Part shown: piece by piece, positions 1 to 64,000 of the stretch
Numbering within the stretch: position 1 is the first letter of the stretch
Layout of the letters: every line of letters starts with the position of its first letter
Source of the DNA: Armatimonadota bacterium
GTDB taxonomy: Bacteria; Armatimonadota; UBA5829; DTLH01
Direction: 5' to 3'
Length of the DNA stretch: 64,000 bases
Assembly (NCBI GenBank): GCA_016190935.1
Contig: JACPPP010000046.1
Span: 20,317-84,316, forward strand
Translations under genes and position numbers: made by a program
Notes under the pieces: model-generated
Databases searched by the model: none
What the model saw: the letters and a program-made list of their open reading frames with translations, nothing else
Told to the model about the DNA's origin: nothing

Positions 1-469
1 AGATGTCCCCCAACTCCTCCAGACTAGCGATGTCAGGATTGATCACAAGATTGAGGAGCACTTGCACTGTCACCGGGTTCACGCCAAGGCACTCGCCTAT
101 GTCCACGGTGGAGGGTTGTCGTCCCAATGCTACCAACAGGTCCTCCTCAGTATGCTGGATCAACTGGCAGAGTTTGCGGTGACGCTTCGCCCCCCGGAAA
201 TCAAGATGGGCCGCGATCATATGCCACCGGATCTGCCGTATCGCAAAGGCGCGGAAGGGGATGCCTCTTTGGGGATTGAACAGGCGAATCGCTTCGCGAA
301 CGCCGAAGTGTCCGTCAGCGTAGAATTCCTCCGCCGGGTGCTGCGCAGAGCGAAACCGCCGGGATACTGACTCCACGTCTGCTTTGCACTTGGCCAGGAT
401 GATGTCCCTCGCCTGTTCATCGCCTGCCTTGGCCAGCTCGACCAACTCAGGCGCTATGTCTTGATCCAT
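1..469 (-). CDS. Sigma-70 family RNA polymerase sigma factor; start codon at 469, C-terminus runs off the window edge (partial)
   Basis: Reverse-strand translation from ATG at 467-469 reads MDQDIAPELVELAKAGDEQARDIIL...REAIRLFNPQRGIPFRAFAIRQIRWHMIAAH...LGRQPSTVDIGECLGVNPVTVQ. This has a region 2-like segment and an HTH-like segment typical of sigma-70 factors. It is absent from the ORF track because no stop lies inside the window. Confidence 0.5.
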   Translation of the reverse strand, partial: MDQDIAPELVELAKAGDEQARDIILAKCKADVESVSRRFRSAQHPAEEFYADGHFGVREAIRLFNPQRGIPFRAFAIRQIRWHMIAAHLDFRGAKRHRKLCQLIQHTEEDLLVALGRQPSTVDIGECLGVNPVTVQVLLNLVINPDIASLEELGDI

Positions 470-506
470 CTACCTTTCCGCCTTAGCCATATCAAGGACG
501 CACAAT

Positions 507-529
507 AGCCCTATTATGATAATAGGGCT
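507..529. promoter_or_regulatory. Perfect 11-bp inverted repeat (agccctattat g ataatagggct), putative operator about 40 nt upstream of the sigma gene start
   Basis: Read directly from sequence: agccctattat-g-ataatagggct is a perfect palindrome. It sits between the RuvC-like gene end (740) and the sigma start (469). Confidence 0.3.
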
Positions 530-739
530 GCCGAGGACCTGTTGTCACGACTTTTTTTGCGGCCTCTGCCAAATTCTTGCGAATACATGCGGCGCGCAGC
601 TCCAAGTTTGGGACGGAGTGCCAGACGTCCCTAACGTGCCTACTGTGCATCCTTCGAGCAACCGGTATTTGCGCTACGTCCAGGGATCTTGGAATGTGCC
701 GAATCGTGTGCGCCGTGGCCAGCAAGGTGCTGCACACAA

Positions 740-1300
740 TCAGCCCCGCCCGATCTCTCGTCTCGATGTAACGAGCATTCCAAGAGCCACGGCGTCGAAC
801 ATGTGTCCGTGAAGCCTTTGTCGCCACTTGCGATCCTGCGCGGAGTAGGCTCTGAGCTCGGGGTATCGCCTGACCACGGCTGCGGCAACGGCCCCTTTAT
901 CCGACCATCCATTGCCCGTCACGGCCTTCCGGATCGTGCTGGGGGCATAGCTCACGAACTCCGCCCTCTCCTCCCTCGCCACAGCCCGGATCTCATCCCC
1001 CAGCACGTTGAGCAGACAGACACTGCGATTGTTGCCCACGAACGTCTTCTCAAGGGCAAGAACATCAGGCCTGAAATCCCGCACCAGCCCGACGACGGCC
1101 TGTCGCGCTTGCCTCAGTCTCTCGAAGGGCGACTTTCCTTTTTTGAACACCTTCACTCCGTGGTAGGCGAGGGCGGCACCGTCCAGGACGGCGATGCCCA
1201 TCTCCTTCGTGCCAGGGTCGATGGCCAAGACTCTGGGCTTAGACCTGCGCCACCAGCCGGTATCGGGGTTTCTGACTTCGCTTCCCGTTGCTGAAATCAT
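740..1300 (-). CDS. RuvC-like Holliday junction resolvase (RNase H fold), copy 1
   Basis: N-terminal LAIDPGTKEMGIAVLDG plus downstream acidic residues (LALEKT, RKAVTGNGWSDKGAV) resemble RuvC family. 4-nt ATGA-type overlap with the upstream paralog. Confidence 0.55.
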   Translation of the reverse strand: MISATGSEVRNPDTGWWRRSKPRVLAIDPGTKEMGIAVLDGAALAYHGVKVFKKGKSPFERLRQARQAVVGLVRDFRPDVLALEKTFVGNNRSVCLLNVLGDEIRAVAREERAEFVSYAPSTIRKAVTGNGWSDKGAVAAAVVRRYPELRAYSAQDRKWRQRLHGHMFDAVALGMLVTSRREIGRG

Positions 1301-1797
1301 CTTCTCCTCTCGATCTCATCGCGGCAGACTGTGGCAAGCGCAATAGCATCGAACATTCTGATGTAGTATGGCTTGCCTGTCGCCCTGTCTCTCTGGAGCT
1401 CCTGGGATAGAAATGGATATCTCGTGCATAGTATGTCGGCCATCTCATATCGGCCGATCCGCTGGCCCTGGCCGTAGGAGGCTTCAAGCTGCTCAAGGCG
1501 ATACTCCCGAAGCTTCATCTGGCTTCGCCTAGCCAGATCCTCTACATCCAGACGGAGCCGGTCAAGGCACGGAGACGTACGGGAGGGATGAGGCTTCTTT
1601 ACCGCCAGAACATCGGGCCGGTATCTCTCGATAAGATGAGACACGGCGGCCCTGATTCTCTCCTGCTTCGTATCCGACCATCTGCCTTTGACGGTCTTCA
1701 CTCCCCAATCTACAAGCTCAGGTCCCGCGAGGACCGCCATGCCGAAGTACCTCGTTCCTGGGCTAATTGCCATTATTATCGTTCGATTCTCTCGCAT
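1297..1797 (-). CDS. RuvC-like Holliday junction resolvase, copy 2 (tandem paralog)
   Basis: MAISPGTRYFGMAVLAG...DVLAVKKP motif pattern parallels copy 1. True start may be the internal Met (about 1773). Confidence 0.5.
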   Translation of the reverse strand: MRENRTIIMAISPGTRYFGMAVLAGPELVDWGVKTVKGRWSDTKQERIRAAVSHLIERYRPDVLAVKKPHPSRTSPCLDRLRLDVEDLARRSQMKLREYRLEQLEASYGQGQRIGRYEMADILCTRYPFLSQELQRDRATGKPYYIRMFDAIALATVCRDEIERRR

Positions 1798-2530
1798 ATA
1801 CTTTCACCAGATGCTTGAACAGAGCCGCCCGGCTCGTTCTGATCCTGCTCCTGGGTAACTCCTTGGCCTCACCCACGGCTCTTCTCAGCAACCGCTCCGG
1901 GTATGCGTTGGCGTAGAGGCGGTAGATTGACAGGTTGCCTTTGTCATTCAGAGCTTCTGACAGGTCTACTGCAAGAAGATCCTCCCTCGTCCGGGGTCTG
2001 AAGACAGGTTGTGCTACGGCATTCCCAGTCATATGCATCTCGGCCTCCTCGGTGCTCTTGGTAGTAACTATTGATCTATGGTTATTGTTTGTGTCCGCTG
2101 GTGTTACAGATGGATCCCGCTGATGCGACAGTGAGGTTCCTCCACTGATGCAGCGCAGACGAAGGAGTCGATAGACGTGTGGATGACCGGCACCACGCCT
2201 GTCCACACTTATCAGCTTATGGTCTTTCAGCGCCTTGATCGCCCGGTTGACTGTTGCCCTGGAGCATCCGAACACCGTGGCTATGCGCTTCTGCGAGGGG
2301 AAACACGACTGAGCAGGACCTGTGAGCGATGCCAGGTAGTTGTAGACCGCCACCCCGATGGCCCCTATCTTCGGAACGTAGTGCTGGATGAGGGCCCGGT
2401 CTATCCAGTACCAGTTGCCGTCCCTCAAGTTCCTGACTGCGTGCTCGTCTGATTGTGTTTGACTCCCGCAAACAGTTCGCCACTCGGTGTCACCCTTGGC
2501 TTCGCCGTTGTTTGGTCGACCAATGATCAT
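1763..2530 (-). CDS. Winged-helix DNA-binding protein, replication-initiator/DnaD-N-terminal-like (phage/plasmid replication organiser-like)
   Basis: Segment GVAVYNYLASLTGPAQSCFPSQKRIATVFGCSRATVNRAIKALKDHKLISV is a typical wHTH of replication initiator/replisome organiser proteins. The ORF-track start at 2761 gives an Arg-rich N-terminal extension that looks non-coding; internal Met at 2530 preferred. Confidence 0.4.
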   Translation of the reverse strand: MIIGRPNNGEAKGDTEWRTVCGSQTQSDEHAVRNLRDGNWYWIDRALIQHYVPKIGAIGVAVYNYLASLTGPAQSCFPSQKRIATVFGCSRATVNRAIKALKDHKLISVDRRGAGHPHVYRLLRLRCISGGTSLSHQRDPSVTPADTNNNHRSIVTTKSTEEAEMHMTGNAVAQPVFRPRTREDLLAVDLSEALNDKGNLSIYRLYANAYPERLLRRAVGEAKELPRSRIRTSRAALFKHLVKVYARESNDNNGN

Positions 2531-2627
2531 CCCTTTACTCCTAACCGCCTTAACGCCCCGGTCGAAACGCGAAAGGCACCTCGGTTTGCTCGTGGATAAG
2601 GCCCTCCCTCGGACTTGCGGCGCGCAT

Positions 2628-2915
2628 CTATGCGTCTCGCGCCGTATCGGTTCCGCAGATCGCCGTCTCGCAGCCAACGATCTCATCCGCCAGGTCGGAC
2701 CGCAGCTCGTCGTAGATGACATCGACACAACTGCGGTACAGCGCGGCCAGTCTGAGCGCATTGGTGGTGTCCGGCAGACAGGTTCCGTTCTCCCATCGGG
2801 AGACTATGCTGCTGCTGCTCAACCCCAGGGCTCGGGCCACATCCTTCTGGCTGAGACCCCTCTCCCTCCTATACCGCTTGAGGCGATTGCACACAAGTGG
2901 TGGTTTCATCGGCAT
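2628..2915 (-). CDS. XRE-family (Cro/CI-type) HTH transcriptional regulator
   Basis: MPMKPPLVCNRLKRYRRERGLSQKDVARALGLSSSSIVSRWENG is a classic HTH_3 motif. The upstream part of the track ORF (to 3377) is judged non-coding. Confidence 0.6.
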   Translation of the reverse strand: MPMKPPLVCNRLKRYRRERGLSQKDVARALGLSSSSIVSRWENGTCLPDTTNALRLAALYRSCVDVIYDELRSDLADEIVGCETAICGTDTARDA

Positions 2916-3576
2916 TCCTCGGTGCGGTTCACAAGGAACCAGCTTTGGCCATAAGCTACCAGAGAACCCGAGCCTGTACAAGGGGGTAAGAATTGCGCTA
3001 GACGGCAAGACGCTCTTGCCGTCTAGCACCGCTTTCCCTGCAAGTCGCCTGGGGCAGCTTCTCGTGTAGCCCGGCCCCCGCGAACTCTGGACGTCGGGCA
3101 GATAAGGAAGAAGCCAAGATCGGGCAATCGTCGGACTTAGGGACTCAGATCTAGCGACCACCCGCTCGCCGCAGTGAGACATATACGTAGAACACGTCGT
3201 CGAGGTCCGCGTTGCGCCGGACTGCACGGCCTTCTGCGTTTCGCTGACGGCCTGCTCAGGGCCATCGGAGAGCACTGCGGGATCTGGGACATAAGGCGAT
3301 TTCCATCCGGACCAATGGTGCACGCGGAAGCCCGTTTTCGCGACAGGGGATACCGCCAGAATGAGTCTCATTGGCATCAGTGCCCGGCTTGCGGGGCAGA
3401 AGGCAGCACGGACGTGTCGTTAGCGGCGAAGCAGCGTTCTGCCGTTCTGCCAGGCCGAATTCCGGCCGCCGGGAACAAGCCCAAGGGTTTGTCGCGATGC
3501 TTCCGCTCTGATGCGCCAGCTCGGACTCATCGCACTAACCAGTCTAGCACCCACATCCGCGTAACCAAACACATTT

Positions 3577-4362
3577 TCACGTGCATTCCTCAAAGCTGAT
3601 TCCCGCGAACCTGAATACGCGCAGTGAGTTTGACCGGACAATCTCCCACATCGAAGTTGGCTTTTCGGATAGCAGAACCGCCAACTCCGCCACCATGCGA
3701 GCTGTCTCTAGTGGAATCGAGCAGTTGTGGCCTGCCTTCATTAACGGGGAATCGGTTTCTGTTAGTATTCGATCTCTCGGTAGACTTTCTATCAGTGTTC
3801 GCCCGCGATCGGCAGTCAGCATTGCTGGATTGATTGAGAAGTAACAGCCAGTATCCCCTGCTCGTACAGCTTCCGCGACCGAGCCTGAAAACCAGTGCAA
3901 AATGCAGATCACATCTTCAGGAGCGGTATGTCCCTTTATCAATGATACAGTATCACGCGCCGCGCGCCGGCTGTGGACACTGACGACGCGACCGCCATAC
4001 CGTTGGGAGGCCGCGAGTGCACGCGCGAAGACGTCTTTCTGCCGCTCGTAGCTGCTGCGGTGTTGCGGGCTCCCGTCCAGTCCAACTTCGCCGACCAGAC
4101 GAGATTCGCCAATGTATTTCTCGAGCATGTCAATCTCTGCATAGCCCTCCGCGACGAGCTCTGGATGCAATCCAACTGCCGCATGCACATAGCGGCTGTC
4201 TTGCATCCAGAGTCTGTTCTGAGGCCAAGCGCGCGCCGTCGTCGTCACGGCAAGCACGGCGATCCGTTCCTGATCACAGCGCGCTATAAGTGCGGCCGGG
4301 TCGGGATGCAGATCGATGTGGCAGTGGAAATCAAAGCCCTTGACGGTCTCATCTCTGGTCAC
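3577..4362 (-). CDS. qatD: QatD, TatD-family metal-dependent hydrolase/DNase of a Qat anti-phage system
   Basis: N-terminal FDFHCHIDLH TatD motif and downstream conserved His/Asp/Glu pattern. ATGA overlap with the upstream QueC-like gene. Confidence 0.8.
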   Translation of the reverse strand: MTRDETVKGFDFHCHIDLHPDPAALIARCDQERIAVLAVTTTARAWPQNRLWMQDSRYVHAAVGLHPELVAEGYAEIDMLEKYIGESRLVGEVGLDGSPQHRSSYERQKDVFARALAASQRYGGRVVSVHSRRAARDTVSLIKGHTAPEDVICILHWFSGSVAEAVRAGDTGCYFSINPAMLTADRGRTLIESLPRDRILTETDSPLMKAGHNCSIPLETARMVAELAVLLSEKPTSMWEIVRSNSLRVFRFAGISFEECT

Positions 4363-5720
4363 GCTGTCTCTATCACCACATGCTCAACTATTGCGCCCAC
4401 TTCGGCGATGCCCCTGCGAAAGACTGCCGCGTACTCCGCGATTTCCGTCGCTGAATAGTCGGAGAGCGGCCCTGTCTTGTGCACCAGGATTTCTGCGAGA
4501 GCAGGAGCCTGTGCAAGGCGACGGCTCATCATCTGTAACGACCTCACGTCGGCTGATTCAGCCTGCCTGGCATCAAGGGCACGCTCCTTCAGGTCAGGGA
4601 TGAGGTATCTGGTCGGGTCATTGCCAAACGCCGCATGGATCGAAGCGCGGCGGATGAGGCACGGCACACAGTATCCGCAGTGACGTGGGGAAAGTCCCTT
4701 CCACCGCCCCTTCACGATGGACGAGCATGAGACCGTGATATCCATCGCTTCCCGCAGAAGAGCCTCATTGCGGCACTCGGCAAGCATTTCCCCCTTTGTT
4801 CTGAACCGATAGGGGTTCAGTAGCCGCGCGCCCAACCCAAGGTTATTGATAAGCTCCTGCCAGCGCGTCATGTAGAACGGGTGTGTAGTCCGCGTGCTCC
4901 ACGCTCCTAGCCGCAACGGATCGAGCGGAACATTCAGCGAGATGAGTCCGTTCTCCGGGACAAAGATCGGTGTCACGCCTTCCAGTGCACTTGCGGCCAG
5001 GCTAGCGAGTGCAAAGAAGATAAATGAGCGTCCCCGTGTAGTCGTCTCGGTCCCCATGTCCGCCATGTCATTCCTGTCAAAGCTCACATTCGCACGGACA
5101 CGCCGCGGACCCATATCCCCATAAACTTTGCCGAGCCTTGCCGCACAAGTCTCTTGGCTCTTGGTGCTCGCATCTCGGTAGTGACTGACGAACAGGGGAT
5201 TCCTTCCGGCTTCGAGAAGATCGATCGCGCCAACAAAGCTATCGAGCCCTCCCGAGAACAAGGAGACGCTATCAAATGTTGGACTTACCGGCTCAGACGG
5301 CCTGTCGATTAGCGTATCTATTTCCTTCTGTCTTGCGCGAAAAGAGACCCGCCAGATATCACCCGTGAGGAATTGCAGAATCCGCTCAATGAGATCGTCG
5401 TCCGCAGACCATCTTTCCGGTTCGGTCACGGGAACATAGAGATCGATCTCTCGCGTCCAACTGTCCTGCGCATCATCTGCCCGCGAAATCCGCGTGTCCG
5501 CTGCCGTGACAGTCGCGGCCAGGATTGCAAGATCGATAGCAGCCTCGGGCGGATACATACCGCGGTGGGCGAGCTGACCAAGCATCTGGCCGATCCCGTG
5601 ACCCACGCGGCGTTGTCCGTCGACGAAACGCAGCTCTGTGATCTGCGAGGATCTATCGCTGACGCGAACATTGTTCGTGTCGGCTGGGTTCAGCCGGACG
5701 ACTATGCTGTGACGTTTCAT
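4359..5720 (-). CDS. qatC: QatC, QueC-like PP-loop ATPase (7-cyano-7-deazaguanine synthase-like) of the Qat system
   Basis: SLFSGGLDSFVGAIDLLEAG PP-loop (SGGxDS) and C-terminal Cys cluster CGYCVPC typical of QueC. Start taken at internal Met 5720, which forms an ATGA overlap with the upstream gene stop. Confidence 0.8.
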   Translation of the reverse strand: MKRHSIVVRLNPADTNNVRVSDRSSQITELRFVDGQRRVGHGIGQMLGQLAHRGMYPPEAAIDLAILAATVTAADTRISRADDAQDSWTREIDLYVPVTEPERWSADDDLIERILQFLTGDIWRVSFRARQKEIDTLIDRPSEPVSPTFDSVSLFSGGLDSFVGAIDLLEAGRNPLFVSHYRDASTKSQETCAARLGKVYGDMGPRRVRANVSFDRNDMADMGTETTTRGRSFIFFALASLAASALEGVTPIFVPENGLISLNVPLDPLRLGAWSTRTTHPFYMTRWQELINNLGLGARLLNPYRFRTKGEMLAECRNEALLREAMDITVSCSSIVKGRWKGLSPRHCGYCVPCLIRRASIHAAFGNDPTRYLIPDLKERALDARQAESADVRSLQMMSRRLAQAPALAEILVHKTGPLSDYSATEIAEYAAVFRRGIAEVGAIVEHVVIETA

Positions 5721-6594
5721 GTTTCCCGGTCTCCCAGCACTTGCAGAAGGTTCCATGCGTCCAGATAGGTTCTGTCTACGACCTCACGGACTCCTTGATC
5801 CGACATGTTCGATAGCTGCGTCAGGTCTCCCCCAAAGGAGTCCCGCACGCTCCTCTCAATGTAACCCCTGAACTGCTCATCGAACCCTTGGATATCACCG
5901 AGGTCTTCGGCCAGGCTGAATCCGTTCACGCCAATCTCCTGATAGAGCCGCGCCTCGACGGTGTGTGCGACAAAGCTCAGGAAGATTTCCTGTACCTGTT
6001 CCGTTGACAGCGTCCCGAGATTGTCAATCCCAAACTGGTCCAATGCTGCAATCGTCTCCAGCCACGCATCCCGCGCGATTGCCTCATCGACGAGGCCACC
6101 GTCACGGCAGACGACCTCCGTCAAGCCGATGAATACGTCCTGCACACCTTGGCCCGACAGGCTTTCGAGGTTGAGTTGGCGCAGAGTCTCCTGCACTCCA
6201 TCGCGCTGAAAGCCCCGGAAAACGCCCAGTACATTGCTTGCCGCCGCACGCGATGGTCCCATGCGTCGAACCGCATTTCCGCTTCCGCCCGTGCCGCTGC
6301 GGACGTAGTCACGTACTGCTCTTCGAAGGCCCCTCCGTCGCTGCCGCCGGAGCCAGCGAACCGCGAGAAGTTCGACCGTGCGCTCCTGAAGCGCTCCGGC
6401 TCGGCAGGCGGCGGTAACAGCGGCCGCTTGTCGCTATCCCGGTCGCCGGGCGGGGGGACTTGACCGTCTGAACCGTCATCCGGTGTTTGCGAGTCATCAC
6501 CGCCGGGCAGCGGATCCGTGTCCATCCCGTCGAGCCAACTCGGCACGAGCGGTGTGTTTGATCCGGAGCCGGACGAAGAACCAGACGTCCCCAT
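5717..6594 (-). CDS. qatB: QatB-like protein, apparently split by a frameshift (track ORFs 6121-6594 and 5717-6262 in different frames)
   Basis: Start ATG at 6594 overlaps the QatA stop (ATGA). The N-terminal part is a Gly/Ser/Pro/Asp-rich low-complexity region; the C-terminal part (MGPSRAAASNVLGVF...helical) continues in another frame. The canonical Qat system has four genes, so two ORFs here suggest a frameshift (real or sequencing error). Confidence 0.45.
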
Positions 6595-8528
6595 CAGCCT
6601 GTCCCCTTCCCAAGTGCGGGCAATGCTGCGGATGCCGCTTGCTTAAGGAGCTTGTTGTCCTCCTGGTTTGCCCATCCCTGCACCACGTCCTGGAGTTCAC
6701 GCTTCGCCTTCTCTTCCGTGACAGATCCGCTCCAGCCCTTCACAACCCAAAGTCCCAGCCCCCTGGGATCAAGGCTGCCCAGCAGTTTCACGACTTCGCC
6801 CTGAAGCCTTGGATGATGTTTCGCGACGATCGACAGACCACCGATCCCCTGCGGTTCCTGCGTAAAGCTGCCGGCACCGAGAACCCGCTCACGAAGCGCC
6901 GCAAAGACGTTTTCAGCATCTCCCGGTGTGAGCGCTTTGACCTCAGCTTCGGCGGTTCGGACTTCCAACTGTGAGCCGCAGAGCTTTGCAATCAAGGCAT
7001 CCAGTCCGCTCGGTCCGCCAGCACTGGTCAGCAAGCGCTTGTCGCGCGCGACGAAAATGTAAGGACGCAAATCAGTGTCGCCGACCTGAGGCTGAATCGT
7101 GAGCCAGCGTTTGAGCCAATCACGCTCAAGCCATTTCTCTATCCCCGGTTCCACGGAGACCTTGTCAGTGGCAGTGTCTTTACCAGGCATCTCGTGCTCC
7201 GTGCCGTCGCGAGGCTCTTCTGCGAACCTTTCGAGGGCAACGATATCCCCCGCTTTGCCGTCGCCAGACGACATCGCCTGTGCCGCGACATGTTCGTAGA
7301 AATCGGGTTGGAAGCGTTCCGCCAGCATCAGCTTGGCCAGCACGGGCCGGCTCACCAGTTCATCGAATCCCCGGGCGCGCGCAATCAACTGCCGGAGCAA
7401 CAGCGCATTCAGGAATCGTTTGACCTGCCGCGGATTCCCCTTGGTCCCTTCCGCCAGGATGGGTGCTATCTGGTGCGCTAGGACGAACGCCGCGTTCAGC
7501 TCTTCGACTCTGGCGGGGTCCGTGGCCTGGACATCGCTTTGCGGAAGGTCCGTCCCGAGCCAAGGCTTTCTTAGACCCTCCTTCGCCTTTTCGAGCAAAA
7601 TGCCGAAGCCAGGATGATCTTCGCCGACAAGACTCTGCAGGAGCAGCAGCAGCACGTAGACACGTGTTTCCTGCGCGCCCAATGACGGGATTCGAAACGG
7701 TACTTGGATCAGCTTCTCAAGGTAGTTTCGTGCATACGGTAGTGGTCCGGACGCTGCGGGCAGATCAGGAAAGTGCTGCCGCACGGCGTATTCGATCATC
7801 GCCTCATCGGCGCCGATAACGAATGCGGTCTTTGGAACGAACAGAAACAGCCGAATGGCCTCCAGCGTTTGGATAGCAGTTGCCGGAAGACAGCGGTCGA
7901 GATCGTCGATCAAAACCACGAGCTGACCGATCTTTGCTTGGTCGAGCAGTTCCTGAAACTCCTGACGGAACGCGTGGATCGTTTCCGGCAGGTTGTCACC
8001 GTCCTCCGCTGGTTTCAGGAAGCCACCAATCGCCTCTAGCTGCGTCCGCACATCGGCAGGGTCGATATCCGCGACATTCTGAACCACGTTCTGTAGAGCA
8101 GCGACTGCACTGCCGATCTGATCCGGGGAAGGTAGACCCGTGAGGACATTGAACGCGCCGCCGCCGCATCGTTTCGCAACTTTCAGCCAGTCGACCCGCC
8201 TCAGCAGTCGGCCCGCCACCTCCCTAACCTTCCCTATGGTTGAGCGCTGTCGACACAGCTCCGTGATTGTGGACTCAATGAGAATGGTCTTCGCATCATC
8301 GAATCCTTCGAACGTCCAACCATTGAACCAGAGGACCGCAACATCCCCATCTTCCGCCAGCTCGCTTTCAATCATTTTGAGGACGCTTGATTTGCCTGCT
8401 CCCCAGTCGCCATGGATTCCGATAGTCACCGGACCGCTGCGGTTGACCTTTAGAATCTCGACAACAGTCTGCGAGATTGCCTCACAATTCAGGTAATCAA
8501 CTTCCGTCTCGTAATCTGGAATCAACAT
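6594..8528 (-). CDS. qatA: QatA, KAP-family P-loop NTPase of the Qat system
   Basis: Walker A in VTIGIHGDWGAGKSSVLKMIE and Walker B VVLIDDLDRC. The long helical C-terminal region is typical of KAP NTPases. Start chosen at Met 8528 (MLIPDYETE). Confidence 0.8.
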   Translation of the reverse strand: MLIPDYETEVDYLNCEAISQTVVEILKVNRSGPVTIGIHGDWGAGKSSVLKMIESELAEDGDVAVLWFNGWTFEGFDDAKTILIESTITELCRQRSTIGKVREVAGRLLRRVDWLKVAKRCGGGAFNVLTGLPSPDQIGSAVAALQNVVQNVADIDPADVRTQLEAIGGFLKPAEDGDNLPETIHAFRQEFQELLDQAKIGQLVVLIDDLDRCLPATAIQTLEAIRLFLFVPKTAFVIGADEAMIEYAVRQHFPDLPAASGPLPYARNYLEKLIQVPFRIPSLGAQETRVYVLLLLLQSLVGEDHPGFGILLEKAKEGLRKPWLGTDLPQSDVQATDPARVEELNAAFVLAHQIAPILAEGTKGNPRQVKRFLNALLLRQLIARARGFDELVSRPVLAKLMLAERFQPDFYEHVAAQAMSSGDGKAGDIVALERFAEEPRDGTEHEMPGKDTATDKVSVEPGIEKWLERDWLKRWLTIQPQVGDTDLRPYIFVARDKRLLTSAGGPSGLDALIAKLCGSQLEVRTAEAEVKALTPGDAENVFAALRERVLGAGSFTQEPQGIGGLSIVAKHHPRLQGEVVKLLGSLDPRGLGLWVVKGWSGSVTEEKAKRELQDVVQGWANQEDNKLLKQAASAALPALGKGTG

Positions 8529-8970
8529 GGAGACCTCACCGCCAACACGTACCTCGTGCTCACTGCCCTCTGCATCCAAACTAGGCCTGTCATCAAGTCT
8601 TCTCAAGCGACGGTTCGCTCTACACCCATTGTAGGATAAGCGGTGAAGCTGCTCGCCATCAACGCCAGCGCGACACTCCATCCGCTCTGAGCCGTACTCT
8701 AGAGCCTATGCATACGAGCGCTACTATCAGACCACCAATTGTATCATTCGCAGTCACATTCTTCCAATCCGAGCGAACCCAAGGATGTGTCAGCCGGGTA
8801 ACGGGCTCGATCGTTGCTGATTCGTCGTCGCTGGAGCTACATCGAGCCTGGGGAGAGGAGCAACCTCGGTCCACGCCCCGCTTGCACGCCAGCCTGCGTT
8901 TCTGCTATACTTTACCGACCCACAAAGGACGTTATGATGCACTATCCGATACAGCAGGAGGCCAGCAGTC

Positions 8971-9955
8971 TTGGCTACCGAAATCACTCCTTTCACCGGC
9001 AACGCCCTTGCCGGAAGGCACACTTTCATATTGCCTCGGGTCATCCAGGATGCCGGCGAGGACGCGTCCAGGCGGTTCCTGGAGTTCTTCACCGCAGATA
9101 TCAGGAATCCCAATACCCGCCCGCCAGGCATATGCCCGTGCCACAAGGGACTTCTTCCTCTGGTGCGAAAGGCACAGGTTGTCTCTGCATCAACTTGAGC
9201 CTATGCTCGTAGCGGCGTATATCGAGGAACTTCAGAGGTCTCAGTCCGCACCGACAGTGAAGCAGCACCTTGCCGCTATCCGGATGCTCTTTGATTACCT
9301 GGTGGTCCGCCAGGTAATCCCAATGAACCCGGCTGCATCAGTCAGAGGACCGAAGTATGTCATCAAGCGTGGAAAGACTCCTGTCCTATCGGCTACCGAC
9401 GCCAGGCGGCTCCTCGACAGCATCGATGTGTCCCAGGTGGTCGGGCTCCGCGATCGCGCGCTTATAGCTCTCATGGTCTACTCCTTTGCCCGGGTCAGTG
9501 CAGCAGTGAATATGCGCGTGGAGGACTACTACGCCAACGGAAAGCGCTGGTGGATCCGGCTTCACGAGAAGGGGGGCAAGTTTCACGAAGTCCCCGTGCA
9601 TCACAATGCTGAGGCCTATCTGGACGCTTATATAGCTGCTGCCGGCATCAGCGATGACCGCAGGGGTCCGCTTTTCCGAACTGCTGAAGGAAAGACCAAA
9701 GTGCTAACGACCCGCGCGATGACCAGGAACGATGCCCTGAGGATGATAAAGAGGAGGGCTGCAGACGCAGGACTCGCTGTTAACATCTCCTGCCACACAT
9801 CCCGGGCCACCGGGATCACTGCCTACCTGGAGAACGGCGGGACTATAGAAAACGCACAGGCAATTGCTGCGCATGAGTCTCCACGGACAACCAAGCTCTA
9901 CGACAGGACAACTGACCAGATAACGCTTGATGAGATCGAGAGAATAACCATATAG
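8971..9955 (+). pseudogene. Tyrosine recombinase/phage integrase (XerC/D-like) with an apparent +1 frameshift near 9118-9124 (extra C in a cccgcccgcc run); TTG start at 8971 preceded by aggagg
   Basis: Frame 1 from 8971 gives LATEITPF...RRFLEFFTADIRNPNTR, then stops at 9198. Frame 2 from 9122 continues RQAYARATRDFFLWCERHRL... through the catalytic region (R...HxxR...Y: HTSRATGITAYLENGGTIENAQAIAAHESPRTTKLYD). Joining the two after deleting one C gives the canonical ...NPNTRRQAYARATRDFF... motif. Confidence 0.6.
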
Positions 9956-10000
9956 CCAAGACCGCCGAACGGGAAAGGGGCAGGAATGACGTCCAACCTT

Positions 10001-11506
10001 TCACCGCAACATGAAAGACGGGGAGTAGCTTGGCTGTTGGTCTTCCATCAACTGTATCTCCTGACACACCGCATTGAACCGGTGGCCTAGAAAGCATGCG
10101 CCACTCAGCGGACCGAAGTAGTAGAGCAGCAGCTTCGTGGCACGCCATCTGCGCACAAACGCCCTTACCATATCCTTAGCCTCATCCGCAAGCGCAACCA
10201 GGTCTCCTGTGCTACGGATGCAGTCTCTACCCAGCTCGCGCTCAGGCCGAAGCAGCAACAGCGCTGCTATCTCCTCACTGCGTTCATGAAGATGCTCCCG
10301 CACTGCGTCGTCGATGGTGCCAGTCACACTTATACCAACGGCCACTGTCGTTCCGCTTCCATCAATGATCTCACCGTCGAAGTTACTCCCCTGATCGCTG
10401 ACTATCACCCTAAAACCATCGGCCTTTCGATCACTCGTGCGCCAAAGAACTCCGTTCTGGTCCACCTCAAGCGTGTATCCGGCTGCATCTCTGAACATAT
10501 GGCCAAACGCAAACCACGCGGAGAGCCTCGCCTTCCCTCGCACCCTGATCAGCCTCATGGAGGTAGACGCGCCCAGCTCGCACTTCAGCCTCTCCAACTC
10601 TGGCAGAAGGTGCTCATTCCAATCATACTGGGGCTGAAGTTGCCGACCCTTGGCGGCTGCACTACCTTCGAAGTAGTCGCACCAGTCGATCACGTAGTCG
10701 GGCTCAAGCTCATACTTCTCACGTACAATCGTGTTCAGGTGCACCGTGATGCATGGTTCCTGGCCTTGGGGCAGCAGGAGATCGTGCTTTCTCACAAGTT
10801 CATCCAGGTCATGCAAATACATGTCCTTCTTACTGGCCTTGATCCATTCCCTTACGATGCTCACGGCCAGCAGCAGTGCATCCTCATCTGGCCTCAGCCC
10901 AAGGCTGCACATCCGCTCGGCCACCAAATCGCGTAGGTCGTCGGCACCTGTTGAGCCGATCTTGAAGCGGATGCAGCCGGCAAACTCCCTCAGCTCGTCG
11001 GGACCGGCATCCAAATGAGAAAGCCAGTTCCCGTGTACCTCAGAATGCTCTTTGTGCTCAAAGAAGCTGGCTTTGATGCCTCCGTTTTCGTCCACGCAGG
11101 CGGTGAAGAACATATCATGTCGATCCCATGTCCAGTTGCTAACCAGATATAGTTCAATCGGGCCGGGCTTCGAGTCGCGTAGTAGCTTCCACGACCGCCA
11201 AAACTTCTGCAGTAGGCTCGATCTTTCTCTGGTGCGAGCCATCAGGACATCGCTGGAATACTGATTCCTTTGGTCCACGTGATACTTGATCTGGTAGAAC
11301 CGACTCGGTTTCAAGGTCTCAGGCTCGTACTCAATGGTAACGTCGTCCATTGATCCGGCTTCGGCATCCTCGATGCAGACTCGTCGGACCATCCTCTGCG
11401 GCATCTTCAGCTCGAGAGCCAACCACCAAGCGTAAAGGTGCTGATAATCATCGCCCTTTAGCCGCGCGATGACTTGATTCGCCATGTTATCCTCCATTCG
11501 GCGCAC
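10001..11506 (-). CDS. cap4: Cap4-like CBASS effector: N-terminal DUF4297-type restriction-endonuclease-like nuclease domain fused to a C-terminal SAVED domain
   Basis: C-terminal LLLYYFGPLSGACFLGHRFN resembles the SAVED/CHAT-like terminal motif. N-terminus has GDDYQHLYAWWLALEL...IEDAEAGSMDDVTIEY...QIKYH, consistent with DUF4297-like nuclease. Sits immediately downstream of a CD-NTase. Confidence 0.65.
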   Translation of the reverse strand: MRRMEDNMANQVIARLKGDDYQHLYAWWLALELKMPQRMVRRVCIEDAEAGSMDDVTIEYEPETLKPSRFYQIKYHVDQRNQYSSDVLMARTRERSSLLQKFWRSWKLLRDSKPGPIELYLVSNWTWDRHDMFFTACVDENGGIKASFFEHKEHSEVHGNWLSHLDAGPDELREFAGCIRFKIGSTGADDLRDLVAERMCSLGLRPDEDALLLAVSIVREWIKASKKDMYLHDLDELVRKHDLLLPQGQEPCITVHLNTIVREKYELEPDYVIDWCDYFEGSAAAKGRQLQPQYDWNEHLLPELERLKCELGASTSMRLIRVRGKARLSAWFAFGHMFRDAAGYTLEVDQNGVLWRTSDRKADGFRVIVSDQGSNFDGEIIDGSGTTVAVGISVTGTIDDAVREHLHERSEEIAALLLLRPERELGRDCIRSTGDLVALADEAKDMVRAFVRRWRATKLLLYYFGPLSGACFLGHRFNAVCQEIQLMEDQQPSYSPSFMLR

Positions 11507-11518
11507 ATTTTGGGCGCC

Positions 11519-12424
11519 TCACGATAGCGGGAACAACGGGCCAAACAGGTCTCGCCACGCCCTTAGCGCCTCTCCGTTCTTCCCGCTCTTTTCCAACTGA
11601 ATGGCCTGCGCAGCCGCGTATTGTGCATTGAGAAGCGCGGCTTTTGCCTTCTCGCGCTGCGAGTAGTCCATGCTATCACTTACCGCTGGCCCCAGCCCGG
11701 CAGGATCCGGCCATTCATCATGGATGCGGTCAGCAAGGGATGCGAAGAAGGACTTCATCTCATAGCGGAAATCGCCCTGGAAGCCGCCGTAGAGAACCTC
11801 CAGAGCCATAACCTCAATGAGGAAAGACGGTTTGATCGGCTTGCCCTGCTGGCTGTTCCACTTCTTCATCATACGGACGAGCCCTTTCCATTCTCCGGAA
11901 TACGCCCGCTGTGCCTCCACAGCCTTGTCGTAGTGGACCCTGGGGTTTGTCTTCACCCAGTCTGCCGTGATGGTGTCAGGGATATCGTAGTAGTCCTCCA
12001 GAGAAAAAGCCGGCACAACATCGAAGCTCATGACCTTACCATCTGTCTCATCGTCTACTGCCTGTACGCCGAAATCCACCGTTACTGACCGGCGCTGGCA
12101 GCTCACCCGGTTCGCGCCGTACTTGTCCGCGAGCACGTCACGAACCGCGCCGAGCACCTCAGACGGCAGGCTATCGCGGTAATGCCGTTCTTTCTCCCCG
12201 AGCACACAGAAGATGTCGACATCCTTCAGAGGCTTTGTTTTCGTCCACCTTGCATAGGAGCCTGTGAGGAAATCGTGCTCGATGTCAAAACAGCAGTCCA
12301 GGTAGCTGCGGATCTCCTTCTGGCGCCGCGAAGCATCTTGCTGCTCGCGGTCGCTCAGCTCAAGGCGGCTTCGGAGTGTTCGGAGAGCATCCGCTATGGT
12401 TATCATTGTTACACCCTCCTCCAA
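11519..12424 (-). CDS. cGAS/DncV-like nucleotidyltransferase (CD-NTase) of a CBASS system
   Basis: Nucleotidyltransferase signature GSYARWTKTKPLKDVDIFCVL (GS...DhD), about 300 aa. Operon context with TRIP13-like and SAVED proteins. Confidence 0.8.
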   Translation of the reverse strand: MEEGVTMITIADALRTLRSRLELSDREQQDASRRQKEIRSYLDCCFDIEHDFLTGSYARWTKTKPLKDVDIFCVLGEKERHYRDSLPSEVLGAVRDVLADKYGANRVSCQRRSVTVDFGVQAVDDETDGKVMSFDVVPAFSLEDYYDIPDTITADWVKTNPRVHYDKAVEAQRAYSGEWKGLVRMMKKWNSQQGKPIKPSFLIEVMALEVLYGGFQGDFRYEMKSFFASLADRIHDEWPDPAGLGPAVSDSMDYSQREKAKAALLNAQYAAAQAIQLEKSGKNGEALRAWRDLFGPLFPLS

Positions 12425-12909
12425 TAACCGGCTGACGCACTCAACCCGCTTCCGTCCACGGTCGTGCCTATGCTCTGCCGGACCAGTCCATCAGTAGATC
12501 GCAGTGTGGTGCTGCTCCAGCCGGATACGTCAGCGCGACCTGGCTTCGTGCTCGCGACGATCCGGTAGTCGCGGCTGCTGGGCCAGCATCCGGCTTTGAG
12601 AATGTGGTATTTCAGATCATCGGTATCGACCCAGAATGCGCCGTCACCGGTAAAGCTGTAGCAGATCGTGAAGTCCCATCTGCAGACGAGCCTGTCCGTT
12701 GACGGATTGAACACCTCAAGTACCAACTCAGTCAGGTCCCTGGTCTCAAGCCACCGCCTGAGGCCCCGTTCCAGCACAACCCACTCACCTGCCATCTTCT
12801 CCGGGCTGAGTCCGCTGGCGACGATGATGTCTTTCAGAGACATCAGCAGCTTGTCCGCGACATACGTCACGGAATGTGTGTATGTGTTTACCATAACTAC
12901 TGTGCTCAT
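12409..12909 (-). CDS. Small protein, putative bacterial HORMA-domain protein (Cap7/Cap8-like) of type III CBASS
   Basis: 166 aa, beta-rich. Assignment is by size and position between CD-NTase and TRIP13-like ATPase; no diagnostic motif recognised. Confidence 0.35.
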   Translation of the reverse strand: MSTVVMVNTYTHSVTYVADKLLMSLKDIIVASGLSPEKMAGEWVVLERGLRRWLETRDLTELVLEVFNPSTDRLVCRWDFTICYSFTGDGAFWVDTDDLKYHILKAGCWPSSRDYRIVASTKPGRADVSGWSSTTLRSTDGLVRQSIGTTVDGSGLSASAGYWRRV

Positions 12910-13373
12910 CGTCTGAAGAACGCCTCCTTACTGGCCACCGTATTCGCTTGGGTGGCATCCCGGCCTTTATCCGGTACGGCCTCCGCCAAATCGCGTGCGC
13001 TGACCCTGACCGAGCGCCGCGTGAGAGCAGCCTGAACCCATTGGAGATCCTCCGTTGGGCAGGGCAAGGACATGTGCCAATCCCCATCTGTTGGGCAAAA
13101 CGGAAGCGCCGACTCGCTGGCATCTTCGCCGGACACGGCGTCTTCGCCATAAAGGCAGTAGATCCGCACGCGGGGCCCGCTGCCCCATAGCACGATGGGC
13201 GCTTCCTTCATAGCTTCAGAAGCGATCAATGAGCTCGCTATTCCCGCGACGCCACTCAGTTCATCCCTGGCGTTGTTCGCGGACGCTGGTGCGAGCAGAT
13301 CGGCTATCGCAGCCCACGTATCTGCCGCAGACCGAACTGGCGACGAGATCACCCGCCTTGCTATTACTGTCAT
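12906..13373 (-). CDS. Small protein, putative second HORMA-domain protein of type III CBASS
   Basis: 155 aa, immediately downstream of the TRIP13-like gene with a 4-nt overlap. Assignment by context only. Confidence 0.35.
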   Translation of the reverse strand: MTVIARRVISSPVRSAADTWAAIADLLAPASANNARDELSGVAGIASSLIASEAMKEAPIVLWGSGPRVRIYCLYGEDAVSGEDASESALPFCPTDGDWHMSLPCPTEDLQWVQAALTRRSVRVSARDLAEAVPDKGRDATQANTVASKEAFFRR

Positions 13374-14350
13374 CTTGTCTCCTCCTGGATACCAGCAGAG
13401 ACACCCTTCTCGTGCTGCACAGCTCGCAGTAGGAGCTCCGCTGTCAGTCTGTTGGGGTCCAGAGCCGTCTCTTTGTCAAATGTGCACGCCGCTGGAACAA
13501 TCTTCCTTATGCGGCGACCATCAAGCCCCACGCACAATTCCGCCGCCGTCCTAAAGCGGGAGTCCGACAGGATCTTGCCTGCCCCTGTATAATGCTTGGC
13601 CAGCGCCTGTACCGCATCCGTTAGGATCTGCGTGCAAGCCTGAGCGTTAGGCATTCCGATGTTCAGGACTAGGTCCGCCCGCGATACGAAAGCAGCATCG
13701 ATAGCCCGGGGGAAGTTGCTAGTAGCGACGAACAGCAACCGAGGGTACCGCGCAGCCAGTTGGTCTAACTGAGCCAAGACGGCGTCGGTAGCACGATGCA
13801 CGTCAATGGGGTTTGCCTCTAGGCTCAGTTTGCTTCTATCGGCGGCAAGCGTCTCCACCTCGTCCAAGAGCACCACCAGCGGACCGCGTAGTGCCGGCTC
13901 CGCTATCGTGGTGCCCAGCAACTCGGTTACGGCTCTCTGGCTCTTGCCCAAGGCGGCGCTCGCTAGGGCGTGTGGTTCCACCTCAAGATAGGTGAAGTTC
14001 GAGTTCTTGCCGAAGACCTCAGCCGTCCTGGCGGCAAGTCCGCGCGCAAGCGATGTTTTGCCGGTTCCGGGCTCGCCTACCAACAAGATAACCCCGTGCA
14101 ACGGGATTGCAGCTTTGTCCACGGTAGGACGCAGCGTAAAACTCAAGATAGCCTGGCTGAGTAGCCGGTCCTTGAGCTGTTGATCCACTATGATCGAGTC
14201 CCAAAGCTTAAGGAACTCGCTATCGGGGAGCAGGCGGCTATCCAGAATCCCCTGGGCCTCTACACCCCCTGACATTGCTCCTGATTGCGCACCAGGTCGG
14301 GTGCGCCCCGTGCCAGGCGCCACGCCTGGCCGAAACCCGTTACTATTCAT
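13370..14350 (-). CDS. TRIP13/Pch2-like AAA+ ATPase (Cap6-like) of type III CBASS
   Basis: Walker A HGVILLVGEPGTGKTSLARGLA, Walker B VVLLDEVETL, sensor region FVATSNFPRAIDAAF. Start chosen at Met 14350, preceded by a ggaagga RBS on the coding strand. Confidence 0.75.
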   Translation of the reverse strand: MNSNGFRPGVAPGTGRTRPGAQSGAMSGGVEAQGILDSRLLPDSEFLKLWDSIIVDQQLKDRLLSQAILSFTLRPTVDKAAIPLHGVILLVGEPGTGKTSLARGLAARTAEVFGKNSNFTYLEVEPHALASAALGKSQRAVTELLGTTIAEPALRGPLVVLLDEVETLAADRSKLSLEANPIDVHRATDAVLAQLDQLAARYPRLLFVATSNFPRAIDAAFVSRADLVLNIGMPNAQACTQILTDAVQALAKHYTGAGKILSDSRFRTAAELCVGLDGRRIRKIVPAACTFDKETALDPNRLTAELLLRAVQHEKGVSAGIQEETR

Positions 14351-14466
14351 AAGTGTCTCCTTCCCGGAGCAGATGCTTGCGGTGTGGCCGTCACCCCACA
14401 CCGCTTGTCTACTCGCGGCCATTTGCGTTGCTACTCAACGCAAGCGTTTATTCATAAGAAAACCGC

Positions 14467-15051
14467 TCACCATGCATGCTGGACCGCCATGTCGCCCAAG
14501 CGGTAGTGTAACGCGGTGAAGCTCACGCCGATGGATTCGGCGAGCCGTCGGAACCCGGAAGAAGTCTGGACATTGTAGCACGGAATTGCCTCCTGCAGCA
14601 GGTCCTTAGGCATCAGAAGCCTTGCCGCATAGCGATCTGCCGCAGACTCCTTCATGTCGCGGTCTCCGTCCCTGCATATGATCCTCGTGTCTGAGTCTCC
14701 GAACAGGAGACCTTGACTCAGGACGGCCTGGTTCACGTGCATCTGCCAGTGTCCGATCTCGTGGGCGATGGTGAACCTCTGCATACCTGGACAGTCATCA
14801 AAGCTCTGAAGGTAGTTCTCGTTCAGATATACAGTCCTCTCCACTGGGAAGAGCGACCCCAGAACCGACTCTCCCAGAGGGGACAGGTCTTCGTACACAA
14901 GCGCCAGATCAAGAGTCCGTTCCAGTATTGCCTCCACGGGAATGGGCAGAGCAGGAGTCCAGTCATCCTTGCGCGCATGAAACCTTATCAGCTCGTAGGC
15001 TTTCTGCTCTAAGACATTGTTGCTGAACGGAACGTCAAGATTCTTGAGCAT
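14467..15051 (-). CDS. capP: CapP-like ImmA/IrrE-family zinc metallopeptidase (CBASS regulator)
   Basis: HEIGH zincin motif in FTIAHEIGHWQMH. Paired with an upstream XRE HTH gene in front of the CBASS operon. Start at internal Met (MLKNLDVPF). Confidence 0.7.
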   Translation of the reverse strand: MLKNLDVPFSNNVLEQKAYELIRFHARKDDWTPALPIPVEAILERTLDLALVYEDLSPLGESVLGSLFPVERTVYLNENYLQSFDDCPGMQRFTIAHEIGHWQMHVNQAVLSQGLLFGDSDTRIICRDGDRDMKESAADRYAARLLMPKDLLQEAIPCYNVQTSSGFRRLAESIGVSFTALHYRLGDMAVQHAW

Positions 15052-15400
15052 CGTCCTTCGTCTTCTCCATCTCTTCGTCGAGTATCTCCTTTGCTTTGGA
15101 TGGCCCGTGATCTTTCCATGCCCGTAGCAGTCTGGTGGCCTCGGGGTTGCTGACAATGAACTCATGTATCGCAGCATCTACCTTGTTCGCCAGCGCCAGA
15201 AGCTCATCAGCATCCAGTTCCAGGGTCTTGGAGAGCTTGAGTATCACTTCCTCCGATGGTGGTGGAAATCTCCCTGTCTCGACTTTGCTGAGATAGGTGA
15301 AATCAATGCGAGCGGCATCCGCCACTTCCCGCAAACTCAGCCGCAACTCCTTCCGGCGGTCTCTTATTGTTGAACCAAAAGTCGGCTCCATCAGCTTCAC
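15035..15400 (-). CDS. capH: CapH-like XRE-family HTH regulator (CBASS regulator)
   Basis: TFGSTIRDRRKELRLSLREVADAARIDFTYLSKVETGR is a classic HTH_3 motif. Immediately upstream of, and slightly overlapping, the ImmA-like peptidase gene. Confidence 0.7.
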   Translation of the reverse strand: MKLMEPTFGSTIRDRRKELRLSLREVADAARIDFTYLSKVETGRFPPPSEEVILKLSKTLELDADELLALANKVDAAIHEFIVSNPEATRLLRAWKDHGPSKAKEILDEEMEKTKDDAQES

Positions 15401-15450
15401 CGATTTATTCTACCATATTGTTGAGTATGTATGCAACATGCAACCCCGCC
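15401..15450 (-). promoter_or_regulatory. Candidate sigma-70 promoter for capH: TTGCAT-(18 nt)-TAGAAT on the minus strand
   Basis: Reverse complement of 15401-15450 reads atgTTGCATacatactcaacaatatggTAGAATaaatcggtgaagctg, directly upstream of the capH start. Confidence 0.3.
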
Positions 15451-15464
15451 GGGGGATATCGCTG

Positions 15465-16484
15465 TCAGGTGAGTCTGCGAAGGCATGAGGCCAGTAGCGA
15501 GAGCAGTTCAGCCAGCCTCAGCACTGCCTTTTCTCGGATCACCAGCCGCTCGCCCACTCTGTAGGCCCTATCGCCGGTCTTGTCGATGTATTCCTGATCA
15601 ATGATCCCGTCCTTATGCGCCAGTAGATGTCGCTGCTGAAAGTATCTTACCAGTTCCTCAAGATCCGGCCTGGGGACGAGCTCGTCATAACCTTTACCAG
15701 CAGCCTTCCGCCACAGATCGCTCGATTCCGCAATACTCTGGAACACATTCTTGCGGCGCTTGAAATGGCTGGCAGTGGGAAGCAAGTCGAAAGTAGCCTC
15801 GGCGAATCGCTGAAAGGCCGCAACGAGTTTCGTGAAGGACTCCTCCAACATCAGCCGCTGCACGTTCTCAGCGGTATCGCGGTCCGGCATTGACTGTCGG
15901 ATATCTGGGATGTGCGCCACAGTCTTTCTGACGGCATCTACGGCCACCTCGAACATAGTCGCAGCGGAATTGTGGCCACAAGCTGGACAGAAGAAAGCTG
16001 CGCCAAAGGCCGAGTAGCGGCAGTGGCAGCCCTCGCATTCGAATCTCTGCCGCATCATCTCCGCAACTTCGTAAGGCACTACGACTTGCCTTGGGCCCGG
16101 TTTGTAGGACATAGACATTGTGATGAACCCACCGCGCGGCTGCGACCGGTTGAATGACTGTGTATCACGCCGCAGGGCCTCTCCGAGTTGGTCGCTGATG
16201 TAGCGGAAAGCGTAGTCCCGGATGTACTTGTTCTGCTGCTTGGTGTTGAAGGCGCTCGGGTCCGATTTGCGTCCGCAGATAGGACAGTAGGCTTCCTCTT
16301 CGGGCACCTTCTCCTTCCAGTCGTCCATCATCACCTTGAACTCACTCTTGCACCGTGAAGACGGGCACTTCCGGTCCAGATAGCCGTCATCGTCGAGTGG
16401 CATTGGGATGGGAGCGCTCACACTGTCACCCCATTGGCGGAGCAGACGCTGCGTCTGATCGAACATAGCTGCCTCCTGAGCCAT
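15465..16484 (-). CDS. Double zinc-ribbon protein with C-terminal alpha-helical domain carrying an HEPN-like Rx4H motif (QRHLLAH); function unknown
   Basis: Two CxxC...CxxC clusters (CPSSRC...CPICG; CEGCHC...CPACGH), then a helical C-terminal half with RHLLAH. Overlaps the upstream GHKL gene by about 40-59 nt, suggesting translational coupling. Confidence 0.35.
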   Translation of the reverse strand: MAQEAAMFDQTQRLLRQWGDSVSAPIPMPLDDDGYLDRKCPSSRCKSEFKVMMDDWKEKVPEEEAYCPICGRKSDPSAFNTKQQNKYIRDYAFRYISDQLGEALRRDTQSFNRSQPRGGFITMSMSYKPGPRQVVVPYEVAEMMRQRFECEGCHCRYSAFGAAFFCPACGHNSAATMFEVAVDAVRKTVAHIPDIRQSMPDRDTAENVQRLMLEESFTKLVAAFQRFAEATFDLLPTASHFKRRKNVFQSIAESSDLWRKAAGKGYDELVPRPDLEELVRYFQQRHLLAHKDGIIDQEYIDKTGDRAYRVGERLVIREKAVLRLAELLSLLASCLRRLT

Positions 16485-18459
16485 TCTTCTCGTCAGTAAT
16501 CAAGCACTCTGGTATATGGTCAGAGTGCCGTCTGCGAAGGTACTGCAGTGCCGTCTCGCAGTCCGGTTGGTACTGGAGATGGTCCTCGTAGAACTTGAGT
16601 CGTGCTTTGCAGTCCTCAATGACCTGGCCCCATGTCTTCACCCAGATTCTGGTCTTGCCATCGTCGCTCTCGTATAGCAGTCCCAGCGGCTTGTCCTTCT
16701 GCCGCGCCATCCGTTGCACCGGATCTGCGATCTCGTTCGAAAGCAACCAGAACACCCAGCGCGTGCCAGTATCTTTGAAGCGCTCGTCGGCTTCCACGGC
16801 AAATGCGTAGTCCTGAATCTGGGTCATGGCCTTCTGATCGATCTTCTTCCTCGGTGCCTTGAGCTCTATGACCAGGTGCTCCCGCTCCTCCACCCGAGGC
16901 TGAGGCACACGCCGCGAGAGCATTAGGTCCACTATCCCCTTGCTGCCGTCGGCACGCAGCACCGGTGCCGCGACCTCATCCTTACGCCCCAGCAGTTTCA
17001 GGTGCTTCCTCAGCACTTCATCGAGAGACTGGTCGTCAACGCTGAGGTGGAACTCCTCGCCGAAGATCCAAGTGTGGTCCGCAAGCACTCGGTGCAGCTG
17101 GCTTCGCTCCCGTAGAGCCTCTTTCGACGCGGGATCGAAGACGAGGATCTCAAGCCCCCGCAGGAAGTTCAGCCTGTCGGCGACCGTCTTTGCAGCGTTG
17201 ATAACGGCGGCAAGGCTGGTCTTCCTAAGCAGTTCGGCCAACTCGGCCACCTTCGCCTGGGGGAGGTCCAAGAGTTCTTGGACGACTTTCAACGTCTCCT
17301 CGGGCCTCTCTTCGAGGGTCTCCCGCAGCAACCGCAATTGGAACTTCCTGGTCTTCTGTTCGGAGCTGTCGAATTCCGGGAGGTAGTTGCTTATACTCGC
17401 AGCGCAGATATCAAAGACATCGCGTCTCGCCTGATCCAGTGGGCCGGTCGGTTCGTCTGGATAAGGATAGATGCCCTCCTGCTTCCACTGCTCGATGATA
17501 TCTGCTGACTTCTCGGCCTCTTTCGACCGCAGATAGCTTCGAAGGGTCTTCCTCGCGGATTCGACGAGAACCCGGATACGCGGGTCGAGCTCCAGAAGCT
17601 GCAGCGCATTCTCATCTACGCTGTCCTGTATAAGCTGGCTCTTCAGGTAGGCTGTGAAGTTGGCAGTCGAGGAGACGCCAGCGGGTATCTCATCCCTGGC
17701 GACGCCATTGGTATCGCAAAGCAGAATTCTCTTCTCCGTCTTGAACGCCCACTCGATAACGGTTAGCATCGGATTCTCCCCTACCAGTTCCGCCAGCTCC
17801 GGGATGGCAACCTCCAAGTTGCACTCGCTGACAATGGCGTGGAAATAGTCAACGGGACGGCCATCGTAGACTATGGAGACTCCAGGGTAGTTGCGCAGGT
17901 AGAGCGCGAAGGTCTCCGTTATCTCGGCGATCGCGTCCGGCTGTGTAAGCGACTCGAACTCCCTTCGCAGATTGGTAATCCGCACGGCAGTGCCCGTCTT
18001 ACGGTGGCCGTCGCGCTGAGGGTCCTCAAGCCTGAACTCCGCCAGCCTATCGAAGTTGCCATGGATGCGATAACTAGATAGCGCACCGTTGTCTGAGTAG
18101 TTCGTTTCCCATATCACGCTATGTCCCAGCGTGAACGCCCGGAACCTGCCTTTGCCCGCTTTGCCGTGCAGTATCCGCTTGTGCCGTCTCGACTTCCGGC
18201 CCGGCCGCTTCCATGAGCCGCCCAGATTGCCGAAGGCATCGTCCGCCTCAGCATAGGATATGCCGTGTCCGTCATCTGTGACAACTATCTCGTCAATAGC
18301 GCCCAAGGGAGAGCGGGCAAATTCCACAGTCACTAGCTCAGCATCGGCATCAAGCCCATTCCAGATCAGCTCAGCGATAGCGTGGATGGGTTTGGCACCC
18401 CCGACCACTCTCTGAAGGTAATCATCCTTGACCTGCACCTGTAACGTCTTCATCCACAA
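16426..18459 (-). CDS. MORC/paraMORC-like GHKL (Bergerat-fold) ATPase fused to a C-terminal PD-(D/E)xK restriction-endonuclease-like domain
   Basis: N-terminus IHAIAELIWNGLDADA...IVVTDDGHGISYAE matches HATPase_c (N-box and G1 DxGxG). C-terminus GIVDLMLSRR...EHLVIELKAPRKKID fits a D...ExK nuclease motif. Confidence 0.6.
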   Translation of the reverse strand: MWMKTLQVQVKDDYLQRVVGGAKPIHAIAELIWNGLDADAELVTVEFARSPLGAIDEIVVTDDGHGISYAEADDAFGNLGGSWKRPGRKSRRHKRILHGKAGKGRFRAFTLGHSVIWETNYSDNGALSSYRIHGNFDRLAEFRLEDPQRDGHRKTGTAVRITNLRREFESLTQPDAIAEITETFALYLRNYPGVSIVYDGRPVDYFHAIVSECNLEVAIPELAELVGENPMLTVIEWAFKTEKRILLCDTNGVARDEIPAGVSSTANFTAYLKSQLIQDSVDENALQLLELDPRIRVLVESARKTLRSYLRSKEAEKSADIIEQWKQEGIYPYPDEPTGPLDQARRDVFDICAASISNYLPEFDSSEQKTRKFQLRLLRETLEERPEETLKVVQELLDLPQAKVAELAELLRKTSLAAVINAAKTVADRLNFLRGLEILVFDPASKEALRERSQLHRVLADHTWIFGEEFHLSVDDQSLDEVLRKHLKLLGRKDEVAAPVLRADGSKGIVDLMLSRRVPQPRVEEREHLVIELKAPRKKIDQKAMTQIQDYAFAVEADERFKDTGTRWVFWLLSNEIADPVQRMARQKDKPLGLLYESDDGKTRIWVKTWGQVIEDCKARLKFYEDHLQYQPDCETALQYLRRRHSDHIPECLITDEKNGSGGSYVRSDAASAPPMG

Positions 18460-18709
18460 TCACCTCCACCCGCCACCGGACGTGCTCTTGCGCTAGTGCT
18501 GCCCTAAGCCTACAGCTCCCCCCGAAACGTCTTTTCTAGCAGTGCCGGCAAAGACGCGGTGCATAGCGCCGAGGCCTGTTCTCGAATCTTCGCTATCTTC
18601 CTCCTGCGCAAAGGGCAGTGTTGCTGGCTCGCAATACTTCATATTTGTGTTGCCAGCGGTAGCCAAAACCGCACACCGTGCTCCCGTTTCCGCTAACAGG
18701 GATGGGATG

Positions 18710-19909
18710 TCAGGCGCTGCCCCCACCATGCAGGCTTTGACGTGGGCGAACCTGGACCGGCACTACGCTTTCACGCTCGTCGTCGATCACTAGGGTCTGG
18801 CCGGGACCACTCAACTGCTTTATCCGGGAAGGGAGTCCGTCCGATATGTAGTCTTGGCTCAACGCGTCTATGGCCCTGTAATCATCCCGGGACGTTATCC
18901 TGTGAACAATGCGAATACCACACTGCGTCAGGATCTCAGCATCTATTGCTGCTGGTTGCTGGCTCGCCACCAACAGAGAAAGCCCGGGTTGCCGCCCTTC
19001 TTTGGCCCATCGAATGAGTATCTCCTTCGACAACGTGCTTCGACCGCTTGGACAGAAGTTGTGAGCCTCGTCTATGGCCAGCCACACCTTTCTCATGTCC
19101 GACGCCAGTCCCAGGGCCTCACGACGGCGGGCAATCGTGCGCATGCGGAATATGAAAGTAGCCAATACTGCCAGTACAAGATTGCGGAGGCCGTAGCGGC
19201 CCTGGGCGATGACGCTCAGGTCAAGAATGTTTATCGCCTCCGGCTGGAGTATCTCCCAGATCTCACGATAGCGGTGTTCCTCGAAGATTTGCCAGTCGTG
19301 TGCCATATCTAACTTCCTTTGTATGGCTTCCTTCGTCTGGTCGAGGCCGTGCATCTTTATGACCTCCGCCGCTATATCGTCTATCAAGAACTCTCTACCG
19401 TGTCTCTGACCACATTGGCGGACAGCCTTAAATAGCATGATGCCCATAAGCCCGTTGATGTCCAAATCAAAGAGATCGCACCACATTTCGGGTGTCAGGT
19501 CAGACGGGTTGAGCCTCAGCCCCTGAATGTTGATGCCGCGCTTGCGCATCTCATCAACAATATCTGCGCCGCCGTAGCGTTCCACTGGATCGCCAGGAAC
19601 CAAAACGTTCACGTTAAAGCCCCGGGCATCTCGGCTGTATTCCCACAGCTTGTCCGTCTCCGTGAATGAAGGATTCTGTTCAGCCATGCTCCAGAATATG
19701 CCCTGCGGGTCCACGACCAACACGATATCATTGTTGAGCCGAGACAACTCTTCAATGAGGACGCCGAGAGTGTAAGACTTGCCTGTTCCGGTCTTGCCGC
19801 AAACAAGTATCCTCTGGGACGTGCAGCATGGGATACTAACCAGGCTGCCGTCGTCCATCTCTTTGCCAAGGACCAGATTATTGTCTAACATTTCTAGCCT
19901 CCACGCCAA
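18710..19909 (-). CDS. HerA/FtsK-superfamily (DUF87-like) P-loop ATPase
   Basis: Walker A RILVCGKTGTGKSYTLGVLIEEL, Walker B VWLAIDEAHNF, about 400 aa. Confidence 0.6.
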   Translation of the reverse strand: MAWRLEMLDNNLVLGKEMDDGSLVSIPCCTSQRILVCGKTGTGKSYTLGVLIEELSRLNNDIVLVVDPQGIFWSMAEQNPSFTETDKLWEYSRDARGFNVNVLVPGDPVERYGGADIVDEMRKRGINIQGLRLNPSDLTPEMWCDLFDLDINGLMGIMLFKAVRQCGQRHGREFLIDDIAAEVIKMHGLDQTKEAIQRKLDMAHDWQIFEEHRYREIWEILQPEAINILDLSVIAQGRYGLRNLVLAVLATFIFRMRTIARRREALGLASDMRKVWLAIDEAHNFCPSGRSTLSKEILIRWAKEGRQPGLSLLVASQQPAAIDAEILTQCGIRIVHRITSRDDYRAIDALSQDYISDGLPSRIKQLSGPGQTLVIDDERESVVPVQVRPRQSLHGGGSA

Positions 19910-19918
19910 CGAGCACTG

Positions 19919-21046
19919 TTACGCCGTTCTGATAATCAACGGGACTACCGACTCCCACGCCGAGATTCCTCCGTGCACGCCCCACTCGTTGCTTTTCAGT
20001 TCCCTCGTGGTAAACGGTAGCTTCAGCAAAGAATAGGCATTGCCCATGCAAGTTCTAACGCAAGCATAGTGACGGAGACGGCTGCCGCGAATGTAGCGGA
20101 CGTGACGAGAATCGTCAGGATGCAGATCAGCGACCGCAGTCCACTTTCCGTCTAGCTGCTCGCGCCAAAGAATCCCATGATCTGCAGTCAGACAAGCCAA
20201 CACACTGCGATTCCCTCTACAGAGAAACTCAACCAAGGAGTCATACCGAGCCAACAACTCGGACAGATAATGCTTAACAGGAGGTTGGTCCTGGTGGCGA
20301 TGGCAAAGGCCATCTAAGCCTGGTGCTACGATCTGGATGTATCCCCGACTCATCTCTTCCGCCTGAATCATCCGAACACACTCATCGAACCTTCGAATCT
20401 TACACACTTGGCTGGAGCCGAAGACGCCATAGAGGTCGCTGGCCAAGGTGTTGCTGTCAGTGTCGAAATACGTGAATCCAAGTTGATGGCGGTACCCTAT
20501 CGAGAACAGCCTCTCGGATATCGAGGGCTTGCCTATCACTTCCCGGTAGCCGACCTCAGTAGTAGTTGCCCCATCTACGAAACAGGGATGATTTTCCGGA
20601 TCATCCGGCAGGTCGTAATAAGATAGTCCATCCACAACCATCAGGGCTACAACGTCCGGTTCCAGCAGTTTGGCCTTCTCTGCCAGTATGCGCCCTACGT
20701 CCCGTTGGGTGGTCATCACGTCCTTTACCGAGTCGAAGCGATCATAGAGCCTTTCAGATAGCAGGAACGGATCTGGACGCCGGCTGATGTTGTACGCCGG
20801 AAAAGGCCAGTTGGCGGGATCGTCCAACAGGTACTCACGGCGCTCGTCGCATAGCGCCGGATGGTCAAGAAGGTTGAGAAAGGCCGACGCCTCTCGGATA
20901 GGTCGAGCATCATCCAGAAAGAGCAGGTTCAGCGGATTGCCTCGGAACGCCGGCGGATAGGAGTTCAGAGTGGCCGATAGTCCCGACACGAGGGCGTCAG
21001 TGTCGCCACCCGGCTCTCTCGACTCGTGACTCAGACGGCGGCTCAT
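19919..21046 (-). CDS. PglZ-domain (alkaline-phosphatase superfamily) protein, short form
   Basis: C-terminal GVHGGISAWESVVPLII matches the conserved terminal HGGxSxxExxVP motif of PglZ/BrxZ domains. Sits in a cluster with BrxC-like ATPases. Confidence 0.55.
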   Translation of the reverse strand: MSRRLSHESREPGGDTDALVSGLSATLNSYPPAFRGNPLNLLFLDDARPIREASAFLNLLDHPALCDERREYLLDDPANWPFPAYNISRRPDPFLLSERLYDRFDSVKDVMTTQRDVGRILAEKAKLLEPDVVALMVVDGLSYYDLPDDPENHPCFVDGATTTEVGYREVIGKPSISERLFSIGYRHQLGFTYFDTDSNTLASDLYGVFGSSQVCKIRRFDECVRMIQAEEMSRGYIQIVAPGLDGLCHRHQDQPPVKHYLSELLARYDSLVEFLCRGNRSVLACLTADHGILWREQLDGKWTAVADLHPDDSRHVRYIRGSRLRHYACVRTCMGNAYSLLKLPFTTRELKSNEWGVHGGISAWESVVPLIIRTA

Positions 21047-24000
21047 TTCTTCGGACGCTCCACAGTTATCTGGATTTTGCTCTTGCGGAATAGCTCGACG
21101 AGACCGTCCAAGGAAATGTTAAGCACATCCCCGGAGCTGCGGCCGCCTTGCATCATCCTGAGAATGATCTGCTTGAGGTTCACGCCCGGACCGTCCGAGA
21201 TCATGTCCAACATTACCTTCGCGTCCGAAGTTAACTGGTCGTCTTGATCGTCCAGCGGCTTCCTTATCGCAAGCCTTATGGAACGGACCGCGTCTCGGGT
21301 GCCCTTAAGTGCTTCCTTGATTGCGGCCTTGTCTTCGTTGCCATCAGACACAAGCTCCTTGAACCACCCGGGCTTCGCTCTGTCCAGTATTGAGTCAAGA
21401 GACTGAGAATAGGCGCCCAACTGAGCAAGCATTGGATCAGCTTCGTCGGCGGGTATCTGTCCCAAGATGTCACGAGTGTACAGCAACTCTTGATGCTGGG
21501 AGTCAGCCTCTTGCCTTTCTACGCCTATGGCCTCCTGAACATGCTTCGTAGCTTCACTGTAGAGCCGCGCGTAACATCCCTGGATATCATCTGAGTTGAA
21601 CACTTCTCTGCAACGGTAGTCGCTACCGAGATCCAGTTCTTGGAGAAGCTCATTTGCGACCTTCTTCTGCTCCTCGAAGGCAGACCGGAGCTCTTGGATG
21701 TACTTTCTGCGTTCCTCGTCCAGCGTGTCCAGTTGCTGGAAGTACTGCTTATAACTCCCCAGCCCGGTGACGTTTCGGGTCTGAAGATGGCCGGAGATGT
21801 CCGCCCATATTGTATCCAGCTTCCCGATCAGCTCGCTGGCTTTCCCGACATGGGCAGTCTCTTTCTTTAGCTCGATGACTTCCCGGTAGACTTCATCGGA
21901 CCGGGCCAACAAACGTAGCCATTGGTCATAGTCCCGTAAGTAATTCATTACGGCAGACGCTTTACTCTGAGCATCCTTCATCTGCTGTCGCATTTCACCA
22001 ACATCCACCCAGCCGTGAAGCAACAGCGCAACCTTCTCGAGCGGCCTCCCGAGTTTCGTAACGCTGTGCTCTATCAGTGCCTTGCTAGCTGCTGCCTGGA
22101 TTCTCTGAAGCTCTTCGGCAGCGTCCTTGACCGCTGCTTTGAGGCTGACGAGGATATAAGTGTTCAAGTCTGAAGCCCACTTCGATGAGCCCTTGGGCGG
22201 GTTCTGTATTCTGGCGACTTCGGGCGAAGTCCTGAGCGTCTGCGACGCGTTGTTTGCGCTGGTCTGTACGCCCTCGATGTCGCCCTTCAGGCGCTCAAAG
22301 TAGTTCGGAAGCCGGCTGTGCATAAGCTCGAACTCCCTGTTCATTCGGGTCTGAAGGCTGTCATACTGGGCTTCATCCTTCAGTCCGTCGATGGCCTTTT
22401 TGGTGGCAGCTGAATCGAACGACGATGGGAACTCCGGCAGCTTCTTGAACTCGTCTATCTCCGCTTGAAGATCAGTCAGCTTCTCACTTAGCTGAGTCTT
22501 CATCTGATCGAGGTCCAATGGCCGGCAGAACAGGACTGGTTTGCCGCCGGACTCAGCCGTCTCAAAGCTGCCCCGGCTCTTTCCGATCTCCACAATCTGC
22601 AGTAGTTCGTCTAAGCTGTAACCGGAGCAGAGCATGACGGACTTAACATCCTCGAAGGGCACACACCAGCACTCCACGCCGCCGAACTTCTTCTTAGGAA
22701 GCGGGTTGTCCGTGGTTATCTTCTCGATGATTGCCTCTTCCAGAGGATGTAGCTTGAAATCCACCTGAAGGTCGTTCCTGTCAGCGGGTTTGATGGTTAT
22801 TAAGTTCTCAAAGCCCGCGAATGCTCCGCCTGTGAGATTCATCCGGCTGGTGTTGAACACTCTGGCTACGGCGTCCCCCGATTCGATCCACGGCTCTCGG
22901 CCGCGCTTGCAGCTAAGGGGAATGTCGGCGTTCTTAAGCGCGACGACGTACTGATTGACCTTCTGTTCCCACTGGGGCTGCCGAATCAACGTCGAGTAAC
23001 CGTGGTACCGGCTGAGAAGTATGAACCGACAGACGCTGCCTATGAGAGCCAGCGCGTCTCCCGGTATGTGTTGCCCCACTTGCTCTGACGCTTGCTGACG
23101 GACCTGTGGGTCGCCCAATAGCTTTGTCAGGAGTTCGCGAAGAAGCTGCTCCTGAAGTGCGCTCCACTGGGCCTCATAGTCTCTGGAGAGGGTACGCTTG
23201 TGCTTCTCGCTGATCAGATAGAGGGCTCCCAACGGGTTGAGCAGCACTTTTCCGACAACTTCCTCCAACCCCGGATGGTCGATCGCATTGTCCGCAAAGT
23301 CCAGTATCAAACGGATGACTCCTGGCCTACCTTCCTCAGGATCCCCTGGACTGACCTCGATCCGTTGCTCCGGCATCGGATCATCTTTGCTCCACCGAAT
23401 TCGGAAGTGCACGACAATGTCTATCGGCGAATCAGGTGCCCAGACCTCCGTGAAGACTCTGCCAGGGTCTGCATCGTATGGTCCGACCGCGACAGCAACA
23501 GTGCGCTTGGGAAAGTCACGGGTGGTCTGCATAAAAGCGCCCACAAGCTCAGCGGCTCTCGTGTCCGATTCGACCTTGTTCCACTTCTCTGGGATTTCCC
23601 AGCCCTGTAACTGCTGACCCTGACGTGGTTCGAAGATTCGAGGGATAACTCGCCTGATGAAAGCGTCCCGCGCTGAGGCAAACGTGGCAGGATTCGGCGC
23701 GAATTCGCTGGCGATGTCAACCAGGGTGTCCCGCAACTCATCTTGATCTGCACCAGCAGCCTGTCTCTGCAATCTAACCAGCCCGAAGAGGTTGCCTCGC
23801 TTGTAGACCAGATTTGGCCGCCTGATTAGGAAGTCCTTGGTCGCTGTATCTATGCCGAGGCGATCAGCCAAGTCCAGTGTAACGCCGTTTGGGAAGGCGG
23901 CGAGAGTGGTGACCAGTGCCTTGTCAATCCCCTCCGCTTCCGGAGAATCCAGGATCTCGCGCACCCGCGTTGGGTAATCGGAGACAAGTATCTCGCCATC

Positions 24001-25077
24001 GAGGCAGTCCCTAACGAAATCTGAGGGCAAATAAGCAGTACCGCGGTCCTTGTAGCAGAAAACCATGCGTCTGAAGGCAGATACAACCGTTCTGGGGCCA
24101 TACGATAGATCGTTTCTCTCCGATGACGCCACCTGGCCGATTGCCTGCAGAGCTTCCTCCGAGATCGCCTGTGTTCCTATCTCTCCTAAGCTGAACTCCT
24201 CGACGTAGCGTTGCCACAATGTTCGGGCGAAGTCAGAACCGTAGATATCCCGCAGTCTGGGGAAGCAGTTTCTGCCCTGAAGTCTGGCAGGCAGCGCCGC
24301 AAAAGCAGCTTGCGCTTGAGCCAGGAAATTCTCGGGCATCGAGACGAAAACACCGTAGTCTCCTTGGCGACTCATAAGGCCGTTAGCTATGTCGAAGAGT
24401 ATCTGAGAGACTTTGGCCGTGCCAAGGGTCTTAGCCGCCACCTCCGGTTCGTCCAGCATTACGAGAAGACCGGAGTATCCAGCGCGGCCCAGCACTTCGG
24501 TGACCTCTGTGCAGTAGTCCAGAAAGCGTTCGGGGCTTGTCTGGATGCCGATGGTGCCGCCTGCGTTCACGGTGTCAGTGTAGGTCTTGAGGACATCGTC
24601 TACATTCCTGCCGCTGTGCCGAGCGGTCTCCTCCGCCAGTTCCTGCAAGGACTTCTCTCGATAAGACTCATACGACTTCTTGGCCGCAAGGGCAAGCTCG
24701 GCGTGTGTCTTGGCAAGTATGTGCTGGACCCACGCAGAAACTCCATCTACAAGGTCAGTCACTCTCTCCCATTCGAAAGGAGGTACGGCGAATACCTTGC
24801 GCTCCTCACACTGATCCCAGATGTGCACTTGGAAGCTTGTCTTTCCGTGCCCGTAGCCTCCTGCCACCCCGCCTATGAAGCCGCCCAGGTTGGATCCGCC
24901 GACCCACTTGAAGACGGCGTCTACGTATCTGGCAGTGTCTCCCAGTGAGATATGCGTGCGGGCGTGTGCCCGGTATATCTGTTCCACCTGCTCCGGATTG
25001 GAGGATAGAAACGACACTGGAAACGTGGCTATGATCGCTTCCTTGTTAAGAATCAGATCCAGATCCTCAAGTGGCAT
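21043..25077 (-). CDS. Giant P-loop ATPase (1344 aa), BrxC/PglY-like, with long C-terminal coiled-coil region
   Basis: N-terminal Walker A GGVAGGYGHGKTSFQVHIW and Walker B LLVMLDEPE. Large helical/coiled-coil C-terminus. Size and context (PglZ downstream) resemble BREX BrxC/PglY. Confidence 0.5.
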   Translation of the reverse strand: MPLEDLDLILNKEAIIATFPVSFLSSNPEQVEQIYRAHARTHISLGDTARYVDAVFKWVGGSNLGGFIGGVAGGYGHGKTSFQVHIWDQCEERKVFAVPPFEWERVTDLVDGVSAWVQHILAKTHAELALAAKKSYESYREKSLQELAEETARHSGRNVDDVLKTYTDTVNAGGTIGIQTSPERFLDYCTEVTEVLGRAGYSGLLVMLDEPEVAAKTLGTAKVSQILFDIANGLMSRQGDYGVFVSMPENFLAQAQAAFAALPARLQGRNCFPRLRDIYGSDFARTLWQRYVEEFSLGEIGTQAISEEALQAIGQVASSERNDLSYGPRTVVSAFRRMVFCYKDRGTAYLPSDFVRDCLDGEILVSDYPTRVREILDSPEAEGIDKALVTTLAAFPNGVTLDLADRLGIDTATKDFLIRRPNLVYKRGNLFGLVRLQRQAAGADQDELRDTLVDIASEFAPNPATFASARDAFIRRVIPRIFEPRQGQQLQGWEIPEKWNKVESDTRAAELVGAFMQTTRDFPKRTVAVAVGPYDADPGRVFTEVWAPDSPIDIVVHFRIRWSKDDPMPEQRIEVSPGDPEEGRPGVIRLILDFADNAIDHPGLEEVVGKVLLNPLGALYLISEKHKRTLSRDYEAQWSALQEQLLRELLTKLLGDPQVRQQASEQVGQHIPGDALALIGSVCRFILLSRYHGYSTLIRQPQWEQKVNQYVVALKNADIPLSCKRGREPWIESGDAVARVFNTSRMNLTGGAFAGFENLITIKPADRNDLQVDFKLHPLEEAIIEKITTDNPLPKKKFGGVECWCVPFEDVKSVMLCSGYSLDELLQIVEIGKSRGSFETAESGGKPVLFCRPLDLDQMKTQLSEKLTDLQAEIDEFKKLPEFPSSFDSAATKKAIDGLKDEAQYDSLQTRMNREFELMHSRLPNYFERLKGDIEGVQTSANNASQTLRTSPEVARIQNPPKGSSKWASDLNTYILVSLKAAVKDAAEELQRIQAAASKALIEHSVTKLGRPLEKVALLLHGWVDVGEMRQQMKDAQSKASAVMNYLRDYDQWLRLLARSDEVYREVIELKKETAHVGKASELIGKLDTIWADISGHLQTRNVTGLGSYKQYFQQLDTLDEERRKYIQELRSAFEEQKKVANELLQELDLGSDYRCREVFNSDDIQGCYARLYSEATKHVQEAIGVERQEADSQHQELLYTRDILGQIPADEADPMLAQLGAYSQSLDSILDRAKPGWFKELVSDGNEDKAAIKEALKGTRDAVRSIRLAIRKPLDDQDDQLTSDAKVMLDMISDGPGVNLKQIILRMMQGGRSSGDVLNISLDGLVELFRKSKIQITVERPKK

Positions 25078-25576
25078 TCGCTTTCCCTCTTTCTATAGCT
25101 TCGGTACGAAGTATCAGGCCCAAGTCGGTCCCGTCCGCAGTGGTCTTGAAAGACTGCAGCACTCCGTGCTTCGTGAGATTGTGTTGGAACTGCTTGACAT
25201 CGCGCTCTTCCAGAACGAGATCGGCTCTTGGCATTGGGTCCTGCGGCGGTTGTCGCATCAGCACTACGACCCGCTTCAATCCCAGCAACTGGGCAGCCGG
25301 TCTCATCAACCGAGAGTACTCTTCACCGTCCACCACGACACTCTCTGTGCCAGCAGGCACATCCCTGAGATTGGGAAGGTATGTATAACCCCGTTCCTTT
25401 GCGAGTAGCCTGGCGATGAATGACTTCCCGCTGCCTGAAGGTCCGCAAAGGCAGACGAAAGTCTCGGCTTGCCACCGCTCCACTATGTCGTTGAACGCGC
25501 GTTTCTGAGTAGCCGTCAGCCACTCGTATTCTGCTTTGAGCTTTATCTGATTCAGCCACTCGACATACAGGCTCAT
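25067..25576 (-). CDS. Small P-loop NTPase/kinase-like protein (169 aa), function unknown
   Basis: Walker A FVCLCGPSGSGKSFIARLL. Overlaps the start of the giant ATPase gene by 11 nt. Confidence 0.4.
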   Translation of the reverse strand: MSLYVEWLNQIKLKAEYEWLTATQKRAFNDIVERWQAETFVCLCGPSGSGKSFIARLLAKERGYTYLPNLRDVPAGTESVVVDGEEYSRLMRPAAQLLGLKRVVVLMRQPPQDPMPRADLVLEERDVKQFQHNLTKHGVLQSFKTTADGTDLGLILRTEAIERGKANAT

Positions 25577-25585
25577 TACGAAGCC

Positions 25586-26422
25586 TCACAAATCCTCAAT
25601 GGTAAATCCGCGGGTCAGGTTGACGGAGGGCCCTGCCAACGTGTCCGAGAGCTTTATACTCGGCGTGATGCTAGCTGCCAGGCGCAGTAGATTCGCGCAA
25701 CAGCCGCGGTCAAGGAAGAAGACACCGGCTACCTGATTCAGTAGTGAATCATCCATCACAACTGCATCCCCGTACCTGTACCTCCGGGAACGATAGACAT
25801 CATCCAATGCCAACGCCGCCAGTTCGTATCGATCAACTATCCGCGGTTGAACGTGTCTGCCACGGGGATCGAATGCAGGGGGAGTGAGACAACCGAGCCA
25901 ACTCGAGACGCAGGATGCCGCCTTGTGGTTGAAGCGTCCACCTGCCTTTCCCATGGAGTCGATATGCGGAAAGGCCGAAACCATCTCAGCCTGGATTAGC
26001 GCCGCCAGTTCCACCGCTGGGATCATCTTCCCGTTGGCCCACATAAGTTCGCAGCAACGCCGGTAGCTCCAGAGATACTTGCGATCGGTCGGTGAACCGC
26101 CGTAGCCTGAGAAATGCAGGTAATGCAACAAGTCCCTGGCAAATGCTGCGTCAGAGGCCTGCACGGTTTGGACCCTCAGTCCTCGGGAGGTGAGGCAGTA
26201 TTTCAGACCTCCGTCCCTCATTTGCTCTGCCAGTCCGAGGTCGAACAGCCTGCGGGGGGTATACGTGTGATCTCTCTGCATCGGCTCGCCGTACTGGCTA
26301 TCAAGCGTATCTGCTATCTCGTCGGGTGACAAACAGACGTCTGCTGCCAACACTCGAAGCACGCGGGTAACTTCGTCTGGCGGAGCACTATCTATATAGA
26401 AATGAGTATCCTCTTCCATTCT
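25586..26422 (-). CDS. Hypothetical protein (about 279 aa), no recognisable domain
   Basis: ORF in operon context. Start taken at internal Met (MRMEEDTHFY) because the N-terminal extension overlaps the next gene. Confidence 0.3.
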   Translation of the reverse strand, partial: RMEEDTHFYIDSAPPDEVTRVLRVLAADVCLSPDEIADTLDSQYGEPMQRDHTYTPRRLFDLGLAEQMRDGGLKYCLTSRGLRVQTVQASDAAFARDLLHYLHFSGYGGSPTDRKYLWSYRRCCELMWANGKMIPAVELAALIQAEMVSAFPHIDSMGKAGGRFNHKAASCVSSWLGCLTPPAFDPRGRHVQPRIVDRYELAALALDDVYRSRRYRYGDAVVMDDSLLNQVAGVFFLDRGCCANLLRLAASITPSIKLSDTLAGPSVNLTRGFTIEDL

Positions 26423-26426
26423 CATG

Positions 26427-26966
26427 TCACCGCACCCCAAGAATGTCCTGCACATCGGCCGCCCCGAAAACGGATAGCATCGGTGCGAGGCTCTCCCTCT
26501 CACGGATCTCGAAGAACTCGGACAGGATGAACTGAGATAGGTCGCGGCGGATATCGGAGTACATCATCAGGGAGTAGGAATCGGGGTCAAGGAAGACGTA
26601 ATCGATGTTCTCCAGTATTCCCGCGCTTCCTCCGCCGGAGGTGTCTAGCTCCGAACAGGCGCGCTCTTTACCTCTCAGAGGCTTGTGGTACCAAAAGCCG
26701 GAGGTGCGCAAGTGGAAGAATGGCTCCGACGGGTGACACCAGTCGCCTTCCTGCTGCACCAGAGCAAACAGTCGGCTGAACGTGTTCTTGAGCCGTTCAT
26801 CGAAACGGATCCTGTTTTCGGATATCTCCCGCCTGTCCAGCAACTCGATGACAGCGAGCAGCAACAACGGCTTATGGGGCTTCATTCGGCCCTTGTGGAC
26901 ACCACGCCGCATGCCAAGTATCTCGGCTCTCAGACGTGCAACCTTCTCCTCCAACGCAGTGTCCAA
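26427..26966 (-). CDS. Hypothetical protein (179 aa) with conserved-looking HKPLLLLAVIELLD...FxxLF...W..P..PFFHLRTSGFWYH segment; function unknown
   Basis: ORF in operon context immediately downstream of the PAPS-reductase-like gene. Motif pattern recalls DNA-modification-associated small domains but could not be assigned. Confidence 0.3.
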   Translation of the reverse strand: MDTALEEKVARLRAEILGMRRGVHKGRMKPHKPLLLLAVIELLDRREISENRIRFDERLKNTFSRLFALVQQEGDWCHPSEPFFHLRTSGFWYHKPLRGKERACSELDTSGGGSAGILENIDYVFLDPDSYSLMMYSDIRRDLSQFILSEFFEIRERESLAPMLSVFGAADVQDILGVR

Positions 26967-26984
26967 CCTAACCTCCTCAACTGT

Positions 26985-27779
26985 TCACAGCGTGCAGACT
27001 AGACAAGGGGACGACTCCTCTTGGTCTTGCAGCAGATCGCATAGACGGGAACCCGTGCCGACACTGCGGGCTGTTCGCGCTCCGTATTCGGCCTTGATCG
27101 CAGCGACCCGCTCCGGTCGCGATAGTTCCTCAAGACTCTCATTGTCGCACCACGTGAACCGCCGACCCGTGGCTTGGTCCGTCTTCTCGTAGCCGCTCGC
27201 CAGTCTGAACAGTTCTGGGTGATGCTCCAAGAGCCCGACCCACTCAATCTTCTGTTGGAAGAAACAAAAGTAGCAGCCGGATCTCGACCGCCATTTTCGG
27301 TACCCGGGCATGCCGATTCCCGTTTCCTCCAATATCCGCTCAATATCGTGGTAGCACAATCCATCCTCTTTGAAAGGGTATACGGCTTTGATATTGGGCT
27401 TCTTCGAAATGTAACCTTCACGGTCTTCGTCAGCCCTTATGCCTACATAGCTGATAACAGGTGCTTCGCCAACATACTTCTCAAAAGGTTTCAGTTTAAG
27501 GTACTTGGTGCACCAACGCATGTTAGATGCTGGCAGATAGCCGCCGAACACGTTGAGCCAGTGATCAAAGCCGCGACCATCGTGCTTCAGCACCGTGATG
27601 GACTTACCAAGGAAGGCTTCTATGCGTGCGAGGTATTCATAAGTTTCGGACAGCTCCTTCTCGGTATCGCAGAACACGTACTCCATCTCTGGGACCTTGT
27701 CCCGCATGTAGATCGCCAGTGCGGCGCTGTCCTTGCCGCCGGAGATGGAAAGTATGTGTCGCAGCCTTCCTTCAGACAT
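26985..27779 (-). CDS. PAPS-reductase-family PP-loop ATP pyrophosphatase (SspD/DndC/BrxP-like)
   Basis: PP-loop ILSISGGKDSAALAIY (SGGxDS) near the N-terminus, about 264 aa, cysteine-rich C-terminus. Confidence 0.75.
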   Translation of the reverse strand: MSEGRLRHILSISGGKDSAALAIYMRDKVPEMEYVFCDTEKELSETYEYLARIEAFLGKSITVLKHDGRGFDHWLNVFGGYLPASNMRWCTKYLKLKPFEKYVGEAPVISYVGIRADEDREGYISKKPNIKAVYPFKEDGLCYHDIERILEETGIGMPGYRKWRSRSGCYFCFFQQKIEWVGLLEHHPELFRLASGYEKTDQATGRRFTWCDNESLEELSRPERVAAIKAEYGARTARSVGTGSRLCDLLQDQEESSPCLVCTL

Positions 27780-27782
27780 CCG

Positions 27783-30700
27783 TTACTTCTCCTCCTCGAT
27801 ACATTCGCTGCCATCAGCTGTAGCCAGACGCTTGGTAGCCTCGGTTAGAGCAGCGAGAGCAATCCGTCGATCCACGTTTACGACTGCCCCCTGAGCGATC
27901 AAATCAACAAGACTCGCGATCTCATCCCGATCACTATCCGAGAAACGCACCAAGTGGCGAATAGCCTCCCCTTGACGACCGCTGATCGTCAACAGATAGC
28001 CGTCCTCGCCGTCCTCCAACGCCAAACCCAGCGACTGAGCTGCCTCGATTCCGCGCACCTGAGCTGCGATCTGTGGGACAAGCCGACCGAAGCTATCGGC
28101 GTCGGCCTTGCTCCACCGGCTTGGCGGTTGGCCGACGATGCCCGCTCCGAGCGACTCCAGGTACTCCGTATCTCCAAGCTGAGCTTCGCGAGCACGCACT
28201 GTCAACGCCCGTAACTTGGAGTCCGTAGCCAGATCATATAGCTTCGAGGCCCGCTTCTCCACCTTGCGTCTCCAGTCGTCTCCGGCGGGAACATCGAATA
28301 TGTCGAGGATTCCGCGGAGCACACGCTCCAATAGCTGCGGGTAGCAGACGATCAGAGCATCGAACGCCTTGTTCAGGCGGTCGAAGAACGTCCCGACATT
28401 GCTGTCCTCCAAGGACTCCTTGTCCGATGGCTGGAACGGGTGGCAGCCCAGCGCAACAGGCAGGTCAACGAAGATGAGCCGTTCGGGGCTCTTCGCTCTT
28501 AGGATCGCCTCTCGCACCGCTATGGCTTCAGGCGGCAAATCTCTTGTCATCTCGACGTATCTGGGCAAGGATCCCATTCTCTGATACAGCGATCTCGCTA
28601 CCGGCAGCAATCCACTCTCGACGCGAAATCCCCGCGCGAACCGCTCGATGACCTGCTCGCGCTCTCCATCGATCCCGAAACGCAAGACAGAGAAATTCTC
28701 AGGTCGGCGCATCAGTCGTTCCATTACTGGCGGCGTCAGGTCGGGGACAAACACCCCGTCTTCATACATGGCCATCGTGCCGCAGTAGCTGATCATGCAG
28801 GCGCACAACAGCACCGGCACAAAACCATCGGCGACGCCGTAAGGAGGGCCGCTGAGTTCTCGGAAGAGTTGGCTCACGGAGATGGGCTTCAGCGATTCCG
28901 AGTAAGCTCGTTCAAGCAGGCAATCCCAGGCTTTCTGCAGCCCGGTATCTTCATCATTCGGTCGGCCGAACTCCCACTGTTCCTTGTCGTTCAGCCGGTG
29001 CACGCCGCTCCTCAGCAAGAGCGACTCGTATATGCTCCTCTCGGGGGGATAGCCATTGAAACCTAACCCGGGCTGGTCTTCCACCGTCAGCATCGCCTTG
29101 ACGAGATTACCTCGCGCGGCGGCCGCTGCCGACGAGAGTCTCCGGCGGTTGATTAGCTCATTCTGGACGACTGGCGCGAACTCGAAGGTGGCGTCGCAGG
29201 CATCGGAGAGCAGGGACGCGAGGTCTCTGGTGGATGCCGTCTTCCTTTGCTCCCCTCGCCAGAGACATAAAGTCTCGCCGGTACCAGGAGTGAATATCCG
29301 GTTCCATTCGGTTCTGAATGCAATCTCGGCTTCAAGTCTCCGCTCGTTGAGTTCCTGCCGAGCTACCCTATCGCCGGCGAGAGCCGGGGTGTTATGCTTG
29401 ACCCACTCCAGCGCTGCGACATCACGTGCGGCCTCCAGAAGCTCGTCGTTCTCTGTCCCGACGAGAACAAGGACAGAAGGGTCCACCAGACCGCTGAGGG
29501 CCGATATCACGGATTCCCTTTGCTCGTAATCCTGCACGAGACAGTGAATCAACCGTCCGTCAACGTCCTCTCTCGGCTCAAGAGCCGTGGAGAGATCCTC
29601 CTCTGAACTGGGTGTGACTGCAAACGATCTCAGCATGCCGGTGCGGAACGAATGTCTCCTGGCAACAACGGGCGGCGACGGACACAGGTCTCTAGCCACA
29701 GAAACTGCAACAGACTGAGATGGTAGCGCTTGGTACGCCGCCGCCAGCCGTTCCCCGACGTCTACGTCGCTGCCCTCCCACAATCGAAAAGCGTTGCGGA
29801 ACCTCCGGAATACGATTAGCCGCTTCTCTTCGAGCAGATCAAGGGCGGCCTGAATCCGCTCCGGCGAGCAAATCGGTGAAGACAAGGCAAGCATCAGAGC
29901 TTCGCGGGAAGCATGGAAACGTGATGTTTCCCCAACCAGGCTCAGCAGACCGACGCTCTTGAGGACGTCGACTTCCTCAAGCGTGGCGTCACCGAGCCTC
30001 GCAATCGCCTCTTCGACTTCCGCCCATGCGCGTGCTACATGAGGCGCTGGGGCTCCGCCAACAAGCGTGTGGCACGCATAGTCGTAGAGTTGAGGCAGGC
30101 GCATGAAAGGCGGAGCATCAGCATCAAATTCAGAATCTCGCACCCAATCGGTCAAGGAAAATGGCTCGTTCGCCGACAGAAATGAGAACAACGATCTTTC
30201 GCTCTGCCCGTATTTCCTGAACAAACCTGGAAGCAGCACAAGCGAAGTGGGGTGGAGCGGATAGCACGATACGCACAGATCCTCGAAGTCGCTTTCCGAT
30301 CCACGTGGCGCAAGTCCGGCACAGGCTTGAGCAGACTGCCGTATCGCCTGATTCGCGCACACGGCTTCGCTATCAGTGCTGTTCAATGCTCTTGCGACGA
30401 GCTGGAACGCATCAAGCCCATCCAGGACGCAGGGAACGTCAAAGAACCGTTGCTGGACGCGCTCCCACTCCCGCTGATGCCGTCGGCCCAAACGGGAGGC
30501 ATACTGGGAGAACTGCTGATGCAGGATGGTAACGAACCAAAGAGGGTAGTCGTGGCTGCGTGACGCAGCTTCGGCCATTTCCTGGAGGATCTGTACATCG
30601 CTGTCTTCGGAGCGCAGTGCCGCGTATTCCAATAGCTTTCCGAGTTCGTCGACGATCACAACTACGCCTAACGCCTGCTCTCCTTCAGCAGCAATTCTGG

Positions 30701-31247
30701 CGAGATCCTCGAATATCCTGACGACGGCCTTGGTGCCTGGATTCCTCGACTGGATTTCCTTTCGATGCTTCGTGAGCAGTGCGCGAAGTAGCGTCTGCCG
30801 CCCAGACAGTTCAAGCGAGCGTTTCAGGTTGCGCATGAGTGATACAGCGATGTTCTCCCTGGTACCTGTTGCCAGGATCGTTATGTAGCCCTGTTCCGGC
30901 GGCGGCAGGAGCTGATTGGCGACGCCATCGATGTCACCGCGCGCTCTGTCCTTGAAGCCGTTGTTCTGTGCTTTGTCGAGCAGTCTGGCGAAGTACAGCG
31001 CCAACGCTGATTTGCCAGAGCCGTACGGACCTGAAATGCACTGAGCGCGATATGAAGGGTCGGACGTTCCGCGCGCAAGGAGAGACAGGGCGGACAACGA
31101 GCCTCGAGTTAAGAGATAACCCTCGGCAGCATCGTCCGTATAGAAATCGCGCTCCAGATGCACTGATCTCAGGAACCGTGGGCTCAGGGAGATCAACTCG
31201 GACATAGCGGCCTTACCGGCTGGCATAGTAAGCCTCCAGAAAAGCAA
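27783..31247 (-). CDS. DUF499-type large P-loop ATPase (SspC/BrxC-like)
   Basis: Walker A CISGPYGSGKSALALYFARLL, Walker B VVVIVDELGKLLEYAA, followed by an ILHQQF motif, as in BrxC/SspC family ATPases. The true start may be the internal Met about 31205. Confidence 0.65.
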   Translation of the reverse strand: MLFWRLTMPAGKAAMSELISLSPRFLRSVHLERDFYTDDAAEGYLLTRGSLSALSLLARGTSDPSYRAQCISGPYGSGKSALALYFARLLDKAQNNGFKDRARGDIDGVANQLLPPPEQGYITILATGTRENIAVSLMRNLKRSLELSGRQTLLRALLTKHRKEIQSRNPGTKAVVRIFEDLARIAAEGEQALGVVVIVDELGKLLEYAALRSEDSDVQILQEMAEAASRSHDYPLWFVTILHQQFSQYASRLGRRHQREWERVQQRFFDVPCVLDGLDAFQLVARALNSTDSEAVCANQAIRQSAQACAGLAPRGSESDFEDLCVSCYPLHPTSLVLLPGLFRKYGQSERSLFSFLSANEPFSLTDWVRDSEFDADAPPFMRLPQLYDYACHTLVGGAPAPHVARAWAEVEEAIARLGDATLEEVDVLKSVGLLSLVGETSRFHASREALMLALSSPICSPERIQAALDLLEEKRLIVFRRFRNAFRLWEGSDVDVGERLAAAYQALPSQSVAVSVARDLCPSPPVVARRHSFRTGMLRSFAVTPSSEEDLSTALEPREDVDGRLIHCLVQDYEQRESVISALSGLVDPSVLVLVGTENDELLEAARDVAALEWVKHNTPALAGDRVARQELNERRLEAEIAFRTEWNRIFTPGTGETLCLWRGEQRKTASTRDLASLLSDACDATFEFAPVVQNELINRRRLSSAAAAARGNLVKAMLTVEDQPGLGFNGYPPERSIYESLLLRSGVHRLNDKEQWEFGRPNDEDTGLQKAWDCLLERAYSESLKPISVSQLFRELSGPPYGVADGFVPVLLCACMISYCGTMAMYEDGVFVPDLTPPVMERLMRRPENFSVLRFGIDGEREQVIERFARGFRVESGLLPVARSLYQRMGSLPRYVEMTRDLPPEAIAVREAILRAKSPERLIFVDLPVALGCHPFQPSDKESLEDSNVGTFFDRLNKAFDALIVCYPQLLERVLRGILDIFDVPAGDDWRRKVEKRASKLYDLATDSKLRALTVRAREAQLGDTEYLESLGAGIVGQPPSRWSKADADSFGRLVPQIAAQVRGIEAAQSLGLALEDGEDGYLLTISGRQGEAIRHLVRFSDSDRDEIASLVDLIAQGAVVNVDRRIALAALTEATKRLATADGSECIEEEK

Positions 31248-32154
31248 TCGAAGCCAAGGGTTGCTCGTCCCGTTTCACGACGCGCCTTACCTGCGTAGTA
31301 TCCTCAAAAACCATTGCTCCACCACTTGTATCAGAGACGCTGTCCAGGTAAGAAAGAACGGAATCCTCATCCAGCCTGAAGACCTGCGCCGGACTTCCTT
31401 CGGAACCTATGATCTGACGCAACTCCAGAGTCTGTCGCTCACAGCACTTCATATTCCAGAACTCAGACAGCGCATAGGTGAACACTCCTGAGGGTAGGGT
31501 CGGTTTCGGGCCAGTCCTAAGTCGCAGCCGATCTCCATCCGGCTCTTGAACCAGCAGATCCAGTCCAGTGAGCGGACACTCGATGGGGTCCTCACCATTC
31601 GTGACGTCATCTCTGCGAGACAAGTAAGTGTGTATAAGGCAGTCAACGTCGCGCTTCACGGTCGACTCAGACACGTCTTGCCATCCGATGGTCTGGATGA
31701 ACCTAGTCAGAGCGTCCAGCATGGCGGGTCTGGTGAATGCATACTCGTGGAACCTATTGAACGTCCAGTACCAGGTAGCCGCGCGCGTTCCTGCGCTGGT
31801 GAGATTCCAGTGAAGCAGCCAAAGAGTTCCCTCGTCCTCCAAGTAAGGATCCCAGCCAGCATCTTTCAGGAGGCGGTTGCCCAGGTCTGTAGGACGCAGA
31901 CGCCTCGCCCGTGTCCCGGGTTCCTCCTCGGCCACTCTGGTCGCGAGGCACCAGTGGCGGATAGACCGAACCATATTTTTGCCCACCCCAAGAGTAACAA
32001 TAGCGTCCTCACGCTGAAAGGACTCGCGGTCCCGGCTCAGGCTATCTACGCCCTTCTTCAGCCAGGCGTGCCGAAACGCGAAAGTCTCATGTCCGGCAAA
32101 GGACTTCGCAAAAGGCACCTGCACTTCGTTTTCCGCCAGTTGAACTGATACCAT
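31213..32154 (-). CDS. DUF4007-like protein (SspB-like candidate)
   Basis: N-terminal FAGHETFAFRHAWLKKG segment as recalled for DUF4007 family proteins that partner PAPS-reductase-family genes. Position is directly upstream of the DUF499 ATPase and PAPS-reductase genes. Confidence 0.4.
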   Translation of the reverse strand: MVSVQLAENEVQVPFAKSFAGHETFAFRHAWLKKGVDSLSRDRESFQREDAIVTLGVGKNMVRSIRHWCLATRVAEEEPGTRARRLRPTDLGNRLLKDAGWDPYLEDEGTLWLLHWNLTSAGTRAATWYWTFNRFHEYAFTRPAMLDALTRFIQTIGWQDVSESTVKRDVDCLIHTYLSRRDDVTNGEDPIECPLTGLDLLVQEPDGDRLRLRTGPKPTLPSGVFTYALSEFWNMKCCERQTLELRQIIGSEGSPAQVFRLDEDSVLSYLDSVSDTSGGAMVFEDTTQVRRVVKRDEQPLASIAFLEAYYASR

Positions 32155-32245
32155 GACCCGTGTCTCCGTCTCTCAGCGTTCTGGTTCTGCAGGGCTCAGG
32201 GCAATGGCAACCGCAGTCAAAGCCGCGTGGTACAGAAGGTTTTTC

Positions 32246-32461
32246 TCAGGCGTCTTGTTCGACGCCGCCACTTACACGCGCGTTAGCCAGTACCCACGAA
32301 TCCACCTCGGCCTTGCGAAACTTCCAGAGGCGGCCCAGCTTTATGGCTGGCATGCTCCTCCGATCAATCCACTTGTAGATCGTGTCCCGCTTGACACCTA
32401 AGTAGGCCGCGATCTCTCCTACAGAAAGCCAGCGATCATCGATACTGGAATCTACAGACAC
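32246..32461 (-). CDS. Excisionase/AlpA-family (MerR-like) HTH DNA-binding protein
   Basis: WLSVGEIAAYLGVKRDTIYKWIDRRSMPAIKLGRLWKFRKAEVDSW is a typical excisionase/AlpA HTH. Homologous (about 55 percent identity) to 50429-50653. Confidence 0.6.
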   Translation of the reverse strand: MSVDSSIDDRWLSVGEIAAYLGVKRDTIYKWIDRRSMPAIKLGRLWKFRKAEVDSWVLANARVSGGVEQDA

Positions 32462-33018
32462 TGTTACACACCTGCGCTAAGCTATCTACGGATGCGTTGC
32501 CGATTCCCAGATCGGCCCGCTTCCTTGGCCTGCAAAATGGTATAGCAAAGCACCTGCCGATGTCAAGTGTTATCGTGGGAAGAAGTGTGGTTTACTAGGA
32601 CCAATTGGACACATTCATGCCTCGCCGGTTCGAGGTGAACCTGCACCCCCGACAATCGGGTGCCGCAATGCCTTTGCGTAAATCGGCAAATCATCCCATC
32701 TTGCAGAACTATTCTCCGTTTCCTAAGATGTGGTTACATCAACGGGGAAGCAAGGAGTTTAGGCATGACGGAAACTCTCGGTAGGACCGCGGACTCGATC
32801 ACAGGAGCTTGTTCCGATAGAGGGGGAGTACAGCAGCGTGAGAAGGATTCTCACGTAGTCGAAAAGGCCGCTTCCCGCTTTGCGAGACTCTTCTGGCAGC
32901 AGCACATTTCGGAGCTACGATCCCGTGTCAAGCAGGGTAGCCCGCGACGACACCTGGGGCAAACTTGACGCCTCAGGATTACGGTGACATTGCAGCCGCA
33001 GTGCAATGCAGCCGTCCG

Positions 33019-34614
33019 TTAAGCGGTCACGCCCGACGCCGCGATGTCCCCAAGTCGAGCCCTCAGCCTCTTAAGGTAATCCACGTTCCGAAAGGTTATA
33101 ATAAGAGTCGGGCTGGGGAGCCAATCCGACTTCGCTATAACCTGCTTCTCCCTCTGGAGAACGCGGATGAGTTCCGTCGGGATGGCCTTAACGATCTTCC
33201 TATCCTGCACCATGAACCTATCCCAGAATAGGCCCAAGTAGTGGTGTTTGAGCTCGGGTGGAGCTGCCCTGTAAGCTCGGTAGATGCTCCTCGACAATCT
33301 GAGCACATCTTGCACAACATCCAGATCCGACTCCTTAACCTCATCGAGTTCATCCATCTGGGTGCGAAGACCGGCAAGAGCATCATTGAACTTTGCTCTC
33401 AGTCGCACGAACTCGTCGTCGCCAATGACGCCGTCGAGCAGTTTCTCTTCAGCTCTGTCTCTCTTCGCTTCCAAAGCGTTGATCTGATTCTGCAGGATCT
33501 GCTTTTCCGAGGCGATGCTCTGCCTTTGATCGAGGTACATGACCCGGAGTCGCTTGAGTATCAGCGTTACGAACCCGTCACTGAATTGTATACTCTTGAA
33601 TCGCTCCTCCACGGCCCGCTCGAGTCGTGGGACCTCGATGTTCTGGCCGCGGTTGCTATGGGCCCGCATAGCGGCACAGTGATAATACTGCTTCTGCTTC
33701 GCGGGATGCACCTCTGCCGTGTACCTCTGTCCGCAGATGTTGCAGAAAACAAATCCGCGCAACAGGAAATCGTGCCGCCGCCGTCGGCACGCGTAGCGGT
33801 TGTTGCGATCCATGATTTCGAGGACGCGTTTATGTTCTTCAGGGGTAATCATTGCCTTATGCCTTCCTGGCCGCTCCTGACCGTTCCATCGCATTATCCC
33901 GGCGTAGAACGGATTGCGGAACGTGCCGTACATCACACTATGTGGGACTTTCCTGCCGGTCTTCGATCGCAGACCCCGTTGATAGAGGATGTCGGCCACA
34001 TCATCAACGGAGTGCTTACCAGTAAGGTACAGTTCGAACCCTTGCCGCAGCAGCTCATACCGGTCCGAGTCTTTGGCAATGACGGCCACGGGCCTTCCCC
34101 CGCCGGTCGCCGCGCCTTTCTTCACATTCAGATAACCGAAAGGAGCAGGCGCTGGCCACCAGCCTTGTTCGAACTTCTCCCGCATGCCTCTCTTCGTCTT
34201 CCGGCTATTGATGTCCGACTGGAACTGGTTTACGCTCGCGAGAATTGTGTCGATCAGGTTCCCCTCGGGGCTGTCGTCCAGCATTGGCTGAGCAACTGAG
34301 ATCAGATTGACCTCGGCTTTTTGCAGTATCGCCCTGATTGTTAGATGGTCCTTCGTGTTTCTGGCCAGTCTGTCAGTCTCCTGGACTACGACCGCCTTGA
34401 TGTCTCCGTCCTTCGTACAACGCGACAGTAGCTCTGTAAGAGCGGGCCTTTCGAGCGTCGTTCCGCTCTTCCCTTCGTCGCGGAAGACATCAGCTACGCG
34501 AAGACCACTGCGGGCGGCGAAGTCCCGGCAGAGCTTTTCCTGGGCGTCAAGGGAGTATCCTTTGTCTGCCTGCTCCTCGGTGGAGACGCGGCAGTATATG
34601 AAGCAGTTAGCCAT
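33019..34614 (-). CDS. Large serine recombinase (resolvase/invertase catalytic domain + recombinase domain + zinc ribbon)
   Basis: Start at Met 34614 (MANCFIYCRVSTEEQADKGYSLDAQE...) with catalytic YCRVST. Downstream recombinase domain and CxxC...CxxC zinc ribbon. The ORF-track N-terminal extension to 34884 is judged non-coding. Confidence 0.8.
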   Translation of the reverse strand: MANCFIYCRVSTEEQADKGYSLDAQEKLCRDFAARSGLRVADVFRDEGKSGTTLERPALTELLSRCTKDGDIKAVVVQETDRLARNTKDHLTIRAILQKAEVNLISVAQPMLDDSPEGNLIDTILASVNQFQSDINSRKTKRGMREKFEQGWWPAPAPFGYLNVKKGAATGGGRPVAVIAKDSDRYELLRQGFELYLTGKHSVDDVADILYQRGLRSKTGRKVPHSVMYGTFRNPFYAGIMRWNGQERPGRHKAMITPEEHKRVLEIMDRNNRYACRRRRHDFLLRGFVFCNICGQRYTAEVHPAKQKQYYHCAAMRAHSNRGQNIEVPRLERAVEERFKSIQFSDGFVTLILKRLRVMYLDQRQSIASEKQILQNQINALEAKRDRAEEKLLDGVIGDDEFVRLRAKFNDALAGLRTQMDELDEVKESDLDVVQDVLRLSRSIYRAYRAAPPELKHHYLGLFWDRFMVQDRKIVKAIPTELIRVLQREKQVIAKSDWLPSPTLIITFRNVDYLKRLRARLGDIAASGVTA

Positions 34615-34682
34615 AGCAGTGGTTCCTTCCCGCAATTCACAGACTTCCGCCCGAATGCGAGGCTGATCATCTGGAGGCAAGG

Positions 34683-35042
34683 CTAAGCGGGGTCGTGGCG
34701 AGGATTGCTGTGGCGCGGCGAAAGCAGAATGGTCAGTTGTATCCCTTCCGTATCCAGGATCGTCTTCAGCGCGGCGTATTCGGAGAAGCTCAGGATGCCG
34801 GTTGTCGACACCACGACCATATCGATGCTTGGATTGCTCGCCAGAGCGCGGCGCAGGTTCCTGAGCTTGGCATCGTTGGCGCACTTGACAGGTTCGGCTG
34901 CATCGCTAACCTCATCGAGGATGTTCCAGCTGCGCTTCTTTGCATAATCCCTCAACGGGGCAAGATGATCCGCGATCGTTTCCGACGGTGATTGGCGCGC
35001 TTCCTTACGCAGAGGAATCTGGGCGTACAAGAGGCAGTTCAT
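34683..35042 (-). CDS. Degenerate resolvase-like N-terminal domain protein (catalytic Ser replaced: YAQIP instead of YARVS)
   Basis: MNCLLYAQIPLRKEARQ...DMVVVSTTGILSFSEYAALKTILDTEGIQLTIL aligns to the resolvase catalytic domain pattern but lacks the nucleophilic serine. Confidence 0.45.
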   Translation of the reverse strand: MNCLLYAQIPLRKEARQSPSETIADHLAPLRDYAKKRSWNILDEVSDAAEPVKCANDAKLRNLRRALASNPSIDMVVVSTTGILSFSEYAALKTILDTEGIQLTILLSPRHSNPRHDPA

Positions 35043-35299
35043 AGGGGCCTCCGTCTGGTTAAGCGTCCTCTCCGGGCTCAAAGAGGACGCGAGGCTGATA
35101 GCAGGGGACGAGCCTAGTGAGTACATGATGTATATCATTGGTCGGAGTCATTGTCAATAGCGGTGCAGTTACCCCCTTGGGCCCCTGGGCAAGCAAGTTG
35201 ATTTCGTTTCCGGCGGTGTGCTACTATCGATAGGCTTGGGAAGCTGGCGAAGGACGATCTGACTTCGTGATAGAGGGGAGTCGTCGGGAGGAACCAACA

Positions 35300-37912
35300 A
35301 TGCTGTACCGCTGCTTGTCAGTCTGCTTCATACTACTATTCACGGCCGTTCCGCCCGCCCCCGCGGGACAGTGGTACTCTGGTATCATTCACGTTCACAC
35401 GACGTTTTCCGACGGATCGGACAACGTTCCCCAGCGTGTGGAACTGGCAAAGAAGCTCGGGTACAAGTTCGTCATCATCACTGACCACTACGAGCAAATC
35501 GGCTCGCCTGAAAAGGTTTCTCTCAGGTATGTTGCCGCCAATCCGCGCGGAGTTGACGTCGGCTTTCCGGACTATGTGCGCAATTGCGGCGAGCAGACCC
35601 GCGACGGCTCATTTGTAGCCATTCCTGGAGCGGAGATTCAGACGATTTGGCACGCTGAACCTGACACGACTGATGCGTCTCACACAGTTGCCCTCGGAAG
35701 CGTCGGCACATCTGGTGATGACAAGCTCATCAAGATGTTTTCGGAGGCGGATCGCCAGGAGGATGTGATCAAGTGGGTCGACAAGCACCATCTGCTTTCC
35801 GTGGCTGCTCATCCGACGCTGATCTCGACGAAATCAGCGACCATCACGCCCTGGGAGTGGCAGCGCAACCGCTACGATCTGCGCAAGCCGGATAGGTACG
35901 TGGGTATCAGGGGGGTGGAATTCTTCAACTCTCAGACCGATCAGCAGAACCACGATGTGCTGGCCTGGTACCTGTCTCTACTCAGAGAGGAGATGAAGAA
36001 ACCCAAGGATAAGCGCAAACCCATATTCGTAACGGCTGGCTGCGACAGCCACGGCTGGAAAGACCCCAACGACCTCGAACGCTGGCTGCGTGGCACATAC
36101 GTGTGGGCTAACGGCCTCAGTACCAGTGGGATTCTTGATGCCCTCGCAAGTGGACGTTCTTACGCATCGACAGGCGGCGTTTACCTCAAAGAAATGAATT
36201 ATCTCCCCGGGGAGCCGGTCCAGAATGTTGATACGCCAACCTTTCGCTTCACGGTAGCCTTTCCAAGCCGTTCCACATCATTTCTCCTCACCTTATCAAA
36301 AAGCTACGGCATCCCTCTGAAGCTGGTGGCGGACTTGATTGGTGAGAGTAACGTGACTACCACCATAATGACGTACCGGGACGGCGAATTAGTGCCGGAG
36401 TCCCGCGCAACGTTCAAGGGTATGCCGACCAGCGTCAAGTACACCTGGACGGACAAGACGGCGGCTCCCGGCGAGCACTGGTACGTGCTGTGGGTGGATG
36501 GAAGGCTGGTCACATCCCCAATCAGGCTAGAGACTACAGGGCGAGCCGAAGACATGCAGAGCTTTCGCCAGGGAACTATGCTCTTTGTGCGAGGTGGAAA
36601 CATCTGGCGGGCTGATCTCACTGCTGGCAAAGCTACCTTAGTCGCGAGAAACGGAAGGCATCCGGCTTGGAACCCTGACAACAGAATTGTGCTGTTCACA
36701 CGGTTGCTGTCGGGCGCATGGGACAAGAGCCTAAGCGTGCGCATAGATTCCTGGGGCCTGTTCAGCCATGATCTCGCGGAGGGCAAGACGGCCAGGATTG
36801 GCAAGCTATCCTCCGAACAGCCGATAACAGCCGCTCGATCAGCGAGAGACGGAGAACTGATCTACCAGTATGCCAATTTCAAAGGCCAGCCGGAACTGTA
36901 TCGATTCCCAGGGATTGCGGGCCGCGATGTCAGGTTCCAGTCGGCTCTCTCTACTGCACAGTACCATTGGGGTGCCTCAATTTCAGGCGACGGGAAATGG
37001 CTGGCTTACCAAGGAGGAGGGGTTGACAGCCGCTATAATACGATAGCCATCTCTGATCTGGCGGAGCTTCAGGTTCGAATTGCCAAGCCGCTCAATCCTA
37101 CGGTCATTTACGGAGCAGGCGGGACGGCGTGGTCTCCGGATAACAGGTGGATCGCAATCGCCGACTCGGATGGCAATCTCTTGAAGATGAGCTTGGAGGG
37201 CTCAGTCACGACACTGGTTCATGGCAATCGGTCGTTCCGAGTGCTACGCCCTACGATCTCGCCCGACGGTCGAGCGGTTGCGTTTGAAGCCCAAGGGCAG
37301 ATATGGGTCTGCGCGGTGTCAGGTGGAGACGCGCAAGTGCTCGTTGCACATGCTACAGAGCCATGCTGGCAACATCAGGCGGTCGCAGTGAGAAGGAAAC
37401 CACAGCGGCAGCACGCCCCGATCACAAAAACCCTTCCGCGCACGGCCCAGTTCCCGGACAGTACGTACCTTGGTACAGTTAGAGTACGAGAGACGTGGAC
37501 GGCTGTGAGGCACCGCTTAGGCGATCATTACAGGGTTCTGCGCGGCACTGGCGACGATATCACGGTAAAGGTTGCATATTCGGACCCGCGGCAAGATGCC
37601 GCTTTGATAATCGGCATGGACGGGACAAAGCTCTCGGACAGCAGCGTGGTGTCTCTCATCAAGCTTGAGAGGACGCAGGGCCGCCGCTTTCCAAAGGCAC
37701 GGGTCGCCTTTGCTGCAGCGGGCAACGCACGCGGTGTGAGGCTGGGCGATTCCCTATCAGATATCCACGCGGCTCACCCGGGCGAACCCCGTTCCGAATG
37801 GCATGGGGACTACCAATATGCGGTCCAATCCCCACATGACTGGCCGTGTTACGTGCATTACCGGGTCAGCGGCGGGAAGGTGACCGCGATGAGTAGCGGC
37901 TATACCCCATGA
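35300..37912 (+). CDS. Secreted PHP-domain phosphoesterase fused to TolB-like beta-propeller (PD40/WD40-like repeats)
   Basis: Signal peptide MLYRCLSVCFILLFTAVPPAPAG. PHP motif IIHVHTTFSDGSD...ITDH. C-terminal repeats of WSPDNRWIAIADSDG / ISPDGRAVAFEAQGQIW type. RBS gggagg before ATG 35300. Confidence 0.65.
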   Translation: MLYRCLSVCFILLFTAVPPAPAGQWYSGIIHVHTTFSDGSDNVPQRVELAKKLGYKFVIITDHYEQIGSPEKVSLRYVAANPRGVDVGFPDYVRNCGEQTRDGSFVAIPGAEIQTIWHAEPDTTDASHTVALGSVGTSGDDKLIKMFSEADRQEDVIKWVDKHHLLSVAAHPTLISTKSATITPWEWQRNRYDLRKPDRYVGIRGVEFFNSQTDQQNHDVLAWYLSLLREEMKKPKDKRKPIFVTAGCDSHGWKDPNDLERWLRGTYVWANGLSTSGILDALASGRSYASTGGVYLKEMNYLPGEPVQNVDTPTFRFTVAFPSRSTSFLLTLSKSYGIPLKLVADLIGESNVTTTIMTYRDGELVPESRATFKGMPTSVKYTWTDKTAAPGEHWYVLWVDGRLVTSPIRLETTGRAEDMQSFRQGTMLFVRGGNIWRADLTAGKATLVARNGRHPAWNPDNRIVLFTRLLSGAWDKSLSVRIDSWGLFSHDLAEGKTARIGKLSSEQPITAARSARDGELIYQYANFKGQPELYRFPGIAGRDVRFQSALSTAQYHWGASISGDGKWLAYQGGGVDSRYNTIAISDLAELQVRIAKPLNPTVIYGAGGTAWSPDNRWIAIADSDGNLLKMSLEGSVTTLVHGNRSFRVLRPTISPDGRAVAFEAQGQIWVCAVSGGDAQVLVAHATEPCWQHQAVAVRRKPQRQHAPITKTLPRTAQFPDSTYLGTVRVRETWTAVRHRLGDHYRVLRGTGDDITVKVAYSDPRQDAALIIGMDGTKLSDSSVVSLIKLERTQGRRFPKARVAFAAAGNARGVRLGDSLSDIHAAHPGEPRSEWHGDYQYAVQSPHDWPCYVHYRVSGGKVTAMSSGYTP

Positions 37913-38208
37913 CTTCGGTCCCCCGGCTGAGCCTAAACTTGGACGTCTCACATGTGGGGCCGGGACAAGAAGGGAGTTGGTGGGTCATAATGCTGGACGT
38001 GATCGGTCTGGCCACTGCTGTTTCCCGTCTTACAGGCTATAACATTGGGGACGTCATCGGTTGGCTTCGCAAGCGCCAGTTCTCGACGGCGCCCATGACC
38101 GTGACCACAGCCAGGCTGCTGGAGACCCTGACAAGACCAGACGACGAACTCACCGGTTGTTGGTACGTCTCGCAGTGGCGTTATCTATGGAGAAGTGCTC
38201 CCGCCTGA
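37909..38208 (+). CDS. Small hypothetical protein, ATGA-coupled to the PHP/TolB gene
   Basis: Start ATG overlaps the preceding stop (ATGA). No recognisable domain. Confidence 0.2.
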   Translation: MTSVPRLSLNLDVSHVGPGQEGSWWVIMLDVIGLATAVSRLTGYNIGDVIGWLRKRQFSTAPMTVTTARLLETLTRPDDELTGCWYVSQWRYLWRSAPA

Positions 38209-38495
38209 CAGTGGACAGAAGCGCCCTTCCATGTCGACGGGTACCTGTATGGGCCTTATAGGTTCCCCGACGAAAGATAGATAGAAATGTACGCTCGTCC
38301 TCAACTATTCACCTCGCCGAACGAGAAGGAGATGGGTGCCAAGACGCCTGAGAGACTTCTACAGCCGACGCCGGGCAATCGTTGACGGGCGGTGTACAAT
38401 GTTGAGCTTCACAGAGGTGCTCTCGGTGTTGCGTCTGCCCGCTGCCTTGTGCTTATGAACTCCGGTCACCGTCCACATACGGGACGCACGTCGGG

Positions 38496-38551
38496 TATCT
38501 GGAGTAACAAGAAGAATGAAAAGAGGAGGGACTCCTTGGCGGACATCCCTC
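38496..38551 (-). terminator. Candidate intrinsic terminator for the VWA-MoxR-nuclease operon (7-bp stem ggaggga/tccctcc followed by a U-rich tract on the minus strand)
   Basis: Plus strand 38524-38551 ggagggactccttggcggacatccctcc. On the minus strand the stem-loop is followed by tcttttcattcttctt. Confidence 0.3.
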
Positions 38552-38643
38552 CTTGACTCCCTGAACTCCGCGTTCTCTTTCCGCGTGGACATATGGCGCC
38601 TCCAGCCCCACGGGTACCTACGCGCCTTAGCCAGGGATTGGGA

Positions 38644-40194
38644 CTACGCACCCCGAATTGCTCTCAGGATGTTGCCAAGCTTCCAGGGGAGCTCGTCGGA
38701 GTTGCAGCAGACGATCCGGTCTTCGCCGAACATGTCCGTGACGTACCCTTCTGTGGTCTCATCCGGGTCCAGAAGGACTCCGATGACTTCCACCTTTCCA
38801 CGCAACTCCCGACAGACTCTCTTCCCGAGTTCGGCGTCGTTACACGCCCCGTCCGTAAGGCAGAGAACAAGCCTGATGCTCTCGGAACGGAGAGTCATAG
38901 GCACGGCGTGCGTTTGTATAGCCCGGCCCATGTCCTCGTAGCCGCAGCGCGCGGGAACAAGCCCGGCGACCAGTGCTTTGCCCCTCTCGCCTACCGCCGA
39001 GTCGGCGATCCTGAGGTTCTGAGGTGTGACCATGATCTCGTGGGGTATCCGAAGCTCCGTGCATACCAGATGCAGTGCCATGACAGCCCCGGCGACGGAC
39101 TCGATTCTGCTCGTGCCTGCGGAGTTGTGATTGAGCGAGGTCGAATGGTCAACGATCACCTTGAGCACCAGCGTGGGAGGAGCTTTGGGGCCGGCCTCCT
39201 CGGTCAGAAACGGTCGGTTCATATCCTTCAGATAGTCTCTCATCGAAAACCTGCCACCCCTTTCGGCCGGTTCCAGCCGGCAGGGCGACTCCTCCCACGA
39301 CAGTTCGTCGATCAGCTCCTGGACGAGCGGCGTCACCTTCTCCTCAAGCTGGATGTACGGCTTCGGTTCGATCGCTTCGTAGCCGCTTCCTTCTCTCCTG
39401 TCGTTGGGCAGAACTTCGCCGTCGAAAGGCTCCGGTTCGACCGGGCTATCGGACGTCGCGGTGCTCGAACCAAGTGGTCTGCCACACACTTTCTCGGCCT
39501 CGTCACCCGCGATCCTCTCGCCCTCGATGTGCCCGAGCCTGTCCATCAGGTCCGTAACCCACGGCGCGATATCTAGTTCGTGGATCCCGAGCAGTTCCAC
39601 AATCTTCTCCGAGTTGCGATAGACGACCTCAGCAGTGTCCGCCTCCCAGGACTCATAGACAAGCGGTTCGACCTTCTTCCAGATGGCCTGGTTTCTGGCG
39701 GAGAGACCGCCTTTCACCGGCTGGCCTGCCCTTCTCGCCCAGCGAAGTTGCAGGAAGTAGGCGACGACCTCGCCCGGACAGTCGGAAGTCTCGTCTATCG
39801 GCTTGGAATCCAGGTAGAACCTGTCGGAGAGCTTCTGGACGAGCCATCTGACTCCCGCAAACTCCTCGCTCATCCGCCGCTCAACCCTTTCGTCCTCCAG
39901 GATGTTTGCCACTCGCTTCACCAGCTCCGGAACCCTCTCAGGGTCGGTGAACCGGCGGTGTCCCGCCTCGTGCACCAGAAGAGCCTTGGTGAGCTGATAC
40001 TGCTCCGCCGCCGGCGCGGGGAAGATGTCGGGGTTGACGGCAATCCGCCGAGCGGTGAAATTGCAGTAGCCGCTCGGACAGCGGCTGCGGTCCGGCTCGA
40101 TAACAACGCGGTATGGCGCGACGCCCTGCATCGCCCGGCCAAAGACGATCAGCCGGTTTCTGATATTGTCCCATTCGTACCAGGGAACAGCCAT
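38644..40194 (-). CDS. DUF2201-type protein: N-terminal putative metallopeptidase-like domain (HEAGH) + C-terminal von Willebrand factor A (VWA) domain; MoxR partner
   Basis: LLVHEAGHRRFTD HExxH-like motif. C-terminal VWA with MIDAS-like VIVDHSTSLNHNS and LVLCLTDGACND. Start at Met 40194 (MAVPWYEWD) preceded by an aaggagg RBS. Confidence 0.65.
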   Translation of the reverse strand: MAVPWYEWDNIRNRLIVFGRAMQGVAPYRVVIEPDRSRCPSGYCNFTARRIAVNPDIFPAPAAEQYQLTKALLVHEAGHRRFTDPERVPELVKRVANILEDERVERRMSEEFAGVRWLVQKLSDRFYLDSKPIDETSDCPGEVVAYFLQLRWARRAGQPVKGGLSARNQAIWKKVEPLVYESWEADTAEVVYRNSEKIVELLGIHELDIAPWVTDLMDRLGHIEGERIAGDEAEKVCGRPLGSSTATSDSPVEPEPFDGEVLPNDRREGSGYEAIEPKPYIQLEEKVTPLVQELIDELSWEESPCRLEPAERGGRFSMRDYLKDMNRPFLTEEAGPKAPPTLVLKVIVDHSTSLNHNSAGTSRIESVAGAVMALHLVCTELRIPHEIMVTPQNLRIADSAVGERGKALVAGLVPARCGYEDMGRAIQTHAVPMTLRSESIRLVLCLTDGACNDAELGKRVCRELRGKVEVIGVLLDPDETTEGYVTDMFGEDRIVCCNSDELPWKLGNILRAIRGA

Positions 40195-40274
40195 TTCGGT
40201 TTTTCCTCCTTGCATAAAAGAATCGGGCCGCCCGAGTTGAGCGGCCCATAGAGTTACGGTTTTGTTTGCCTTAC

Positions 40275-41783
40275 CTACTTGGGCGTGTGAGCCTCGATCA
40301 GGTCGAGAAGCTGGTTGGCGATATCCTCCCGCAGATAGCCGTCCGCATCGGTTCCCGCCACCTGGTGCATCCAGGTGACCTTCGCCGCAGCTTTCAGCCT
40401 GGAGAGAACGGACTTGCCTTTCCCGCCCTTGCACTTCGTCGCCCAGGCAAAGAGCCCTCTCGGCGTGATCTCGCCGGCTAGCTCGCGGTTTCGCCTGAGC
40501 CTTCTGGTCTCGTTCGCCACTTTGACCATGACCGCCGCTGTATCGCGGTCGATCCCTGTCTCCGTGACAAGAAGATCCTCTTCGTCTTTGGGCGCAAGGT
40601 AACGGAACTCCAGCACGCAGGAGAAACGGTTGAGCAAGGCGGTGTCCAGAGCGTTGATCGCGTAACCTTTGCCCAGGTTCATCGCCATCACCGTCTGGAA
40701 CCCGGTCCTCACCTTCACTTCCTCCGACCCGTGCTCGGTCAGCACGACAGCACCGCGTGATAGGACCCCAAGAAGGATGTTCAGCGTCCTCGTGGGCATT
40801 CGGTTCGCCTCGTCGATGAACAGGTATCCTCCGGCCCTCATAGCCTGGACCAGGACCCCGTCCTTCCAGTGGAACCCGCCCCTGCCGTCGGGCACGAAGC
40901 CGCCCAGCAGATCGAACTCCTTCATGGATTCGTGGCCTTCGATGACGGAGACCGGCTTGCCAGATCTCGCCCTGTCGAAGGCCTCGAATGCGCAGAGCGA
41001 TTTGCCGGTGGCTGTAGGTCCGACCAGCAGGCAGTGCATCCCGAGTTCCAAGCTCTCGACGAGTTCGGCAAGCTGTGGGCCGCGGAAACGGCTTTTGACC
41101 GCTGCTGGCGCGGGCAGTTCCTCGGACAATGGCGCTTCTGCGCCGCTGCGATAACCCCTCAGTTTCGCCGCGTCGGTCAGCACCTGGGGATCGAGTGGTT
41201 CAGCCACTGCGACCTCAGGCGGGTAGGTGGCGTCCCGGATCTCGAAGGAGTCGAGCCTCTCCGGATCGTTTATGGCATCGCCCCCCCGCCACTTGGCCCA
41301 GTAGTAGAGCTCGTCTGCAAGATGCATCAGAAGCTCAAGATGCCAGTCGTCGACGGCGGGCGACGCAGCGCGATACACCAGCATTTCCTCGAGCGCGTCA
41401 AGTAAATCGCCGGCCTCGTCTTTGCAGACCAGGGCCTCGCCCAGAAGCAGCAGTCCGAGATGGTAGGTGACGTGTCCTTTTGGCAGGTAAACCTTGTTCC
41501 CTACCAGATAGCAGTGGTGGAAGTCGCTGCCCGACTGGGAAAGCGACCTCACCATCACGACTCCTTCCGGTTCAAGCCTCGAGACGCCGATGACGTCTCC
41601 TTTCAGTGCGACTACGCAGGCTTTGCAGAGCATGGCCGAAAGATGGCCAACGGCCCTGGTGTTCCGCCTGGCAGGGTAAGTGATCTCCTGGCCGCCACGA
41701 AGCTCGGGGAAGATGTCTACCTCTCGCTTTCGGGAGAACAGTATCTGAGTCACGGTTCTTCTGTCTTCGGCTGCAAAGGCCAT
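40275..41783 (-). CDS. MoxR-family AAA+ ATPase with an about 240-aa uncharacterised N-terminal extension
   Basis: Walker A CLLVGPTATGKSLCAFEA, Walker B GGYLFIDEANRMP, sensor region TVMAMNLGKGYAINALDTALLNRF, typical of MoxR/AAA_5. Confidence 0.7.
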   Translation of the reverse strand: MAFAAEDRRTVTQILFSRKREVDIFPELRGGQEITYPARRNTRAVGHLSAMLCKACVVALKGDVIGVSRLEPEGVVMVRSLSQSGSDFHHCYLVGNKVYLPKGHVTYHLGLLLLGEALVCKDEAGDLLDALEEMLVYRAASPAVDDWHLELLMHLADELYYWAKWRGGDAINDPERLDSFEIRDATYPPEVAVAEPLDPQVLTDAAKLRGYRSGAEAPLSEELPAPAAVKSRFRGPQLAELVESLELGMHCLLVGPTATGKSLCAFEAFDRARSGKPVSVIEGHESMKEFDLLGGFVPDGRGGFHWKDGVLVQAMRAGGYLFIDEANRMPTRTLNILLGVLSRGAVVLTEHGSEEVKVRTGFQTVMAMNLGKGYAINALDTALLNRFSCVLEFRYLAPKDEEDLLVTETGIDRDTAAVMVKVANETRRLRRNRELAGEITPRGLFAWATKCKGGKGKSVLSRLKAAAKVTWMHQVAGTDADGYLREDIANQLLDLIEAHTPK

Positions 41784-41789
41784 GGCTTG

Positions 41790-42587
41790 TCACTTCGGCC
41801 TCCTTCCCATCGCCTTGAGTACTGCGTCGGTTCTTGCCTCTTCTCTTCGCTTCAGTTCGGATGGCTTAGGCACGCCGTTCGGCCAGCAGGTGCCGGTGAA
41901 CGGACAGTAGCCGTCGCACTGCCACAGGCCCTCCAAGGTCACCCTCTCCGGGAGCTTTCCACCGTCAAGGGCGGCCTTCAGGTTCTTGAGCCTGGGTGTG
42001 AGCCAGCCCAGAACCTGCCTCACGCCCATCACCTGGACATCGACGCGTTTGACCTCGCTCATGTCGAAGTAAACGATCTCCAGCCTGTCTACCTCGTAGT
42101 GGGGCATCGCCAGATACCGGTACAGGTTGACCTGAAGAGCATGGTTCGCATACGGCTTGTCGTCCTTGGGGATTCTCTTTGTGCTCTTGTAGTCGACGAG
42201 CTTTCCGTGCTGGGGATAGATGACATCAGGATGGCCCGACAGGACGATCCCTGCCACGCTACGCTCGAACCTCCGCTCGCAGATTGCGCCGTCGGACTGA
42301 GCCTGAGCAATCACGGCGTGGAAGAGCTGGCCCCGGAAGGCGTAGTAGAGCTGGGAGGGGTCGAGGTAGATGTCAATTCGTGCTTCCAGCGCCACTTTCC
42401 GCAGGCAGTTGAGCAGGGAGGATACGGACAACCCCGCCTCCTCTCGGATGTTACGCTGCATGGCCGAGAGGATTGGATAGTCGAACTGGCAGGGATTCTC
42501 GTGCGAGGCGGCACATTCCAGACATTCGTCGAAGAGCAGGTCGCCCTTGCCCTTCGGACAGCGAAATCCTCTAATCACGTTTTTCAC
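41790..42587 (-). CDS. Cas4/RecB-like PD-(D/E)xK nuclease with four-cysteine (Fe-S-type) cluster
   Basis: GHPDVIYPQHGKLVDYKSTK (D...DxK). N-terminal Cys (CPKG...CLEC...C) plus C-terminal CDGYCPFTGTC (C-x3-C-x5-C), as in Cas4/AddB-type nucleases. Confidence 0.55.
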   Translation of the reverse strand: MKNVIRGFRCPKGKGDLLFDECLECAASHENPCQFDYPILSAMQRNIREEAGLSVSSLLNCLRKVALEARIDIYLDPSQLYYAFRGQLFHAVIAQAQSDGAICERRFERSVAGIVLSGHPDVIYPQHGKLVDYKSTKRIPKDDKPYANHALQVNLYRYLAMPHYEVDRLEIVYFDMSEVKRVDVQVMGVRQVLGWLTPRLKNLKAALDGGKLPERVTLEGLWQCDGYCPFTGTCWPNGVPKPSELKRREEARTDAVLKAMGRRPK

Positions 42588-42668
42588 CTCTTTCTGAGTG
42601 TGGAGTAAAGGAGGCCGATCCTCCCTGTGGGGGAAGATCGGCCAGAGTGGTGGTGGCCCCGGCGGGAT

Positions 42669-43046
42669 CTATGCAGCGTGTTCCTTGTAGTTCGGACAGC
42701 TCCAGAATGGGCCGTATTTGCCCTGGCGCTCCGTAACCGGGGAGCCGCAGGTGCGGCCGTTCTTCAGCTTCAGGTTGCAGCGCCTCTCGCCGTCCTCGTC
42801 GAGATAGGTCTTCTCGGGCCTTTCCTCCTCCTCGGAGTTGCCATGGTTCTCCTCCGGGACATAGCTTCTTCGCCTGAGCGGCACGCCCCCGGACTTCAAG
42901 ATACCAACCATGGTCTTCTTTGCCCTCGTCTCCAGCGCGGCTTCATCCTCATCACGAAGCGTGATCTGACACTCGAAGCCCTCTTTCGCATGGTAGACCG
43001 TGTTCCAGCTTGCCTGCGCCTCGTCCAAGTTTCTCACCTCCTTCAT
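42669..43046 (-). CDS. Small protein with topoisomerase-I-type C4 zinc-ribbon (CNLKLKNGRTCG...GKYGPFWSCPNY)
   Basis: C-terminal motif closely matches the Zn-ribbon found at the C-terminus of bacterial topoisomerase I/III (GKYGxFWxCxxYP). Confidence 0.4.
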   Translation of the reverse strand: MKEVRNLDEAQASWNTVYHAKEGFECQITLRDEDEAALETRAKKTMVGILKSGGVPLRRRSYVPEENHGNSEEEERPEKTYLDEDGERRCNLKLKNGRTCGSPVTERQGKYGPFWSCPNYKEHAA

Positions 43047-43368
43047 TTCCAGATGTCTGCTCCCGTCTGCTCGTTTCTTATGGCGAATACCTGGCCAAGA
43101 GTCCAGTCGACGCCTTCCCGCATCCGCAAGTCTTCGTCCCAGACTTCGGTCACAGCAGTCTCTGCTGCTTGCTCCGCCTCGCCTTCCGCGTCGGCTACGA
43201 CGCTCACAGAGACGGTAACGTCAAAGCACACTGTCCAGCGAGTCATTTCCTCGCCTCCATCCAGGCGTTTTCGTTGTAAGGTTCTGAGTTCCAGATTAAC
43301 CCATTGCAGCCTCAAGACAAGGGGGGACGATTTGCCGCTGCCGGCAACAGCGCCCTGCTTTTCCAGAA

Positions 43369-44673
43369 GTGGCCGGGTGCTATAGTGGGTCCATGAGAGC
43401 AGACTGCCATGAAGACAATTCGATCACCCCCTTCGGGGTCACCGACTACCGGGACACGAGGCTCAGGTTCGGCATCAAGCGGAAGGATCGCCGGGGCCAT
43501 ATGTATGTCATCGGCCAGACGGGGACGGGCAAGTCCACGCTGATCGAGAATATGGCCATCTCGGACATCCTGCGGGGGGAGGGACTGGCCCTCATCGACC
43601 CGCACGGCGACCTGGCGGAGAGCCTTCTCGACTCGGTGCCCGAGAAAAGGTTGGAGGATGTCATCTACTTCAACGCGGCCGACTCCGAGTATCCCGTGGG
43701 CATCAACCCTCTGGACAAGGTGAATGCCGATCTCCGGTCCCTTGTCGCCTCCGGCCTCATTTCAGTGTTCAAGAAGATCTGGCCCGATTTCTGGGGTCCA
43801 AGGTTGGAGCACATCCTGAGGTACTCGTTGCTGACACTCCTTGAGCGCCCCGATAGCACGCTTCAAGACGTGCCGCCGCTCCTGACGGACAAGGGATTTC
43901 GGACGAAAGTGCTGAAGAGCGTCACCGACCGGCAGGTGCACAGCTTCTGGCTGCTGGAGTTCGACAAGTACACCGCGTGGCTCAAGTCCGAGGCGGTCTC
44001 GCCGGTCCTGAACAAGATGGGGCAGTTCCTGGCAAGCGTGCCGATCAGGAACATCGTCGGCCAGAGCCGCAGCAGCTTCAAGTTGCGGCAAGTGATGGAT
44101 GAGGGGAAGATCCTGATAGTCAGGCTTGCCAAGGGAAGGATCGGGGAAGACAACTGCGCTCTGCTCGGAGCGTTGATAGTCACCAGAATCATGCTCGCGG
44201 CGCTCAGCCGCTCAGACATACCAGAAGGAGAGCGCAGGCCCTTCTATCTCTACGTCGACGAGGTCCACAACTTCTTCACCGACTCGTTCATAGACATGCT
44301 GTCCGAATCCAGGAAGTATGGGCTGTGCCTGGTGCTGGCGCATCAGTATATCGATCAGCTCGACGAGAAGATGCGCTCGGCCATCTTCGGGAACGTAGGA
44401 ACGATCGTCTCCTTCAGGGTTGGAATGACCGACGCCAGAGTACTGGCCCAGCAGTTCGAGCCTGTCTTCGACGGGGCCGACCTCATCGGCCTGCCGAACC
44501 ATCACATCTACCTGAAGCTGATGATAGACGGGGTCACGTCCCGTCCGTTCAGCGCGAAGACACTACCGCCGGCCGCCGGAGCACACTCCTGGAGGAAGGA
44601 AATCACTGAGTTCTCAAGGGCGAAGTACGGGAGGCCGAGGCAGGAAGTCGAGCGTCAACTCATACGCCGGTAG
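43369..44673 (+). CDS. TraD/VirD4-like or HerA/FtsK-superfamily (DUF87-like) ATPase
   Basis: Walker A HMYVIGQTGTGKSTLIENM, Walker B FYLYVDEVHNFF. About 430 aa, divergent from the upstream operon. Confidence 0.5.
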   Translation: MAGCYSGSMRADCHEDNSITPFGVTDYRDTRLRFGIKRKDRRGHMYVIGQTGTGKSTLIENMAISDILRGEGLALIDPHGDLAESLLDSVPEKRLEDVIYFNAADSEYPVGINPLDKVNADLRSLVASGLISVFKKIWPDFWGPRLEHILRYSLLTLLERPDSTLQDVPPLLTDKGFRTKVLKSVTDRQVHSFWLLEFDKYTAWLKSEAVSPVLNKMGQFLASVPIRNIVGQSRSSFKLRQVMDEGKILIVRLAKGRIGEDNCALLGALIVTRIMLAALSRSDIPEGERRPFYLYVDEVHNFFTDSFIDMLSESRKYGLCLVLAHQYIDQLDEKMRSAIFGNVGTIVSFRVGMTDARVLAQQFEPVFDGADLIGLPNHHIYLKLMIDGVTSRPFSAKTLPPAAGAHSWRKEITEFSRAKYGRPRQEVERQLIRR

Positions 44674-44810
44674 CCGCTTCGAGCCGGATGTGCGTCCTGA
44701 CCAATGCCTTGACACATACCCTGACGTCATGGTGTTCTCCGTGAACCCCCGAAGCTCATACCCCAGTTGTCAGCCGGTGCTGGTCGTTCGGACTGCGGGG
44801 CGCTGGAACT

Positions 44811-46370
44811 CTAGCCAGCGCTCATGGCCAGCGGCATGCACCTCTCAGGCTTCAGCACAGTCATCCTGCTTCCGAACGTCTGCTCGAACCACTCCGGCGT
44901 CTGTGTATGCACGGGGATGATGTGCTTCGGCTGCATCGTGTCGATCAGCTCAGCCAGCGCCACGCCTGTGATATGGCCGGAGGCGTGGTAGCGGACCTCG
45001 GACTCCTTGTCTTCGGGATCTCCGACAAGAGTCATCCCGAATCTCGACACCCAGTTCCGCAGCCGACGGAAATCATACTCCTGCTCTTCCGAGTACAGTT
45101 CGCTGGATGAGTAGAGGTAGATGCCCCCAGGAGGAGGATTGATGTCCACGAGGTGGCTCAGGTCGAAGAAGCTGAAGCACAGAATGTACCGGCCGGGCTC
45201 ACAGCCTATGTCCTCGGGCTCCAGCGATTTTCCGCCACACATGCTATGAACATGCTGCTCCCATCCGTCCATCCGGGCCTTCGCCTTCTCGTAGAGCATT
45301 ATCCTGTCATCAGCGGCGGGTTCCGGAACGGCAGCATCGACCAGGTGCATAGCCTCCAGAAGCAACACATCCTTCGCCGTCAGGACCAGCCGCCGATCAG
45401 TCTCCTCCGCTATCCGCAGGAAAGAGAGCAGCCGCTCCACGTTTCTCGGTCCGAAGTCAGCTATAACGAACTGACCAGCCGCAGCCCTCACCGCTACCAC
45501 CGCGTTGGCATATACGTCGTCCTCGGTGGCGGACGTATCCTTGTGGATATGGGTACCCTCGGTGATGAGGACAAGCGGATGCAGCTTCGCCGCAGCTTCC
45601 GCAAACTGCCGCGTCAGCGCTCCGTTACGTCCGTGGACGCGTAGGTCGCCGGTATAGACGACGTATCCTTCGTCGGTCTTGATCGTGAAGCCTGTTGCGC
45701 CGAAGATCGAATGATCGACAGGGTAGCCGCAGACTTCAAGACTGCCTATGCAGGTGCAGGTACCCGGCATCTGTGCCTGAAGCCCTCTCGATGAGGTGAA
45801 GGCGGTCTCCCAGAAGTCGGATGCGCGGTCGGATAGCTCAGCCGAGTTGAGCAACAGGAATGGCCTTTGCACTGCATCACAGCCTCTCGCCGCGCCGACC
45901 GCCCCCCCGTTGCAGGCCTTCGGGATTGCGTAGCAGACCTCCGTTTCCATCGTACTCCTGCCCGAATCCTGAATAGCTTTGGTAATGAACGTGGTCATGG
46001 CGCCGCATGCTATGGGGATCTCCGGCTTGAGGAATGATATGTAGCCTGAGTGGTCGAGGTGGCCGTGCGATAGCAGCACTCCCTGCACGTCCACATCACG
46101 AATCGAGCATCGAGACTGCACCCGATCCCAGACGCCGTCATCTGGCACGAGATCGTCACGGTAGATACCCTTCAGCGGGGGCAAGAGGTCCATCTCCAAT
46201 GGATCGAGCAACCCCTTCACGCCGCGTGGCTGAAGGAACTCCTGATAGAACTTCTCCTTCGAGGAATAGCATATCCCGAAGTCTAGGAAGACGGCGGTGC
46301 CGCCAGACTCGACCAGGATCTTGTTCCCGCCGATGCAATCGGCTCCGTCATAGCATGTGATGGTGACCAT
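44811..46370 (-). CDS. Metallo-beta-lactamase-fold hydrolase (RNase J/beta-CASP-like nuclease candidate)
   Basis: HxHxDH motif in VLLSHGHLDHSGY and further His/Asp ligands downstream. 519 aa. Confidence 0.65.
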   Translation of the reverse strand: MVTITCYDGADCIGGNKILVESGGTAVFLDFGICYSSKEKFYQEFLQPRGVKGLLDPLEMDLLPPLKGIYRDDLVPDDGVWDRVQSRCSIRDVDVQGVLLSHGHLDHSGYISFLKPEIPIACGAMTTFITKAIQDSGRSTMETEVCYAIPKACNGGAVGAARGCDAVQRPFLLLNSAELSDRASDFWETAFTSSRGLQAQMPGTCTCIGSLEVCGYPVDHSIFGATGFTIKTDEGYVVYTGDLRVHGRNGALTRQFAEAAAKLHPLVLITEGTHIHKDTSATEDDVYANAVVAVRAAAGQFVIADFGPRNVERLLSFLRIAEETDRRLVLTAKDVLLLEAMHLVDAAVPEPAADDRIMLYEKAKARMDGWEQHVHSMCGGKSLEPEDIGCEPGRYILCFSFFDLSHLVDINPPPGGIYLYSSSELYSEEQEYDFRRLRNWVSRFGMTLVGDPEDKESEVRYHASGHITGVALAELIDTMQPKHIIPVHTQTPEWFEQTFGSRMTVLKPERCMPLAMSAG

Positions 46371-46428
46371 CCGCCTTCACCTCCTGTAGTTGCCATCGTG
46401 GCTTGATCAGCCAGGATGGTGGCAGGAC

Positions 46429-49017
46429 TTAGCTCAGGTTGTACTTCGATTTGCGCAGAATATACGGCTCCCTACCGCCCTCCAGAACCTGAAGGGCCGG
46501 CTCCTGCGCGCATTCAATGCCACCCAGGCATCTGACTGTTGCGCTGGTGGAGTCGCTCTCCACGTGAATCATCATGTCCGTATCTGAGGACACGGCGACC
46601 GTGTTGTTGTGCGTGGTCAAGATGAACTGCCGCTGTGTCTTGTTCTGGCGCAGTTTCTGAGCCACGTCCTCCCAGACAGTCTTAATGTCCAGGGCGTCTT
46701 CCGGTTGGTCTATGATGATCGGCCTCTCTCCCCGCGACAGGGCTATGATGAGCAGCGCAGTGCATTTCTGACCAACGGACAATTCGTCCAGCGTCGCATA
46801 GGACCCGCTATCCTTCCTGAACTTGATCGTCGGCTCGTCCTGTGGGTACCAACCGTGCTGGAGGCGGAGCAGCGGCTGAAGGCTCTCGGCGCTCATGAGC
46901 CTGCTGACCATAGTGTCAGCCGTTGTCTCCGGGATGCCGGCCTCTGCCGCAAGGCCGGCGGCGTCCTTGGTAAGGACAAGATCCACGAACCGTCGCGGTG
47001 AGAGCTTCTCGCCGACATCTTCAATATAGTCGCCCTTGACTCTGGAGCCGGTAACAAGCTCCTTGAGCTGCTCCTGAAACTGCCCGGAATCGGTTGAGTG
47101 CTTTACCTCCAGCCGAAGTTTCCGGCCAGACTGCTTAGCCAGGTCTGCATAAACTGTGGCCCGCTCGTTGTACAGGTCATCGTAGAGCCTGTCGAGAGCA
47201 TCGAGAGATTCCGTTCTCTCAGTTTGAAGCTTGCCACACTCGGCAGCACGTGCCTTGCGCTGGCTGATGCGCTTTTCCAGCTTCGACAGCTCCTCCTCAG
47301 CCTTCGCCCGCTCCTCGTTCAACTTCTTCTCGTCGGCAACAAGCGTCTCCGCGTAGGCCTTCTCGGCTGCGTTATACTGCGGCATCCACGATGCTCGCCT
47401 TGCCTCGATCAGCGACTTATGCGACTCCATGATCGCGATGGCGGCATCCAGCTTCTCCCGCACGTCGCTTCGCGCCTTCGCCGCGCTGTCCGTGGCCCAC
47501 TTGAGGTCGGGGTCCTCTTCTGCCGTCTCCTCTGCTGCAGAACCTTTGATGTCGTCCCTGGCGGCAGTGATCAGTTCCTTTACGCCATCGGCGTCCTGCT
47601 CAATGCCGCCGAAGGCGTTCTTTTTCTGCTTCGCAGTCTCGAACGCGGCCCGCAGCTTCGCTCGTTCCTCGCCACCCGCGAGAGCGGTGTCGATGTCTCT
47701 GATCTTGCCCTTGTACGTCTCGGCTTCCTTAATGATCTCCGTGACCTCCGTAGCGGCCGCGAGCGCGTCGCCGAGATCTTTGTCATTCTGATCAAGAGCG
47801 GCCTGGACTTGGGCGATCTTGCGCTGATGTGATGGAACGTCCACGAAGGAGTCCGTCAGCAACAGCTGCGCCCGCGTGTCCTTCGCAATCTCGATGATCT
47901 CCGTCTGACTGTATGCCAGGATCGGGAAAAGCTCCGGGATGTGGCCCTGGTACTGGATGCTTGCCGCCGTGTCAGTGCACGTGACGCTTCCGTCCGTTGC
48001 ACGGCGCAGAGCATACGTCACCCCCGCCGCCGTCAGCAACTGCAGTTCGACATGTCCGCTCGGTCCGAGGCACTTATCGACCTTCTTCCTGTGGTCTGCA
48101 AGGATGGTCGGTTCGTTAGAGGGCTGCCCTAAAGCGAATCTCATGAACTCTATGATGAGTGATTTGCCTGCACCTTTGCCACCGAAGATGCTGTTCAGGC
48201 TATCGTTTAGGTAGAGCTGCTGCCCATCAAGGAAGCCTCCCACCACGTTCATGCTGAGTATCCGGGGGAAGGCGTCCTGTGGTGTCCAGTCCATGGGCAT
48301 TATGCGTACCGACGGGTCGATGAAGCACTGTCTGAGACTTTCGAGCCTCAGGTCGCTGTCCAAGCGCATCCAGCACCTCCGCAGGCCGATGCCATCAAGC
48401 GAGTGCTTCTTCGGATCCGATGCGTCCGGGTTATCCGATATCTGGTAACAGGCCGGTATCCTGGAGAAACCGTGGCCTTTGTCGAAGTCCGCCGGAAGAG
48501 AGGGCCCAGTGGTCTCAACGGCATCGTACCAGGGGGCGTTAAGCGTTGCTATGCGTGTCTGCCCATTCAGCTCCCGGAAGACGCCTTTCGGGCCGTCGCA
48601 GTGCGCAAACACAACAAGCCCGCCCCAGTCGCGGATGGTCTTCGACACCTCCTCCAGAGTCTTCGAACACAGCGTCTCCGGCTTGCCCCGCTCATCAGGC
48701 TTGATGCCAAGCGCCGCGAGCAAACCGTTGACGTATTCGGTATCCCGGTCTATGTCAAACAGGGCCACGACATGTACGCCCGGCGCTACCGTGATCTCCA
48801 CTCCCGGGAACACGGCAAGCGCAGAACCAGCCACAGCCGACCTCACCTTGTCTATCCACTCGCCTGTGTTATGGTCGGTGATGGCTATAGCGGCAAGTCC
48901 TTTGCCAACGGCGGCTTCGACAACCTGTTCCGGCGTAACAGTCTTGTCCGCAAAGCACTTGGACGCCGGTGTATGTATGTGGAGATCAACACTTCGAAAA
49001 GCCAAACCCTTTCCCAT
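46429..49017 (-). CDS. PHP-domain phosphoesterase fused to an SMC/RecF/SbcC-like ABC ATPase with central coiled coil (single-chain SbcCD-like nuclease-ATPase)
   Basis: N-terminal PHP motifs VDLHIHTPAS...ITDHN. Walker A IFGGKGAGKSLIIEF. About 300-aa coiled-coil region. C-terminal signature/Walker B/D-loop LSVGQKCTALL...IIIDQPEDALD and H-loop ILTTHN. Confidence 0.65.
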   Translation of the reverse strand: MGKGLAFRSVDLHIHTPASKCFADKTVTPEQVVEAAVGKGLAAIAITDHNTGEWIDKVRSAVAGSALAVFPGVEITVAPGVHVVALFDIDRDTEYVNGLLAALGIKPDERGKPETLCSKTLEEVSKTIRDWGGLVVFAHCDGPKGVFRELNGQTRIATLNAPWYDAVETTGPSLPADFDKGHGFSRIPACYQISDNPDASDPKKHSLDGIGLRRCWMRLDSDLRLESLRQCFIDPSVRIMPMDWTPQDAFPRILSMNVVGGFLDGQQLYLNDSLNSIFGGKGAGKSLIIEFMRFALGQPSNEPTILADHRKKVDKCLGPSGHVELQLLTAAGVTYALRRATDGSVTCTDTAASIQYQGHIPELFPILAYSQTEIIEIAKDTRAQLLLTDSFVDVPSHQRKIAQVQAALDQNDKDLGDALAAATEVTEIIKEAETYKGKIRDIDTALAGGEERAKLRAAFETAKQKKNAFGGIEQDADGVKELITAARDDIKGSAAEETAEEDPDLKWATDSAAKARSDVREKLDAAIAIMESHKSLIEARRASWMPQYNAAEKAYAETLVADEKKLNEERAKAEEELSKLEKRISQRKARAAECGKLQTERTESLDALDRLYDDLYNERATVYADLAKQSGRKLRLEVKHSTDSGQFQEQLKELVTGSRVKGDYIEDVGEKLSPRRFVDLVLTKDAAGLAAEAGIPETTADTMVSRLMSAESLQPLLRLQHGWYPQDEPTIKFRKDSGSYATLDELSVGQKCTALLIIALSRGERPIIIDQPEDALDIKTVWEDVAQKLRQNKTQRQFILTTHNNTVAVSSDTDMMIHVESDSTSATVRCLGGIECAQEPALQVLEGGREPYILRKSKYNLS

Positions 49018-49204
49018 CGTTACCCTCCGCTGTAAGCCAGATATGCTCGCCTGAAGCGGCTACACAGCCGAACCTGGGGTACCCTTGCCGTACGCCGACA
49101 ACTCTTGAGTAGCGCATATTGGCGAGGACACCCTTCACCGTCTTGGCGATGCCCTGTACGGTCTTCACGATGGCACCTCGTCGCCAGGAGCGTAATGGAA
49201 AGCT

Positions 49205-50293
49205 CTACCAGTAGAGCCGCTTGTAGGCCTCGAAATCAAACTTGTGCGTGCGCTTGACGTGAGCGTCAATCCCGTACCTCATGCATCGCCCGCAGAACTG
49301 ACATTGCCTGCCAGGGCTGGGCGGCGGCCAATCCTCCCGCGGCACTACCTGTACGGCCAGGGCCGGATCTATGGGCAGATCGTCCGGAGGAGGTCGCGGA
49401 TCGCCCCGTCGCGGCGGCGGATCATACGCCTCCTGCGTCGGGACGTAGATTGCGCCTTCCAGTAGCCACGTCTCCTTATAGCGGTCCCTCAGGAATCCTG
49501 TGTGCGTCTTCAGGTTGTCTCCGGTCGCAAGCCAGATGGAGTTGATGCATGCGAGAACGGCGTCGCGGGCATCCTTCCAGTTGCGACCTTCAGGTGTGTA
49601 GTTCTCAACATTCACGCGTACACCTATTCTAAGCGTGGCGACCGCTATATCTTGTGTGGACGGTGCCTCTAGCAGACCGAGAGCTGACCTGACGGCTGCC
49701 GGATATGTTTCGACGACGGTTGGGTGCTCTTCAGTGGGCTCGTCCCACGGGCAGATTGCGCACGAGCCGTGGAGGCGGTGCAAGAGGGCAGTGCCCCTGT
49801 GAACCATCGGGATCATGTCCGGGTTCACAGTATGTATGCAGCTTTGCCCGCCGAGATCGCGGTCGGTTTGCCGAAGAGGTTCGTCTGCCGCTTCCGGTGG
49901 GCGGCGCAAGGCTTCTGCACACCGTAGGAGCTGTATCACGGATTCTGAGACCTGGGTAGTCTCGAAATCTGTTAGCTTCCAGGCAGCCGCGAGCAACCGT
50001 AGGAACACCTGAGGAACTCTATCCAATATCCGCCACACGTTGCGAGACTGACGCACATCCCTGAACCACATATTGCACAACTCTGTCGGGAGCGAGAATG
50101 GGAAATCCAGCGCCCAGATTGACGGTCCCGAGCGACCGACCTCGTCCTGTACTTGATCACGCGACAGGTTCTGCCGTACACGGATTGTCCATTCACCAGC
50201 GTCAAATCTCCCCGATGCTAACGCTATGTTCGCTTGCGGTCTGTCGTCTCTTCCGGCGCCGCTGAAGTCAACCCCGTAACATCTAGTGATCAC
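49205..50293 (-). CDS. DUF429-like (predicted RNase H-fold) protein
   Basis: N-terminal MITRCYGVDFSGAG resembles the DUF429 N-terminal strand-turn motif. Weak assignment. Confidence 0.3.
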   Translation of the reverse strand: MITRCYGVDFSGAGRDDRPQANIALASGRFDAGEWTIRVRQNLSRDQVQDEVGRSGPSIWALDFPFSLPTELCNMWFRDVRQSRNVWRILDRVPQVFLRLLAAAWKLTDFETTQVSESVIQLLRCAEALRRPPEAADEPLRQTDRDLGGQSCIHTVNPDMIPMVHRGTALLHRLHGSCAICPWDEPTEEHPTVVETYPAAVRSALGLLEAPSTQDIAVATLRIGVRVNVENYTPEGRNWKDARDAVLACINSIWLATGDNLKTHTGFLRDRYKETWLLEGAIYVPTQEAYDPPPRRGDPRPPPDDLPIDPALAVQVVPREDWPPPSPGRQCQFCGRCMRYGIDAHVKRTHKFDFEAYKRLYW

Positions 50294-50428
50294 GCCGCCA
50301 CCTCGGTGTCGGCGACGATCTGCCTCAGCAGGCCATCGGCCTCCGCCTCAAGTGCGAGGATACCGTCGGCGATGCCCCAGATGACACTCATGATGCCGTT
50401 ATGTTGAGATTCGTCCATTGACTCCCTC

Positions 50429-50653
50429 TTACATGCTCCTGTCGCGCCTCTTCGCCACGGATTCAGTGGACGCAGTGCCGCCCTTGGCACCGCCTGAACG
50501 CACCCAGGCATCGACTTCCTCTTTTCGAAACTTCCAGTGACGGCCTACCTTGTGCCCGGGCATGTCCCTGTGGACGACCCAACGGTACACGCTCTCCTTC
50601 ACCACGCCGAGATAGGTGGCAATCTCATCTACCGACAGCCATCGGTCTTCCAT
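50429..50653 (-). CDS. Excisionase/AlpA-family HTH DNA-binding protein (paralog of 32246-32461)
   Basis: WLSVDEIATYLGVVKESVYRWVVHRDMPGHKVGRHWKFRKEEVDAW. Confidence 0.6.
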   Translation of the reverse strand: MEDRWLSVDEIATYLGVVKESVYRWVVHRDMPGHKVGRHWKFRKEEVDAWVRSGGAKGGTASTESVAKRRDRSM

Positions 50654-51072
50654 AGTTGGCTGGCTCCACAGAAACTACAATGGCCGTCTGCCGCAACGAC
50701 GCATCGTGACGGACAGTGGACGTTGTATCGCGCCTGCTCGCCCACGGCATTATAGCATCAAAAGCTCTGCAATGGCCAGCCATCCAGCTATACTGGGTAT
50801 GACTACAGATGACTGTTGTTGACCAAGCTCTCATTGTCGGCGGTGATCCAGCAAGAGAGACGATAGCAGAACAGTAGTGATGGATAGGCGCAGGCAGTTC
50901 GGTTTGCCGAGCACACCGTCGAGCGAAGCAAGCGGCAACGCCTGGTGAAGGAGACACGCCTCCGGGCTTGACGGGGGTTGACGATCACCCTGCGGACTCT
51001 TTAGAATTTGGAGTGTCGGTTGACGCATCGTCTGCCGGTATGCAGCGCTGTCTGAATTGCGAGTGCGGGACC

Positions 51073-52554
51073 ATGGGTGAAGCAAAGCAAGTCGGAATCT
51101 GGATCCGAGTATCGACAGAAGACCAGGCTAGAGGCGAGAGCCCGGAGCATCACGAGAAGCGGGCACAGGATTACGCCGGGTTCAAGGAGTGGCAGGTCAG
51201 GGAGGTCTATCATCTGGAGGGTGTAAGCGGCAAGGCTGTCATGAGCCACCCCGAGACCCAGCGGATGTTGTCGGACATCCAGTCGGGACGCATCACCGGA
51301 CTTATCTTCTCCAAACTTGCTCGTCTCGCCCGCAATACGAGGGAGCTGCTTGAGTTCTCCGAGCTATTCAACGCTCACGGCGCAGACCTTATTTCTCTCC
51401 ATGAGTCCATCGACACCTCCACCCCTGCCGGCCGTCTGTTCTACACTATGATTGCGGCAATGGCTCAGTGGGAGCGCGAGGAGATCGCAGAGCGCGTTTT
51501 GGCTTCAGTACCGATACGCGCCAAGCTGGGTAAGCCGCTTGGAGGCAAAGCACCGTTCGGCTACCGCTGGGAAAACAAAGTCCTGGTTCCCGACCCCGCT
51601 GAAGCTCCGATAAGGAACCTGGTATATGAGCTTTTTCTCGAGCATCGCCGGAAGAAGAGGGTGGCCAGGCTCCTGAATGAAGCTGGCTACAGGACCAGGA
51701 GCGGAGTGGAATTCTCCCACTCGACGGTCAGCAAGATGCTGCGCGATCCCACGGCCAAAGGCCTTCACAGGGCGAACTACACCAGGCTCGTCAAGGGCCA
51801 GTGTGTCCTGAAACCAGAAAGCGAGTGGGTCTACACCACCGTCGAGGCTATCGTGCCGGAACAACTCTGGACCGAGTGCAACCAGATCCTTGATGACCAG
51901 GAGAAGCGCAACAAACGGCCAGCTCGCAAGACGGTGCAGCTCTTCAGCGGCGTCGTCCTGTGCAGTTGCGGCGGCAAGATGTATGTGCCTTCCAAGTCCC
52001 ACAAGTACACGTGTCGGAAATGCCTTGCCAAGATAGATGTCGACGACCTCGAAGAGGTATTCCACGAGCAGCTCAAAGCCTTCTTCCTCTCACCAGATGA
52101 GCTCGACAACTATCTGGCCAAAGCCGACCGGGTTATCCAGGAGAAGCAAGACTTGTTGCAGACCCGCTTCGATGAGGAGCGCAAGCTGAAGCAGGAAATG
52201 GACCGAGTCTACAGATTCTATATGGACGCGGAGATAACCCCAGCCGGCTTTGGGGCAAGATACAAGCCTTTGGAAGAAAGGCTGGCCCAAATCGAAGACC
52301 AGATCCCGGAGGTGCAGGCCGAGATAGACTTTCTCAAGATCCAATACCTCTCAAGCGACGAAATCCTGCACGAAGCCAGAGACCTCTATGCCAGATGGCC
52401 AGACCTTACTTACGAACACAAGCGTCAGATCATCGAAAGCATCACCCAGAGCATCATCATCGACAAGGACGAAGTGATCATCAACCTCGCCTACCTACCG
52501 TCGTCCTCGGAACTGATAGCAAAAAGTGCGACTAACCCTCGGGATGGGAGATGA
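51073..52554 (+). CDS. Large serine recombinase
   Basis: Start at ATG 51073 (MGEAKQVGIWIRVSTEDQ) with catalytic RVST. Recombinase domain, zinc ribbon (CSCGGKMY...CRKC) and C-terminal coiled coil. The upstream N-terminal extension in the ORF track is judged non-coding. Confidence 0.8.
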   Translation: MGEAKQVGIWIRVSTEDQARGESPEHHEKRAQDYAGFKEWQVREVYHLEGVSGKAVMSHPETQRMLSDIQSGRITGLIFSKLARLARNTRELLEFSELFNAHGADLISLHESIDTSTPAGRLFYTMIAAMAQWEREEIAERVLASVPIRAKLGKPLGGKAPFGYRWENKVLVPDPAEAPIRNLVYELFLEHRRKKRVARLLNEAGYRTRSGVEFSHSTVSKMLRDPTAKGLHRANYTRLVKGQCVLKPESEWVYTTVEAIVPEQLWTECNQILDDQEKRNKRPARKTVQLFSGVVLCSCGGKMYVPSKSHKYTCRKCLAKIDVDDLEEVFHEQLKAFFLSPDELDNYLAKADRVIQEKQDLLQTRFDEERKLKQEMDRVYRFYMDAEITPAGFGARYKPLEERLAQIEDQIPEVQAEIDFLKIQYLSSDEILHEARDLYARWPDLTYEHKRQIIESITQSIIIDKDEVIINLAYLPSSSELIAKSATNPRDGR

Positions 52555-53015
52555 ACACCAGGGTGAATGCGGACGGAATCGACATCAACCGCCAGTTTGC
52601 GACAAGACGCCCGGCGCCGGAGGCGGCGCTGATAATGCGCGCGCTCGAAGGCAGGTGCTTTGACCTTGTATTTGAGATGCACGAGGATGTGGACTCGAAC
52701 GGCTTCTACCTTTATGAACTTGTGGATGATCCGGCGGATTCGCTCGGAGAGGCAATAGTCGATGCTGTTGCCTCTTGCGGTTTTCCAATCAACTTCGACG
52801 AATGCATTGAGGGATCGGATGCTAAAGGAGGCATCATCAGGCCGAAGAAGTTCCGCTTCCGCAAGACACACCTGCCAAAAGCGGTCTATACTTACAGAGC
52901 ATGCGGCGGCCATGTCATCACATTGGCGCCGCCAGCGTCGACGCTTTCGTTCGAGGATAGGGTGAAGATTGAGCTGGCGGGGCTCAATGTCGCGCTCAAG
53001 TCGCTTCTCAGGTGA
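52551..53015 (+). pseudogene. C-terminal fragment of an M14-family (succinylglutamate desuccinylase/aspartoacylase-like) zinc peptidase gene, apparently 5'-truncated at the recombinase junction
   Basis: NADGIDINRQF (compare the DLNRNF motif of M14) and downstream FEMHED, but no upstream HxxE zinc-ligand segment. ATG overlaps the recombinase stop (ATGA). Confidence 0.4.
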
Positions 53016-53100
53016 CGGCACCAGGTTCATGTTGAAACAATGGACAAGCGGTTGCGAGAGGAGAACGTGGCGGGGAAGCGAGAGCCGGCTAAAGGATCCA

Positions 53101-54246
53101 CTAATAACTGTGATTCCGATATGCAGTGTCCAGAGGTCCGCATTGCGGGTCGCAAAACGCCCTGTTGGCCAGATTTGCAGACAAATCTAAATAATGCTTA
53201 ACCGCTTCGGGCGGCATGTTCCAGGGAATGTGGTTTCCGATAGACATCATATAACCGCCGGTCATGGATGCCGTTTCGATCATGTTCTTGACCATGGCCA
53301 GTATCTCGTCGGCGTTATTTCGCATGAGTATGCGATTATCTCCTTCACCCGCAAGAAAACAGTTCTCATGTTTTCGGGCGATGGCTTTGAAGTCTGTATA
53401 CGGCTCCGAGATAATACCTCTTGCGCCACAGGCGAATATATCGTCCGCGTACGCATCCATACAGCCGTCTACCATAAAGATAACTTCCTTGCCCGCCGCT
53501 TTCAACAGACTCCAAAATTCCTCATAGCGAGGGAAGATATGCCGATACATCCATTCCCTGGAACAAACTGGGCCGCGAGACGTGACAATGTCGTCATGAC
53601 AGACGACGAAGTTTACCGGCAATCGCGAGAATACACGAAAAACCCGTCTGTTGATCTCAGCAAACTCGTCCATAATCCGGGTGAAGCGATCGTCAAGGCA
53701 TGTCTGGAGGAACAGTTCCCAACCGAATGTGAGCAAGGGCCACATGAACATCGTGTTGTAGAATGAGACGCTGACGGCCGTTTCTTTCGGCGCCTCGTCG
53801 CCCCATTCAGCCGGGTACAACTGTCGATACTCCTGATAGAGCTTTTCCTCATCCCGATAATCGTGCGATTCCACCACTGGAATGGTGGTGAAATCTCCCT
53901 GCTCCAGCGGGGAAAAGGCGAAAACTTCTTCTTCGTTCTCGAACTGCCTGCCCCAATCCCAATCCCAGCTCTCGCCCTCACCCCAGCGTACGCTATGGCG
54001 GCCCTCACCATCGGGCTGGCTGCTCTCGTCATCGAAGCTCTCCGGGCGGGGTATGGAGGTATCATCTTCCGGAATCGGCAGATCGAGGATAGGATATAGC
54101 TGCTTCATTCTCTCCCTGCAGAGCTTGGGATGCTCGTAGTAATCGATCCCAGTGATATAGGTCTCCGCGTCCGGGCAGGACCAGAATTCCCAGTGGGGAA
54201 TCCGCTTCGGGCCCAGTCCCATAAAGGCTGCGTACTTGTCATCCAT
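53101..54246 (-). CDS. Uroporphyrinogen decarboxylase (URO-D) family protein
   Basis: Overall length (381 aa) and C-terminal pattern FVVCHDDIV...VIFMVDGCMD...ACGARGIISEPYTD resemble URO-D/methyltransferase-MtaA family. Weak. Confidence 0.4.
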   Translation of the reverse strand: MDDKYAAFMGLGPKRIPHWEFWSCPDAETYITGIDYYEHPKLCRERMKQLYPILDLPIPEDDTSIPRPESFDDESSQPDGEGRHSVRWGEGESWDWDWGRQFENEEEVFAFSPLEQGDFTTIPVVESHDYRDEEKLYQEYRQLYPAEWGDEAPKETAVSVSFYNTMFMWPLLTFGWELFLQTCLDDRFTRIMDEFAEINRRVFRVFSRLPVNFVVCHDDIVTSRGPVCSREWMYRHIFPRYEEFWSLLKAAGKEVIFMVDGCMDAYADDIFACGARGIISEPYTDFKAIARKHENCFLAGEGDNRILMRNNADEILAMVKNMIETASMTGGYMMSIGNHIPWNMPPEAVKHYLDLSANLANRAFCDPQCGPLDTAYRNHSY

Positions 54247-54258
54247 AATATCTATCTT

Positions 54259-55587
54259 CTACGCGTAATCCCGAGCATCACTGCTCATACCGGAAAGGAG
54301 ATGCTTTATCATAGGACACAGCGCAATAGCGACGACCGCCACTACGGCAAACGTGACCCTGAACGACAACACATCGCACAGCCAACCGATCAGAAGCGGC
54401 CCCAGGCTAACGCTCACATAGTTCTGTATCATCTGCACCGTGTAGTGTCCGGATCGATTCTCAGGTTTGGGCAGGCCGTAAATCAAGGCCAGGAATGCGG
54501 CGCTTTGGCCGATAACAAACACAGCGCCAATTGCCGTGCTCATATAAACCCCAATCTGGTTATGCAATACAAGCACCGGCACTATGGATAGAACTGCCAC
54601 CAAGGGCCAGAATGGAAGCATACGCTTTGGATGCAATTTATCGGTTATCTTGCCGATAGGCCCGGACGTAACTATCCGCGCGATACTTGTTATCATCATC
54701 AAGACGGCTGCGAGCGCAGGCGCCATCTTGAGTTCCTTGTATCCGTAGTTTGCTATATACACATTGACAACCGGCCAAAGGAAGATCAATATACTCGAGT
54801 TGATCACCATCAGCTTGATGAAAGGTTTGTCTTGCCAAACAGCCTTCAGCATATTCTTTGACCACGGTCTTGGCGCATGCTCGATCGGTGTAGGCCGTTC
54901 TCGTCCGAAGAGCGCCATCACATAACCCAACTGACAGAAGAACCACGCCATCAAATACAGGTATCCAAATGCCATGGGTTTTACGAACTGCAGCAAAACC
55001 CATCCTCCCACCGCCGTCGAACCCATTGACGTAACAGATCCAACGCCTTGTGAGTACGCCGAATAACGACCTCGGTGGCTCATCGGTATGCAAGCAGCAA
55101 CATATTCCTGATGCGGCAGGCTGACAAATCCTCCAAAAAACCAGTTAACACCAGTCATAAGCGTGAGAAAGCCCAGCAGCCAGGAATCTGACAGATTAAA
55201 ATGCGTGGAAAGCCCCAGCGCCAAACCCATCACTCCCCAAGCTCCTATATATGGGATGTGCGAGACAAAGAGATACCACTTCTTGTATCTGAACCTGACG
55301 CTGATGAACGGTGCGAAAAACACCCCGATCAGCGCAAGTATGGTGAGGGAGTTTATGAACCCTATTCTGGTACTGGACGCTCCGAGCAACACCCAGAGCG
55401 GGGTGCTCGCCATAGTGAGGTCGGCGACACCCGTCGTGAAGATCGCGTCCAGCATTATGATGACCTTCATGTTGTGCCGGATGTCGGCGTCAGAAATAAC
55501 ATGGCGCTCACCAACGCCCAAATTGCTTATCGTGTCAACCTGGGTTTCGACCACAGTTTCGATAACGCTATCTTTGCTGTTAGCCAT
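54259..55587 (-). CDS. MFS-type transporter (likely sugar/glycoside)
   Basis: 442 aa with about 12 hydrophobic segments; adjacent to a GH38 mannosidase. Confidence 0.55.
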   Translation of the reverse strand: MANSKDSVIETVVETQVDTISNLGVGERHVISDADIRHNMKVIIMLDAIFTTGVADLTMASTPLWVLLGASSTRIGFINSLTILALIGVFFAPFISVRFRYKKWYLFVSHIPYIGAWGVMGLALGLSTHFNLSDSWLLGFLTLMTGVNWFFGGFVSLPHQEYVAACIPMSHRGRYSAYSQGVGSVTSMGSTAVGGWVLLQFVKPMAFGYLYLMAWFFCQLGYVMALFGRERPTPIEHAPRPWSKNMLKAVWQDKPFIKLMVINSSILIFLWPVVNVYIANYGYKELKMAPALAAVLMMITSIARIVTSGPIGKITDKLHPKRMLPFWPLVAVLSIVPVLVLHNQIGVYMSTAIGAVFVIGQSAAFLALIYGLPKPENRSGHYTVQMIQNYVSVSLGPLLIGWLCDVLSFRVTFAVVAVVAIALCPMIKHLLSGMSSDARDYA

Positions 55588-55590
55588 GGA

Positions 55591-58353
55591 TTAATCTCCA
55601 CAATTGAAGGCCGGTCTCACTCCGAGCGTCCTTACAGCTTTCGGGGGCAGCTCTGCAGCGACAGTTCTTCCATCTACCCCTACGGCCGAGCGCTCCCACG
55701 GTCGCTCATCCAAATCTAATAGGTCGGCGCTCTCGATGTTTTGATCCAGCATCAGTTTGAGTTCTGCAGCATCCGCCGACAGGTTCACCATGCGCGCGAT
55801 AAGCATATCATCTTGCTCCGCCACCTTGAGCGCGCTCGGAATTAACGGATCAGAGACTGTAGCACGGATGAACGCCCCGGACTTATCAACAGTTGGCGCA
55901 AGTTTCCTTTGATGGACAACCATATCCACCTTGTGGTTGTAGGCTTGCCTTATCGATTTGGCGGCAATTATGTCTCCCGCACATGGAATCACGGAATAGT
56001 GAAACTGATGTATCCCTTGACACTGGGCATCTGGAGTAAACATATAGTTGCGTCCTTTGCTGCCGTCTTCCCTGTGACCCCGCCTCGTGTTCGATAGGTC
56101 TCCTCTTGAACCCCATTCAACACATCGGAGGAGCGTCAAGGCGAATGTGCGACGGTCGTCCGCGCAAAGCTCATATTCTGTCAGCCCTCGATTTGCAATA
56201 ACAAGGCTCTTGCCAGGAGATGATGCGCCTGCAAATGTGAGCTGCGGGCGCGTTGGAAGAGGATCTTCCATCCATCCACCAACATAGCCGACAGCCATAT
56301 CTCGCTCGACGATGTCAAATACAGTCTCTGAGAATGAGACATCGGCAATTATGTCTGTTGGAAAGAGAACTCGCATACGATGATCCCGAACATTGTTCTC
56401 AACCACTGTCGTGATGTCTACTCTTGGAACGCCGGCAGCCAAAGCAACAAAGGACACTATCTTGAGGGCACATTGCCGATCTGATCGCCTGCTTTTCGCT
56501 TCACGGATGAGACATTCGGGAGTGTCAATCTCGTACTCAACCCGGTAAACTCTAAAGGCCTCGCCTTTGGATTCCAGCGACACGGCCGCCTCGTATTGCG
56601 AGCTTGTAACGATTTGATCATCGTCCGGCGGACAGTAGTTGTACTCATCCCCGCGGTCACCGCTGTCTTCGAAATAGTGCAGCCCGGTGTAAGAAAGGCC
56701 GGACCGAAGATCGAGAACGTCAAAGGTCCCATTTCGATTGAATGAAAGTCGCACGCAATCGGTCTCTGCCCCAGGCAGTCCATCATTCGTTGTGAAATTG
56801 GTTATGAGTTTTCCTTTCGCCGCGGCTCCTCGCCCCGGTCGCACCTCGAGAGCTTTATAGCCCCAACCAGGGACGTTTTCCACGAGAAGACGCACTGTGT
56901 AACTGTGGCAGTCGTCGAACACAGGGAAATTGTCCAACGACTCGGCTGCATTGAACGATACAAAATCCTTGTTCTCGGCCAGCACTGTATACGGAACGTA
57001 ACGTTCTCCGTCGAAGAGTGAGAATTGCTCCCACGCTTCGTCTCTTGGTACCTGTACCTCGGCCTCGATTAGCTCCGTACGCTCCCAGGGCAGTGTATTG
57101 AAAATCAGAAGATGCGGAGTCCTTGATAGCTCGCTCCGACCGGATAATGCGTCGGCGATATTCTTGCTCGCGTACTCCGAGAGCATTTCCGCTATCTGCC
57201 GGGCTGATGAGAACCTTGTCATCATCTCCCGGTGGACTTCGTCCAGGCTGCAGCCGCAGATGCTATCGTGTGCATGGTTCTTAATCAACTCCTTCCATGC
57301 CGCGTTAAGAAGCGCGCGAGGATACTCTGCTCCCATAAGCCACGCAAACGCACAAAGCGGCTCCGCCTTATACGCAAGCGAGGTCTCTGTCCGTTCGTTC
57401 TCCTGCTTCAGATACATACGGGTCGAAAGAGTGCCTTGCAGCATTTCCATCTCTTGTGATTTTCGCTGCTCACCTCGCACGACCGGTAAGTCCACCATCT
57501 CGTGCCTCACGGCCTCAAAATACCTCGGCAAAGAGCTCTGCACAACGCTTGTTCCATCAACTGTTCCATCCAATGCGTCCATGGTTCGCGGGAGGTTCGG
57601 ATTCGGGAACCTGTGGTCCACGCCATTCATCAGGAGAAACTGGCTCGTCAAGGCTGTCCGTCCGATTCGCTCCGTTGCTTCCACAACCTGGACTCGCGCC
57701 TCCTCCGGGGACTCGACCTTTAGTTCCGCTGCGTTCAGATATCCGAATTTGCCCTCCAGCTTGTGTATGAGGACCCTCGACCCATCGGGCGACTCCCACC
57801 AAGCTTCGGTCGGCACTTTGCTGTCAAACCCCCGCCAGACCACCGCGTTTCTGATTCCAAAACCCGCCAATATTTGCGGCATCTGACTTGGGAAACCGAA
57901 CTGATCGGGCATGTATCCGACAGGCATAGCCTCGCCAAAGTCCTCAGCCAGCCGACGGCCTATTTGAAGATTGCGGATGATCGACTCGCCGGACACAAGA
58001 AACAAATCCGGCAGCACGTACCAGGGGCCGACCGAAATCCGCCCGTTCCGCACCAGGTCAGCCAATTCCGCTTTCCTCTCAGGGTGGACCTCCAGATAAT
58101 CCTCCATGATGATAGCCTGTCCGTCCAGCAGGAAATACTTGTATTCCTCATCTTGCATAATAGCGATCAGCCGGTCTATCAGTCTCACCAGATTTATGCG
58201 AAACTGTTGGAATGTGAGGTACCATTCGCGGTCCCAGTGCGTATGGGCGACCACATGAACCGTCCTGGCGCTGGTTGATCCCGTTCTTGCGTGGTTATCT
58301 CCGTCCTGCCATTCAACGGCAATCCGCTCATCCGTGATTATCTCAGATGCCAT
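55591..58353 (-). CDS. Glycoside hydrolase family 38 alpha-mannosidase
   Basis: N-terminal VHVVAHTHWDREWY and downstream DQFGFPSQMPQIL motifs typical of GH38. Confidence 0.8.
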   Translation of the reverse strand: MASEIITDERIAVEWQDGDNHARTGSTSARTVHVVAHTHWDREWYLTFQQFRINLVRLIDRLIAIMQDEEYKYFLLDGQAIIMEDYLEVHPERKAELADLVRNGRISVGPWYVLPDLFLVSGESIIRNLQIGRRLAEDFGEAMPVGYMPDQFGFPSQMPQILAGFGIRNAVVWRGFDSKVPTEAWWESPDGSRVLIHKLEGKFGYLNAAELKVESPEEARVQVVEATERIGRTALTSQFLLMNGVDHRFPNPNLPRTMDALDGTVDGTSVVQSSLPRYFEAVRHEMVDLPVVRGEQRKSQEMEMLQGTLSTRMYLKQENERTETSLAYKAEPLCAFAWLMGAEYPRALLNAAWKELIKNHAHDSICGCSLDEVHREMMTRFSSARQIAEMLSEYASKNIADALSGRSELSRTPHLLIFNTLPWERTELIEAEVQVPRDEAWEQFSLFDGERYVPYTVLAENKDFVSFNAAESLDNFPVFDDCHSYTVRLLVENVPGWGYKALEVRPGRGAAAKGKLITNFTTNDGLPGAETDCVRLSFNRNGTFDVLDLRSGLSYTGLHYFEDSGDRGDEYNYCPPDDDQIVTSSQYEAAVSLESKGEAFRVYRVEYEIDTPECLIREAKSRRSDRQCALKIVSFVALAAGVPRVDITTVVENNVRDHRMRVLFPTDIIADVSFSETVFDIVERDMAVGYVGGWMEDPLPTRPQLTFAGASSPGKSLVIANRGLTEYELCADDRRTFALTLLRCVEWGSRGDLSNTRRGHREDGSKGRNYMFTPDAQCQGIHQFHYSVIPCAGDIIAAKSIRQAYNHKVDMVVHQRKLAPTVDKSGAFIRATVSDPLIPSALKVAEQDDMLIARMVNLSADAAELKLMLDQNIESADLLDLDERPWERSAVGVDGRTVAAELPPKAVRTLGVRPAFNCGD

Positions 58354-58356
58354 AAA

Positions 58357-59136
58357 CTACCCCATCTCTACTCCGCCGGTGACGTTGATGGCCTGTCCGG
58401 TCATGTAGCTCGATTCATCAGAGACCAGGAATGCAACAACATTTGCCACATCTTCGACTATCGCCAAACGGCCAAGCGGAATACGCTGTGTCAGGTAATT
58501 CTGAACATTATCCGGATTAATCCCCCGCTTTGCGGCGTAATCTGCCTGCATGTCTTCCCACATCTTCGTGAACACAACACCTGGGCAGACGGCGTTGATG
58601 TTTATGCCAAAGGGGGCATATTCCACTGCGATGCTTTGTGTCAATCCAATGACTCCAAACTTAGATGCGCAGTAGGCCGCATACCAGGAGTTGCCTTTCT
58701 TGCCGGACTGAGAACTGATGTTGACGATCTTCCCATAGCCCCGTGCCGCCATACCCGGAAGAACCTCTCTGCAGCATAGAAACGTGCCGCGAAGGTTGAT
58801 GTCGAGCACCGCGTCCCAAATTTCCACGGTTGTTTTTTCCAAAGGGAGAATAGGCGAGATACCGGCGCAGTTGATCAGGATGTCTACCCGCCCAAGTCTG
58901 CTTTCGACGGCCTCGACCATGCTTTTAACCTGGTCCTCGTCGCGCACATCGACACATACCGCCATTGCGTCGTCTATCTGTGAGGCAGTTGCTTCAGCCG
59001 CTTCGAGTGTGACATCGCCTACCGCAACCCGGCTTCCTTCAGCCGCCAGCCTGATTGCGACTCCGGCGCCTATGTCGCCCCCGCCGCCGGTCACGAGCGC
59101 CACCTTTCTTGAACATCTTGGACCGCTCACTGGCAT
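58357..59136 (-). CDS. Short-chain dehydrogenase/reductase (SDR)
   Basis: Rossmann motif VALVTGGGGDIGAG, catalytic YAASKFGV (YxxxK), NISS region. Confidence 0.8.
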   Translation of the reverse strand: MPVSGPRCSRKVALVTGGGGDIGAGVAIRLAAEGSRVAVGDVTLEAAEATASQIDDAMAVCVDVRDEDQVKSMVEAVESRLGRVDILINCAGISPILPLEKTTVEIWDAVLDINLRGTFLCCREVLPGMAARGYGKIVNISSQSGKKGNSWYAAYCASKFGVIGLTQSIAVEYAPFGININAVCPGVVFTKMWEDMQADYAAKRGINPDNVQNYLTQRIPLGRLAIVEDVANVVAFLVSDESSYMTGQAINVTGGVEMG

Positions 59137-60182
59137 TTCTCGTCCTCAAACGTTACGCATATCTTCAGAGCGCGGCGCTCCTTCATCAATTCTATGCCTT
59201 CGAGAACTCTATCGAGCGGCAACCTGTGGCTGATCAGCTTATCGACCGGGACCATTTGACTATCTAGCACATCGAGTGCCTCCCTGACGTGCTCCGGCCT
59301 TGAATCCGAAGCGCCGACGATTCGGATTTCCCGATAGTGAACAGTCCGGCTGTCGATCGAAATCAAGGAGTCGCACATGGGCAAGCTTGCGAACAGGCAT
59401 ACTCTTCCACCCTTTGCAGTAAGCCCAACCGCGCGCTCCATGGCCGAGCGGTCCGGGGCGGCTACGACCACCACGTCAGCGCCCCGTCCGTCCGTGGCAT
59501 TCATTATCTTCGACTCCAGATCGGCGTCCGATGCCGAAAGCGACAGGTCCGGTCCGAATTCTTCGGACGTCTTTCGCCTGGCTTCGCTGCGTTGAATGAT
59601 CGCTACTTTTGCAGCGTCATACCATCTGGCAACAAACAGGTGCAGGAGACCCAGAGGGCCTGCACCTATAATAACTACAAAATCATGAGATCCGACACCC
59701 GCGATTTTTTGAGAGTTTATAACGCACGAGAGAGGCTCCGCCAGGGCTGCCGCATCATCCGTCACTGAGTCAGGCACCTTCACAATGTTCCTTTGCTTGA
59801 GCGCCTGAGCGGGAATAGGCACATATTCGGCAAGCGCGCCGGGATAGTCATAGCTTATGCACTTCAGGTTCTGGCAGAGGTTTCCCAGGCCACGACGGCA
59901 CAGCCGGCACTCTCCACAGGAGATGCTCGTTGCCATAGTTATTCTGTCTCCGATCTCGAAATCGGTCACGGTCGGATCTTTTCCACAGACAACACCGGCA
60001 AACTCGTGGCCGATGATCTGAGGCGGTTTGCACCTGGGGTTGCCGGAGTAATAGAGCTTCAGGTCCGTGCCGCACAAAAGGCAGCGCTTCACCTTTACAA
60101 GAAGCCCGCCCTCCGGCACGGTTGGTTCCGCCACTTCTCTTACCGTAAGATTACCGACGCCTCCGTACACGGCTGCTTTCAT
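59127..60182 (-). CDS. Zinc-dependent alcohol dehydrogenase (MDR family; sorbitol/threonine dehydrogenase-like)
   Basis: GHEFAGVV catalytic zinc motif, structural zinc CGECRLC, Rossmann IIGAGPLGL. Confidence 0.8.
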   Translation of the reverse strand: MKAAVYGGVGNLTVREVAEPTVPEGGLLVKVKRCLLCGTDLKLYYSGNPRCKPPQIIGHEFAGVVCGKDPTVTDFEIGDRITMATSISCGECRLCRRGLGNLCQNLKCISYDYPGALAEYVPIPAQALKQRNIVKVPDSVTDDAAALAEPLSCVINSQKIAGVGSHDFVVIIGAGPLGLLHLFVARWYDAAKVAIIQRSEARRKTSEEFGPDLSLSASDADLESKIMNATDGRGADVVVVAAPDRSAMERAVGLTAKGGRVCLFASLPMCDSLISIDSRTVHYREIRIVGASDSRPEHVREALDVLDSQMVPVDKLISHRLPLDRVLEGIELMKERRALKICVTFEDEKCQ

Positions 60183-60413
60183 ACACCTGTACCTTCACGC
60201 TCCAATGAACCAAACAATCGTGTATAGCCGAACAGCCGGAAGTAGTCCTTTATCTGTTCGACTACGCAGGTATCCAGACACCGTCTCTTCTGTAGGTGAC
60301 CGTAAAGGGGCATTTCGTCTCCACAAAATTATGTCGGGGCCTGCAACAGACCCCGACACTCCGGACAAACACGGCTCTGTCTCTAACGGACATACCGCTT
60401 TTGGGGACAGTAA

Positions 60414-63400
60414 CTACGGAGTAATCTCCTCAACAGTAATCGCCCGGATAACCCTCTTCACTTCGCCCGCATCAAGCTCACACGAACTGATCCCGGTCAC
60501 CCGGACATATATTCCTTCAAGCGGGTACGCCTCCGACAGAACCTTAAGGCTTACACCTGAACCGTCGTCCAAGAAGAACCTGCTGGCATCGGGCAGGCTG
60601 ACGGTTCCCGTGGTTGTCACCAATAGCCCGATGTTGTTCAGACCCGATGCGCCCGTTATTCCCTGCTGCAGCCCTGCAGGACCGCCGCCCAGCGCCCTGT
60701 TGTTCAGCGCCAGCGGATCTACGGAGCCGCTGCCCACATCGACAGCTATCACACCCTCTATGTAGCGCTCCGCATTGGTCGGATCCGTCTTGATCTTTCC
60801 GCCGACTACAACCTTTCTGCCGACTGAGACGCCGCTGCCGGCTAGATCGACGCGGATACCAGCCTGCCGGTTCAGTTCCTCGACATAGAAGCTGCCACCA
60901 AATACGGCAGTTACCGCAACCTCACCGGTCCATACATCCGTGTTATCGGCCAGGGCCTTGATGTCCGATATGTCCGTGGGTGTACCCGGTGTAATATATC
61001 CTATCACATCTATTGTCGCCATAACACCCGTCAGGTCGCCGGTAGTACCATCCTCGGTTGGTCCCACGGCGAAATCAATCGTATCTCCTTGAGCGACAAC
61101 TATTTCGCCGGTGTAGGTCTGGGTCGGAGCATCGCCGAATGCGGCAGGGAAACCTTCGCCCCCGCCCGCGTAACCGGAAACCACGCCATCGAACAATGAG
61201 GCGCCGTTCTTATAGACGTGAACATCGGCCGTCGTGCCCTTGGAACCACCGTAATATCGACCGCTGAACGTGACGTCGATGCTCACCCTTGCGTTCACCG
61301 GGGAGACGAACCGGTATGTGCCCATGTTGTCACCCGGAGGTCCAGGATGTGTGGTGGTCATCAGCGCATCTGCATCGCTGTAGCCATCATTCCAGCGGCC
61401 GGCATTTGTGTTCTTGAACACCGGAGGCCAAATCCAGCCCTTCATGCCGCCGCCATAGAAGTCGGATGAGGAAGCCGCAAGCGAGAAGTTCGTTATGTCT
61501 CCTTTTCCTCCGTATCGCCAGACGCCGTTAGGATTGACCTCCGTTGAGAACTCATCCGAGGCATTCCAGGGCAGAGACAGGTCAAGCGAGAAGTTCCTCT
61601 CGGTCGTGGCTCCGGCAGACACAACCAGGCCCGATGCCACGCCGTCGGCATAACCGCCCACGGACACGTTAACAGTGTAAGTGCCCTCATAGACGGTCAT
61701 AGAATAATCGCCGTTCGCGTCTGTGAAATCCCAAACCGAACCATCCGATATCTGAACCTTTGCTCCCTGGATGGGCAGATTGCCCGGCACATTCGCGGTA
61801 ACACGTCCGGAGATAGTTCCGGTCAGTTCCTCCAGGATGACATTCAGAGGCGTCGTGCCACCCGTGCTGACACTTACATTTGCCTCCTGCTTGCTGGTAA
61901 AACCCGCAGCGCTGAAATCGAGCGTGTAGGCGCCGCTCGGCAAGAACAGCGAGTAACCGCCGTTTTCGTTCGACAACGTCGAAACACCGGCCCCTAGAGC
62001 TTCCACCCGGGCTCCGGCCACCGGCGGATTGCCCGCTCTGTTGGAGCTTACAGTGCCCGTTACCGCTCCAAGAGTATCATCGAGGACGGTGATCGTTCCC
62101 TCAACGCCCGTAAGGTCGGCGCTCGATCCCTCGTCGAATCCAACACTGAAGTCGACCGTATCGCTTTGTGAAATAGTCGTGTGAATCGAAGCGTTCTGTT
62201 CAGGAGAGCTGCCGAAGGGCGGGCGGGCATCGAGACCTGCGTAGCCCGATACCAAACCATCGAACAGCGACACGCCATTCTTGTAGATGTGGACATCGGC
62301 TGTTGTGCCCTTCGCGCCGCCGTAGTATCTGCCGCTGAACCTGGCGTCGATCCTGACTTTTGCGCTGACGGGAGAGGTAAACCGATAGGTTGCCATTGGG
62401 TCGCCGGGCGGTCCTGGGTGTGCGGTGGTCATCTGGGCCGCGGCGTCACTGTATCCATCGCTCCACGAATAGTCATTAGTGTTAAACATTATTGTGGGCC
62501 AGATCCAGCCCTTCATGCCTCCGCCGTAGTAGTCTGAAGCTTCTGCGGAAAGGCTGAAATTCGTTGGGAGTGACTTCCCCCCGTATTTCCAAACGCCGTA
62601 AGGATTGACTTCGTATGAGTAGTCAGTAGCCGTATTCCACACCTGGTTCGCATCCAGTGAGATATTCTGAGTTGTGGTTCCTCCCGCGGTAATGACCACT
62701 CCCATCACCTCCTGGTAGGCGTAGCCTCCAGCGGATACAGCGAGTGTATGCGTGTCTTCAACCACCCACAAGGAGTAATCACCGTTCTCGTCCGTGAAAT
62801 CCGACACTGAGCCACCGAGAATAGAGACTTTTGCTCCCTCCACCGGCGGGTTGCCCGGCGCATTCGCGGTGACTTTGCCGCTCACGGTCCCGTGCTTGTC
62901 AACCAGTGTGGCGTTCACGGTTGTCGCGCCTCCGGTAGTGATAACCACGCCAGCTTGCTGAGCAGTGACATACCCATCCGCACTGAACTCAAGCGTGTAT
63001 GTGCCTTGAGGCAGTATCAAGCTATAGGCGCCGTTGGAAGCAGTGCGCGTCCATAATCCCGTGCCGAGGGCTTCCACTTTCGCTCCTGATACCGTGCCTC
63101 CTAAATTCGAAGATACAGTCCCGGAAACAGTGCCAACATTGGTGTCGACCACCGATATGGTGACCTCGACACCCGTCATATCACCCGTATTGCTGCCGTT
63201 GTACGCGCCGACAACAAAGTCGATTGTGCCGTTGGATGCAACTGTCACGTCAGAGGAGAATATCTGCTCGAAATCACCCCAGGCGCCGACTCCTCCCCAA
63301 CCGGCAAAGCCGTTGATAACGGCGTCGAATAGCGACACACCTGATCTCACAACGTGAACATCGGTAGTTGTGCCGCTTGCGCCGCCGTAGTATCTTCCAG

Positions 63401-63854
63401 TGAATCTTGCGTAAACATTGAGTTTTGCTGTAACCGGCGAAGTGAAACGGGTAGCAGCCATTGGAAGGAGCAACGTGTTGACCCCTGGAGCCTCTGTTAC
63501 CATTCCCGGCTCCACATAGCTGTATCCATCGTCCCAACCCGCCCCTGAGGTGTCTTTCATTACAAGAGGGTAAGCCCAACCCATGTAACCGTTGCCCCAG
63601 TCGGGTTTCGATGTGGCCGTGGAGAAGGAAGACGCGGTCACGCTCATCTTTCCCCCGTATCTCCACACACCATTGGGATTGGACGTCGTTGAGAAATCAG
63701 TTGCAAGATCCCAAGGACCCTGTGCCATGACACTTGCTGAAATAGACAGCACAAATCCGACCATTACGCCCAGCATCAGAATCCCCATCCCCACTCTCGC
63801 CGAGAGTGACCGCTGAAATCCGGACTTTGTCAGTGCTTTGCACCTAACCATTGC
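60414..63854 (-). CDS. Large secreted repeat protein: signal peptide, 3 x about 356-aa repeats (unassigned about 150-aa domain + carboxypeptidase-regulatory-like domains), C-terminal domain
   Basis: Start chosen at MVRCK (63854) preceded by an aaggagag RBS. Signal peptide MGILMLGVMVGFVLSISASVMA. Repeats begin W(D/N)xAxDxSxxxNPxGVW(R/K)YGGK. CarbopepD_reg-like units GTVSGTVSSN...YTLEFSADGY. Confidence 0.6.
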   Translation of the reverse strand, partial: AMVRCKALTKSGFQRSLSARVGMGILMLGVMVGFVLSISASVMAQGPWDLATDFSTTSNPNGVWRYGGKMSVTASSFSTATSKPDWGNGYMGWAYPLVMKDTSGAGWDDGYSYVEPGMVTEAPGVNTLLLPMAATRFTSPVTAKLNVYARFTGRYYGGASGTTTDVHVVRSGVSLFDAVINGFAGWGGVGAWGDFEQIFSSDVTVASNGTIDFVVGAYNGSNTGDMTGVEVTISVVDTNVGTVSGTVSSNLGGTVSGAKVEALGTGLWTRTASNGAYSLILPQGTYTLEFSADGYVTAQQAGVVITTGGATTVNATLVDKHGTVSGKVTANAPGNPPVEGAKVSILGGSVSDFTDENGDYSLWVVEDTHTLAVSAGGYAYQEVMGVVITAGGTTTQNISLDANQVWNTATDYSYEVNPYGVWKYGGKSLPTNFSLSAEASDYYGGGMKGWIWPTIMFNTNDYSWSDGYSDAAAQMTTAHPGPPGDPMATYRFTSPVSAKVRIDARFSGRYYGGAKGTTADVHIYKNGVSLFDGLVSGYAGLDARPPFGSSPEQNASIHTTISQSDTVDFSVGFDEGSSADLTGVEGTITVLDDTLGAVTGTVSSNRAGNPPVAGARVEALGAGVSTLSNENGGYSLFLPSGAYTLDFSAAGFTSKQEANVSVSTGGTTPLNVILEELTGTISGRVTANVPGNLPIQGAKVQISDGSVWDFTDANGDYSMTVYEGTYTVNVSVGGYADGVASGLVVSAGATTERNFSLDLSLPWNASDEFSTEVNPNGVWRYGGKGDITNFSLAASSSDFYGGGMKGWIWPPVFKNTNAGRWNDGYSDADALMTTTHPGPPGDNMGTYRFVSPVNARVSIDVTFSGRYYGGSKGTTADVHVYKNGASLFDGVVSGYAGGGEGFPAAFGDAPTQTYTGEIVVAQGDTIDFAVGPTEDGTTGDLTGVMATIDVIGYITPGTPTDISDIKALADNTDVWTGEVAVTAVFGGSFYVEELNRQAGIRVDLAGSGVSVGRKVVVGGKIKTDPTNAERYIEGVIAVDVGSGSVDPLALNNRALGGGPAGLQQGITGASGLNNIGLLVTTTGTVSLPDASRFFLDDGSGVSLKVLSEAYPLEGIYVRVTGISSCELDAGEVKRVIRAITVEEITP
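61000..63720. repeat. Three in-frame tandem repeats of about 1.07 kb within the surface-protein gene
   Basis: Protein-level repeats at about aa 91, 447 and 803 of the track ORF, corresponding to about nt 63719, 62651 and 61583. Confidence 0.5.
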
Positions 63855-64000
63855 TTCTCTCCTTTCTTTTCCATCTTCTGCGATAAAATCCTTAGTCACT
63901 TGTTTGCCACCTAGCCATTGATTCTCTTGCCTGCAAAAAATTCCTGAGGTTTTATTACTTGTCTGTTTTTTGCGCTTGGCCTTTCTCATAGATTGGCCTT

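Follow-up and report, generated by a model that had tools for sequence, protein, structure and literature searches.

Gene content of the locus

The window analysed here is a stretch of 64,000 nucleotides from an Armatimonadota bacterium. The five minus-strand open reading frames (ORFs) that a sequence-only reading had described in it are all found at the coordinates it gave, and four of them form a conserved unit, called the cassette below, which encodes a zinc-ribbon protein, a Cas4-like nuclease, a MoxR ATPase and a HExxH-VWA protein. The features of the cassette and of the element around it are the following.

33019..34884 (-): large serine recombinase A, at one element boundary (NCBIfam XisF/CcrB-like)
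38524..38553 (-): terminator-like hairpin followed by CUUUUCAUUCUUCUU, ~90 nt past the VWA stop (dG -26.7 kcal/mol, z -2.3)
38644..40194 (-): HExxH-VWA adaptor, 516 aa, start placed by homology
40214..40248 (-): intercistronic hairpin, GC-rich, with a 9-bp stem and a U tract behind it (terminator scan and fold)
40275..41783 (-): 502-aa MoxR AAA+ ATPase, CbbQ/NorQ class (AAA_5 and CbbQ_C at residues 241-502)
41064..41783 (-): residues 1-240 of the MoxR ATPase, an alpha/beta N-terminal extension with a net acidic composition (pI 5.4) and a disordered linker behind it
41790..42587 (-): PD-(D/E)xK nuclease of the Cas4/RecB family, 265 aa (PDDEXK_1, E 3.7e-10, above the gathering score)
42669..43046 (-): zinc-ribbon protein, 125 aa, first conserved gene (hypothetical protein HYX78_01965)
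43043..43315 (-): 90-aa ORF with a TTG start, listed in the earlier reading
43369..44673 (+): TraD/TrwB-like coupling ATPase (HerA/FtsK superfamily), divergent from the cassette (TrwB_AAD_bind, E 1.1e-10; TraG-D_C)
50968..52554 (+): large serine recombinase B, at the other element end (Resolvase and Recombinase domains)

By homology, the adaptor starts with MAVPWYEW at 40194 rather than with the GTG at 40434 of the listed ORF. Its N-terminal domain (residues 1-232) carries invariant HEAGH and NILEDER motifs and is joined through an acidic, partly disordered linker to the C-terminal VWA domain (~336-516), whose MIDAS site (DHSTS...T...DG) is full and invariant, with D349-x-S351-x-S353, T390 and D448. 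The metallopeptidase-like N-domain and C-terminal VWA proposed from the sequence are both borne out by invariant motifs. The label "DUF2201-type", on the other hand, finds no HMM support, as a Pfam search of the protein gives no match, CobT families included, even with the E-value limit raised to 10; its VWA domain is nearest to NorD, while the protein as a whole resembles phage CobT-like proteins.

In the MoxR ATPase, the Walker A (GPTATGKS) and Walker B (FIDEANRM) motifs are invariant, and a profile search of the PDB gives CbbQ (E 1.5e-21) and NorQ (8.6e-20) as the closest solved ATPases, followed by CobS (3.4e-9). The 240-aa extension, already noticed as unassigned, precedes the AAA_5 and CbbQ_C domains and has a confident predicted fold, and HMM and structure searches return no Pfam, PHROG or PDB match and no likeness to a solved structure. 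It is confined to this MoxR family and is a previously unseen, family-specific alpha/beta domain.

The nuclease retains the PD, DYK and QxxxY motifs and the 1+3 Fe-S cysteine set (LLNC...; WQCxxYCxFxxxCW), in agreement with the Cas4-like assignment made earlier. It matches the PADLOC Cas4 models (E 1e-9) and phrog_1706 (E 3.8e-17). The PD-(D/E)xK core, QxxxY and the 1+3 cysteines are shared with the Cas4/AddB/RecB-family Fe-S nucleases, including phage Cas4-like exonucleases, whereas a module of three more conserved N-terminal cysteines, absent from the earlier reading, and a basic C-terminal tail are extra to the cassette protein. It further differs from Cas4 in scoring below the equivalog cut-off (TIGR00372, 32 bits against 65) and in having no cas gene nearby and no CRISPR array in the window.

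The 125-aa protein consists of a conserved N-terminal domain (SWNTVY..EGFECQITLRDEDE) and, at the C-terminus, a CCCH zinc ribbon of basic charge (RRCN..CG..GKYGPFWSCPNYKEH), joined by a linker that is acidic according to the charge profile (pI 4.1). The C-x9-C...C-x5-H pattern and a GxYGxFWSC motif are kept in its homologues. Of the topoisomerase-I-type C4 ribbon read from the sequence, the conserved ribbon stands, but with a CCCH pattern, and the Zn_ribbon_Top1 match, at E 2.1e-4, stays below threshold (21.5 bits where 32 are required).

The 90-aa ORF, previously taken as the first gene of the operon, is not conserved: none of 30 related loci contains a homologue, a Pfam search gives no match, and the ORF is not in the protein collection. 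A 60-aa ORF at the equivalent position of locus L030 is unrelated to it. The 90-aa ORF probably lies outside the cassette, and a divergent promoter region common to the cassette and the TraD-like gene is the better reading of the segment 43047-43368.

The hairpin at 40214..40248 has the MoxR stop on one side and the VWA start on the other, directly 5' of a GGAGG ribosome-binding site. A counterpart occurs in ~21 related loci, with stem sequences that differ between clades. It probably controls the MoxR:VWA ratio by partial termination or attenuation, and its conservation fits an ATPase in excess of the adaptor. The terminator proposed after the last gene is plausible, with a hairpin and U tract at ~38524-38553, although such sites are not enriched in the region (6, against 4.1 expected from shuffled sequence).

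Conservation of the cassette and its mobile-element setting

Full-length MoxR homologues number 168 (53-81% identity) and nuclease homologues 101. The synteny is strong: the MoxR and VWA genes stand side by side in 29-30 of 30 related loci, that is, in every locus with sequence available. The Cas4-like gene is found in all close-clade loci with upstream sequence, in one of them only as a remnant, and a family HMM search places the zinc-ribbon gene 5' of the nuclease in 13 loci. With the nuclease as anchor, the same cassette is recovered: MoxR and VWA follow the nuclease gene in all three distant homologues checked, and this nuclease subfamily is known only adjoining the MoxR-VWA pair. The two accessory genes suggested earlier thus travel with MoxR-VWA in the whole of the close clade (MoxR identity of 52% or more) but are missing from the distant clade, where the pair has no nuclease and another gene lies upstream. 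On the sequences compared, the nuclease and zinc-ribbon genes are a property of one clade of the family only, and the nuclease cannot be the sole client of the pair.

The identity of the three large genes (MoxR, Cas4, VWA) to those of the window drops in parallel, from 73/74/61% in L003 to 62/48/45% in L001. The catalytic motifs are intact, with Walker A and B, HExxH, MIDAS and PD-DxK-QxxxY invariant in the family, and sequence conservation across phyla is high, with a mean column identity of 65-67%.

The cassette is an accessory cargo of integrative mobilisable elements of uncultivated bacteria; all carriers are uncultivated MAGs or metagenome contigs. It lies on integrative elements in every case, adjoining TraD-like, Replic_Relax, SSB or integrase genes. 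The elements encode a serine or tyrosine recombinase and a TraD-like coupling ATPase, often together with a Replic_Relax relaxase. The TraD-like ATPase of the window matches PADLOC mad8 (E 6.6e-16) and phrog_5156 (E 4.2e-63), and such a gene adjoins the cassette in 8 loci. The minimal element L051 has a counterpart of recombinase A, encoded upstream of its TraD gene, and recombinase B has homologues (56-69% identity) downstream of TraD in 8 TraD loci. From ~53 kb onwards, housekeeping genes and a lower G+C content set in.

None of 80 metagenome loci with a TraD homologue contains the cassette, which marks it as optional cargo; L051 has ~0.3 kb where the window has ~8.5 kb. The start of the cassette lies at a divergent promoter region common to backbone genes, either TraD or SSB, HTH_36 and Replic_Relax, while in L001 and L118 it is co-oriented with Rep_O...TraD or with ParA-Xis-Int. 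In seven TraD loci without MoxR-VWA, a different Cas4-like nuclease and a small protein occupy the cassette slot, a hint that the function may be bound up with the element itself.

The surroundings are rich in defence genes. The window has SspBCD, Shedu-like, HerA-like and TrlF/Ppl-like genes, and RM, GmrSD, AbiE, DUF499/HEPN and Fic genes occur downstream in other loci, the defence cargo usually lying past the VWA gene. The cassette itself matches no PADLOC system, and neither the ATPase nor the adaptor has a PADLOC match.

Comparison with known systems

A MoxR AAA+ ATPase paired with a C-terminal-VWA adaptor is also found in NorQ-NorD and CbbQ-CbbO. The cassette differs from these in having no client metalloenzyme nearby, in the 240-aa N-domain of its ATPase, which NorQ and CbbQ lack, in an adaptor N-domain that contains HExxH and has no detectable sequence similarity to NorD or CbbO, and in an operon that adds a nuclease and a zinc-ribbon protein and resides on a mobile element.

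Closer in architecture are the CobS/CobT-like pairs of phages and archaeal viruses, described in a jumbo phage as MoxR with an N-terminal metallopeptidase-vWA protein (PMC7824862) and in haloviruses (PMC7911831, PMC8651126), and found in Gordonia phages as well. Like the cassette, they are two genes on mobile elements that combine an HExxH-type N-domain with a C-terminal VWA. The MoxR-VWA pair has PHROG matches (phrog_249, E 1.6e-29, for the MoxR protein; phrog_459, 8.8e-5), and the adaptor gives full-length Foldseek matches to phage CobT-like VWFA proteins (E ~1e-14), with no tblastn match in 50,697 phage records. However, the phage CobS-like ATPases lack the N-domain and match the cassette ATPase in the AAA part only (~32% identity), and the phage pairs checked have no linked Cas4-like nuclease. 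The cassette family is virtually absent from IMG/VR (2 weak matches), and its carrier elements are not viral.

Pairs of vWA and MoxR have been predicted as cores of NTP-dependent ternary conflict systems (Kaur et al. 2020, PMC7159879). These share with the cassette the MoxR and vWA core, the extra components and an occurrence in Chloroflexota. They have, however, a VMAP, iSTAND, FtsH or beta-propeller third component, of which the cassette has none, and their VWA is N-terminal to variable effector domains, whereas that of the cassette is C-terminal, behind the HExxH domain. The effector candidate of the cassette is a separate Cas4-like gene with no variable effector repertoire. Membership of the published ternary systems is ruled out by the missing third component and the C-terminal VWA. 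Of the candidate NTP-dependent conflict system suggested earlier, what persists is a syntenic cassette in defence-rich islands that matches no PADLOC system.

With ArdC, a conjugative anti-restriction protein with DNA-binding and metalloprotease domains, the analogy is functional only, in that DNA-binding and HExxH activities are combined on a transferable element. There is no sequence similarity, and in the cassette the activities are split over several proteins and coupled to AAA+, VWA and nuclease components.

Possible roles of the cassette

A role in DNA-level conflict is plausible, and we tentatively favour, as a possibility, that the cassette is an NTP-gated nuclease module for such conflict, of benefit to both the carrier element and the host. 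The defence-rich surroundings, the lack of a metabolic client and the status as optional cargo speak for a conflict reading. Against it stand the high cross-phylum conservation and the absence of an evident diversifying sensor, unlike in many defence systems, the lack of a PADLOC match and the start at a promoter region common to backbone genes, as well as ArdC and SymE-like insertions, a RadC neighbour and phage analogues in replication and recombination regions (PMC7911831). The shared promoter, these ArdC, SymE-like, SSB and RadC genes and the phage pairs make counter-defence or establishment and the processing of element DNA serious rivals.

The first of these, which we regard as rather unlikely, is an establishment and counter-defence module that is co-expressed with the mobilisation genes and acts on the element DNA once this has entered a new host. 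Binding of the incoming DNA would fall to the zinc-ribbon protein and trimming or processing of its ends to the nuclease, while the AAA+ ring and the HExxH-VWA protein would form a two-part ATP-dependent protease or remodeller that strips or cleaves host restriction or defence proteins in an ArdC-like manner. The invariant HExxH and MIDAS sites are consistent with this, the combination of an AAA+ ATPase with a metallopeptidase being reminiscent of FtsH-type logic, and so is the promoter region common to TraD, Replic_Relax and HTH_36. An ArdC gene lies between MoxR and VWA in L118 (a SymE-like gene takes this place in L027 and L114), SSB is directly 5' of the cassette in L027, L114 and L115, and RadC is directly 3' of VWA in 9 distant-clade loci, but the link to ArdC, RadC and SSB is by neighbourhood only. 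Moreover, most related TraD elements lack the cassette, a RecB-family nuclease is an unusual anti-defence component, and the cassette resembles no known anti-defence protein.

It is unlikely that the cassette serves instead as a replication or recombination accessory of the element, in which, as in phage recombination modules, the Cas4-like protein would be the exonuclease that processes ends, the zinc-ribbon protein would bind DNA, and MoxR-VWA would assemble or recycle a nucleoprotein complex or mature the Fe-S nuclease, by analogy with the metal-cofactor insertion of NorQD and CobST. Viral MoxR/CobT-like pairs do adjoin primase and DnaB (Gordonia phage Chidiebere) or RecT and an AAA_25 helicase (IMG/VR locus L031), Rep_O precedes the cassette in L001, and the different Cas4-like nuclease beside TraD in seven loci and the cofactor insertion or enzyme reactivation carried out by the nearest solved ATPase relatives point the same way. 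Yet the cassette is optional among related elements and missing from L051, the nuclease is missing from the distant clade, and the cassette has no consistent linkage to a single-strand annealing protein or a polymerase.

Highly improbable, and already disfavoured, is a NorQD-, CbbQO- or CobST-type metabolic activase of a host enzyme, for example one hijacking the host CobN as hypothesised for viral cobST (PMC8651126): the CbbQ_C domain, the NorD-like VWA, the kinship with CbbQ, NorQ and CobS and source names such as "NorQ" or "nitric oxide reductase activation protein" are set against ~35 neighbourhoods read with no Rubisco, nor (NO reductase), cob, chelatase or other client-enzyme gene, a much weaker similarity to CobS than to CbbQ/NorQ, no match to the CobT Pfam families, an operon shared with a nuclease and a zinc-ribbon protein, and a constant location on mobile elements.

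For the NTP-gated nuclease module, a mechanism can be outlined from the solved relatives, from which we infer that MoxR would assemble as an ATP-driven ring on which one HExxH-VWA adaptor docks. The MIDAS site of the adaptor would grip an acidic segment of the client, which would be remodelled upon ATP hydrolysis and may be cut at the HExxH site. The likeliest clients would be the co-encoded DNA-contacting proteins, namely the Cas4-like Fe-S nuclease and the zinc-ribbon protein, the acidic linker of the latter being a candidate MIDAS ligand. The chaperone pair would hold the nuclease inactive, or load it onto DNA, until a trigger arrives, and the triggered nuclease would then degrade competing incoming DNA, be it from a phage or from another element.

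The cassette and its products

All the evidence considered here comes from sequence, predicted structure, and gene neighborhoods, the organisms being uncultivated. Five successive ORFs lie on the minus strand where the sequence-only reading had placed them, followed, as it had also described, by a hairpin with a U tract.

Table. The cassette and its borders, in transcription order
43043-43315, minus strand: 90-aa ORF, without homologue in the related loci and absent from the protein collection
42669-43046, minus strand: zinc-ribbon protein, 125 aa; Zn_ribbon_Top1 (PF01396) below cut-off
41790-42587, minus strand: PD-(D/E)xK nuclease, 265 aa; PDDEXK_1, E 3.7e-10
40275-41783, minus strand: MoxR ATPase, 502 aa; AAA_5 and CbbQ_C behind 240 Pfam-less residues
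starting at 40194 (MAVPWYEW), minus strand: HExxH-VWA adaptor, 516 aa; start set by homologue comparison
~38524-38553, minus strand: terminator-like hairpin and U tract 3′ of the operon (terminator scan and fold)

The 90-aa ORF, previously counted as a member of the operon, is excluded from it because it is not conserved, and 43047-43368 is treated as the divergent promoter region. The first GTG of the adaptor ORF was rejected as a start, since the homologues place the start at 40194. Scans for Rfam families, tRNAs, and tandem repeats were negative throughout the region.

In the MoxR ATPase, the Pfam domains AAA_5 (E 9.5e-19) and CbbQ_C (25.2 bits, cut-off 20.6) follow an N-terminal extension of 240 residues without Pfam assignment, in agreement with the earlier description. 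The Walker A (GPTATGKS) and Walker B (DEANR) motifs are invariant among the homologues, and the closest solved ATPases in a profile comparison with the PDB are CbbQ (E 1.5e-21) and NorQ (8.6e-20), CobS being far weaker (3.4e-9). The ATPase core with its Walker motifs, the CbbQ/NirQ/NorQ C-terminal domain, and the C-terminal VWA domain with a MIDAS motif encoded by the neighboring adaptor gene place the protein in the CbbQ/NorQ subfamily of the MoxR AAA+ ATPases. A McrBC-like reading was rejected, because it does not fit an ATPase of the MoxR/CbbQ type with a VWA partner.

A profile search with the extension (the N-domain) against 1.84 billion representative proteins returned 91 matches, which sit N-terminally in proteins of ~500-620 aa or in fragments, the single exception being a repetitive protein of 1,675 aa. 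Because the matches are confined in this manner, we conclude that the N-domain is, as judged from its sequence, specific to the cassette MoxR family. Its profile gave only chance matches to PDB sequences. The domain is acidic (pI 5.4), and the idea of an obvious nucleic-acid binder was rejected for this reason.

The adaptor has a HEAGH metallopeptidase-like N-domain and a C-terminal VWA, as had been proposed, and HEAGH, NILEDER, and the complete MIDAS motif are all invariant among its homologues; the architecture is likewise invariant across 184 homologues of ~510-520 aa. The HExxH together with a glutamate ~21 residues further on suggests a predicted working metallopeptidase. The label "DUF2201-type" given to the VWA was dropped, since, with E values up to 10 allowed, the full protein and 13 isolated N-domains match no Pfam family, DUF2201_N (PF13203) and VWA-like (PF09967) included. 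Precomputed Pfam domains are absent from all 120 adaptor homologues among the matches listed, and a profile search of the N-domain against PDB sequences gave chance matches only. Full-length Foldseek matches in BFVD are phage "CobT-like" VWFA proteins (E ~1e-14), those to phage "metallopeptidase / VWA-like domain" proteins being weaker (E 1e-6 to 1e-5). A tblastn search with the adaptor found no match in phage records and, among plasmids, only distant homologues on Deinococcus megaplasmids, beside ParA and ParB. One of these, on the 669-kb D. wulumuqiensis plasmid pDrdI (L026, 466964-471316), is 25% identical and has ParA/ParB genes beside it, together with an AAA ATPase encoded separately; four further Deinococcus plasmids also have matches.

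The nuclease scores above the gathering threshold of PDDEXK_1 and has conserved GxPD, DYK, and QVNxYR motifs together with the 1+3 cysteines (LLNC and WQCxxYCxFxxxCW) for which it had been compared with Cas4/AddB, a comparison that holds; three more N-terminal cysteines are conserved as well. With its PD-(D/E)xK and QxxxY motifs and one N-terminal plus three C-terminal cysteines, it belongs to the broad Cas4/AddB type, for which an Fe-S cluster is predicted. A CRISPR-associated Cas4 was rejected, because the score against the TIGR00372 Cas4 equivalog is 32.2 bits (cut-off 65) and the window contains no CRISPR array, nor any tandem repeat array; no cas genes were seen in the neighborhoods read. 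A profile search of the nuclease against PDB sequences gave no match.

For the zinc-ribbon protein, a topoisomerase-I-type C4 ribbon is a tentative assignment. The metal ligands are conserved in the homologues, as C, C, C, and H, along with a GxYGxFWSC motif, and the match to PF01396 (E 2.1e-4, 21.5 bits) stays below the cut-off of 32. Similarities to primase and MCM10 zinc fingers are weak and non-significant, and the profile search against PDB sequences yielded chance matches only. The charge profile reveals an acidic linker (residues 61-85).

Conservation as a unit

Related loci were collected through a MoxR protein search (168 full-length matches, 53-81% identical), a one-genome-per-species scan (22 loci, mostly Chloroflexota), and look-ups of encoding contigs. 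The homologues are syntenic, a point on which the sequence-only reading depended: MoxR and VWA genes are adjacent in 29-30 of 30 loci, i.e., wherever the sequence covers both, and in a nuclease-anchored search (101 homologues) all three distant homologues looked up are followed by MoxR and then VWA. In the close clade, where MoxR is at least 52% identical, a Cas4-like gene lies 5′ of MoxR in every locus with upstream sequence, that of locus L004 being only a remnant, and a family HMM detects the zinc-ribbon gene in 13 loci. Identity to the window drops in parallel for the nuclease, MoxR, and VWA proteins, as expected for co-inheritance.

The distant clade (38-46% identity), from sponge-associated and other Chloroflexota chromosomes, retains MoxR with its N-domain and the HExxH-VWA gene, and has a helical repeat protein in place of the upstream genes of the cassette. 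This protein was rejected as a diverged Cas4, the nuclease motifs being absent. Since the pair occurs here without the nuclease and zinc-ribbon genes, MoxR-VWA represents the old core, with the nuclease and the zinc-ribbon protein as fixed partners in the larger clade. In this clade (L016-L025, e.g., L017 at 13486-16085), RadC and a tyrosine integrase come after the VWA gene; AbiE toxin-antitoxin genes lie upstream in some of the loci, and one chromosome, OZ244789.1, has two copies (L018 and L024).

The MoxR of L014 (10001-11496) matches as three pieces in different frames, probably owing to a frameshifted pseudogene or to misassembly. A SymE-toxin-like gene is inserted between MoxR and VWA in L027 (5572-5865), L114 (11971-12267), and L115.

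The window has a GC-rich hairpin and U tract (40214-40248, minus strand) after the MoxR stop and ahead of the VWA start. Equivalent intercistronic hairpins are present in ~21 loci (L001, L003-L006, L009-L011, L016-L025, L027, L029, and L030), with stems that vary by clade, such as GGGCCGCTC, GAGGCCCGCGCCG, and GGCCACCGGAG, and they are absent in five loci that have no spacer between the two genes. The hairpin resembles a partial terminator or attenuator conserved within the operon.

The carrier element and its cargo

In every case examined, the cassette is carried by integrative elements, where it typically begins at a divergent promoter region common to the backbone genes. A TraD/TrwB-like coupling ATPase is its neighbor in 8 loci; Replic_Relax, HTH_36, SSB, Rep_O, ImmA/XRE pairs, ParA, excisionase-like HTH_17, and tyrosine or serine recombinases are also found nearby. 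Variable cargo follows the VWA gene, mostly defense systems (type I/III RM, GmrSD, AbiE, DUF499/HEPN, and Fic). In the window, this cargo consists of SspB/C/D and then the Shedu-like and HerA-like genes, with a TrlF/Ppl-like ATPase on the other side, and the window is one large defense island.

Table. The element of the window and its surroundings
16426-18459 and 18710-19909, minus strand: HerA/mad8-like ATPase and protein with a Shedu (SduA/DUF4263)-like domain
26985-32154, minus strand: SspD, SspC, and SspB homologues of a phosphorothioate-type Ssp module, E down to 6e-299
33019-34884, minus strand: large serine recombinase A, bounding the element
35267-37912, plus strand: 881-aa protein combining a PHP phosphoesterase domain with TolB-like PD40 repeats, and with an apparent signal peptide; convergent with the cassette, no match in defense databases
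43369-44673, plus strand: TraD-like gene
44811-46370, minus strand: RNase J-like metallo-beta-lactamase/beta-CASP protein, beside the TrlF-family gene
46429-49017, minus strand: TrlF-family PHP-plus-SMC-like ATPase, 383 bits, above cut-off; also Ppl-like
50968-52554, plus strand: large serine recombinase B, bounding the element
from 53 kb: housekeeping genes, lower G+C

The TraD-like protein was scanned against metagenomes, and 10 kb around each of the best 80 loci (44-69% identical) was inspected. Both recombinases are present in several of these loci, and the MoxR, VWA, cassette nuclease, and zinc-ribbon genes occur in none of the 80 within 10 kb. The minimal form (L051, 8043-14251) comprises only a recombinase, TraD, a 218-aa gene, and a recombinase in ~6 kb, and is present twice on one 1.7-Mb metagenome contig (L051 and L052). 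Compared with L051, the window (33019-52554) has the cassette and the PHP/PD40 gene in the slot between recombinase A and TraD, and the RNase J-like, TrlF-like, and 362-aa genes in the slot between TraD and recombinase B; it looks like the minimal frame with two cargo slots filled. Because the cassette is absent from both the best 80 TraD loci and the minimal form, it is optional cargo, and the option of an obligatory backbone of TraD-type elements was rejected. The RNase J-like and TrlF-family genes may be a two-gene defense candidate.

The cargo reading is complicated by seven TraD loci without MoxR-VWA, in which the same slot is occupied by another Cas4-like nuclease accompanied by a small partner protein of its own, hinting that a nuclease beside TraD is a recurrent theme of these elements. 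In L033 (8744-9857, minus strand), and also in L038, L043, L045, L047, L073, and L079, a ~120-aa protein and a Cas4-like nuclease with its own 1+3 cysteines are divergent from TraD. The small protein has a C-terminal motif, AQKRYLFRLLAERGI...EAS..IE.L, resembling one that is duplicated in the distant-clade gene upstream of MoxR (L016-L025).

Proposed mechanism and role

MoxR-VWA pairs are widespread, and few have a known client, namely Rubisco, NO reductase, or chelatases. Many copies occur in phages and mobile elements, and we know of none with an established function. The cassette pair works like NorQD/CbbQO, to judge by analogy, and looks like the phage CobS/CobT-like pairs. To the latter it is related through architecture and fold, with phrog_249 (E 1.6e-29, ATPase) and phrog_459 (E 8.8e-5) matches, but it is remote in sequence, the adaptor lacking a tblastn match. 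Jumbo phages and haloviruses have been described as encoding pairs of a MoxR ATPase and a vWA protein with an N-terminal metallopeptidase (PMC7824862, PMC7911831, PMC8651126). IMG/VR contains two weak relatives. In the IMG/VR locus L031 (UViG_3300003690_000017, 5237-9392), a related pair consists of an ATPase of 643 aa with a longer, different N-terminal region and an adaptor of 683 aa; RecT, an AAA_25 helicase-like protein, and an M23/SLT lysin are encoded next to it.

By analogy with the solved relatives, MoxR would form a hexameric ATPase ring with one VWA adaptor, whose MIDAS site would grip an acidic residue of the client and lead to its remodeling. The candidate clients are the nuclease and the zinc-ribbon protein, the latter with its acidic linker. 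Partial termination at the MoxR-VWA hairpin would provide the ATPase in excess of the adaptor, which fits the model of a ring plus one adaptor.

The sequence-only reading had proposed a candidate NTP-dependent conflict system and had pointed to the predicted vWA-MoxR ternary systems. The defense-rich cargo and the absence from PADLOC are consistent with a conflict system. Membership in the ternary systems was rejected. Their third component is VMAP, an inactive STAND, FtsH, or a vWA-fused beta-propeller (PMC7159879), for none of which Pfam or PADLOC finds a match among the cassette genes, a PD-(D/E)xK nuclease and a zinc-ribbon protein being present instead. Their vWA proteins also have variable C-terminal effector domains, whereas in the adaptor of invariant architecture the VWA is itself C-terminal. 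PADLOC v2.0.0 has no match for MoxR, VWA, the zinc-ribbon protein, or the 90-aa ORF, and the nuclease matches generic Cas4 models only; our literature searches found no MoxR-VWA pair described as linked to a Cas4-like nuclease. What distinguishes the cassette is the new N-terminal domain, the dedicated nuclease subfamily, and the defined cargo position on a mobile element.

We tentatively favor the role of an NTP-gated nuclease for conflict with other invading DNA, at somewhat less than even confidence. The cassette could then, with the same reserve, be a new mobile-element-specific family of nuclease-based conflict systems, for defense or counter-defense, in which a CbbQ/NorQ-class ring with a domain of unseen fold and a metallopeptidase-VWA adaptor gate a dedicated Fe-S nuclease of the Cas4 family and a DNA-binding zinc-ribbon protein. 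A module for establishment or counter-defense, to which the ArdC-N anti-restriction gene between MoxR and VWA in L118 (11396-12415) and the SSB and RadC neighbors point, is a serious rival, though a less likely one. Replication or recombination of the element itself is a second serious rival, of slightly lower probability still; it draws on the analogous phage pairs, which lie beside primase and DnaB genes or beside RecT and a helicase. A metabolic activase, which the sequence-only reading had regarded as incompatible with a conflict system, is very improbable: no client metalloenzyme (Rubisco, NO reductase, or chelatase) is near the cassette in any neighborhood read.

In Chloroflexota, Armatimonadota, and related uncultivated bacteria, the analysis also maps a family of small elements that consist of serine recombinase, TraD, and serine recombinase and have two cargo slots. 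The cassette is compact and strictly conserved, and its operon itself encodes the likely clients, the Cas4-like nuclease and the DNA-binding zinc-ribbon protein, which makes the function of mobile-element MoxR-VWA pairs directly testable. If the nuclease-gating reading is true, this would be the first activase machine of the NorQD/CbbQO type recruited to control a nuclease. If the cassette acts in defense or anti-defense, the immune repertoire would gain a new family in which an activase-type chaperone has been recruited for gating a nuclease, and the MoxR N-domain, as a new protein fold, would be placed in a functional context.

Follow-up and report, generated by a model that had tools for sequence, protein, structure and literature searches.

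Is the 862-aa PHP-ATPase encoded in this Armatimonadota DNA the core of a multi-gene defence system of its own, or is it a further member of a family that is already known and acts as a single gene? The sequence-only reading of the window (the whole 64-kb stretch of DNA that was analysed) had proposed a PHP phosphoesterase fused to an SMC-type ATPase, with a DUF429-like gene and a gene for an MBL-fold enzyme as its partners, and did not count this fused form with such partners among the named systems. That reading had placed the three minus-strand ORFs exactly; the AlpA-like regulator that it described is the HTH_17 protein listed here, and the recombinases that it saw around the gene set are the two large serine recombinases at 33019-34884 and 50968-52554.

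33019-34884: large serine recombinase
44811-46370, minus strand: MBL gene, an ORF of 519 aa, neighbour of the ATPase gene
46429-49017, minus strand: predicted TrlF-family (Ppl-like) PHP-ABC ATPase gene, 862 aa
49205-50293, minus strand: DUF429-like gene, an ORF of 362 aa, neighbour of the ATPase gene
50290-50418, minus strand: ORF of 42 codons, ending in a TGA that shares bases with the GTG start of the DUF429-like gene (GTGA)
50429-50653, minus strand: HTH_17 (excisionase/AlpA-type) DNA-binding protein of 74 aa (PF12728, E=1.2e-15, 57.9 bits)
50968-52554, plus strand: large serine recombinase with Resolvase and Recombinase domains, divergent from the HTH_17 gene

The 64-kb window is a large defence island, and its defence genes include a CBASS-like SMODS+SAVED pair, SspBCD, a KAP NTPase and HerA-like ATPases. 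It carries three recombinases in total, and the one at 50968-52554 is close to the right-hand end of the island. The G+C of the island is higher than that of the adjoining metabolic genes, and beyond ~52.5 kb the G+C drops to ~0.52. Repeat searches for att-like sequences over 32-53.5 kb returned chance-level short repeats only, no tRNA gene is found in the 64-kb window, and promoter and terminator scans over 44.3-51.2 kb gave the same level as shuffled sequence. The ORF of 42 codons has no match in a Pfam search.

The 862-aa protein has an identical counterpart (100%) at NCBI, from an Armatimonadetes MAG. It matches the NCBIfam model NF045780 (TrlF family AAA-like ATPase) with 383.1 bits (E=4.7e-114), clearing the curated cutoff of 350 narrowly, and the alignment runs from end to end, with residues 3-860 on profile positions 1-944 of 944. 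Its close relatives score 409-413 bits against the TrlF model, and one of them is named TrlF family at NCBI. The NCBIfam model for Ppl (NF042955) also matches, with 235.6 bits (E=1e-69), which is below its equivalog cutoff of 1000 bits, and the Ppl model of PADLOC, applied without PADLOC's coverage and score rules, matches in two stretches (E=2.2e-46, 156 bits), of which the main one spans residues 9-622 of 862. The 862-aa protein is ~24-26% identical to the Ppl-proximal clade, and the clade to which it belongs is ~25% identical to the bulk of the TrlF family. By these profile matches the 862-aa protein belongs to the TrlF family, the sister of Ppl, so that the fused form does have a name (NF045780 above cutoff) and a published sister (PMC11482910, PMC12904381), contrary to the sequence-only reading.

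Ppl is a single gene that combines PHP and ATPase domains and defends against T7 and Bas63 (PMC11482910). Its mechanism paper (Mol Cell 2026, doi 10.1016/j.molcel.2025.11.011; title as given in PMC13223576), as summarised in PMC12904381, describes an ssDNA 3'-5' exonuclease that 3'-OH ends activate and that NTPs inhibit by binding to its PHP and NTPase domains. A literature search on the TrlF family found no paper, its name matches being limited to TRLFS spectroscopy and tropolone-biosynthesis trl genes, and a search on PHP/SbcC-type ABC ATPases in conflict systems gave no match; by this literature, the characterised protein is Ppl proper, and the TrlF-family proteins are known from their sequences. 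The ppl gene is said to belong to the set of Gao et al. 2020.

It is also evident that the PHP domain and the SMC-type ATPase form a real fusion in one chain, as supported by the Pfam domains, the AF2 model and the Foldseek matches, and the motifs quoted for it by the earlier reading (HIHTPAS, ITDHN, GGKGAGKS, LSVGQK, IIDQPEDALD and TTHN) are all present in the translation. The chain can be divided as follows.

48283-49017, minus strand: PHP phosphoesterase domain, ~aa 1-245 (Pfam PHP)
47848-48264, minus strand: N-terminal lobe of the ABC/SMC-type head, ~aa 252-390 (alignment invariants, Rad50 N-lobe profile matches, AF2)
47131-47838, minus strand: antiparallel coiled coil, ~aa 394-629 (DSSP of the AF2 model)
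46432-47128, minus strand: helical insert and C-terminal ATPase lobe, ~aa 630-862 (Pfam, alignment, AF2)

Pfam finds PHP with 35.5 bits (cutoff 26.4) together with AAA_23, AAA_21 and SMC_N, and the AriA and AAA_21 matches span residues 729-823. In the AF2 model (pLDDT 86) a PHP barrel is followed by an ABC head in two parts, with a coiled coil of antiparallel arms; in Foldseek the model matches the heads of MukB, Smc, Rad50, JetC, RecN and LmuB as well as the PHP domain of RNase AM, which is also the nearest solved PHP structure (7ug9). The metal ligands of the PHP domain are complete (H13, H15, D48, H49, E74, H82, H139, D195 and H205), and in an alignment of 34 homologous sequences these ligands and the ABC motifs are invariant columns. 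A degenerate PHP domain was ruled out because every ligand is invariant in this alignment. The N-terminal ATPase lobe bears Walker A at G279-S286 and the Q-loop residue Q371, and the C-terminal lobe bears the signature residues S747-G749-Q750, Walker B and the catalytic Glu at D770/E773, the D-loop residue D777 and the H-loop residue H803. In the AF2 model the coiled-coil helices comprise residues 394-489 and 503-629, ~100-125 residues per arm, with the apex near aa 490-502. The apex has no CxxC zinc hook, as there is no Cys in aa 480-510, and no conserved Cys occurs between residues 390 and 630 in the 34 homologues. PDB searches by sequence, profile and fold returned no solved structure of Ppl or TrlF.

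Compared with the TrlF family as a whole, the window protein has the same architecture, an N-terminal PHP domain followed by a split ABC ATPase, but it is shorter (862 aa versus ~935 aa) and lies in a divergent clade, and its locus has neither the AlbA_2/HATPase_c_4 neighbour nor the setting among type I R-M genes. Ppl likewise has PHP and NTPase in one polypeptide, is encoded by a single gene (PMC11482910) and is located in defence islands; the homology is clear by both profiles, and the catalytic residues of both the PHP domain and the ATPase are all kept in the 862-aa protein. Compared with Ppl, the window clade has 9 additional residues that separate the last Asp of the PHP domain from the last His (SD...KKH in place of SDAH). 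The 3'-OH trigger, the NTP inhibition and the exonuclease activity given in the summary in PMC12904381 are features of Ppl. Because the Ppl equivalog cutoff is missed and the identity to the Ppl-proximal clade is only ~24-26%, the trigger and the substrate may differ.

The comparison of the protein with a one-chain SbcCD holds as a structural analogy. In both, a metal-dependent nuclease is coupled to an ABC head whose two lobes are separated by an antiparallel coiled coil, and Rad50 (9q9h) is the best PDB profile match of the head (E=4e-7) and also among the top fold matches. Unlike SbcCD/Mre11-Rad50, however, the nuclease is a PHP domain fused in cis and not the calcineurin-like phosphoesterase of Mre11/SbcD (no Metallophos match is found), the coiled coil is short and without the zinc hook, and the relatives are found in defence islands, not in repair loci. 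Lamassu (LmuB) and Wadjet (JetC) also have SMC-like defence ATPases, and both are fold matches, the LmuB profile match being weak (E=7e-10); but partners such as LmuA/LmuC or JetA/B/D are missing next to the ATPase gene, the effector is the PHP domain of the same chain, and the scores are far below those for Ppl and TrlF. PADLOC gives no match for either neighbour of the ATPase gene.

The neighbourhoods of the relatives point to defence. The six closest relatives that were examined, of 39-46% identity, each occur as a solo gene, and their variable neighbours resemble the solo behaviour of Ppl. Five of the six sit among defence or mobile-element genes, including BREX PglY/PglZ, GmrSD, NERD-UvrD, DUF433/DUF5615 toxin-antitoxin pairs, Fic, integrase fragments and BglII/NgoFVII/BsobI R-M genes, and the sixth (L068) has metabolic and housekeeping genes on its flanks. 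Moreover, a TrlF-family gene (465 bits) is located in the gpA-gpQ region of a P2-like Yersinia phage, which we take to be the known P2 anti-phage hotspot, and another relative lies in a Vibrio phage-like element; a scan of viral contigs yielded four distant partial relatives only. The relatives are patchily distributed over Armatimonadota, Chloroflexota, Acidobacteriota, Methanoperedens, Proteobacteria and phages. A defence role of the 862-aa protein is thus likely as a prediction. The sequence-only reading had favoured defence and had considered that homologues beside repair or replication genes would speak against it; the genes found around the relatives are instead BREX, R-M, GmrSD and toxin-antitoxin genes, and the window itself is a defence island.

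The two neighbours have different characters. The 519-aa protein, in which the motif HGHLDHSG of the earlier reading is present, is by Pfam/NCBIfam and PDB matches a beta-CASP MBL-fold enzyme, RNase J-like and EF2904-like, with the uncharacterised EF2904 (2az4) as its best PDB relative. It scores below the cutoffs of the RNase J models TIGR00649 (61.7 bits versus 400) and NF047419 (46.4 versus 820), as partial matches in the beta-CASP region. The MBL gene was also considered as a marker of a conserved core-genome position and rejected, as the contigs that carry its 64% and 48% homologues are syntenic over the gene itself only. In the 362-aa protein a RuvC/RNase-H fold (aa 1-285) is joined through a Pro-rich linker to a CCHH motif at the C-terminus (aa 333-362). 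Pfam gives it no family at E<=0.1 and so no direct match to DUF429 (PF04250), and the label DUF429-like is upheld by its homology to DUF429 members and by the RNase-H-like fold with conserved acidic residues. It is nearly an orphan, with one orthologue found, of 47% identity.

Do the three genes make up a lineage-specific multi-nuclease defence operon of DUF429-like RuvC-fold nuclease, PHP-ATPase and beta-CASP nuclease? They share a strand, are separated by spacers of 187 nt (between the 362-aa ORF and the ATPase gene) and 58 nt (between the ATPase stop codon and the MBL gene), are alike in G+C (0.589-0.592), and each is predicted to be a nuclease whose catalytic motifs are intact; the sole DUF429-like orthologue lies on a 1.5-kb contig, which is too short to reveal its neighbours. 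Set against these, tblastn at 66 genome loci of TrlF relatives found neither the MBL gene nor the DUF429-like gene, clustering of the neighbours at the relatives' loci recovered neither partner, and the six closer relatives are likewise without both, so the proposed partnership recurs in none of ~74 relatives' loci. Conversely, 80 loci of DUF429-like relatives contain neither TrlF nor MBL. MBL homologues of 48-78% identity are found in unrelated contexts without TrlF, those of 48-64% identity in housekeeping or metabolic surroundings, and for the 78%-identical copy the nucleotide similarity stops at the gene borders and the neighbours differ. Each of the three genes has a separate ribosome-binding site, including GGAGGG as a Shine-Dalgarno 7 nt upstream of the ATPase-gene ATG and AGGAGG for the MBL gene, and the actual recurrent partner of TrlF, the AlbA_2/HATPase_c_4 protein, is absent from the 64-kb window. 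Shuffled versions of the 187-nt spacer before the ATPase gene fold equally well (z=-0.21). Because neither the MBL gene nor the DUF429-like gene is a conserved partner of the ATPase gene, a three-gene system has no support, and such an operon is very unlikely. Equally little weight can be given to its more specific form, in which a TrlF/Ppl-like ATPase would have recruited a RuvC-fold/CCHH zinc-finger protein and a beta-CASP enzyme into a lineage-specific three-nuclease operon under the HTH_17 regulator. It is most likely that the MBL/beta-CASP nuclease and the DUF429-like protein are independent genes that merely share the strand; given their common orientation and the short gaps between them, the three genes may nevertheless be co-transcribed and cooperate. 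On homology and gene neighbourhoods, the functional unit is the 862-aa ATPase gene.

Taken alone, the gene at 46429-49017 probably encodes a Ppl-like (TrlF-family) nuclease-ATPase that acts against phages by itself, and the recombinase-rich island would carry it beside many other independent defence cassettes. It might instead serve element maintenance or competition between elements, excluding rival plasmids or elements or processing its own element's DNA ends, with general phage defence not its role. The nearby HTH_17 excisionase-type gene and large serine recombinase, the relatives in the P2-like phage and the Vibrio phage-like element, and the fold similarity to Wadjet JetC and other SMC-like proteins of defence systems are consistent with this; however, most relatives reside in chromosomal defence islands with no adjoining recombinase, JetA/B/D-like partners are absent, and Ppl, the one relative that has been characterised, is directed against phages (PMC11482910, PMC12904381), which make such a role unlikely. 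A housekeeping DNA-repair enzyme, that is, a single-chain SbcCD or RecN analogue for hairpins or double-strand breaks, would account for the Rad50/RecN-like head seen by profile and fold, and PHP domains do proofread in PolX and Pol III (bioRxiv 10.1101/2025.09.30.679545). The patchy spread over bacterial phyla, Methanoperedens and phages, the variable and mostly defence-related neighbours of the relatives, the missing zinc hook and the position in an island with G+C above that of the adjoining metabolic genes render a repair function very improbable.

If the stand-alone anti-phage nuclease-ATPase works as E. coli Ppl does, its ATPase head and coiled coil would dimerise and monitor DNA ends, and bound NTPs would keep the enzyme off. 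Infection would then provide the trigger through nucleotide depletion and free 3'-OH DNA ends, and the PHP domain, as a metal-dependent 3'-5' exonuclease, would degrade DNA and halt phage replication. The nearest kin of the PHP domain are RNase AM/TrpH-type enzymes, whose substrates are RNA or nucleotides, so an RNA target is also possible.

The main value of these results is a correction, in that the PHP-SMC fusion falls into a family that is already named (TrlF) and whose sister (Ppl) is characterised, and hence no new class of system is opened. As the family is already named and the neighbours are not conserved partners, the gene may be regarded as an ordinary further member of a known defence family, and judged by its profile scores and identities the protein is a new, divergent one. 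The results also document a short, divergent TrlF clade across bacteria and archaea, which keeps all catalytic residues and occurs as a solo defence-island gene. In the family at large, the recurrent partner of TrlF proteins is the AlbA_2/HATPase_c_4 protein, inside type I R-M loci; this neighbour and embedding are seen at about half of the TrlF family loci, and the pair may merit separate study.

Three consecutive open reading frames lie on the minus strand, and the ORF table confirmed their positions:

44811-46370, minus strand: metallo-beta-lactamase-fold (MBL) protein, 519 aa
46429-49017, minus strand: PHP-ATPase, 862 aa
49205-50293, minus strand: DUF429-like protein, 362 aa

All the motifs quoted in the sequence-only reading were found in the ORF translations, and the 862-aa and 519-aa proteins are each 100% identical to proteins of an 85-kb Armatimonadetes MAG contig, in which NCBI labels them 'PHP domain-containing protein' and 'exonuclease', respectively. 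The three genes are real and their coordinates correct. The GTG start of the 362-aa gene shares bases with the stop codon of a 42-codon ORF, which is itself preceded by an HTH_17 gene (50429-50653), and these three look more tightly coupled together than to the ATPase gene, which starts 187 nt beyond the 362-aa gene with a GGAGGG Shine-Dalgarno sequence of its own. The MBL gene, 58 nt past the ATPase stop codon, also has its own site (AGGAGG).

The reading of the 862-aa protein as a PHP domain and an SMC-type ATPase in one chain proved accurate by Pfam, residue conservation, AlphaFold and Foldseek. Pfam detects an above-threshold N-terminal PHP domain and also AAA_23, AAA_21 and SMC_N. Across 34 aligned homologues that share 37-46% identity with the query, the PHP ligand set (H13, H15, D48, H49, E74, H82, H139, D195, H205) is complete and invariant, as are Walker A (G279-S286), the Q-loop (Q371), the signature (S747/G749/Q750), Walker B and the catalytic Glu (D770/E773) and the D-loop (D777); the H-loop H803, the sole listed exception, is conserved in at least 90%. 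Because all ligand residues are invariant, a degenerate PHP domain is ruled out. The AlphaFold model from the same alignment (mean pLDDT 86) consists of a PHP barrel, an ABC head in two parts and a short antiparallel coiled coil (helices 394-489 and 503-629), and in Foldseek against the PDB it matched the heads of MukB, Smc, Rad50, JetC, RecN, RecF and LmuB and also the PHP domain of RNase AM. By sequence profile, the best match of the ATPase head is Rad50 (9q9h, E=4e-7), and the N-terminus matches RNase AM/TrpH-type PHP enzymes. Unlike Rad50, the protein has no zinc hook, since neither its sequence nor the alignment shows a cysteine at the coiled-coil apex.

The 862-aa protein matches NCBIfam NF045780 'TrlF family AAA-like ATPase' end to end, scoring 383 bits where the curated cutoff is 350, and the second-best model, NF042955 'anti-phage protein Ppl', gives 236 bits, far under its cutoff of 1000. 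PADLOC also returns Ppl as the best match (E=2e-46), with LmuB, mad3, AriA and GajA far weaker. Two relatives, P0002 and P0080 (the latter named 'TrlF family' by NCBI itself), score 413 and 409 bits with the TrlF model; for a 935-aa protein from the main clade, TrlF gives 655 bits and Ppl 532 bits. Judged by these scores, TrlF and Ppl are close sister families with an architecture in common, and the 862-aa protein belongs to a short, divergent TrlF clade. It is a new, divergent member of an already known family.

Ppl is a single gene combining an ATPase domain with a PHP domain, which acts against T7 and which Bas63 gp130 counteracts (PMC11482910). [quoted passage not shown] A review table groups ppl with the systems of that review's reference 20 (PMC13223576). 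Our literature search found no published work on TrlF itself. We take reference 20 behind the ppl entry to be Gao et al. 2020. By analogy with Ppl, the off state of the 862-aa protein would be NTP-bound, its SMC-like head and coiled coil would sense DNA ends, and a fall in nucleotides with free 3'-OH ends would lead the PHP domain to degrade by 3'-5' exonuclease action. RNA or nucleotide may also be the substrate, because the nearest characterised relatives of the PHP domain are RNase AM/TrpH-type enzymes.

The ATPase, MBL and DUF429-like proteins had been proposed to form an unnamed defence system. With tblastn, neither the MBL nor the 362-aa protein had a match at any of the 66 genome loci of ATPase relatives (flanks up to 8 kb), and both partners were likewise absent from the neighbour clustering of these loci. 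Six of the closest relatives, with 39-46% identity and located on long contigs, are all solo genes with different neighbours: a BREX/Pgl cluster that includes an AlbA_2 gene and the toxin-antitoxin pair DUF433/DUF5615, GmrSD adjoining an AddAB-like pair, a BglII R-M system with Fic and integrase fragments, NgoFVII and BsobI-type R-M genes, and, at one locus, metabolic and housekeeping genes on the flanks. MBL homologues of 48-64% identity stand between housekeeping or metabolic genes such as folC and pheA. An MBL copy with 78% identity has upstream genes unrelated to those of the window and shows nucleotide similarity confined to the gene, border to border; no synteny was found between the rest of the window and the contigs of MBL homologues. 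The 362-aa protein is nearly an orphan: among 5.8 billion proteins, a word-indexed search recovered nothing but a fragment of the protein itself, and an exhaustive HMMER search gave one fragment of 48% identity along with weak DUF429 relatives. Its single orthologue lies on a 1.5-kb contig, too short to show neighbours, and the 80 metagenome loci of its DUF429 relatives show metabolic synteny and contain neither TrlF nor MBL.

TrlF genes of the main clade have a different recurrent partner, a 434-aa SLFN AlbA_2 + HATPase_c_4 protein. Among the 56 loci where a TrlF ORF could be identified, the gene of this protein is directly downstream in 25 and its cluster is present in 27 (e.g., L033:3008-4312, L029:3257-5830 and L058:4410-6032 of the L004-L067 set); overall, 39 of the roughly 74 loci have an AlbA_2 homologue. 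The pair is often found within type I R-M operons (HsdR-like, N6_Mtase) and may be a two-gene module, of which we know no description. This partner is absent from the window.

Because the proposed partners are absent from the relatives' loci and the recurrent partner of TrlF is another protein, conservation as seen in these sequences gives no support to a three-gene system. Joint action of the ATPase, MBL and 362-aa proteins, despite their consecutive genes, is very improbable, and the fusion regarded as unnamed is a TrlF protein whose neighbours here are not conserved. The 862-aa protein has the family's architecture, intact catalytic residues, TrlF membership and an association with a defence island, and we consider it likely that its gene is a solo Ppl-like defence gene. 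A role in element competition or in repair would jointly take up the remaining probability, so that these two are unlikely even when combined. The defence idea of the sequence-only reading is reasonable.

The window as a whole forms a large defence island, with the following features:

6594-8681, minus strand: KAP-family P-loop NTPase
8708-9955, plus strand: tyrosine integrase, adjoining the KAP NTPase
10001-11506, minus strand: 501-aa protein with C-terminal SAVED sensor domain, after the SMODS gene
11519-12424, minus strand: SMODS nucleotidyltransferase of a CBASS-like pair
16426-18459, minus strand: 677-aa protein with N-terminal HATPase_c_3 (MORC/GHKL-type)
26985-27779, minus strand: PAPS-reductase-like SspD
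27783-31247, minus strand: SspC (PADLOC E=6e-299)
31213-32154, minus strand: DUF4007, SspB-like
33.0-34.9 kb: large serine recombinase
38644-40434, minus strand: 596-aa protein without Pfam match
40275-41783, minus strand: AAA_5 ATPase, MoxR- or McrB-type
41790-42587, minus strand: PD-(D/E)XK nuclease
51.0-52.6 kb: second serine recombinase

Residues 405-552 of the 677-aa protein weakly match the Shedu SduA DUF4263 nuclease region. The genes at 26985-32154 constitute a putative Ssp-type phosphorothioation module, and neither SspA nor SspE was identified among the window genes scanned. The co-oriented trio at 38644-42587, a putative operon, includes two genes (AAA_5 and 596-aa) that PADLOC does not recognise, and it may represent a McrBC-like defence module that is as yet unclassified. 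An element bounded by recombinases, as had been proposed, is plausible but unproven, since the repeat search across 32-53.5 kb found no att-like repeats above chance level and the window has no tRNA gene. The tyrosine integrase is a third recombinase, which suggests several nested or adjacent mobile elements. Past the second serine recombinase come URO-D, MFS and GH38 genes, over which G+C drops to about 0.52 from the preceding level of about 0.59.

Two HerA/mad8-like ATPases, of 399 and 434 aa, each adjoin a family-less gene (375 and 252 aa, respectively), at 18710-21046 on the minus strand and at 42627-44673 on the plus strand (ATPase at 43.4-44.7 kb); a longer relative of the 434-aa protein (32% identity) is encoded at locus L035, at a distance of 3.6 kb from the TrlF gene there. 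Between the first HerA-like pair and the Ssp genes is an uncharacterised pair on the minus strand (21043-25576): a 1344-aa protein, for which a faint BrxC/BrxD-like match is the only one, and immediately upstream a 169-aa P-loop protein, overlapping by 10 nt. A second PHP-domain protein (35267-37912, plus strand, 881 aa) joins an N-terminal PHP domain to beta-propeller repeats of the PD40/SGL type and has no PADLOC match.

The 519-aa protein carries an HxHxDH motif, a weak RMMBL tail and a beta-CASP region resembling RNase J, but its TIGR00649 match (E=4.5e-17) is far under the family cutoff; among solved structures its best match is EF2904 (2az4), an uncharacterised protein. Residues 1-285 of the 362-aa protein align with DUF429 proteins, with D9, D63, R141 and D144 invariant and D244 in at least 90%, and are followed by a Pro-rich linker and a C-x2-C-x11-H-x4-H motif (CQFCG-x8-DAH-x4-H-x-F; aa 333-362, window 49205-49300), for which AlphaFold confidence is low. 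The motif recurs with 44% identity at residues 277-341 of the 348-aa protein P0299, whose N-terminal part is unrelated, which suggests a small mobile zinc-finger-like module.

A TrlF-family gene is also present in Yersinia phage vB_YenM_42.18 (L161:4001-6619, OM046624.1 8621-11239). Its product (465 bits) is encoded between gpA and gpQ of this P2-like phage, presumably the position of the P2 anti-phage hotspot, and is named 'chromosome partition protein Smc' in the phage record, which is probably a misannotation.

Follow-up and report, generated by a model that had tools for sequence, protein, structure and literature searches.

A serine-recombinase island that very probably split both its M14 peptidase target and its own recombinase gene

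The window, meaning the whole 64-kb stretch of DNA analysed, changes character at about 53 kb (Table 1). To the left lie genes for CBASS, Ssp-like, KAP NTPase and PHP-SMC proteins and for a TraG/VirD4-like ATPase (TraG/TrwB-like, 43369-44673, E 1e-10), along with two further recombinases. Among the island genes in the window, neither a relaxase nor a T4SS set was found. To the right, Pfam matches describe URO-D-like, MFS, GH38 mannosidase, SDR and ADH proteins, and GC content, 0.59-0.61 over 38-51 kb, is down to 0.52-0.53 over 53-57 kb. The island boundary placed near 53 kb in the first-pass annotation is therefore borne out by both the GC drop and the change in gene content.

Table 1. Features at and around the junction, with window coordinates
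Feature	Position	Strand	Details
Island interior, composite	1..52538	.	From Pfam and accession order; left end beyond window
Regulatory module	1327-2921	-	Homologue lies immediately upstream of the recombinase in L017
Tyrosine integrase	8708-9955		In island
Second serine recombinase	33019-34884		In island
Small HTH_17 gene (excisionase/AlpA/MerR-like), MBI2842152	50429..50653	-	PF12728, E 1.2e-15; divergent from recombinase
Large serine recombinase B, MBI2842153, 493 aa	51073..52554	+	ATG 51073 is the NCBI start
Element-side half-site of attR (P arm)	52516..52538	+	ATAGCA-AAAA-GTGCGACTAACCC; register as in the family attP dyad
Predicted crossover dinucleotide TC	52539..52540	+	From register with family attP
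Host-side half-site (B' arm)	52541..52563	+	GGGATGGGAGATGAACACCAGGG; gives recombinase (R)DGR and stop
M14/MpaA-like carboxypeptidase 3' fragment, residues ~100-258	52539..53015	+	From homologue alignment
Annotated fragment ORF, 154 aa, MBI2842154 / HYX78_02010	52551..53015	+	
URO-D-like, first host gene right of junction, MBI2842155 / HYX78_02015	53101..54246	-	PF01208, E 3.5e-11

The last gene before the boundary encodes a large serine recombinase, recombinase B, whose frame is open upstream to a TTG at 50968 (a 528-aa ORF). It carries a resolvase-type catalytic domain (PF00239, E 3.3e-31, residues 44-182 of the 528-aa ORF, with the motif GIWIRVSTEDQ) and a Recombinase domain (PF07508, E 4.1e-17). 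Its zinc ribbon (PF13408) is weak, at 18.1 bits against a cut-off of 25.3 that relatives exceed, and the nearest NCBIfam matches, CcrB, CcrC and XisF, are all under cut-off. The dyad attP with hybrid attL and attR sites that goes with a large serine recombinase is present in the family as well, the window's own element showing its attR only. The product of the neighbouring HTH_17 gene may act as a regulator or as a directionality factor.

The recombinase TGA at 52552-52554 overlaps the ATG at 52551-52553 of a 154-aa ORF (...cgg gat ggg aga TGA), as the first-pass annotation had reported. This ORF alone has no Pfam match. Of its 96 homologues, nearly all carry PF24827 and PF00246 (M14) and measure 250-265 aa; alignment with them is confined to their residues ~100-258, which makes the ORF the C-terminal 60% of a ~256-262-aa protein. 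The fragment is 58-76% identical to members of the MpaA / AstE-AspA-like branch of M14, with which it shares DxNRxF, EMHED and the C-terminal conserved blocks; it keeps all family-invariant residues of its part and stops at the family's usual position. Unlike those members, it is without the GIHGDEP (HxxE) segment, and of the zinc ligands that one M14 chain of ~250 aa carries (HxxE and a distal His) only the EMHED His is left. Because two zinc ligands are missing, activity is unlikely, and the fragment is a gene remnant and no functional member of the M14 family. The full-length homologues thus uphold the earlier claim that the ORF starts inside an M14 domain, and they do not show it to be a full-length stand-alone protein.

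The break itself is not at the ATG. Similarity to M14 begins at 52527, 24 nt upstream of ATG 52551 and across a stop codon. The proposed insertion into an M14 gene holds, with the junction falling among the final codons of the recombinase ORF. Nor does the recombinase supply the fragment's start codon, as had been suggested. Homologue P0008 has a Met at the position of ATG 52551 and a matching junction in another assembly, L017, has CTT, which indicates that this ATG is a native internal M14 codon and that the ATGA overlap is incidental.

The 5' part of the M14 gene was not found in the 64-kb window by tblastn, in agreement with the earlier reading, and searches of the window for inverted or direct junction copies and for an orphan HTH extension (tblastn, blastn-short) returned only chance 9-12-mers. 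An empty attB was not found in a close relative, the nearest intact M14 loci being 55-60% identical and non-syntenic. A scan of the genome collection for the empty site gave only distant M14 loci, 36-58% identical to query P0002 (55-58% for the best eight), and these had no synteny with the right flank of the window. A short M14 match, P0083 (L099), was rejected as an insertion since a single in-frame stop interrupts an otherwise full-length gene.

The same junction occurs elsewhere. In L017, a Logan assembly from a different sample, M14 is broken at the same CDNPSGWE codons beside a recombinase 79% identical to that of the window; this recombinase runs 14 host-encoded codons beyond the crossover to its stop, compared with four in the window. 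The two M14 fragments differ with a pN of 0.23 and a saturated pS of 0.70, which argues that the hosts are independent and the fragments undecayed. The L017 junction is likewise preceded by mobile-element genes, and the possibility raised before, that relatives carry this junction without an island, found no example there. A third assembly, L101, holds the complementary attL, in which M14 residues 1-100 are followed by CAPFL and a stop. Its DNA reads GTGCGACAATCCA-TC-AGGTTGTGCCCCC-TTTT-TGTAAT, and the HTH ORF that follows is 64% identical to P0217, an orphan HTH protein whose gene, by accession order, lies on this contig to the left of the window. When the window P arm is joined to the L101 P' arm, the frame runs on as ...AKSATNP-QVVPPFCNVILRAPKPLPRTYP..., matching the family's ...QRNLIPALPFCHITLKGQKPPSPAYP....

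At E<1e-20, recombinase B matches 5864 homologues. This family is spread over many phyla, with members in the thousands, most of which target comM. Its attP is a 48-bp dyad, ATGGCA-N4-13nt-NN-13nt-N4-TGCCAT, with the sequence ATGGCA-N4-GGCAACGCAACCT-CA-TACCTGCGTTGCC-N4-TGCCAT, and it lies inside the recombinase ORF. The dyad is intact within the ORF in six relatives, including L042, L076, L084, L086 and L095. Un-integrated relatives encode a ~650-aa recombinase fused in frame to an XRE-type HTH, for which Pfam reports Resolvase, Recombinase and two HTH_3 domains; C-terminal HTH_3 or HTH_31 domains occur in 11 of the top 120 recombinase homologues. The relatives with intact attP have this HTH extension where the window has its M14 segment. 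P0217 aligns to residues 507-629 of one 650-aa fusion, P0105 (E 5e-31). In at least 53 of 80 relatives, antisense comM follows immediately on ...AACCTCA, and the comM-type attL of L102-L104 consists of a 135-aa comM 3' fragment, then CA, the P' arm and a standalone HTH gene. The read-through of the recombinase to the element end, described earlier as unusual, is therefore a property of the whole family, with attP inside the ORF. Recombinase B is the integrated, truncated form of the ~650-aa recombinase-HTH fusion of its relatives.

Laid over the family dyad, the window junction resolves into two arms. The P arm codes for recombinase residues ...IAKSATNP and has GTGC...AACCC in common with L023, whose target differs. 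The B' arm, translated in the M14 frame, is GWEMNTR. The crossover dinucleotide is predicted to be TC at 52539-52540, within an uncertainty range of 52521-52545, and the L101 attL has the same TC where its M14 5' arm meets the P' arm. The P arm and the host B arm are identical at 10-12 of 13 positions (TGCGAC-AACCC), and because of this likeness the crossover could sit up to ~15 nt further left. With a crossover at the predicted TC, the final four codons of the recombinase and its stop would be host DNA.

Taken together, it is highly probable that 52516-52563 is the attR of a serine-recombinase island in a chromosomal M14 gene, and that the insertion also split a recombinase-HTH gene. In the mechanism we propose, the large serine recombinase would insert the island into the MpaA-like M14 gene at its C-D-N-P-S-G codons. 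The 48-bp attP would sit within the ORF of that enzyme, separating the part for the recombinase body from the part for a C-terminal tandem XRE-type HTH domain, so that recombination of attP with attB would split both the host gene and the recombinase-HTH gene. The recombinase body would stay at the right end and finish R-D-G-R-stop in the +1 frame of peptidase S-G-W-E-M-N, the ATGA overlap being a by-product of the two frames. The HTH module would become a separate left-end gene (P0217, MBI2842096) adjoining the 5' peptidase fragment. The attP of the window element can be reconstructed as ATAGCAAAAAGTGCGACTAACCC-TC-P' arm, and its left end would be expected to read M14 5' fragment ...CDNP, TC, then a P' arm of approximately GGGTTAGTCGCAC-TTTT-TGCTAT, with the frame continuing into P0217.

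Where this left end lies is suggested by the order of GenBank accessions. MBI2842096 (P0217) and MBI2842097, an intact M14 paralog (P0021), come 13 and 12 accession numbers before MBI2842109, a RuvC-like gene at window positions 740-1300, and the series runs on to MBI2842152-55 (HTH_17, recombinase, M14 fragment, URO-D-like). By this order the island would have ~58 genes, about 13 of them outside the window, which holds only the right-hand 52.5 kb. The attL of this contig and its M14 5' fragment are thus presumed, from accession order and the homology of P0217, to lie next to MBI2842096.

The island may be an accretion of several elements and not one unit, as it also contains the tyrosine integrase and the second serine recombinase. 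Its great size, composite make-up and three recombinase genes would suit a real but old, fixed insertion, now decayed and immobile, whose matching left end was lost or rearranged and whose P0217 and P0021 come from a different element. The module adjacent to the L017 recombinase is, in the window, inverted and separated from the recombinase by 48 kb, and L104 has no recombinase within 10 kb of its comM-type attL. However, no frameshift or stop interrupts recombinase B, the P arm or the M14 fragment, the invariant M14 residues are all kept, and P0217 is precisely what the partner end should carry and lies to the left of the window, where that end is expected. The element may still be mobile. 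We regard such an old remnant as unlikely, though it deserves more weight than the two readings that follow.

Since the source is a metagenome-assembled genome, and since many contigs of related elements end ~120 nt beyond the crossover, where assemblers evidently struggle, the junction might be a chimera of an element contig and an unrelated chromosomal contig. Against this, the junction recurs in register, nucleotide for nucleotide, in the independent assembly L017, its reciprocal occurs in L101, and the join falls exactly where the family attP architecture predicts. The same junction in two independent assemblies is neither chance nor a mis-join, and a chimera is very improbable. We give equally little credence to the 154-aa ORF as a real stand-alone accessory protein of the element, translationally coupled to the recombinase: it is intact, annotated and begins in an ATGA overlap, but its close homologues are all ~258 aa, the M14 similarity crosses the stop codon upstream of an ATG that L017 does not have, the complementary 5' half is joined in L101 to the opposite end of the element, and the intact-attP relatives have no M14 segment here.

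The intact M14 paralog P0021 reads co-directionally with the adjacent P0217, as judged from locus L001; the Logan contigs L001 and L098 (SRR12113390) encode proteins identical to those of this MAG. Since P0021 comes after the HTH orphan, it would lie inside the element. Its origin as a hybrid, restored from a host 5' and an element 3' part, was rejected: its site, TGCTGCAATCCAAGCGGCTAT, shares no core with attR, and its GC content is uniform along the gene. At the crossover serine it has the codon AGC and not TCN, and the TC dinucleotide is thereby gone. An intact copy of the disrupted gene lies just inside attL in at least two elements: in this one it is P0021, in L104 a full-length comM. Carriage of a target copy as a general rule was rejected, as five attP-form loci have varied downstream cargo and no comM. 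We tentatively suggest, at somewhat less than even confidence, that the split is a built-in, integration-dependent switch of recombinase architecture, possibly acting in directionality or immunity, and that the target copies carried by elements are insertion-resistant replacement alleles.

As in SSV-type integrases and Mx8 intP, the recombinase ORF itself contains the site of recombination, but the enzyme has a resolvase-type serine catalytic domain and does not use tyrosine chemistry; it resembles those systems in how it works without belonging to them. In myxophage Mx8, which has a tyrosine integrase, attP lies in the 3' part of intP, and integration replaces the C-terminus with a short host-encoded tail to give intX. 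The SSV-type ('suicidal') tyrosine integrases of archaeal viruses and elements have their site in the integrase ORF, and integration splits the gene to opposite ends (PMC7253208). In contrast, the window enzyme is a serine recombinase whose body stays whole, and only its C-terminal HTH domain is detached. In the integration-dependent immunity of mycobacteriophage BPs, attP is again in the 3' part of a gene whose C-terminus is replaced by a short host-encoded tail, but the gene cut is the repressor and not the integrase, which is of the tyrosine type (PMC3694055, PMC4557955). The piece cut from the window-family recombinase is itself a repressor-like XRE domain, uniting the Mx8 and BPs themes. 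Finally, comM is a known target of these recombinases (Durrant et al.). The comM-type elements have the same domains, site-specific insertion in coding sequence and a ~48-bp dyad attP with a central dinucleotide; the window differs from them in its M14/MpaA-like target, in a predicted dinucleotide of TC and not CA, and in an attP inside the recombinase ORF. We found no description of an attP inside a serine recombinase's own ORF in the literature searched, although absence there is no proof of novelty. The insertion itself is ordinary, and the splitting of the gene appears undescribed for serine recombinases.

If our reading is correct, this family is a serine-recombinase counterpart of the SSV-type integrases and of BPs-type integration-dependent immunity, and an M14 peptidase gene joins the list of serine-recombinase targets. 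With attP inside the reading frame, the recombinase protein of an integrated element would differ from that of a free one. Should the detached XRE domain, or its loss from the recombinase, affect directionality, expression or immunity, serine integrases would gain a control principle not seen in them before. For annotation, attP could be read from the 3' end of the recombinase gene, and short 'HTH regulators' starting ...PFC... would mark attL. For engineering, one attP scaffold with CA, TC or GG and with comM, M14, U32-peptidase and RHS-like targets offers a natural retargeting series. The B' arm starts with GGGATTC or GGGGTTC at comM-type sites and with GGGCTGC at U32-type sites.

The large serine recombinase gene at the right end of the island (recombinase B; start at TTG 50968 or ATG 51073) ends with the codons CGG GAT GGG AGA TGA at 52554. 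As the first-pass annotation had noticed, its stop overlaps the ATG (52551-53) of a 154-aa ORF reaching 53015. In the recombinase, Pfam identifies Resolvase (E 3e-31) and Recombinase (E 4e-17), along with a zinc ribbon that scores below threshold; its nearest NCBIfam models, CcrB, CcrC and XisF, all fall far under cut-off. The 154-aa ORF has no Pfam match, even at E 10. The 96 homologues returned by a protein search with it come mostly from Armatimonadota and bear the annotation M14 family metallocarboxypeptidase or MpaA; with few exceptions they are 250-265 aa long and contain PF24827 and PF00246. Aligned with 15 full-length homologues, it spans only columns ~100-262, has kept every residue that is invariant in this region (DxNRxF, EMHED, FRKT, CGGH.T, PP) and lacks the GIHGDEP (HxxE) segment, in agreement with the earlier claim that the N-terminal zinc-ligand region is missing. 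No N-terminal M14 fragment was found by tblastn in the entire window, again as first described. The proposed island boundary near 53.1 kb also holds: GC changes from 0.59-0.61 at 38-51 kb to 0.52-0.53 at 53-57 kb, and ordinary metabolism genes (URO-D-like, MFS, GH38, SDR, ADH) lie to the right of the junction.

The M14 similarity begins 24 nt 5′ of ATG 52551, placing the junction within the final ~10 recombinase codons. In the M14 frame, the break reads ...KKCD-stop-PSGWEMNTRVNADG in the window versus FPCDNPSGWERNTRENADG in the homologues, and the recombinase stop is the +1 reading of GAG ATG AAC in the peptidase gene. The suggestion that the recombinase supplies a start codon to the truncated gene fails, as ATG 52551 is a native peptidase-gene codon: the homologue P0008 reads SGWEMGTRE there, and contig L017, described below, has no ATG at the equivalent position. 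The 154-aa product lacks two zinc ligands and probably has no peptidase activity; translational coupling via the ATGA would therefore most likely have no consequence.

Among the recombinase homologues P0098 is the closest (79% identical); it is encoded on L017, a 7.3-kb Logan contig from a different sample. There ...SKR gives way to CDNPSGWELGTRENAEGVDLNRWF..., and the M14 gene is broken as in the window. The host-encoded codons from the crossover to the recombinase end number 14 in L017 versus four in the window. The two M14 fragments show a saturated pS of 0.70 and a pN of 0.23: they diverged as functional genes in different hosts, with no decay since interruption. The reciprocal junction is on contig L101, identified when the nearest full-length homologue was used for an exhaustive search; there the 105-aa P0264 carries M14 residues 1-100, up to ...FPCDNPSG, and then reads CAPFL-stop. 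Reading the locus as an integration site was thus right, and ordinary in itself; the comparison of contigs shows a truncated host M14 gene, a recurrent junction and an extant reciprocal.

L017 follows the window register (Table) with ATAGCA-AAAG-GTGCGACAACCCC-TC-GGGGTGGGAAC, and the L101 attL reads ...GTGCGACAATCCA-TC-AGGTTGTGCCCCC-TTTT-TGTAAT; TC with 13+4+6 spacing is consistent with all three. The window B′ arm begins GGGAT, like comM-type junctions. The P arm and the host B arm are alike at 10-12 of 13 positions, and the junction by itself, taken apart from attB or attP, places the crossover within 52521-52545. The in-frame TAA at 52533-35 is missing from L017 and from all homologues, which argues for element DNA in this stretch. 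The window P arm joined to the L101 P′ arm gives an open frame, ...AKSATNP-QVVPPFCNVILRAPKPLPRTYP..., parallel to the family ...QRNLIPALPFCHITLKGQKPPSPAYP....

Table. Crossover register and mapped features of the island and its flanks
Feature	Location	Strand	Details
P arm outer block	52516-21		ATAGCA
Spacer	52522-25		AAAA
P arm inner block	52526-38		GTGCGACTAACCC
Dinucleotide	52539-40		TC; predicted crossover, by family register
Host B′ side	52541-54		GGGATGGGAGATGA
HTH_17 gene, recombinase B, M14 fragment, URO-D-like gene			MBI2842152 to MBI2842155
RuvC-like gene	740-1300		MBI2842109
P0217			MBI2842096
P0021	L001 343-1113		MBI2842097; same contig as window, to its left
Three-gene module	1327-2921	-	XRE HTH_31, HTH_36, ~150-aa protein
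Tyrosine integrase	8708-9955	+	
HTH_17 gene	32246-32461	-	just downstream of second serine recombinase
Second large serine recombinase	33019-34884	-	621-aa ORF, unrelated to recombinase B
CBASS genes			SAVED effector, SMODS cyclase, HORMA, AAA ATPase (Pfam only)
Ssp/Dnd-like set			DUF4007, 1154-aa ATPase, PAPS reductase (Pfam only)
Other defence genes			KAP NTPase; PHP-SMC/AbiEii-like ATPase; PHP-beta-propeller protein (Pfam only)

The family was surveyed at 80 loci of relatives (61-70% identical). In most of them the recombinase ends ...YLPSSSE(L/M)MAxxQRNxR(D/G)SWxxxA-stop, and the DNA 3′ of that stop is an antisense comM/YifB gene (...NGVLFLDELPEF...LRQPLEDG...FPARFMLVAAMNP). A strict pattern identifies comM junctions at 53 of the 80 loci, with several further close variants; serine recombinases targeting comM were already known (Durrant et al.). 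The last 6-7 recombinase codons and stop (SWPPPA-stop) are the antisense of comM FMLVAAMNP. The left end of the comM type matches the prediction: L102-L104 carry, in order, a 135-aa comM 3′ fragment (minus strand), CA, the P′ arm GGGGTGTGATACC-TTTT-TGCGAT and, beyond it, a stand-alone 144-aa HTH gene starting at the P′-encoded ...IPFC motif. At six loci attP is intact within the ORF; in L042 it is a perfect 23+2+23 dyad, ATGGCA-ACTG-GGCAACGCAACCT-CA-TACCTGCGTTGCC-TTTT-TGCCAT. The frame at these loci runs through attP into a ~100-165 aa extension (about 150 in L042) bearing one or two XRE-type HTH repeats. Such forms correspond to 633-656-aa proteins (11 of the 120 top homologues), in which Pfam finds Resolvase, Recombinase and two HTH_3 domains. 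Integrated copies are identical to them as far as ...AACCTCA, with host DNA thereafter. These loci show that the family attP lies inside the ORF, that free forms are recombinase-HTH fusions, and that after integration the recombinase carries a tail encoded by the host while the HTH gene is an orphan. The recombinase reading through to the element end, which the first-pass annotation considered unusual, is therefore real but not special to this locus, as attP lies in the recombinase gene family-wide.

The conversion of Mx8 intP to intX is a precedent for cutting an element's own gene, in a tyrosine-recombinase system. SSV-type integrases, also tyrosine recombinases, do the same (PMC7253208), and the integration-dependent immunity of phage BPs is a further tyrosine-recombinase precedent (PMC3694055, PMC4557955). 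These are the closest precedents; in the literature searched, no such case was described for a serine recombinase. The recombinase-HTH split may have a function, and the island may still be mobile at present.

The left end of the island lies outside the window. P0021 encodes a complete M14 paralog that shares 65% identity with the fragment; on L001 it is directly preceded by an open frame with homology to the HTH extension. A search with that frame identified P0217 (137 aa), which comes from the same MAG and is annotated 'helix-turn-helix transcriptional regulator'. It is 64% identical to the ORF adjoining the L101 attL, and its alignment with the fusion protein P0105 covers residues 507-629 of the latter. 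This contig would have its attL near P0217. Gene order taken from GenBank accession numbers puts the left end ~13 genes beyond the window start, for an island of ~58 genes, by our estimate roughly 65-70 kb. P0021 directly follows the orphan HTH gene, and its crossover serine codon is AGC, so that the TC dinucleotide is absent. At L104 (12396-13922), two genes inside a comM-type attL, there is a full-length comM of 508 aa that reads NPCFCG, not NPCPCG. These element-borne M14 and comM genes may replace the target gene with a copy that resists insertion; such a copy is not universal, as 5 attP-form loci have none. An attP inside the recombinase gene and an intact, element-borne M14 copy beside attL are both worth following.

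The island is a composite of defence and mobile genes, among them a TraG-like ATPase. With a second serine recombinase that has its own HTH_17 gene, and a tyrosine integrase, it seems to have accreted from several mobile elements. Defence cargo, by Pfam-only assignments, is dense at 10001-14422, 26985-32154, 6594-8681, 46429-49017 and 35267-37912. The three-gene module is homologous (42-59% identical) to L017 3601-5194, which lies immediately upstream of the recombinase on that contig; the window copy is inverted, 48 kb away and followed by the RuvC-like gene. It could belong to the backbone of this element type, or else be left over from a second, related element.

Two further loci share the P-arm register. 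L020 (~3380-3430) enters an antisense U32 peptidase gene (...GRRANRGECTQPC up to the junction) with dinucleotide CA, and L023 (~2500-2560) enters RHS/YD-repeat-like sequence with GG. With a single attP scaffold in common, the targets comM (CA), M14 (TC), U32 (CA) and RHS-like (GG) make up a natural retargeting series. P0083 (L099 158-925), a 148-aa look-alike of a 3′ fragment, belongs to a distant M14/DUF2817-like gene with a single in-frame stop (…SHGYEPAAPLAA-stop-KLLLENN…); it is a pseudogene or sequencing error and no case of recombinase insertion. In L087 (~7440-7500), the P arm is followed by comM in sense orientation (ACPCGFLGDPR), not the usual antisense 5′ part, possibly through inversion or as an attL-like product. 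Finally, many comM-inserted contigs (L031, L034, L037, L039, L041, L044, L065, L069, L072, L078, L089 and others) break off 87-99 nt beyond the stop codon of the recombinase, ~120 nt from the crossover. A de Bruijn assembler with k ~127 would produce such ends where a sample contains comM sites both with and without an insertion, or different elements in one site; this would point to communities polymorphic for the insertion.
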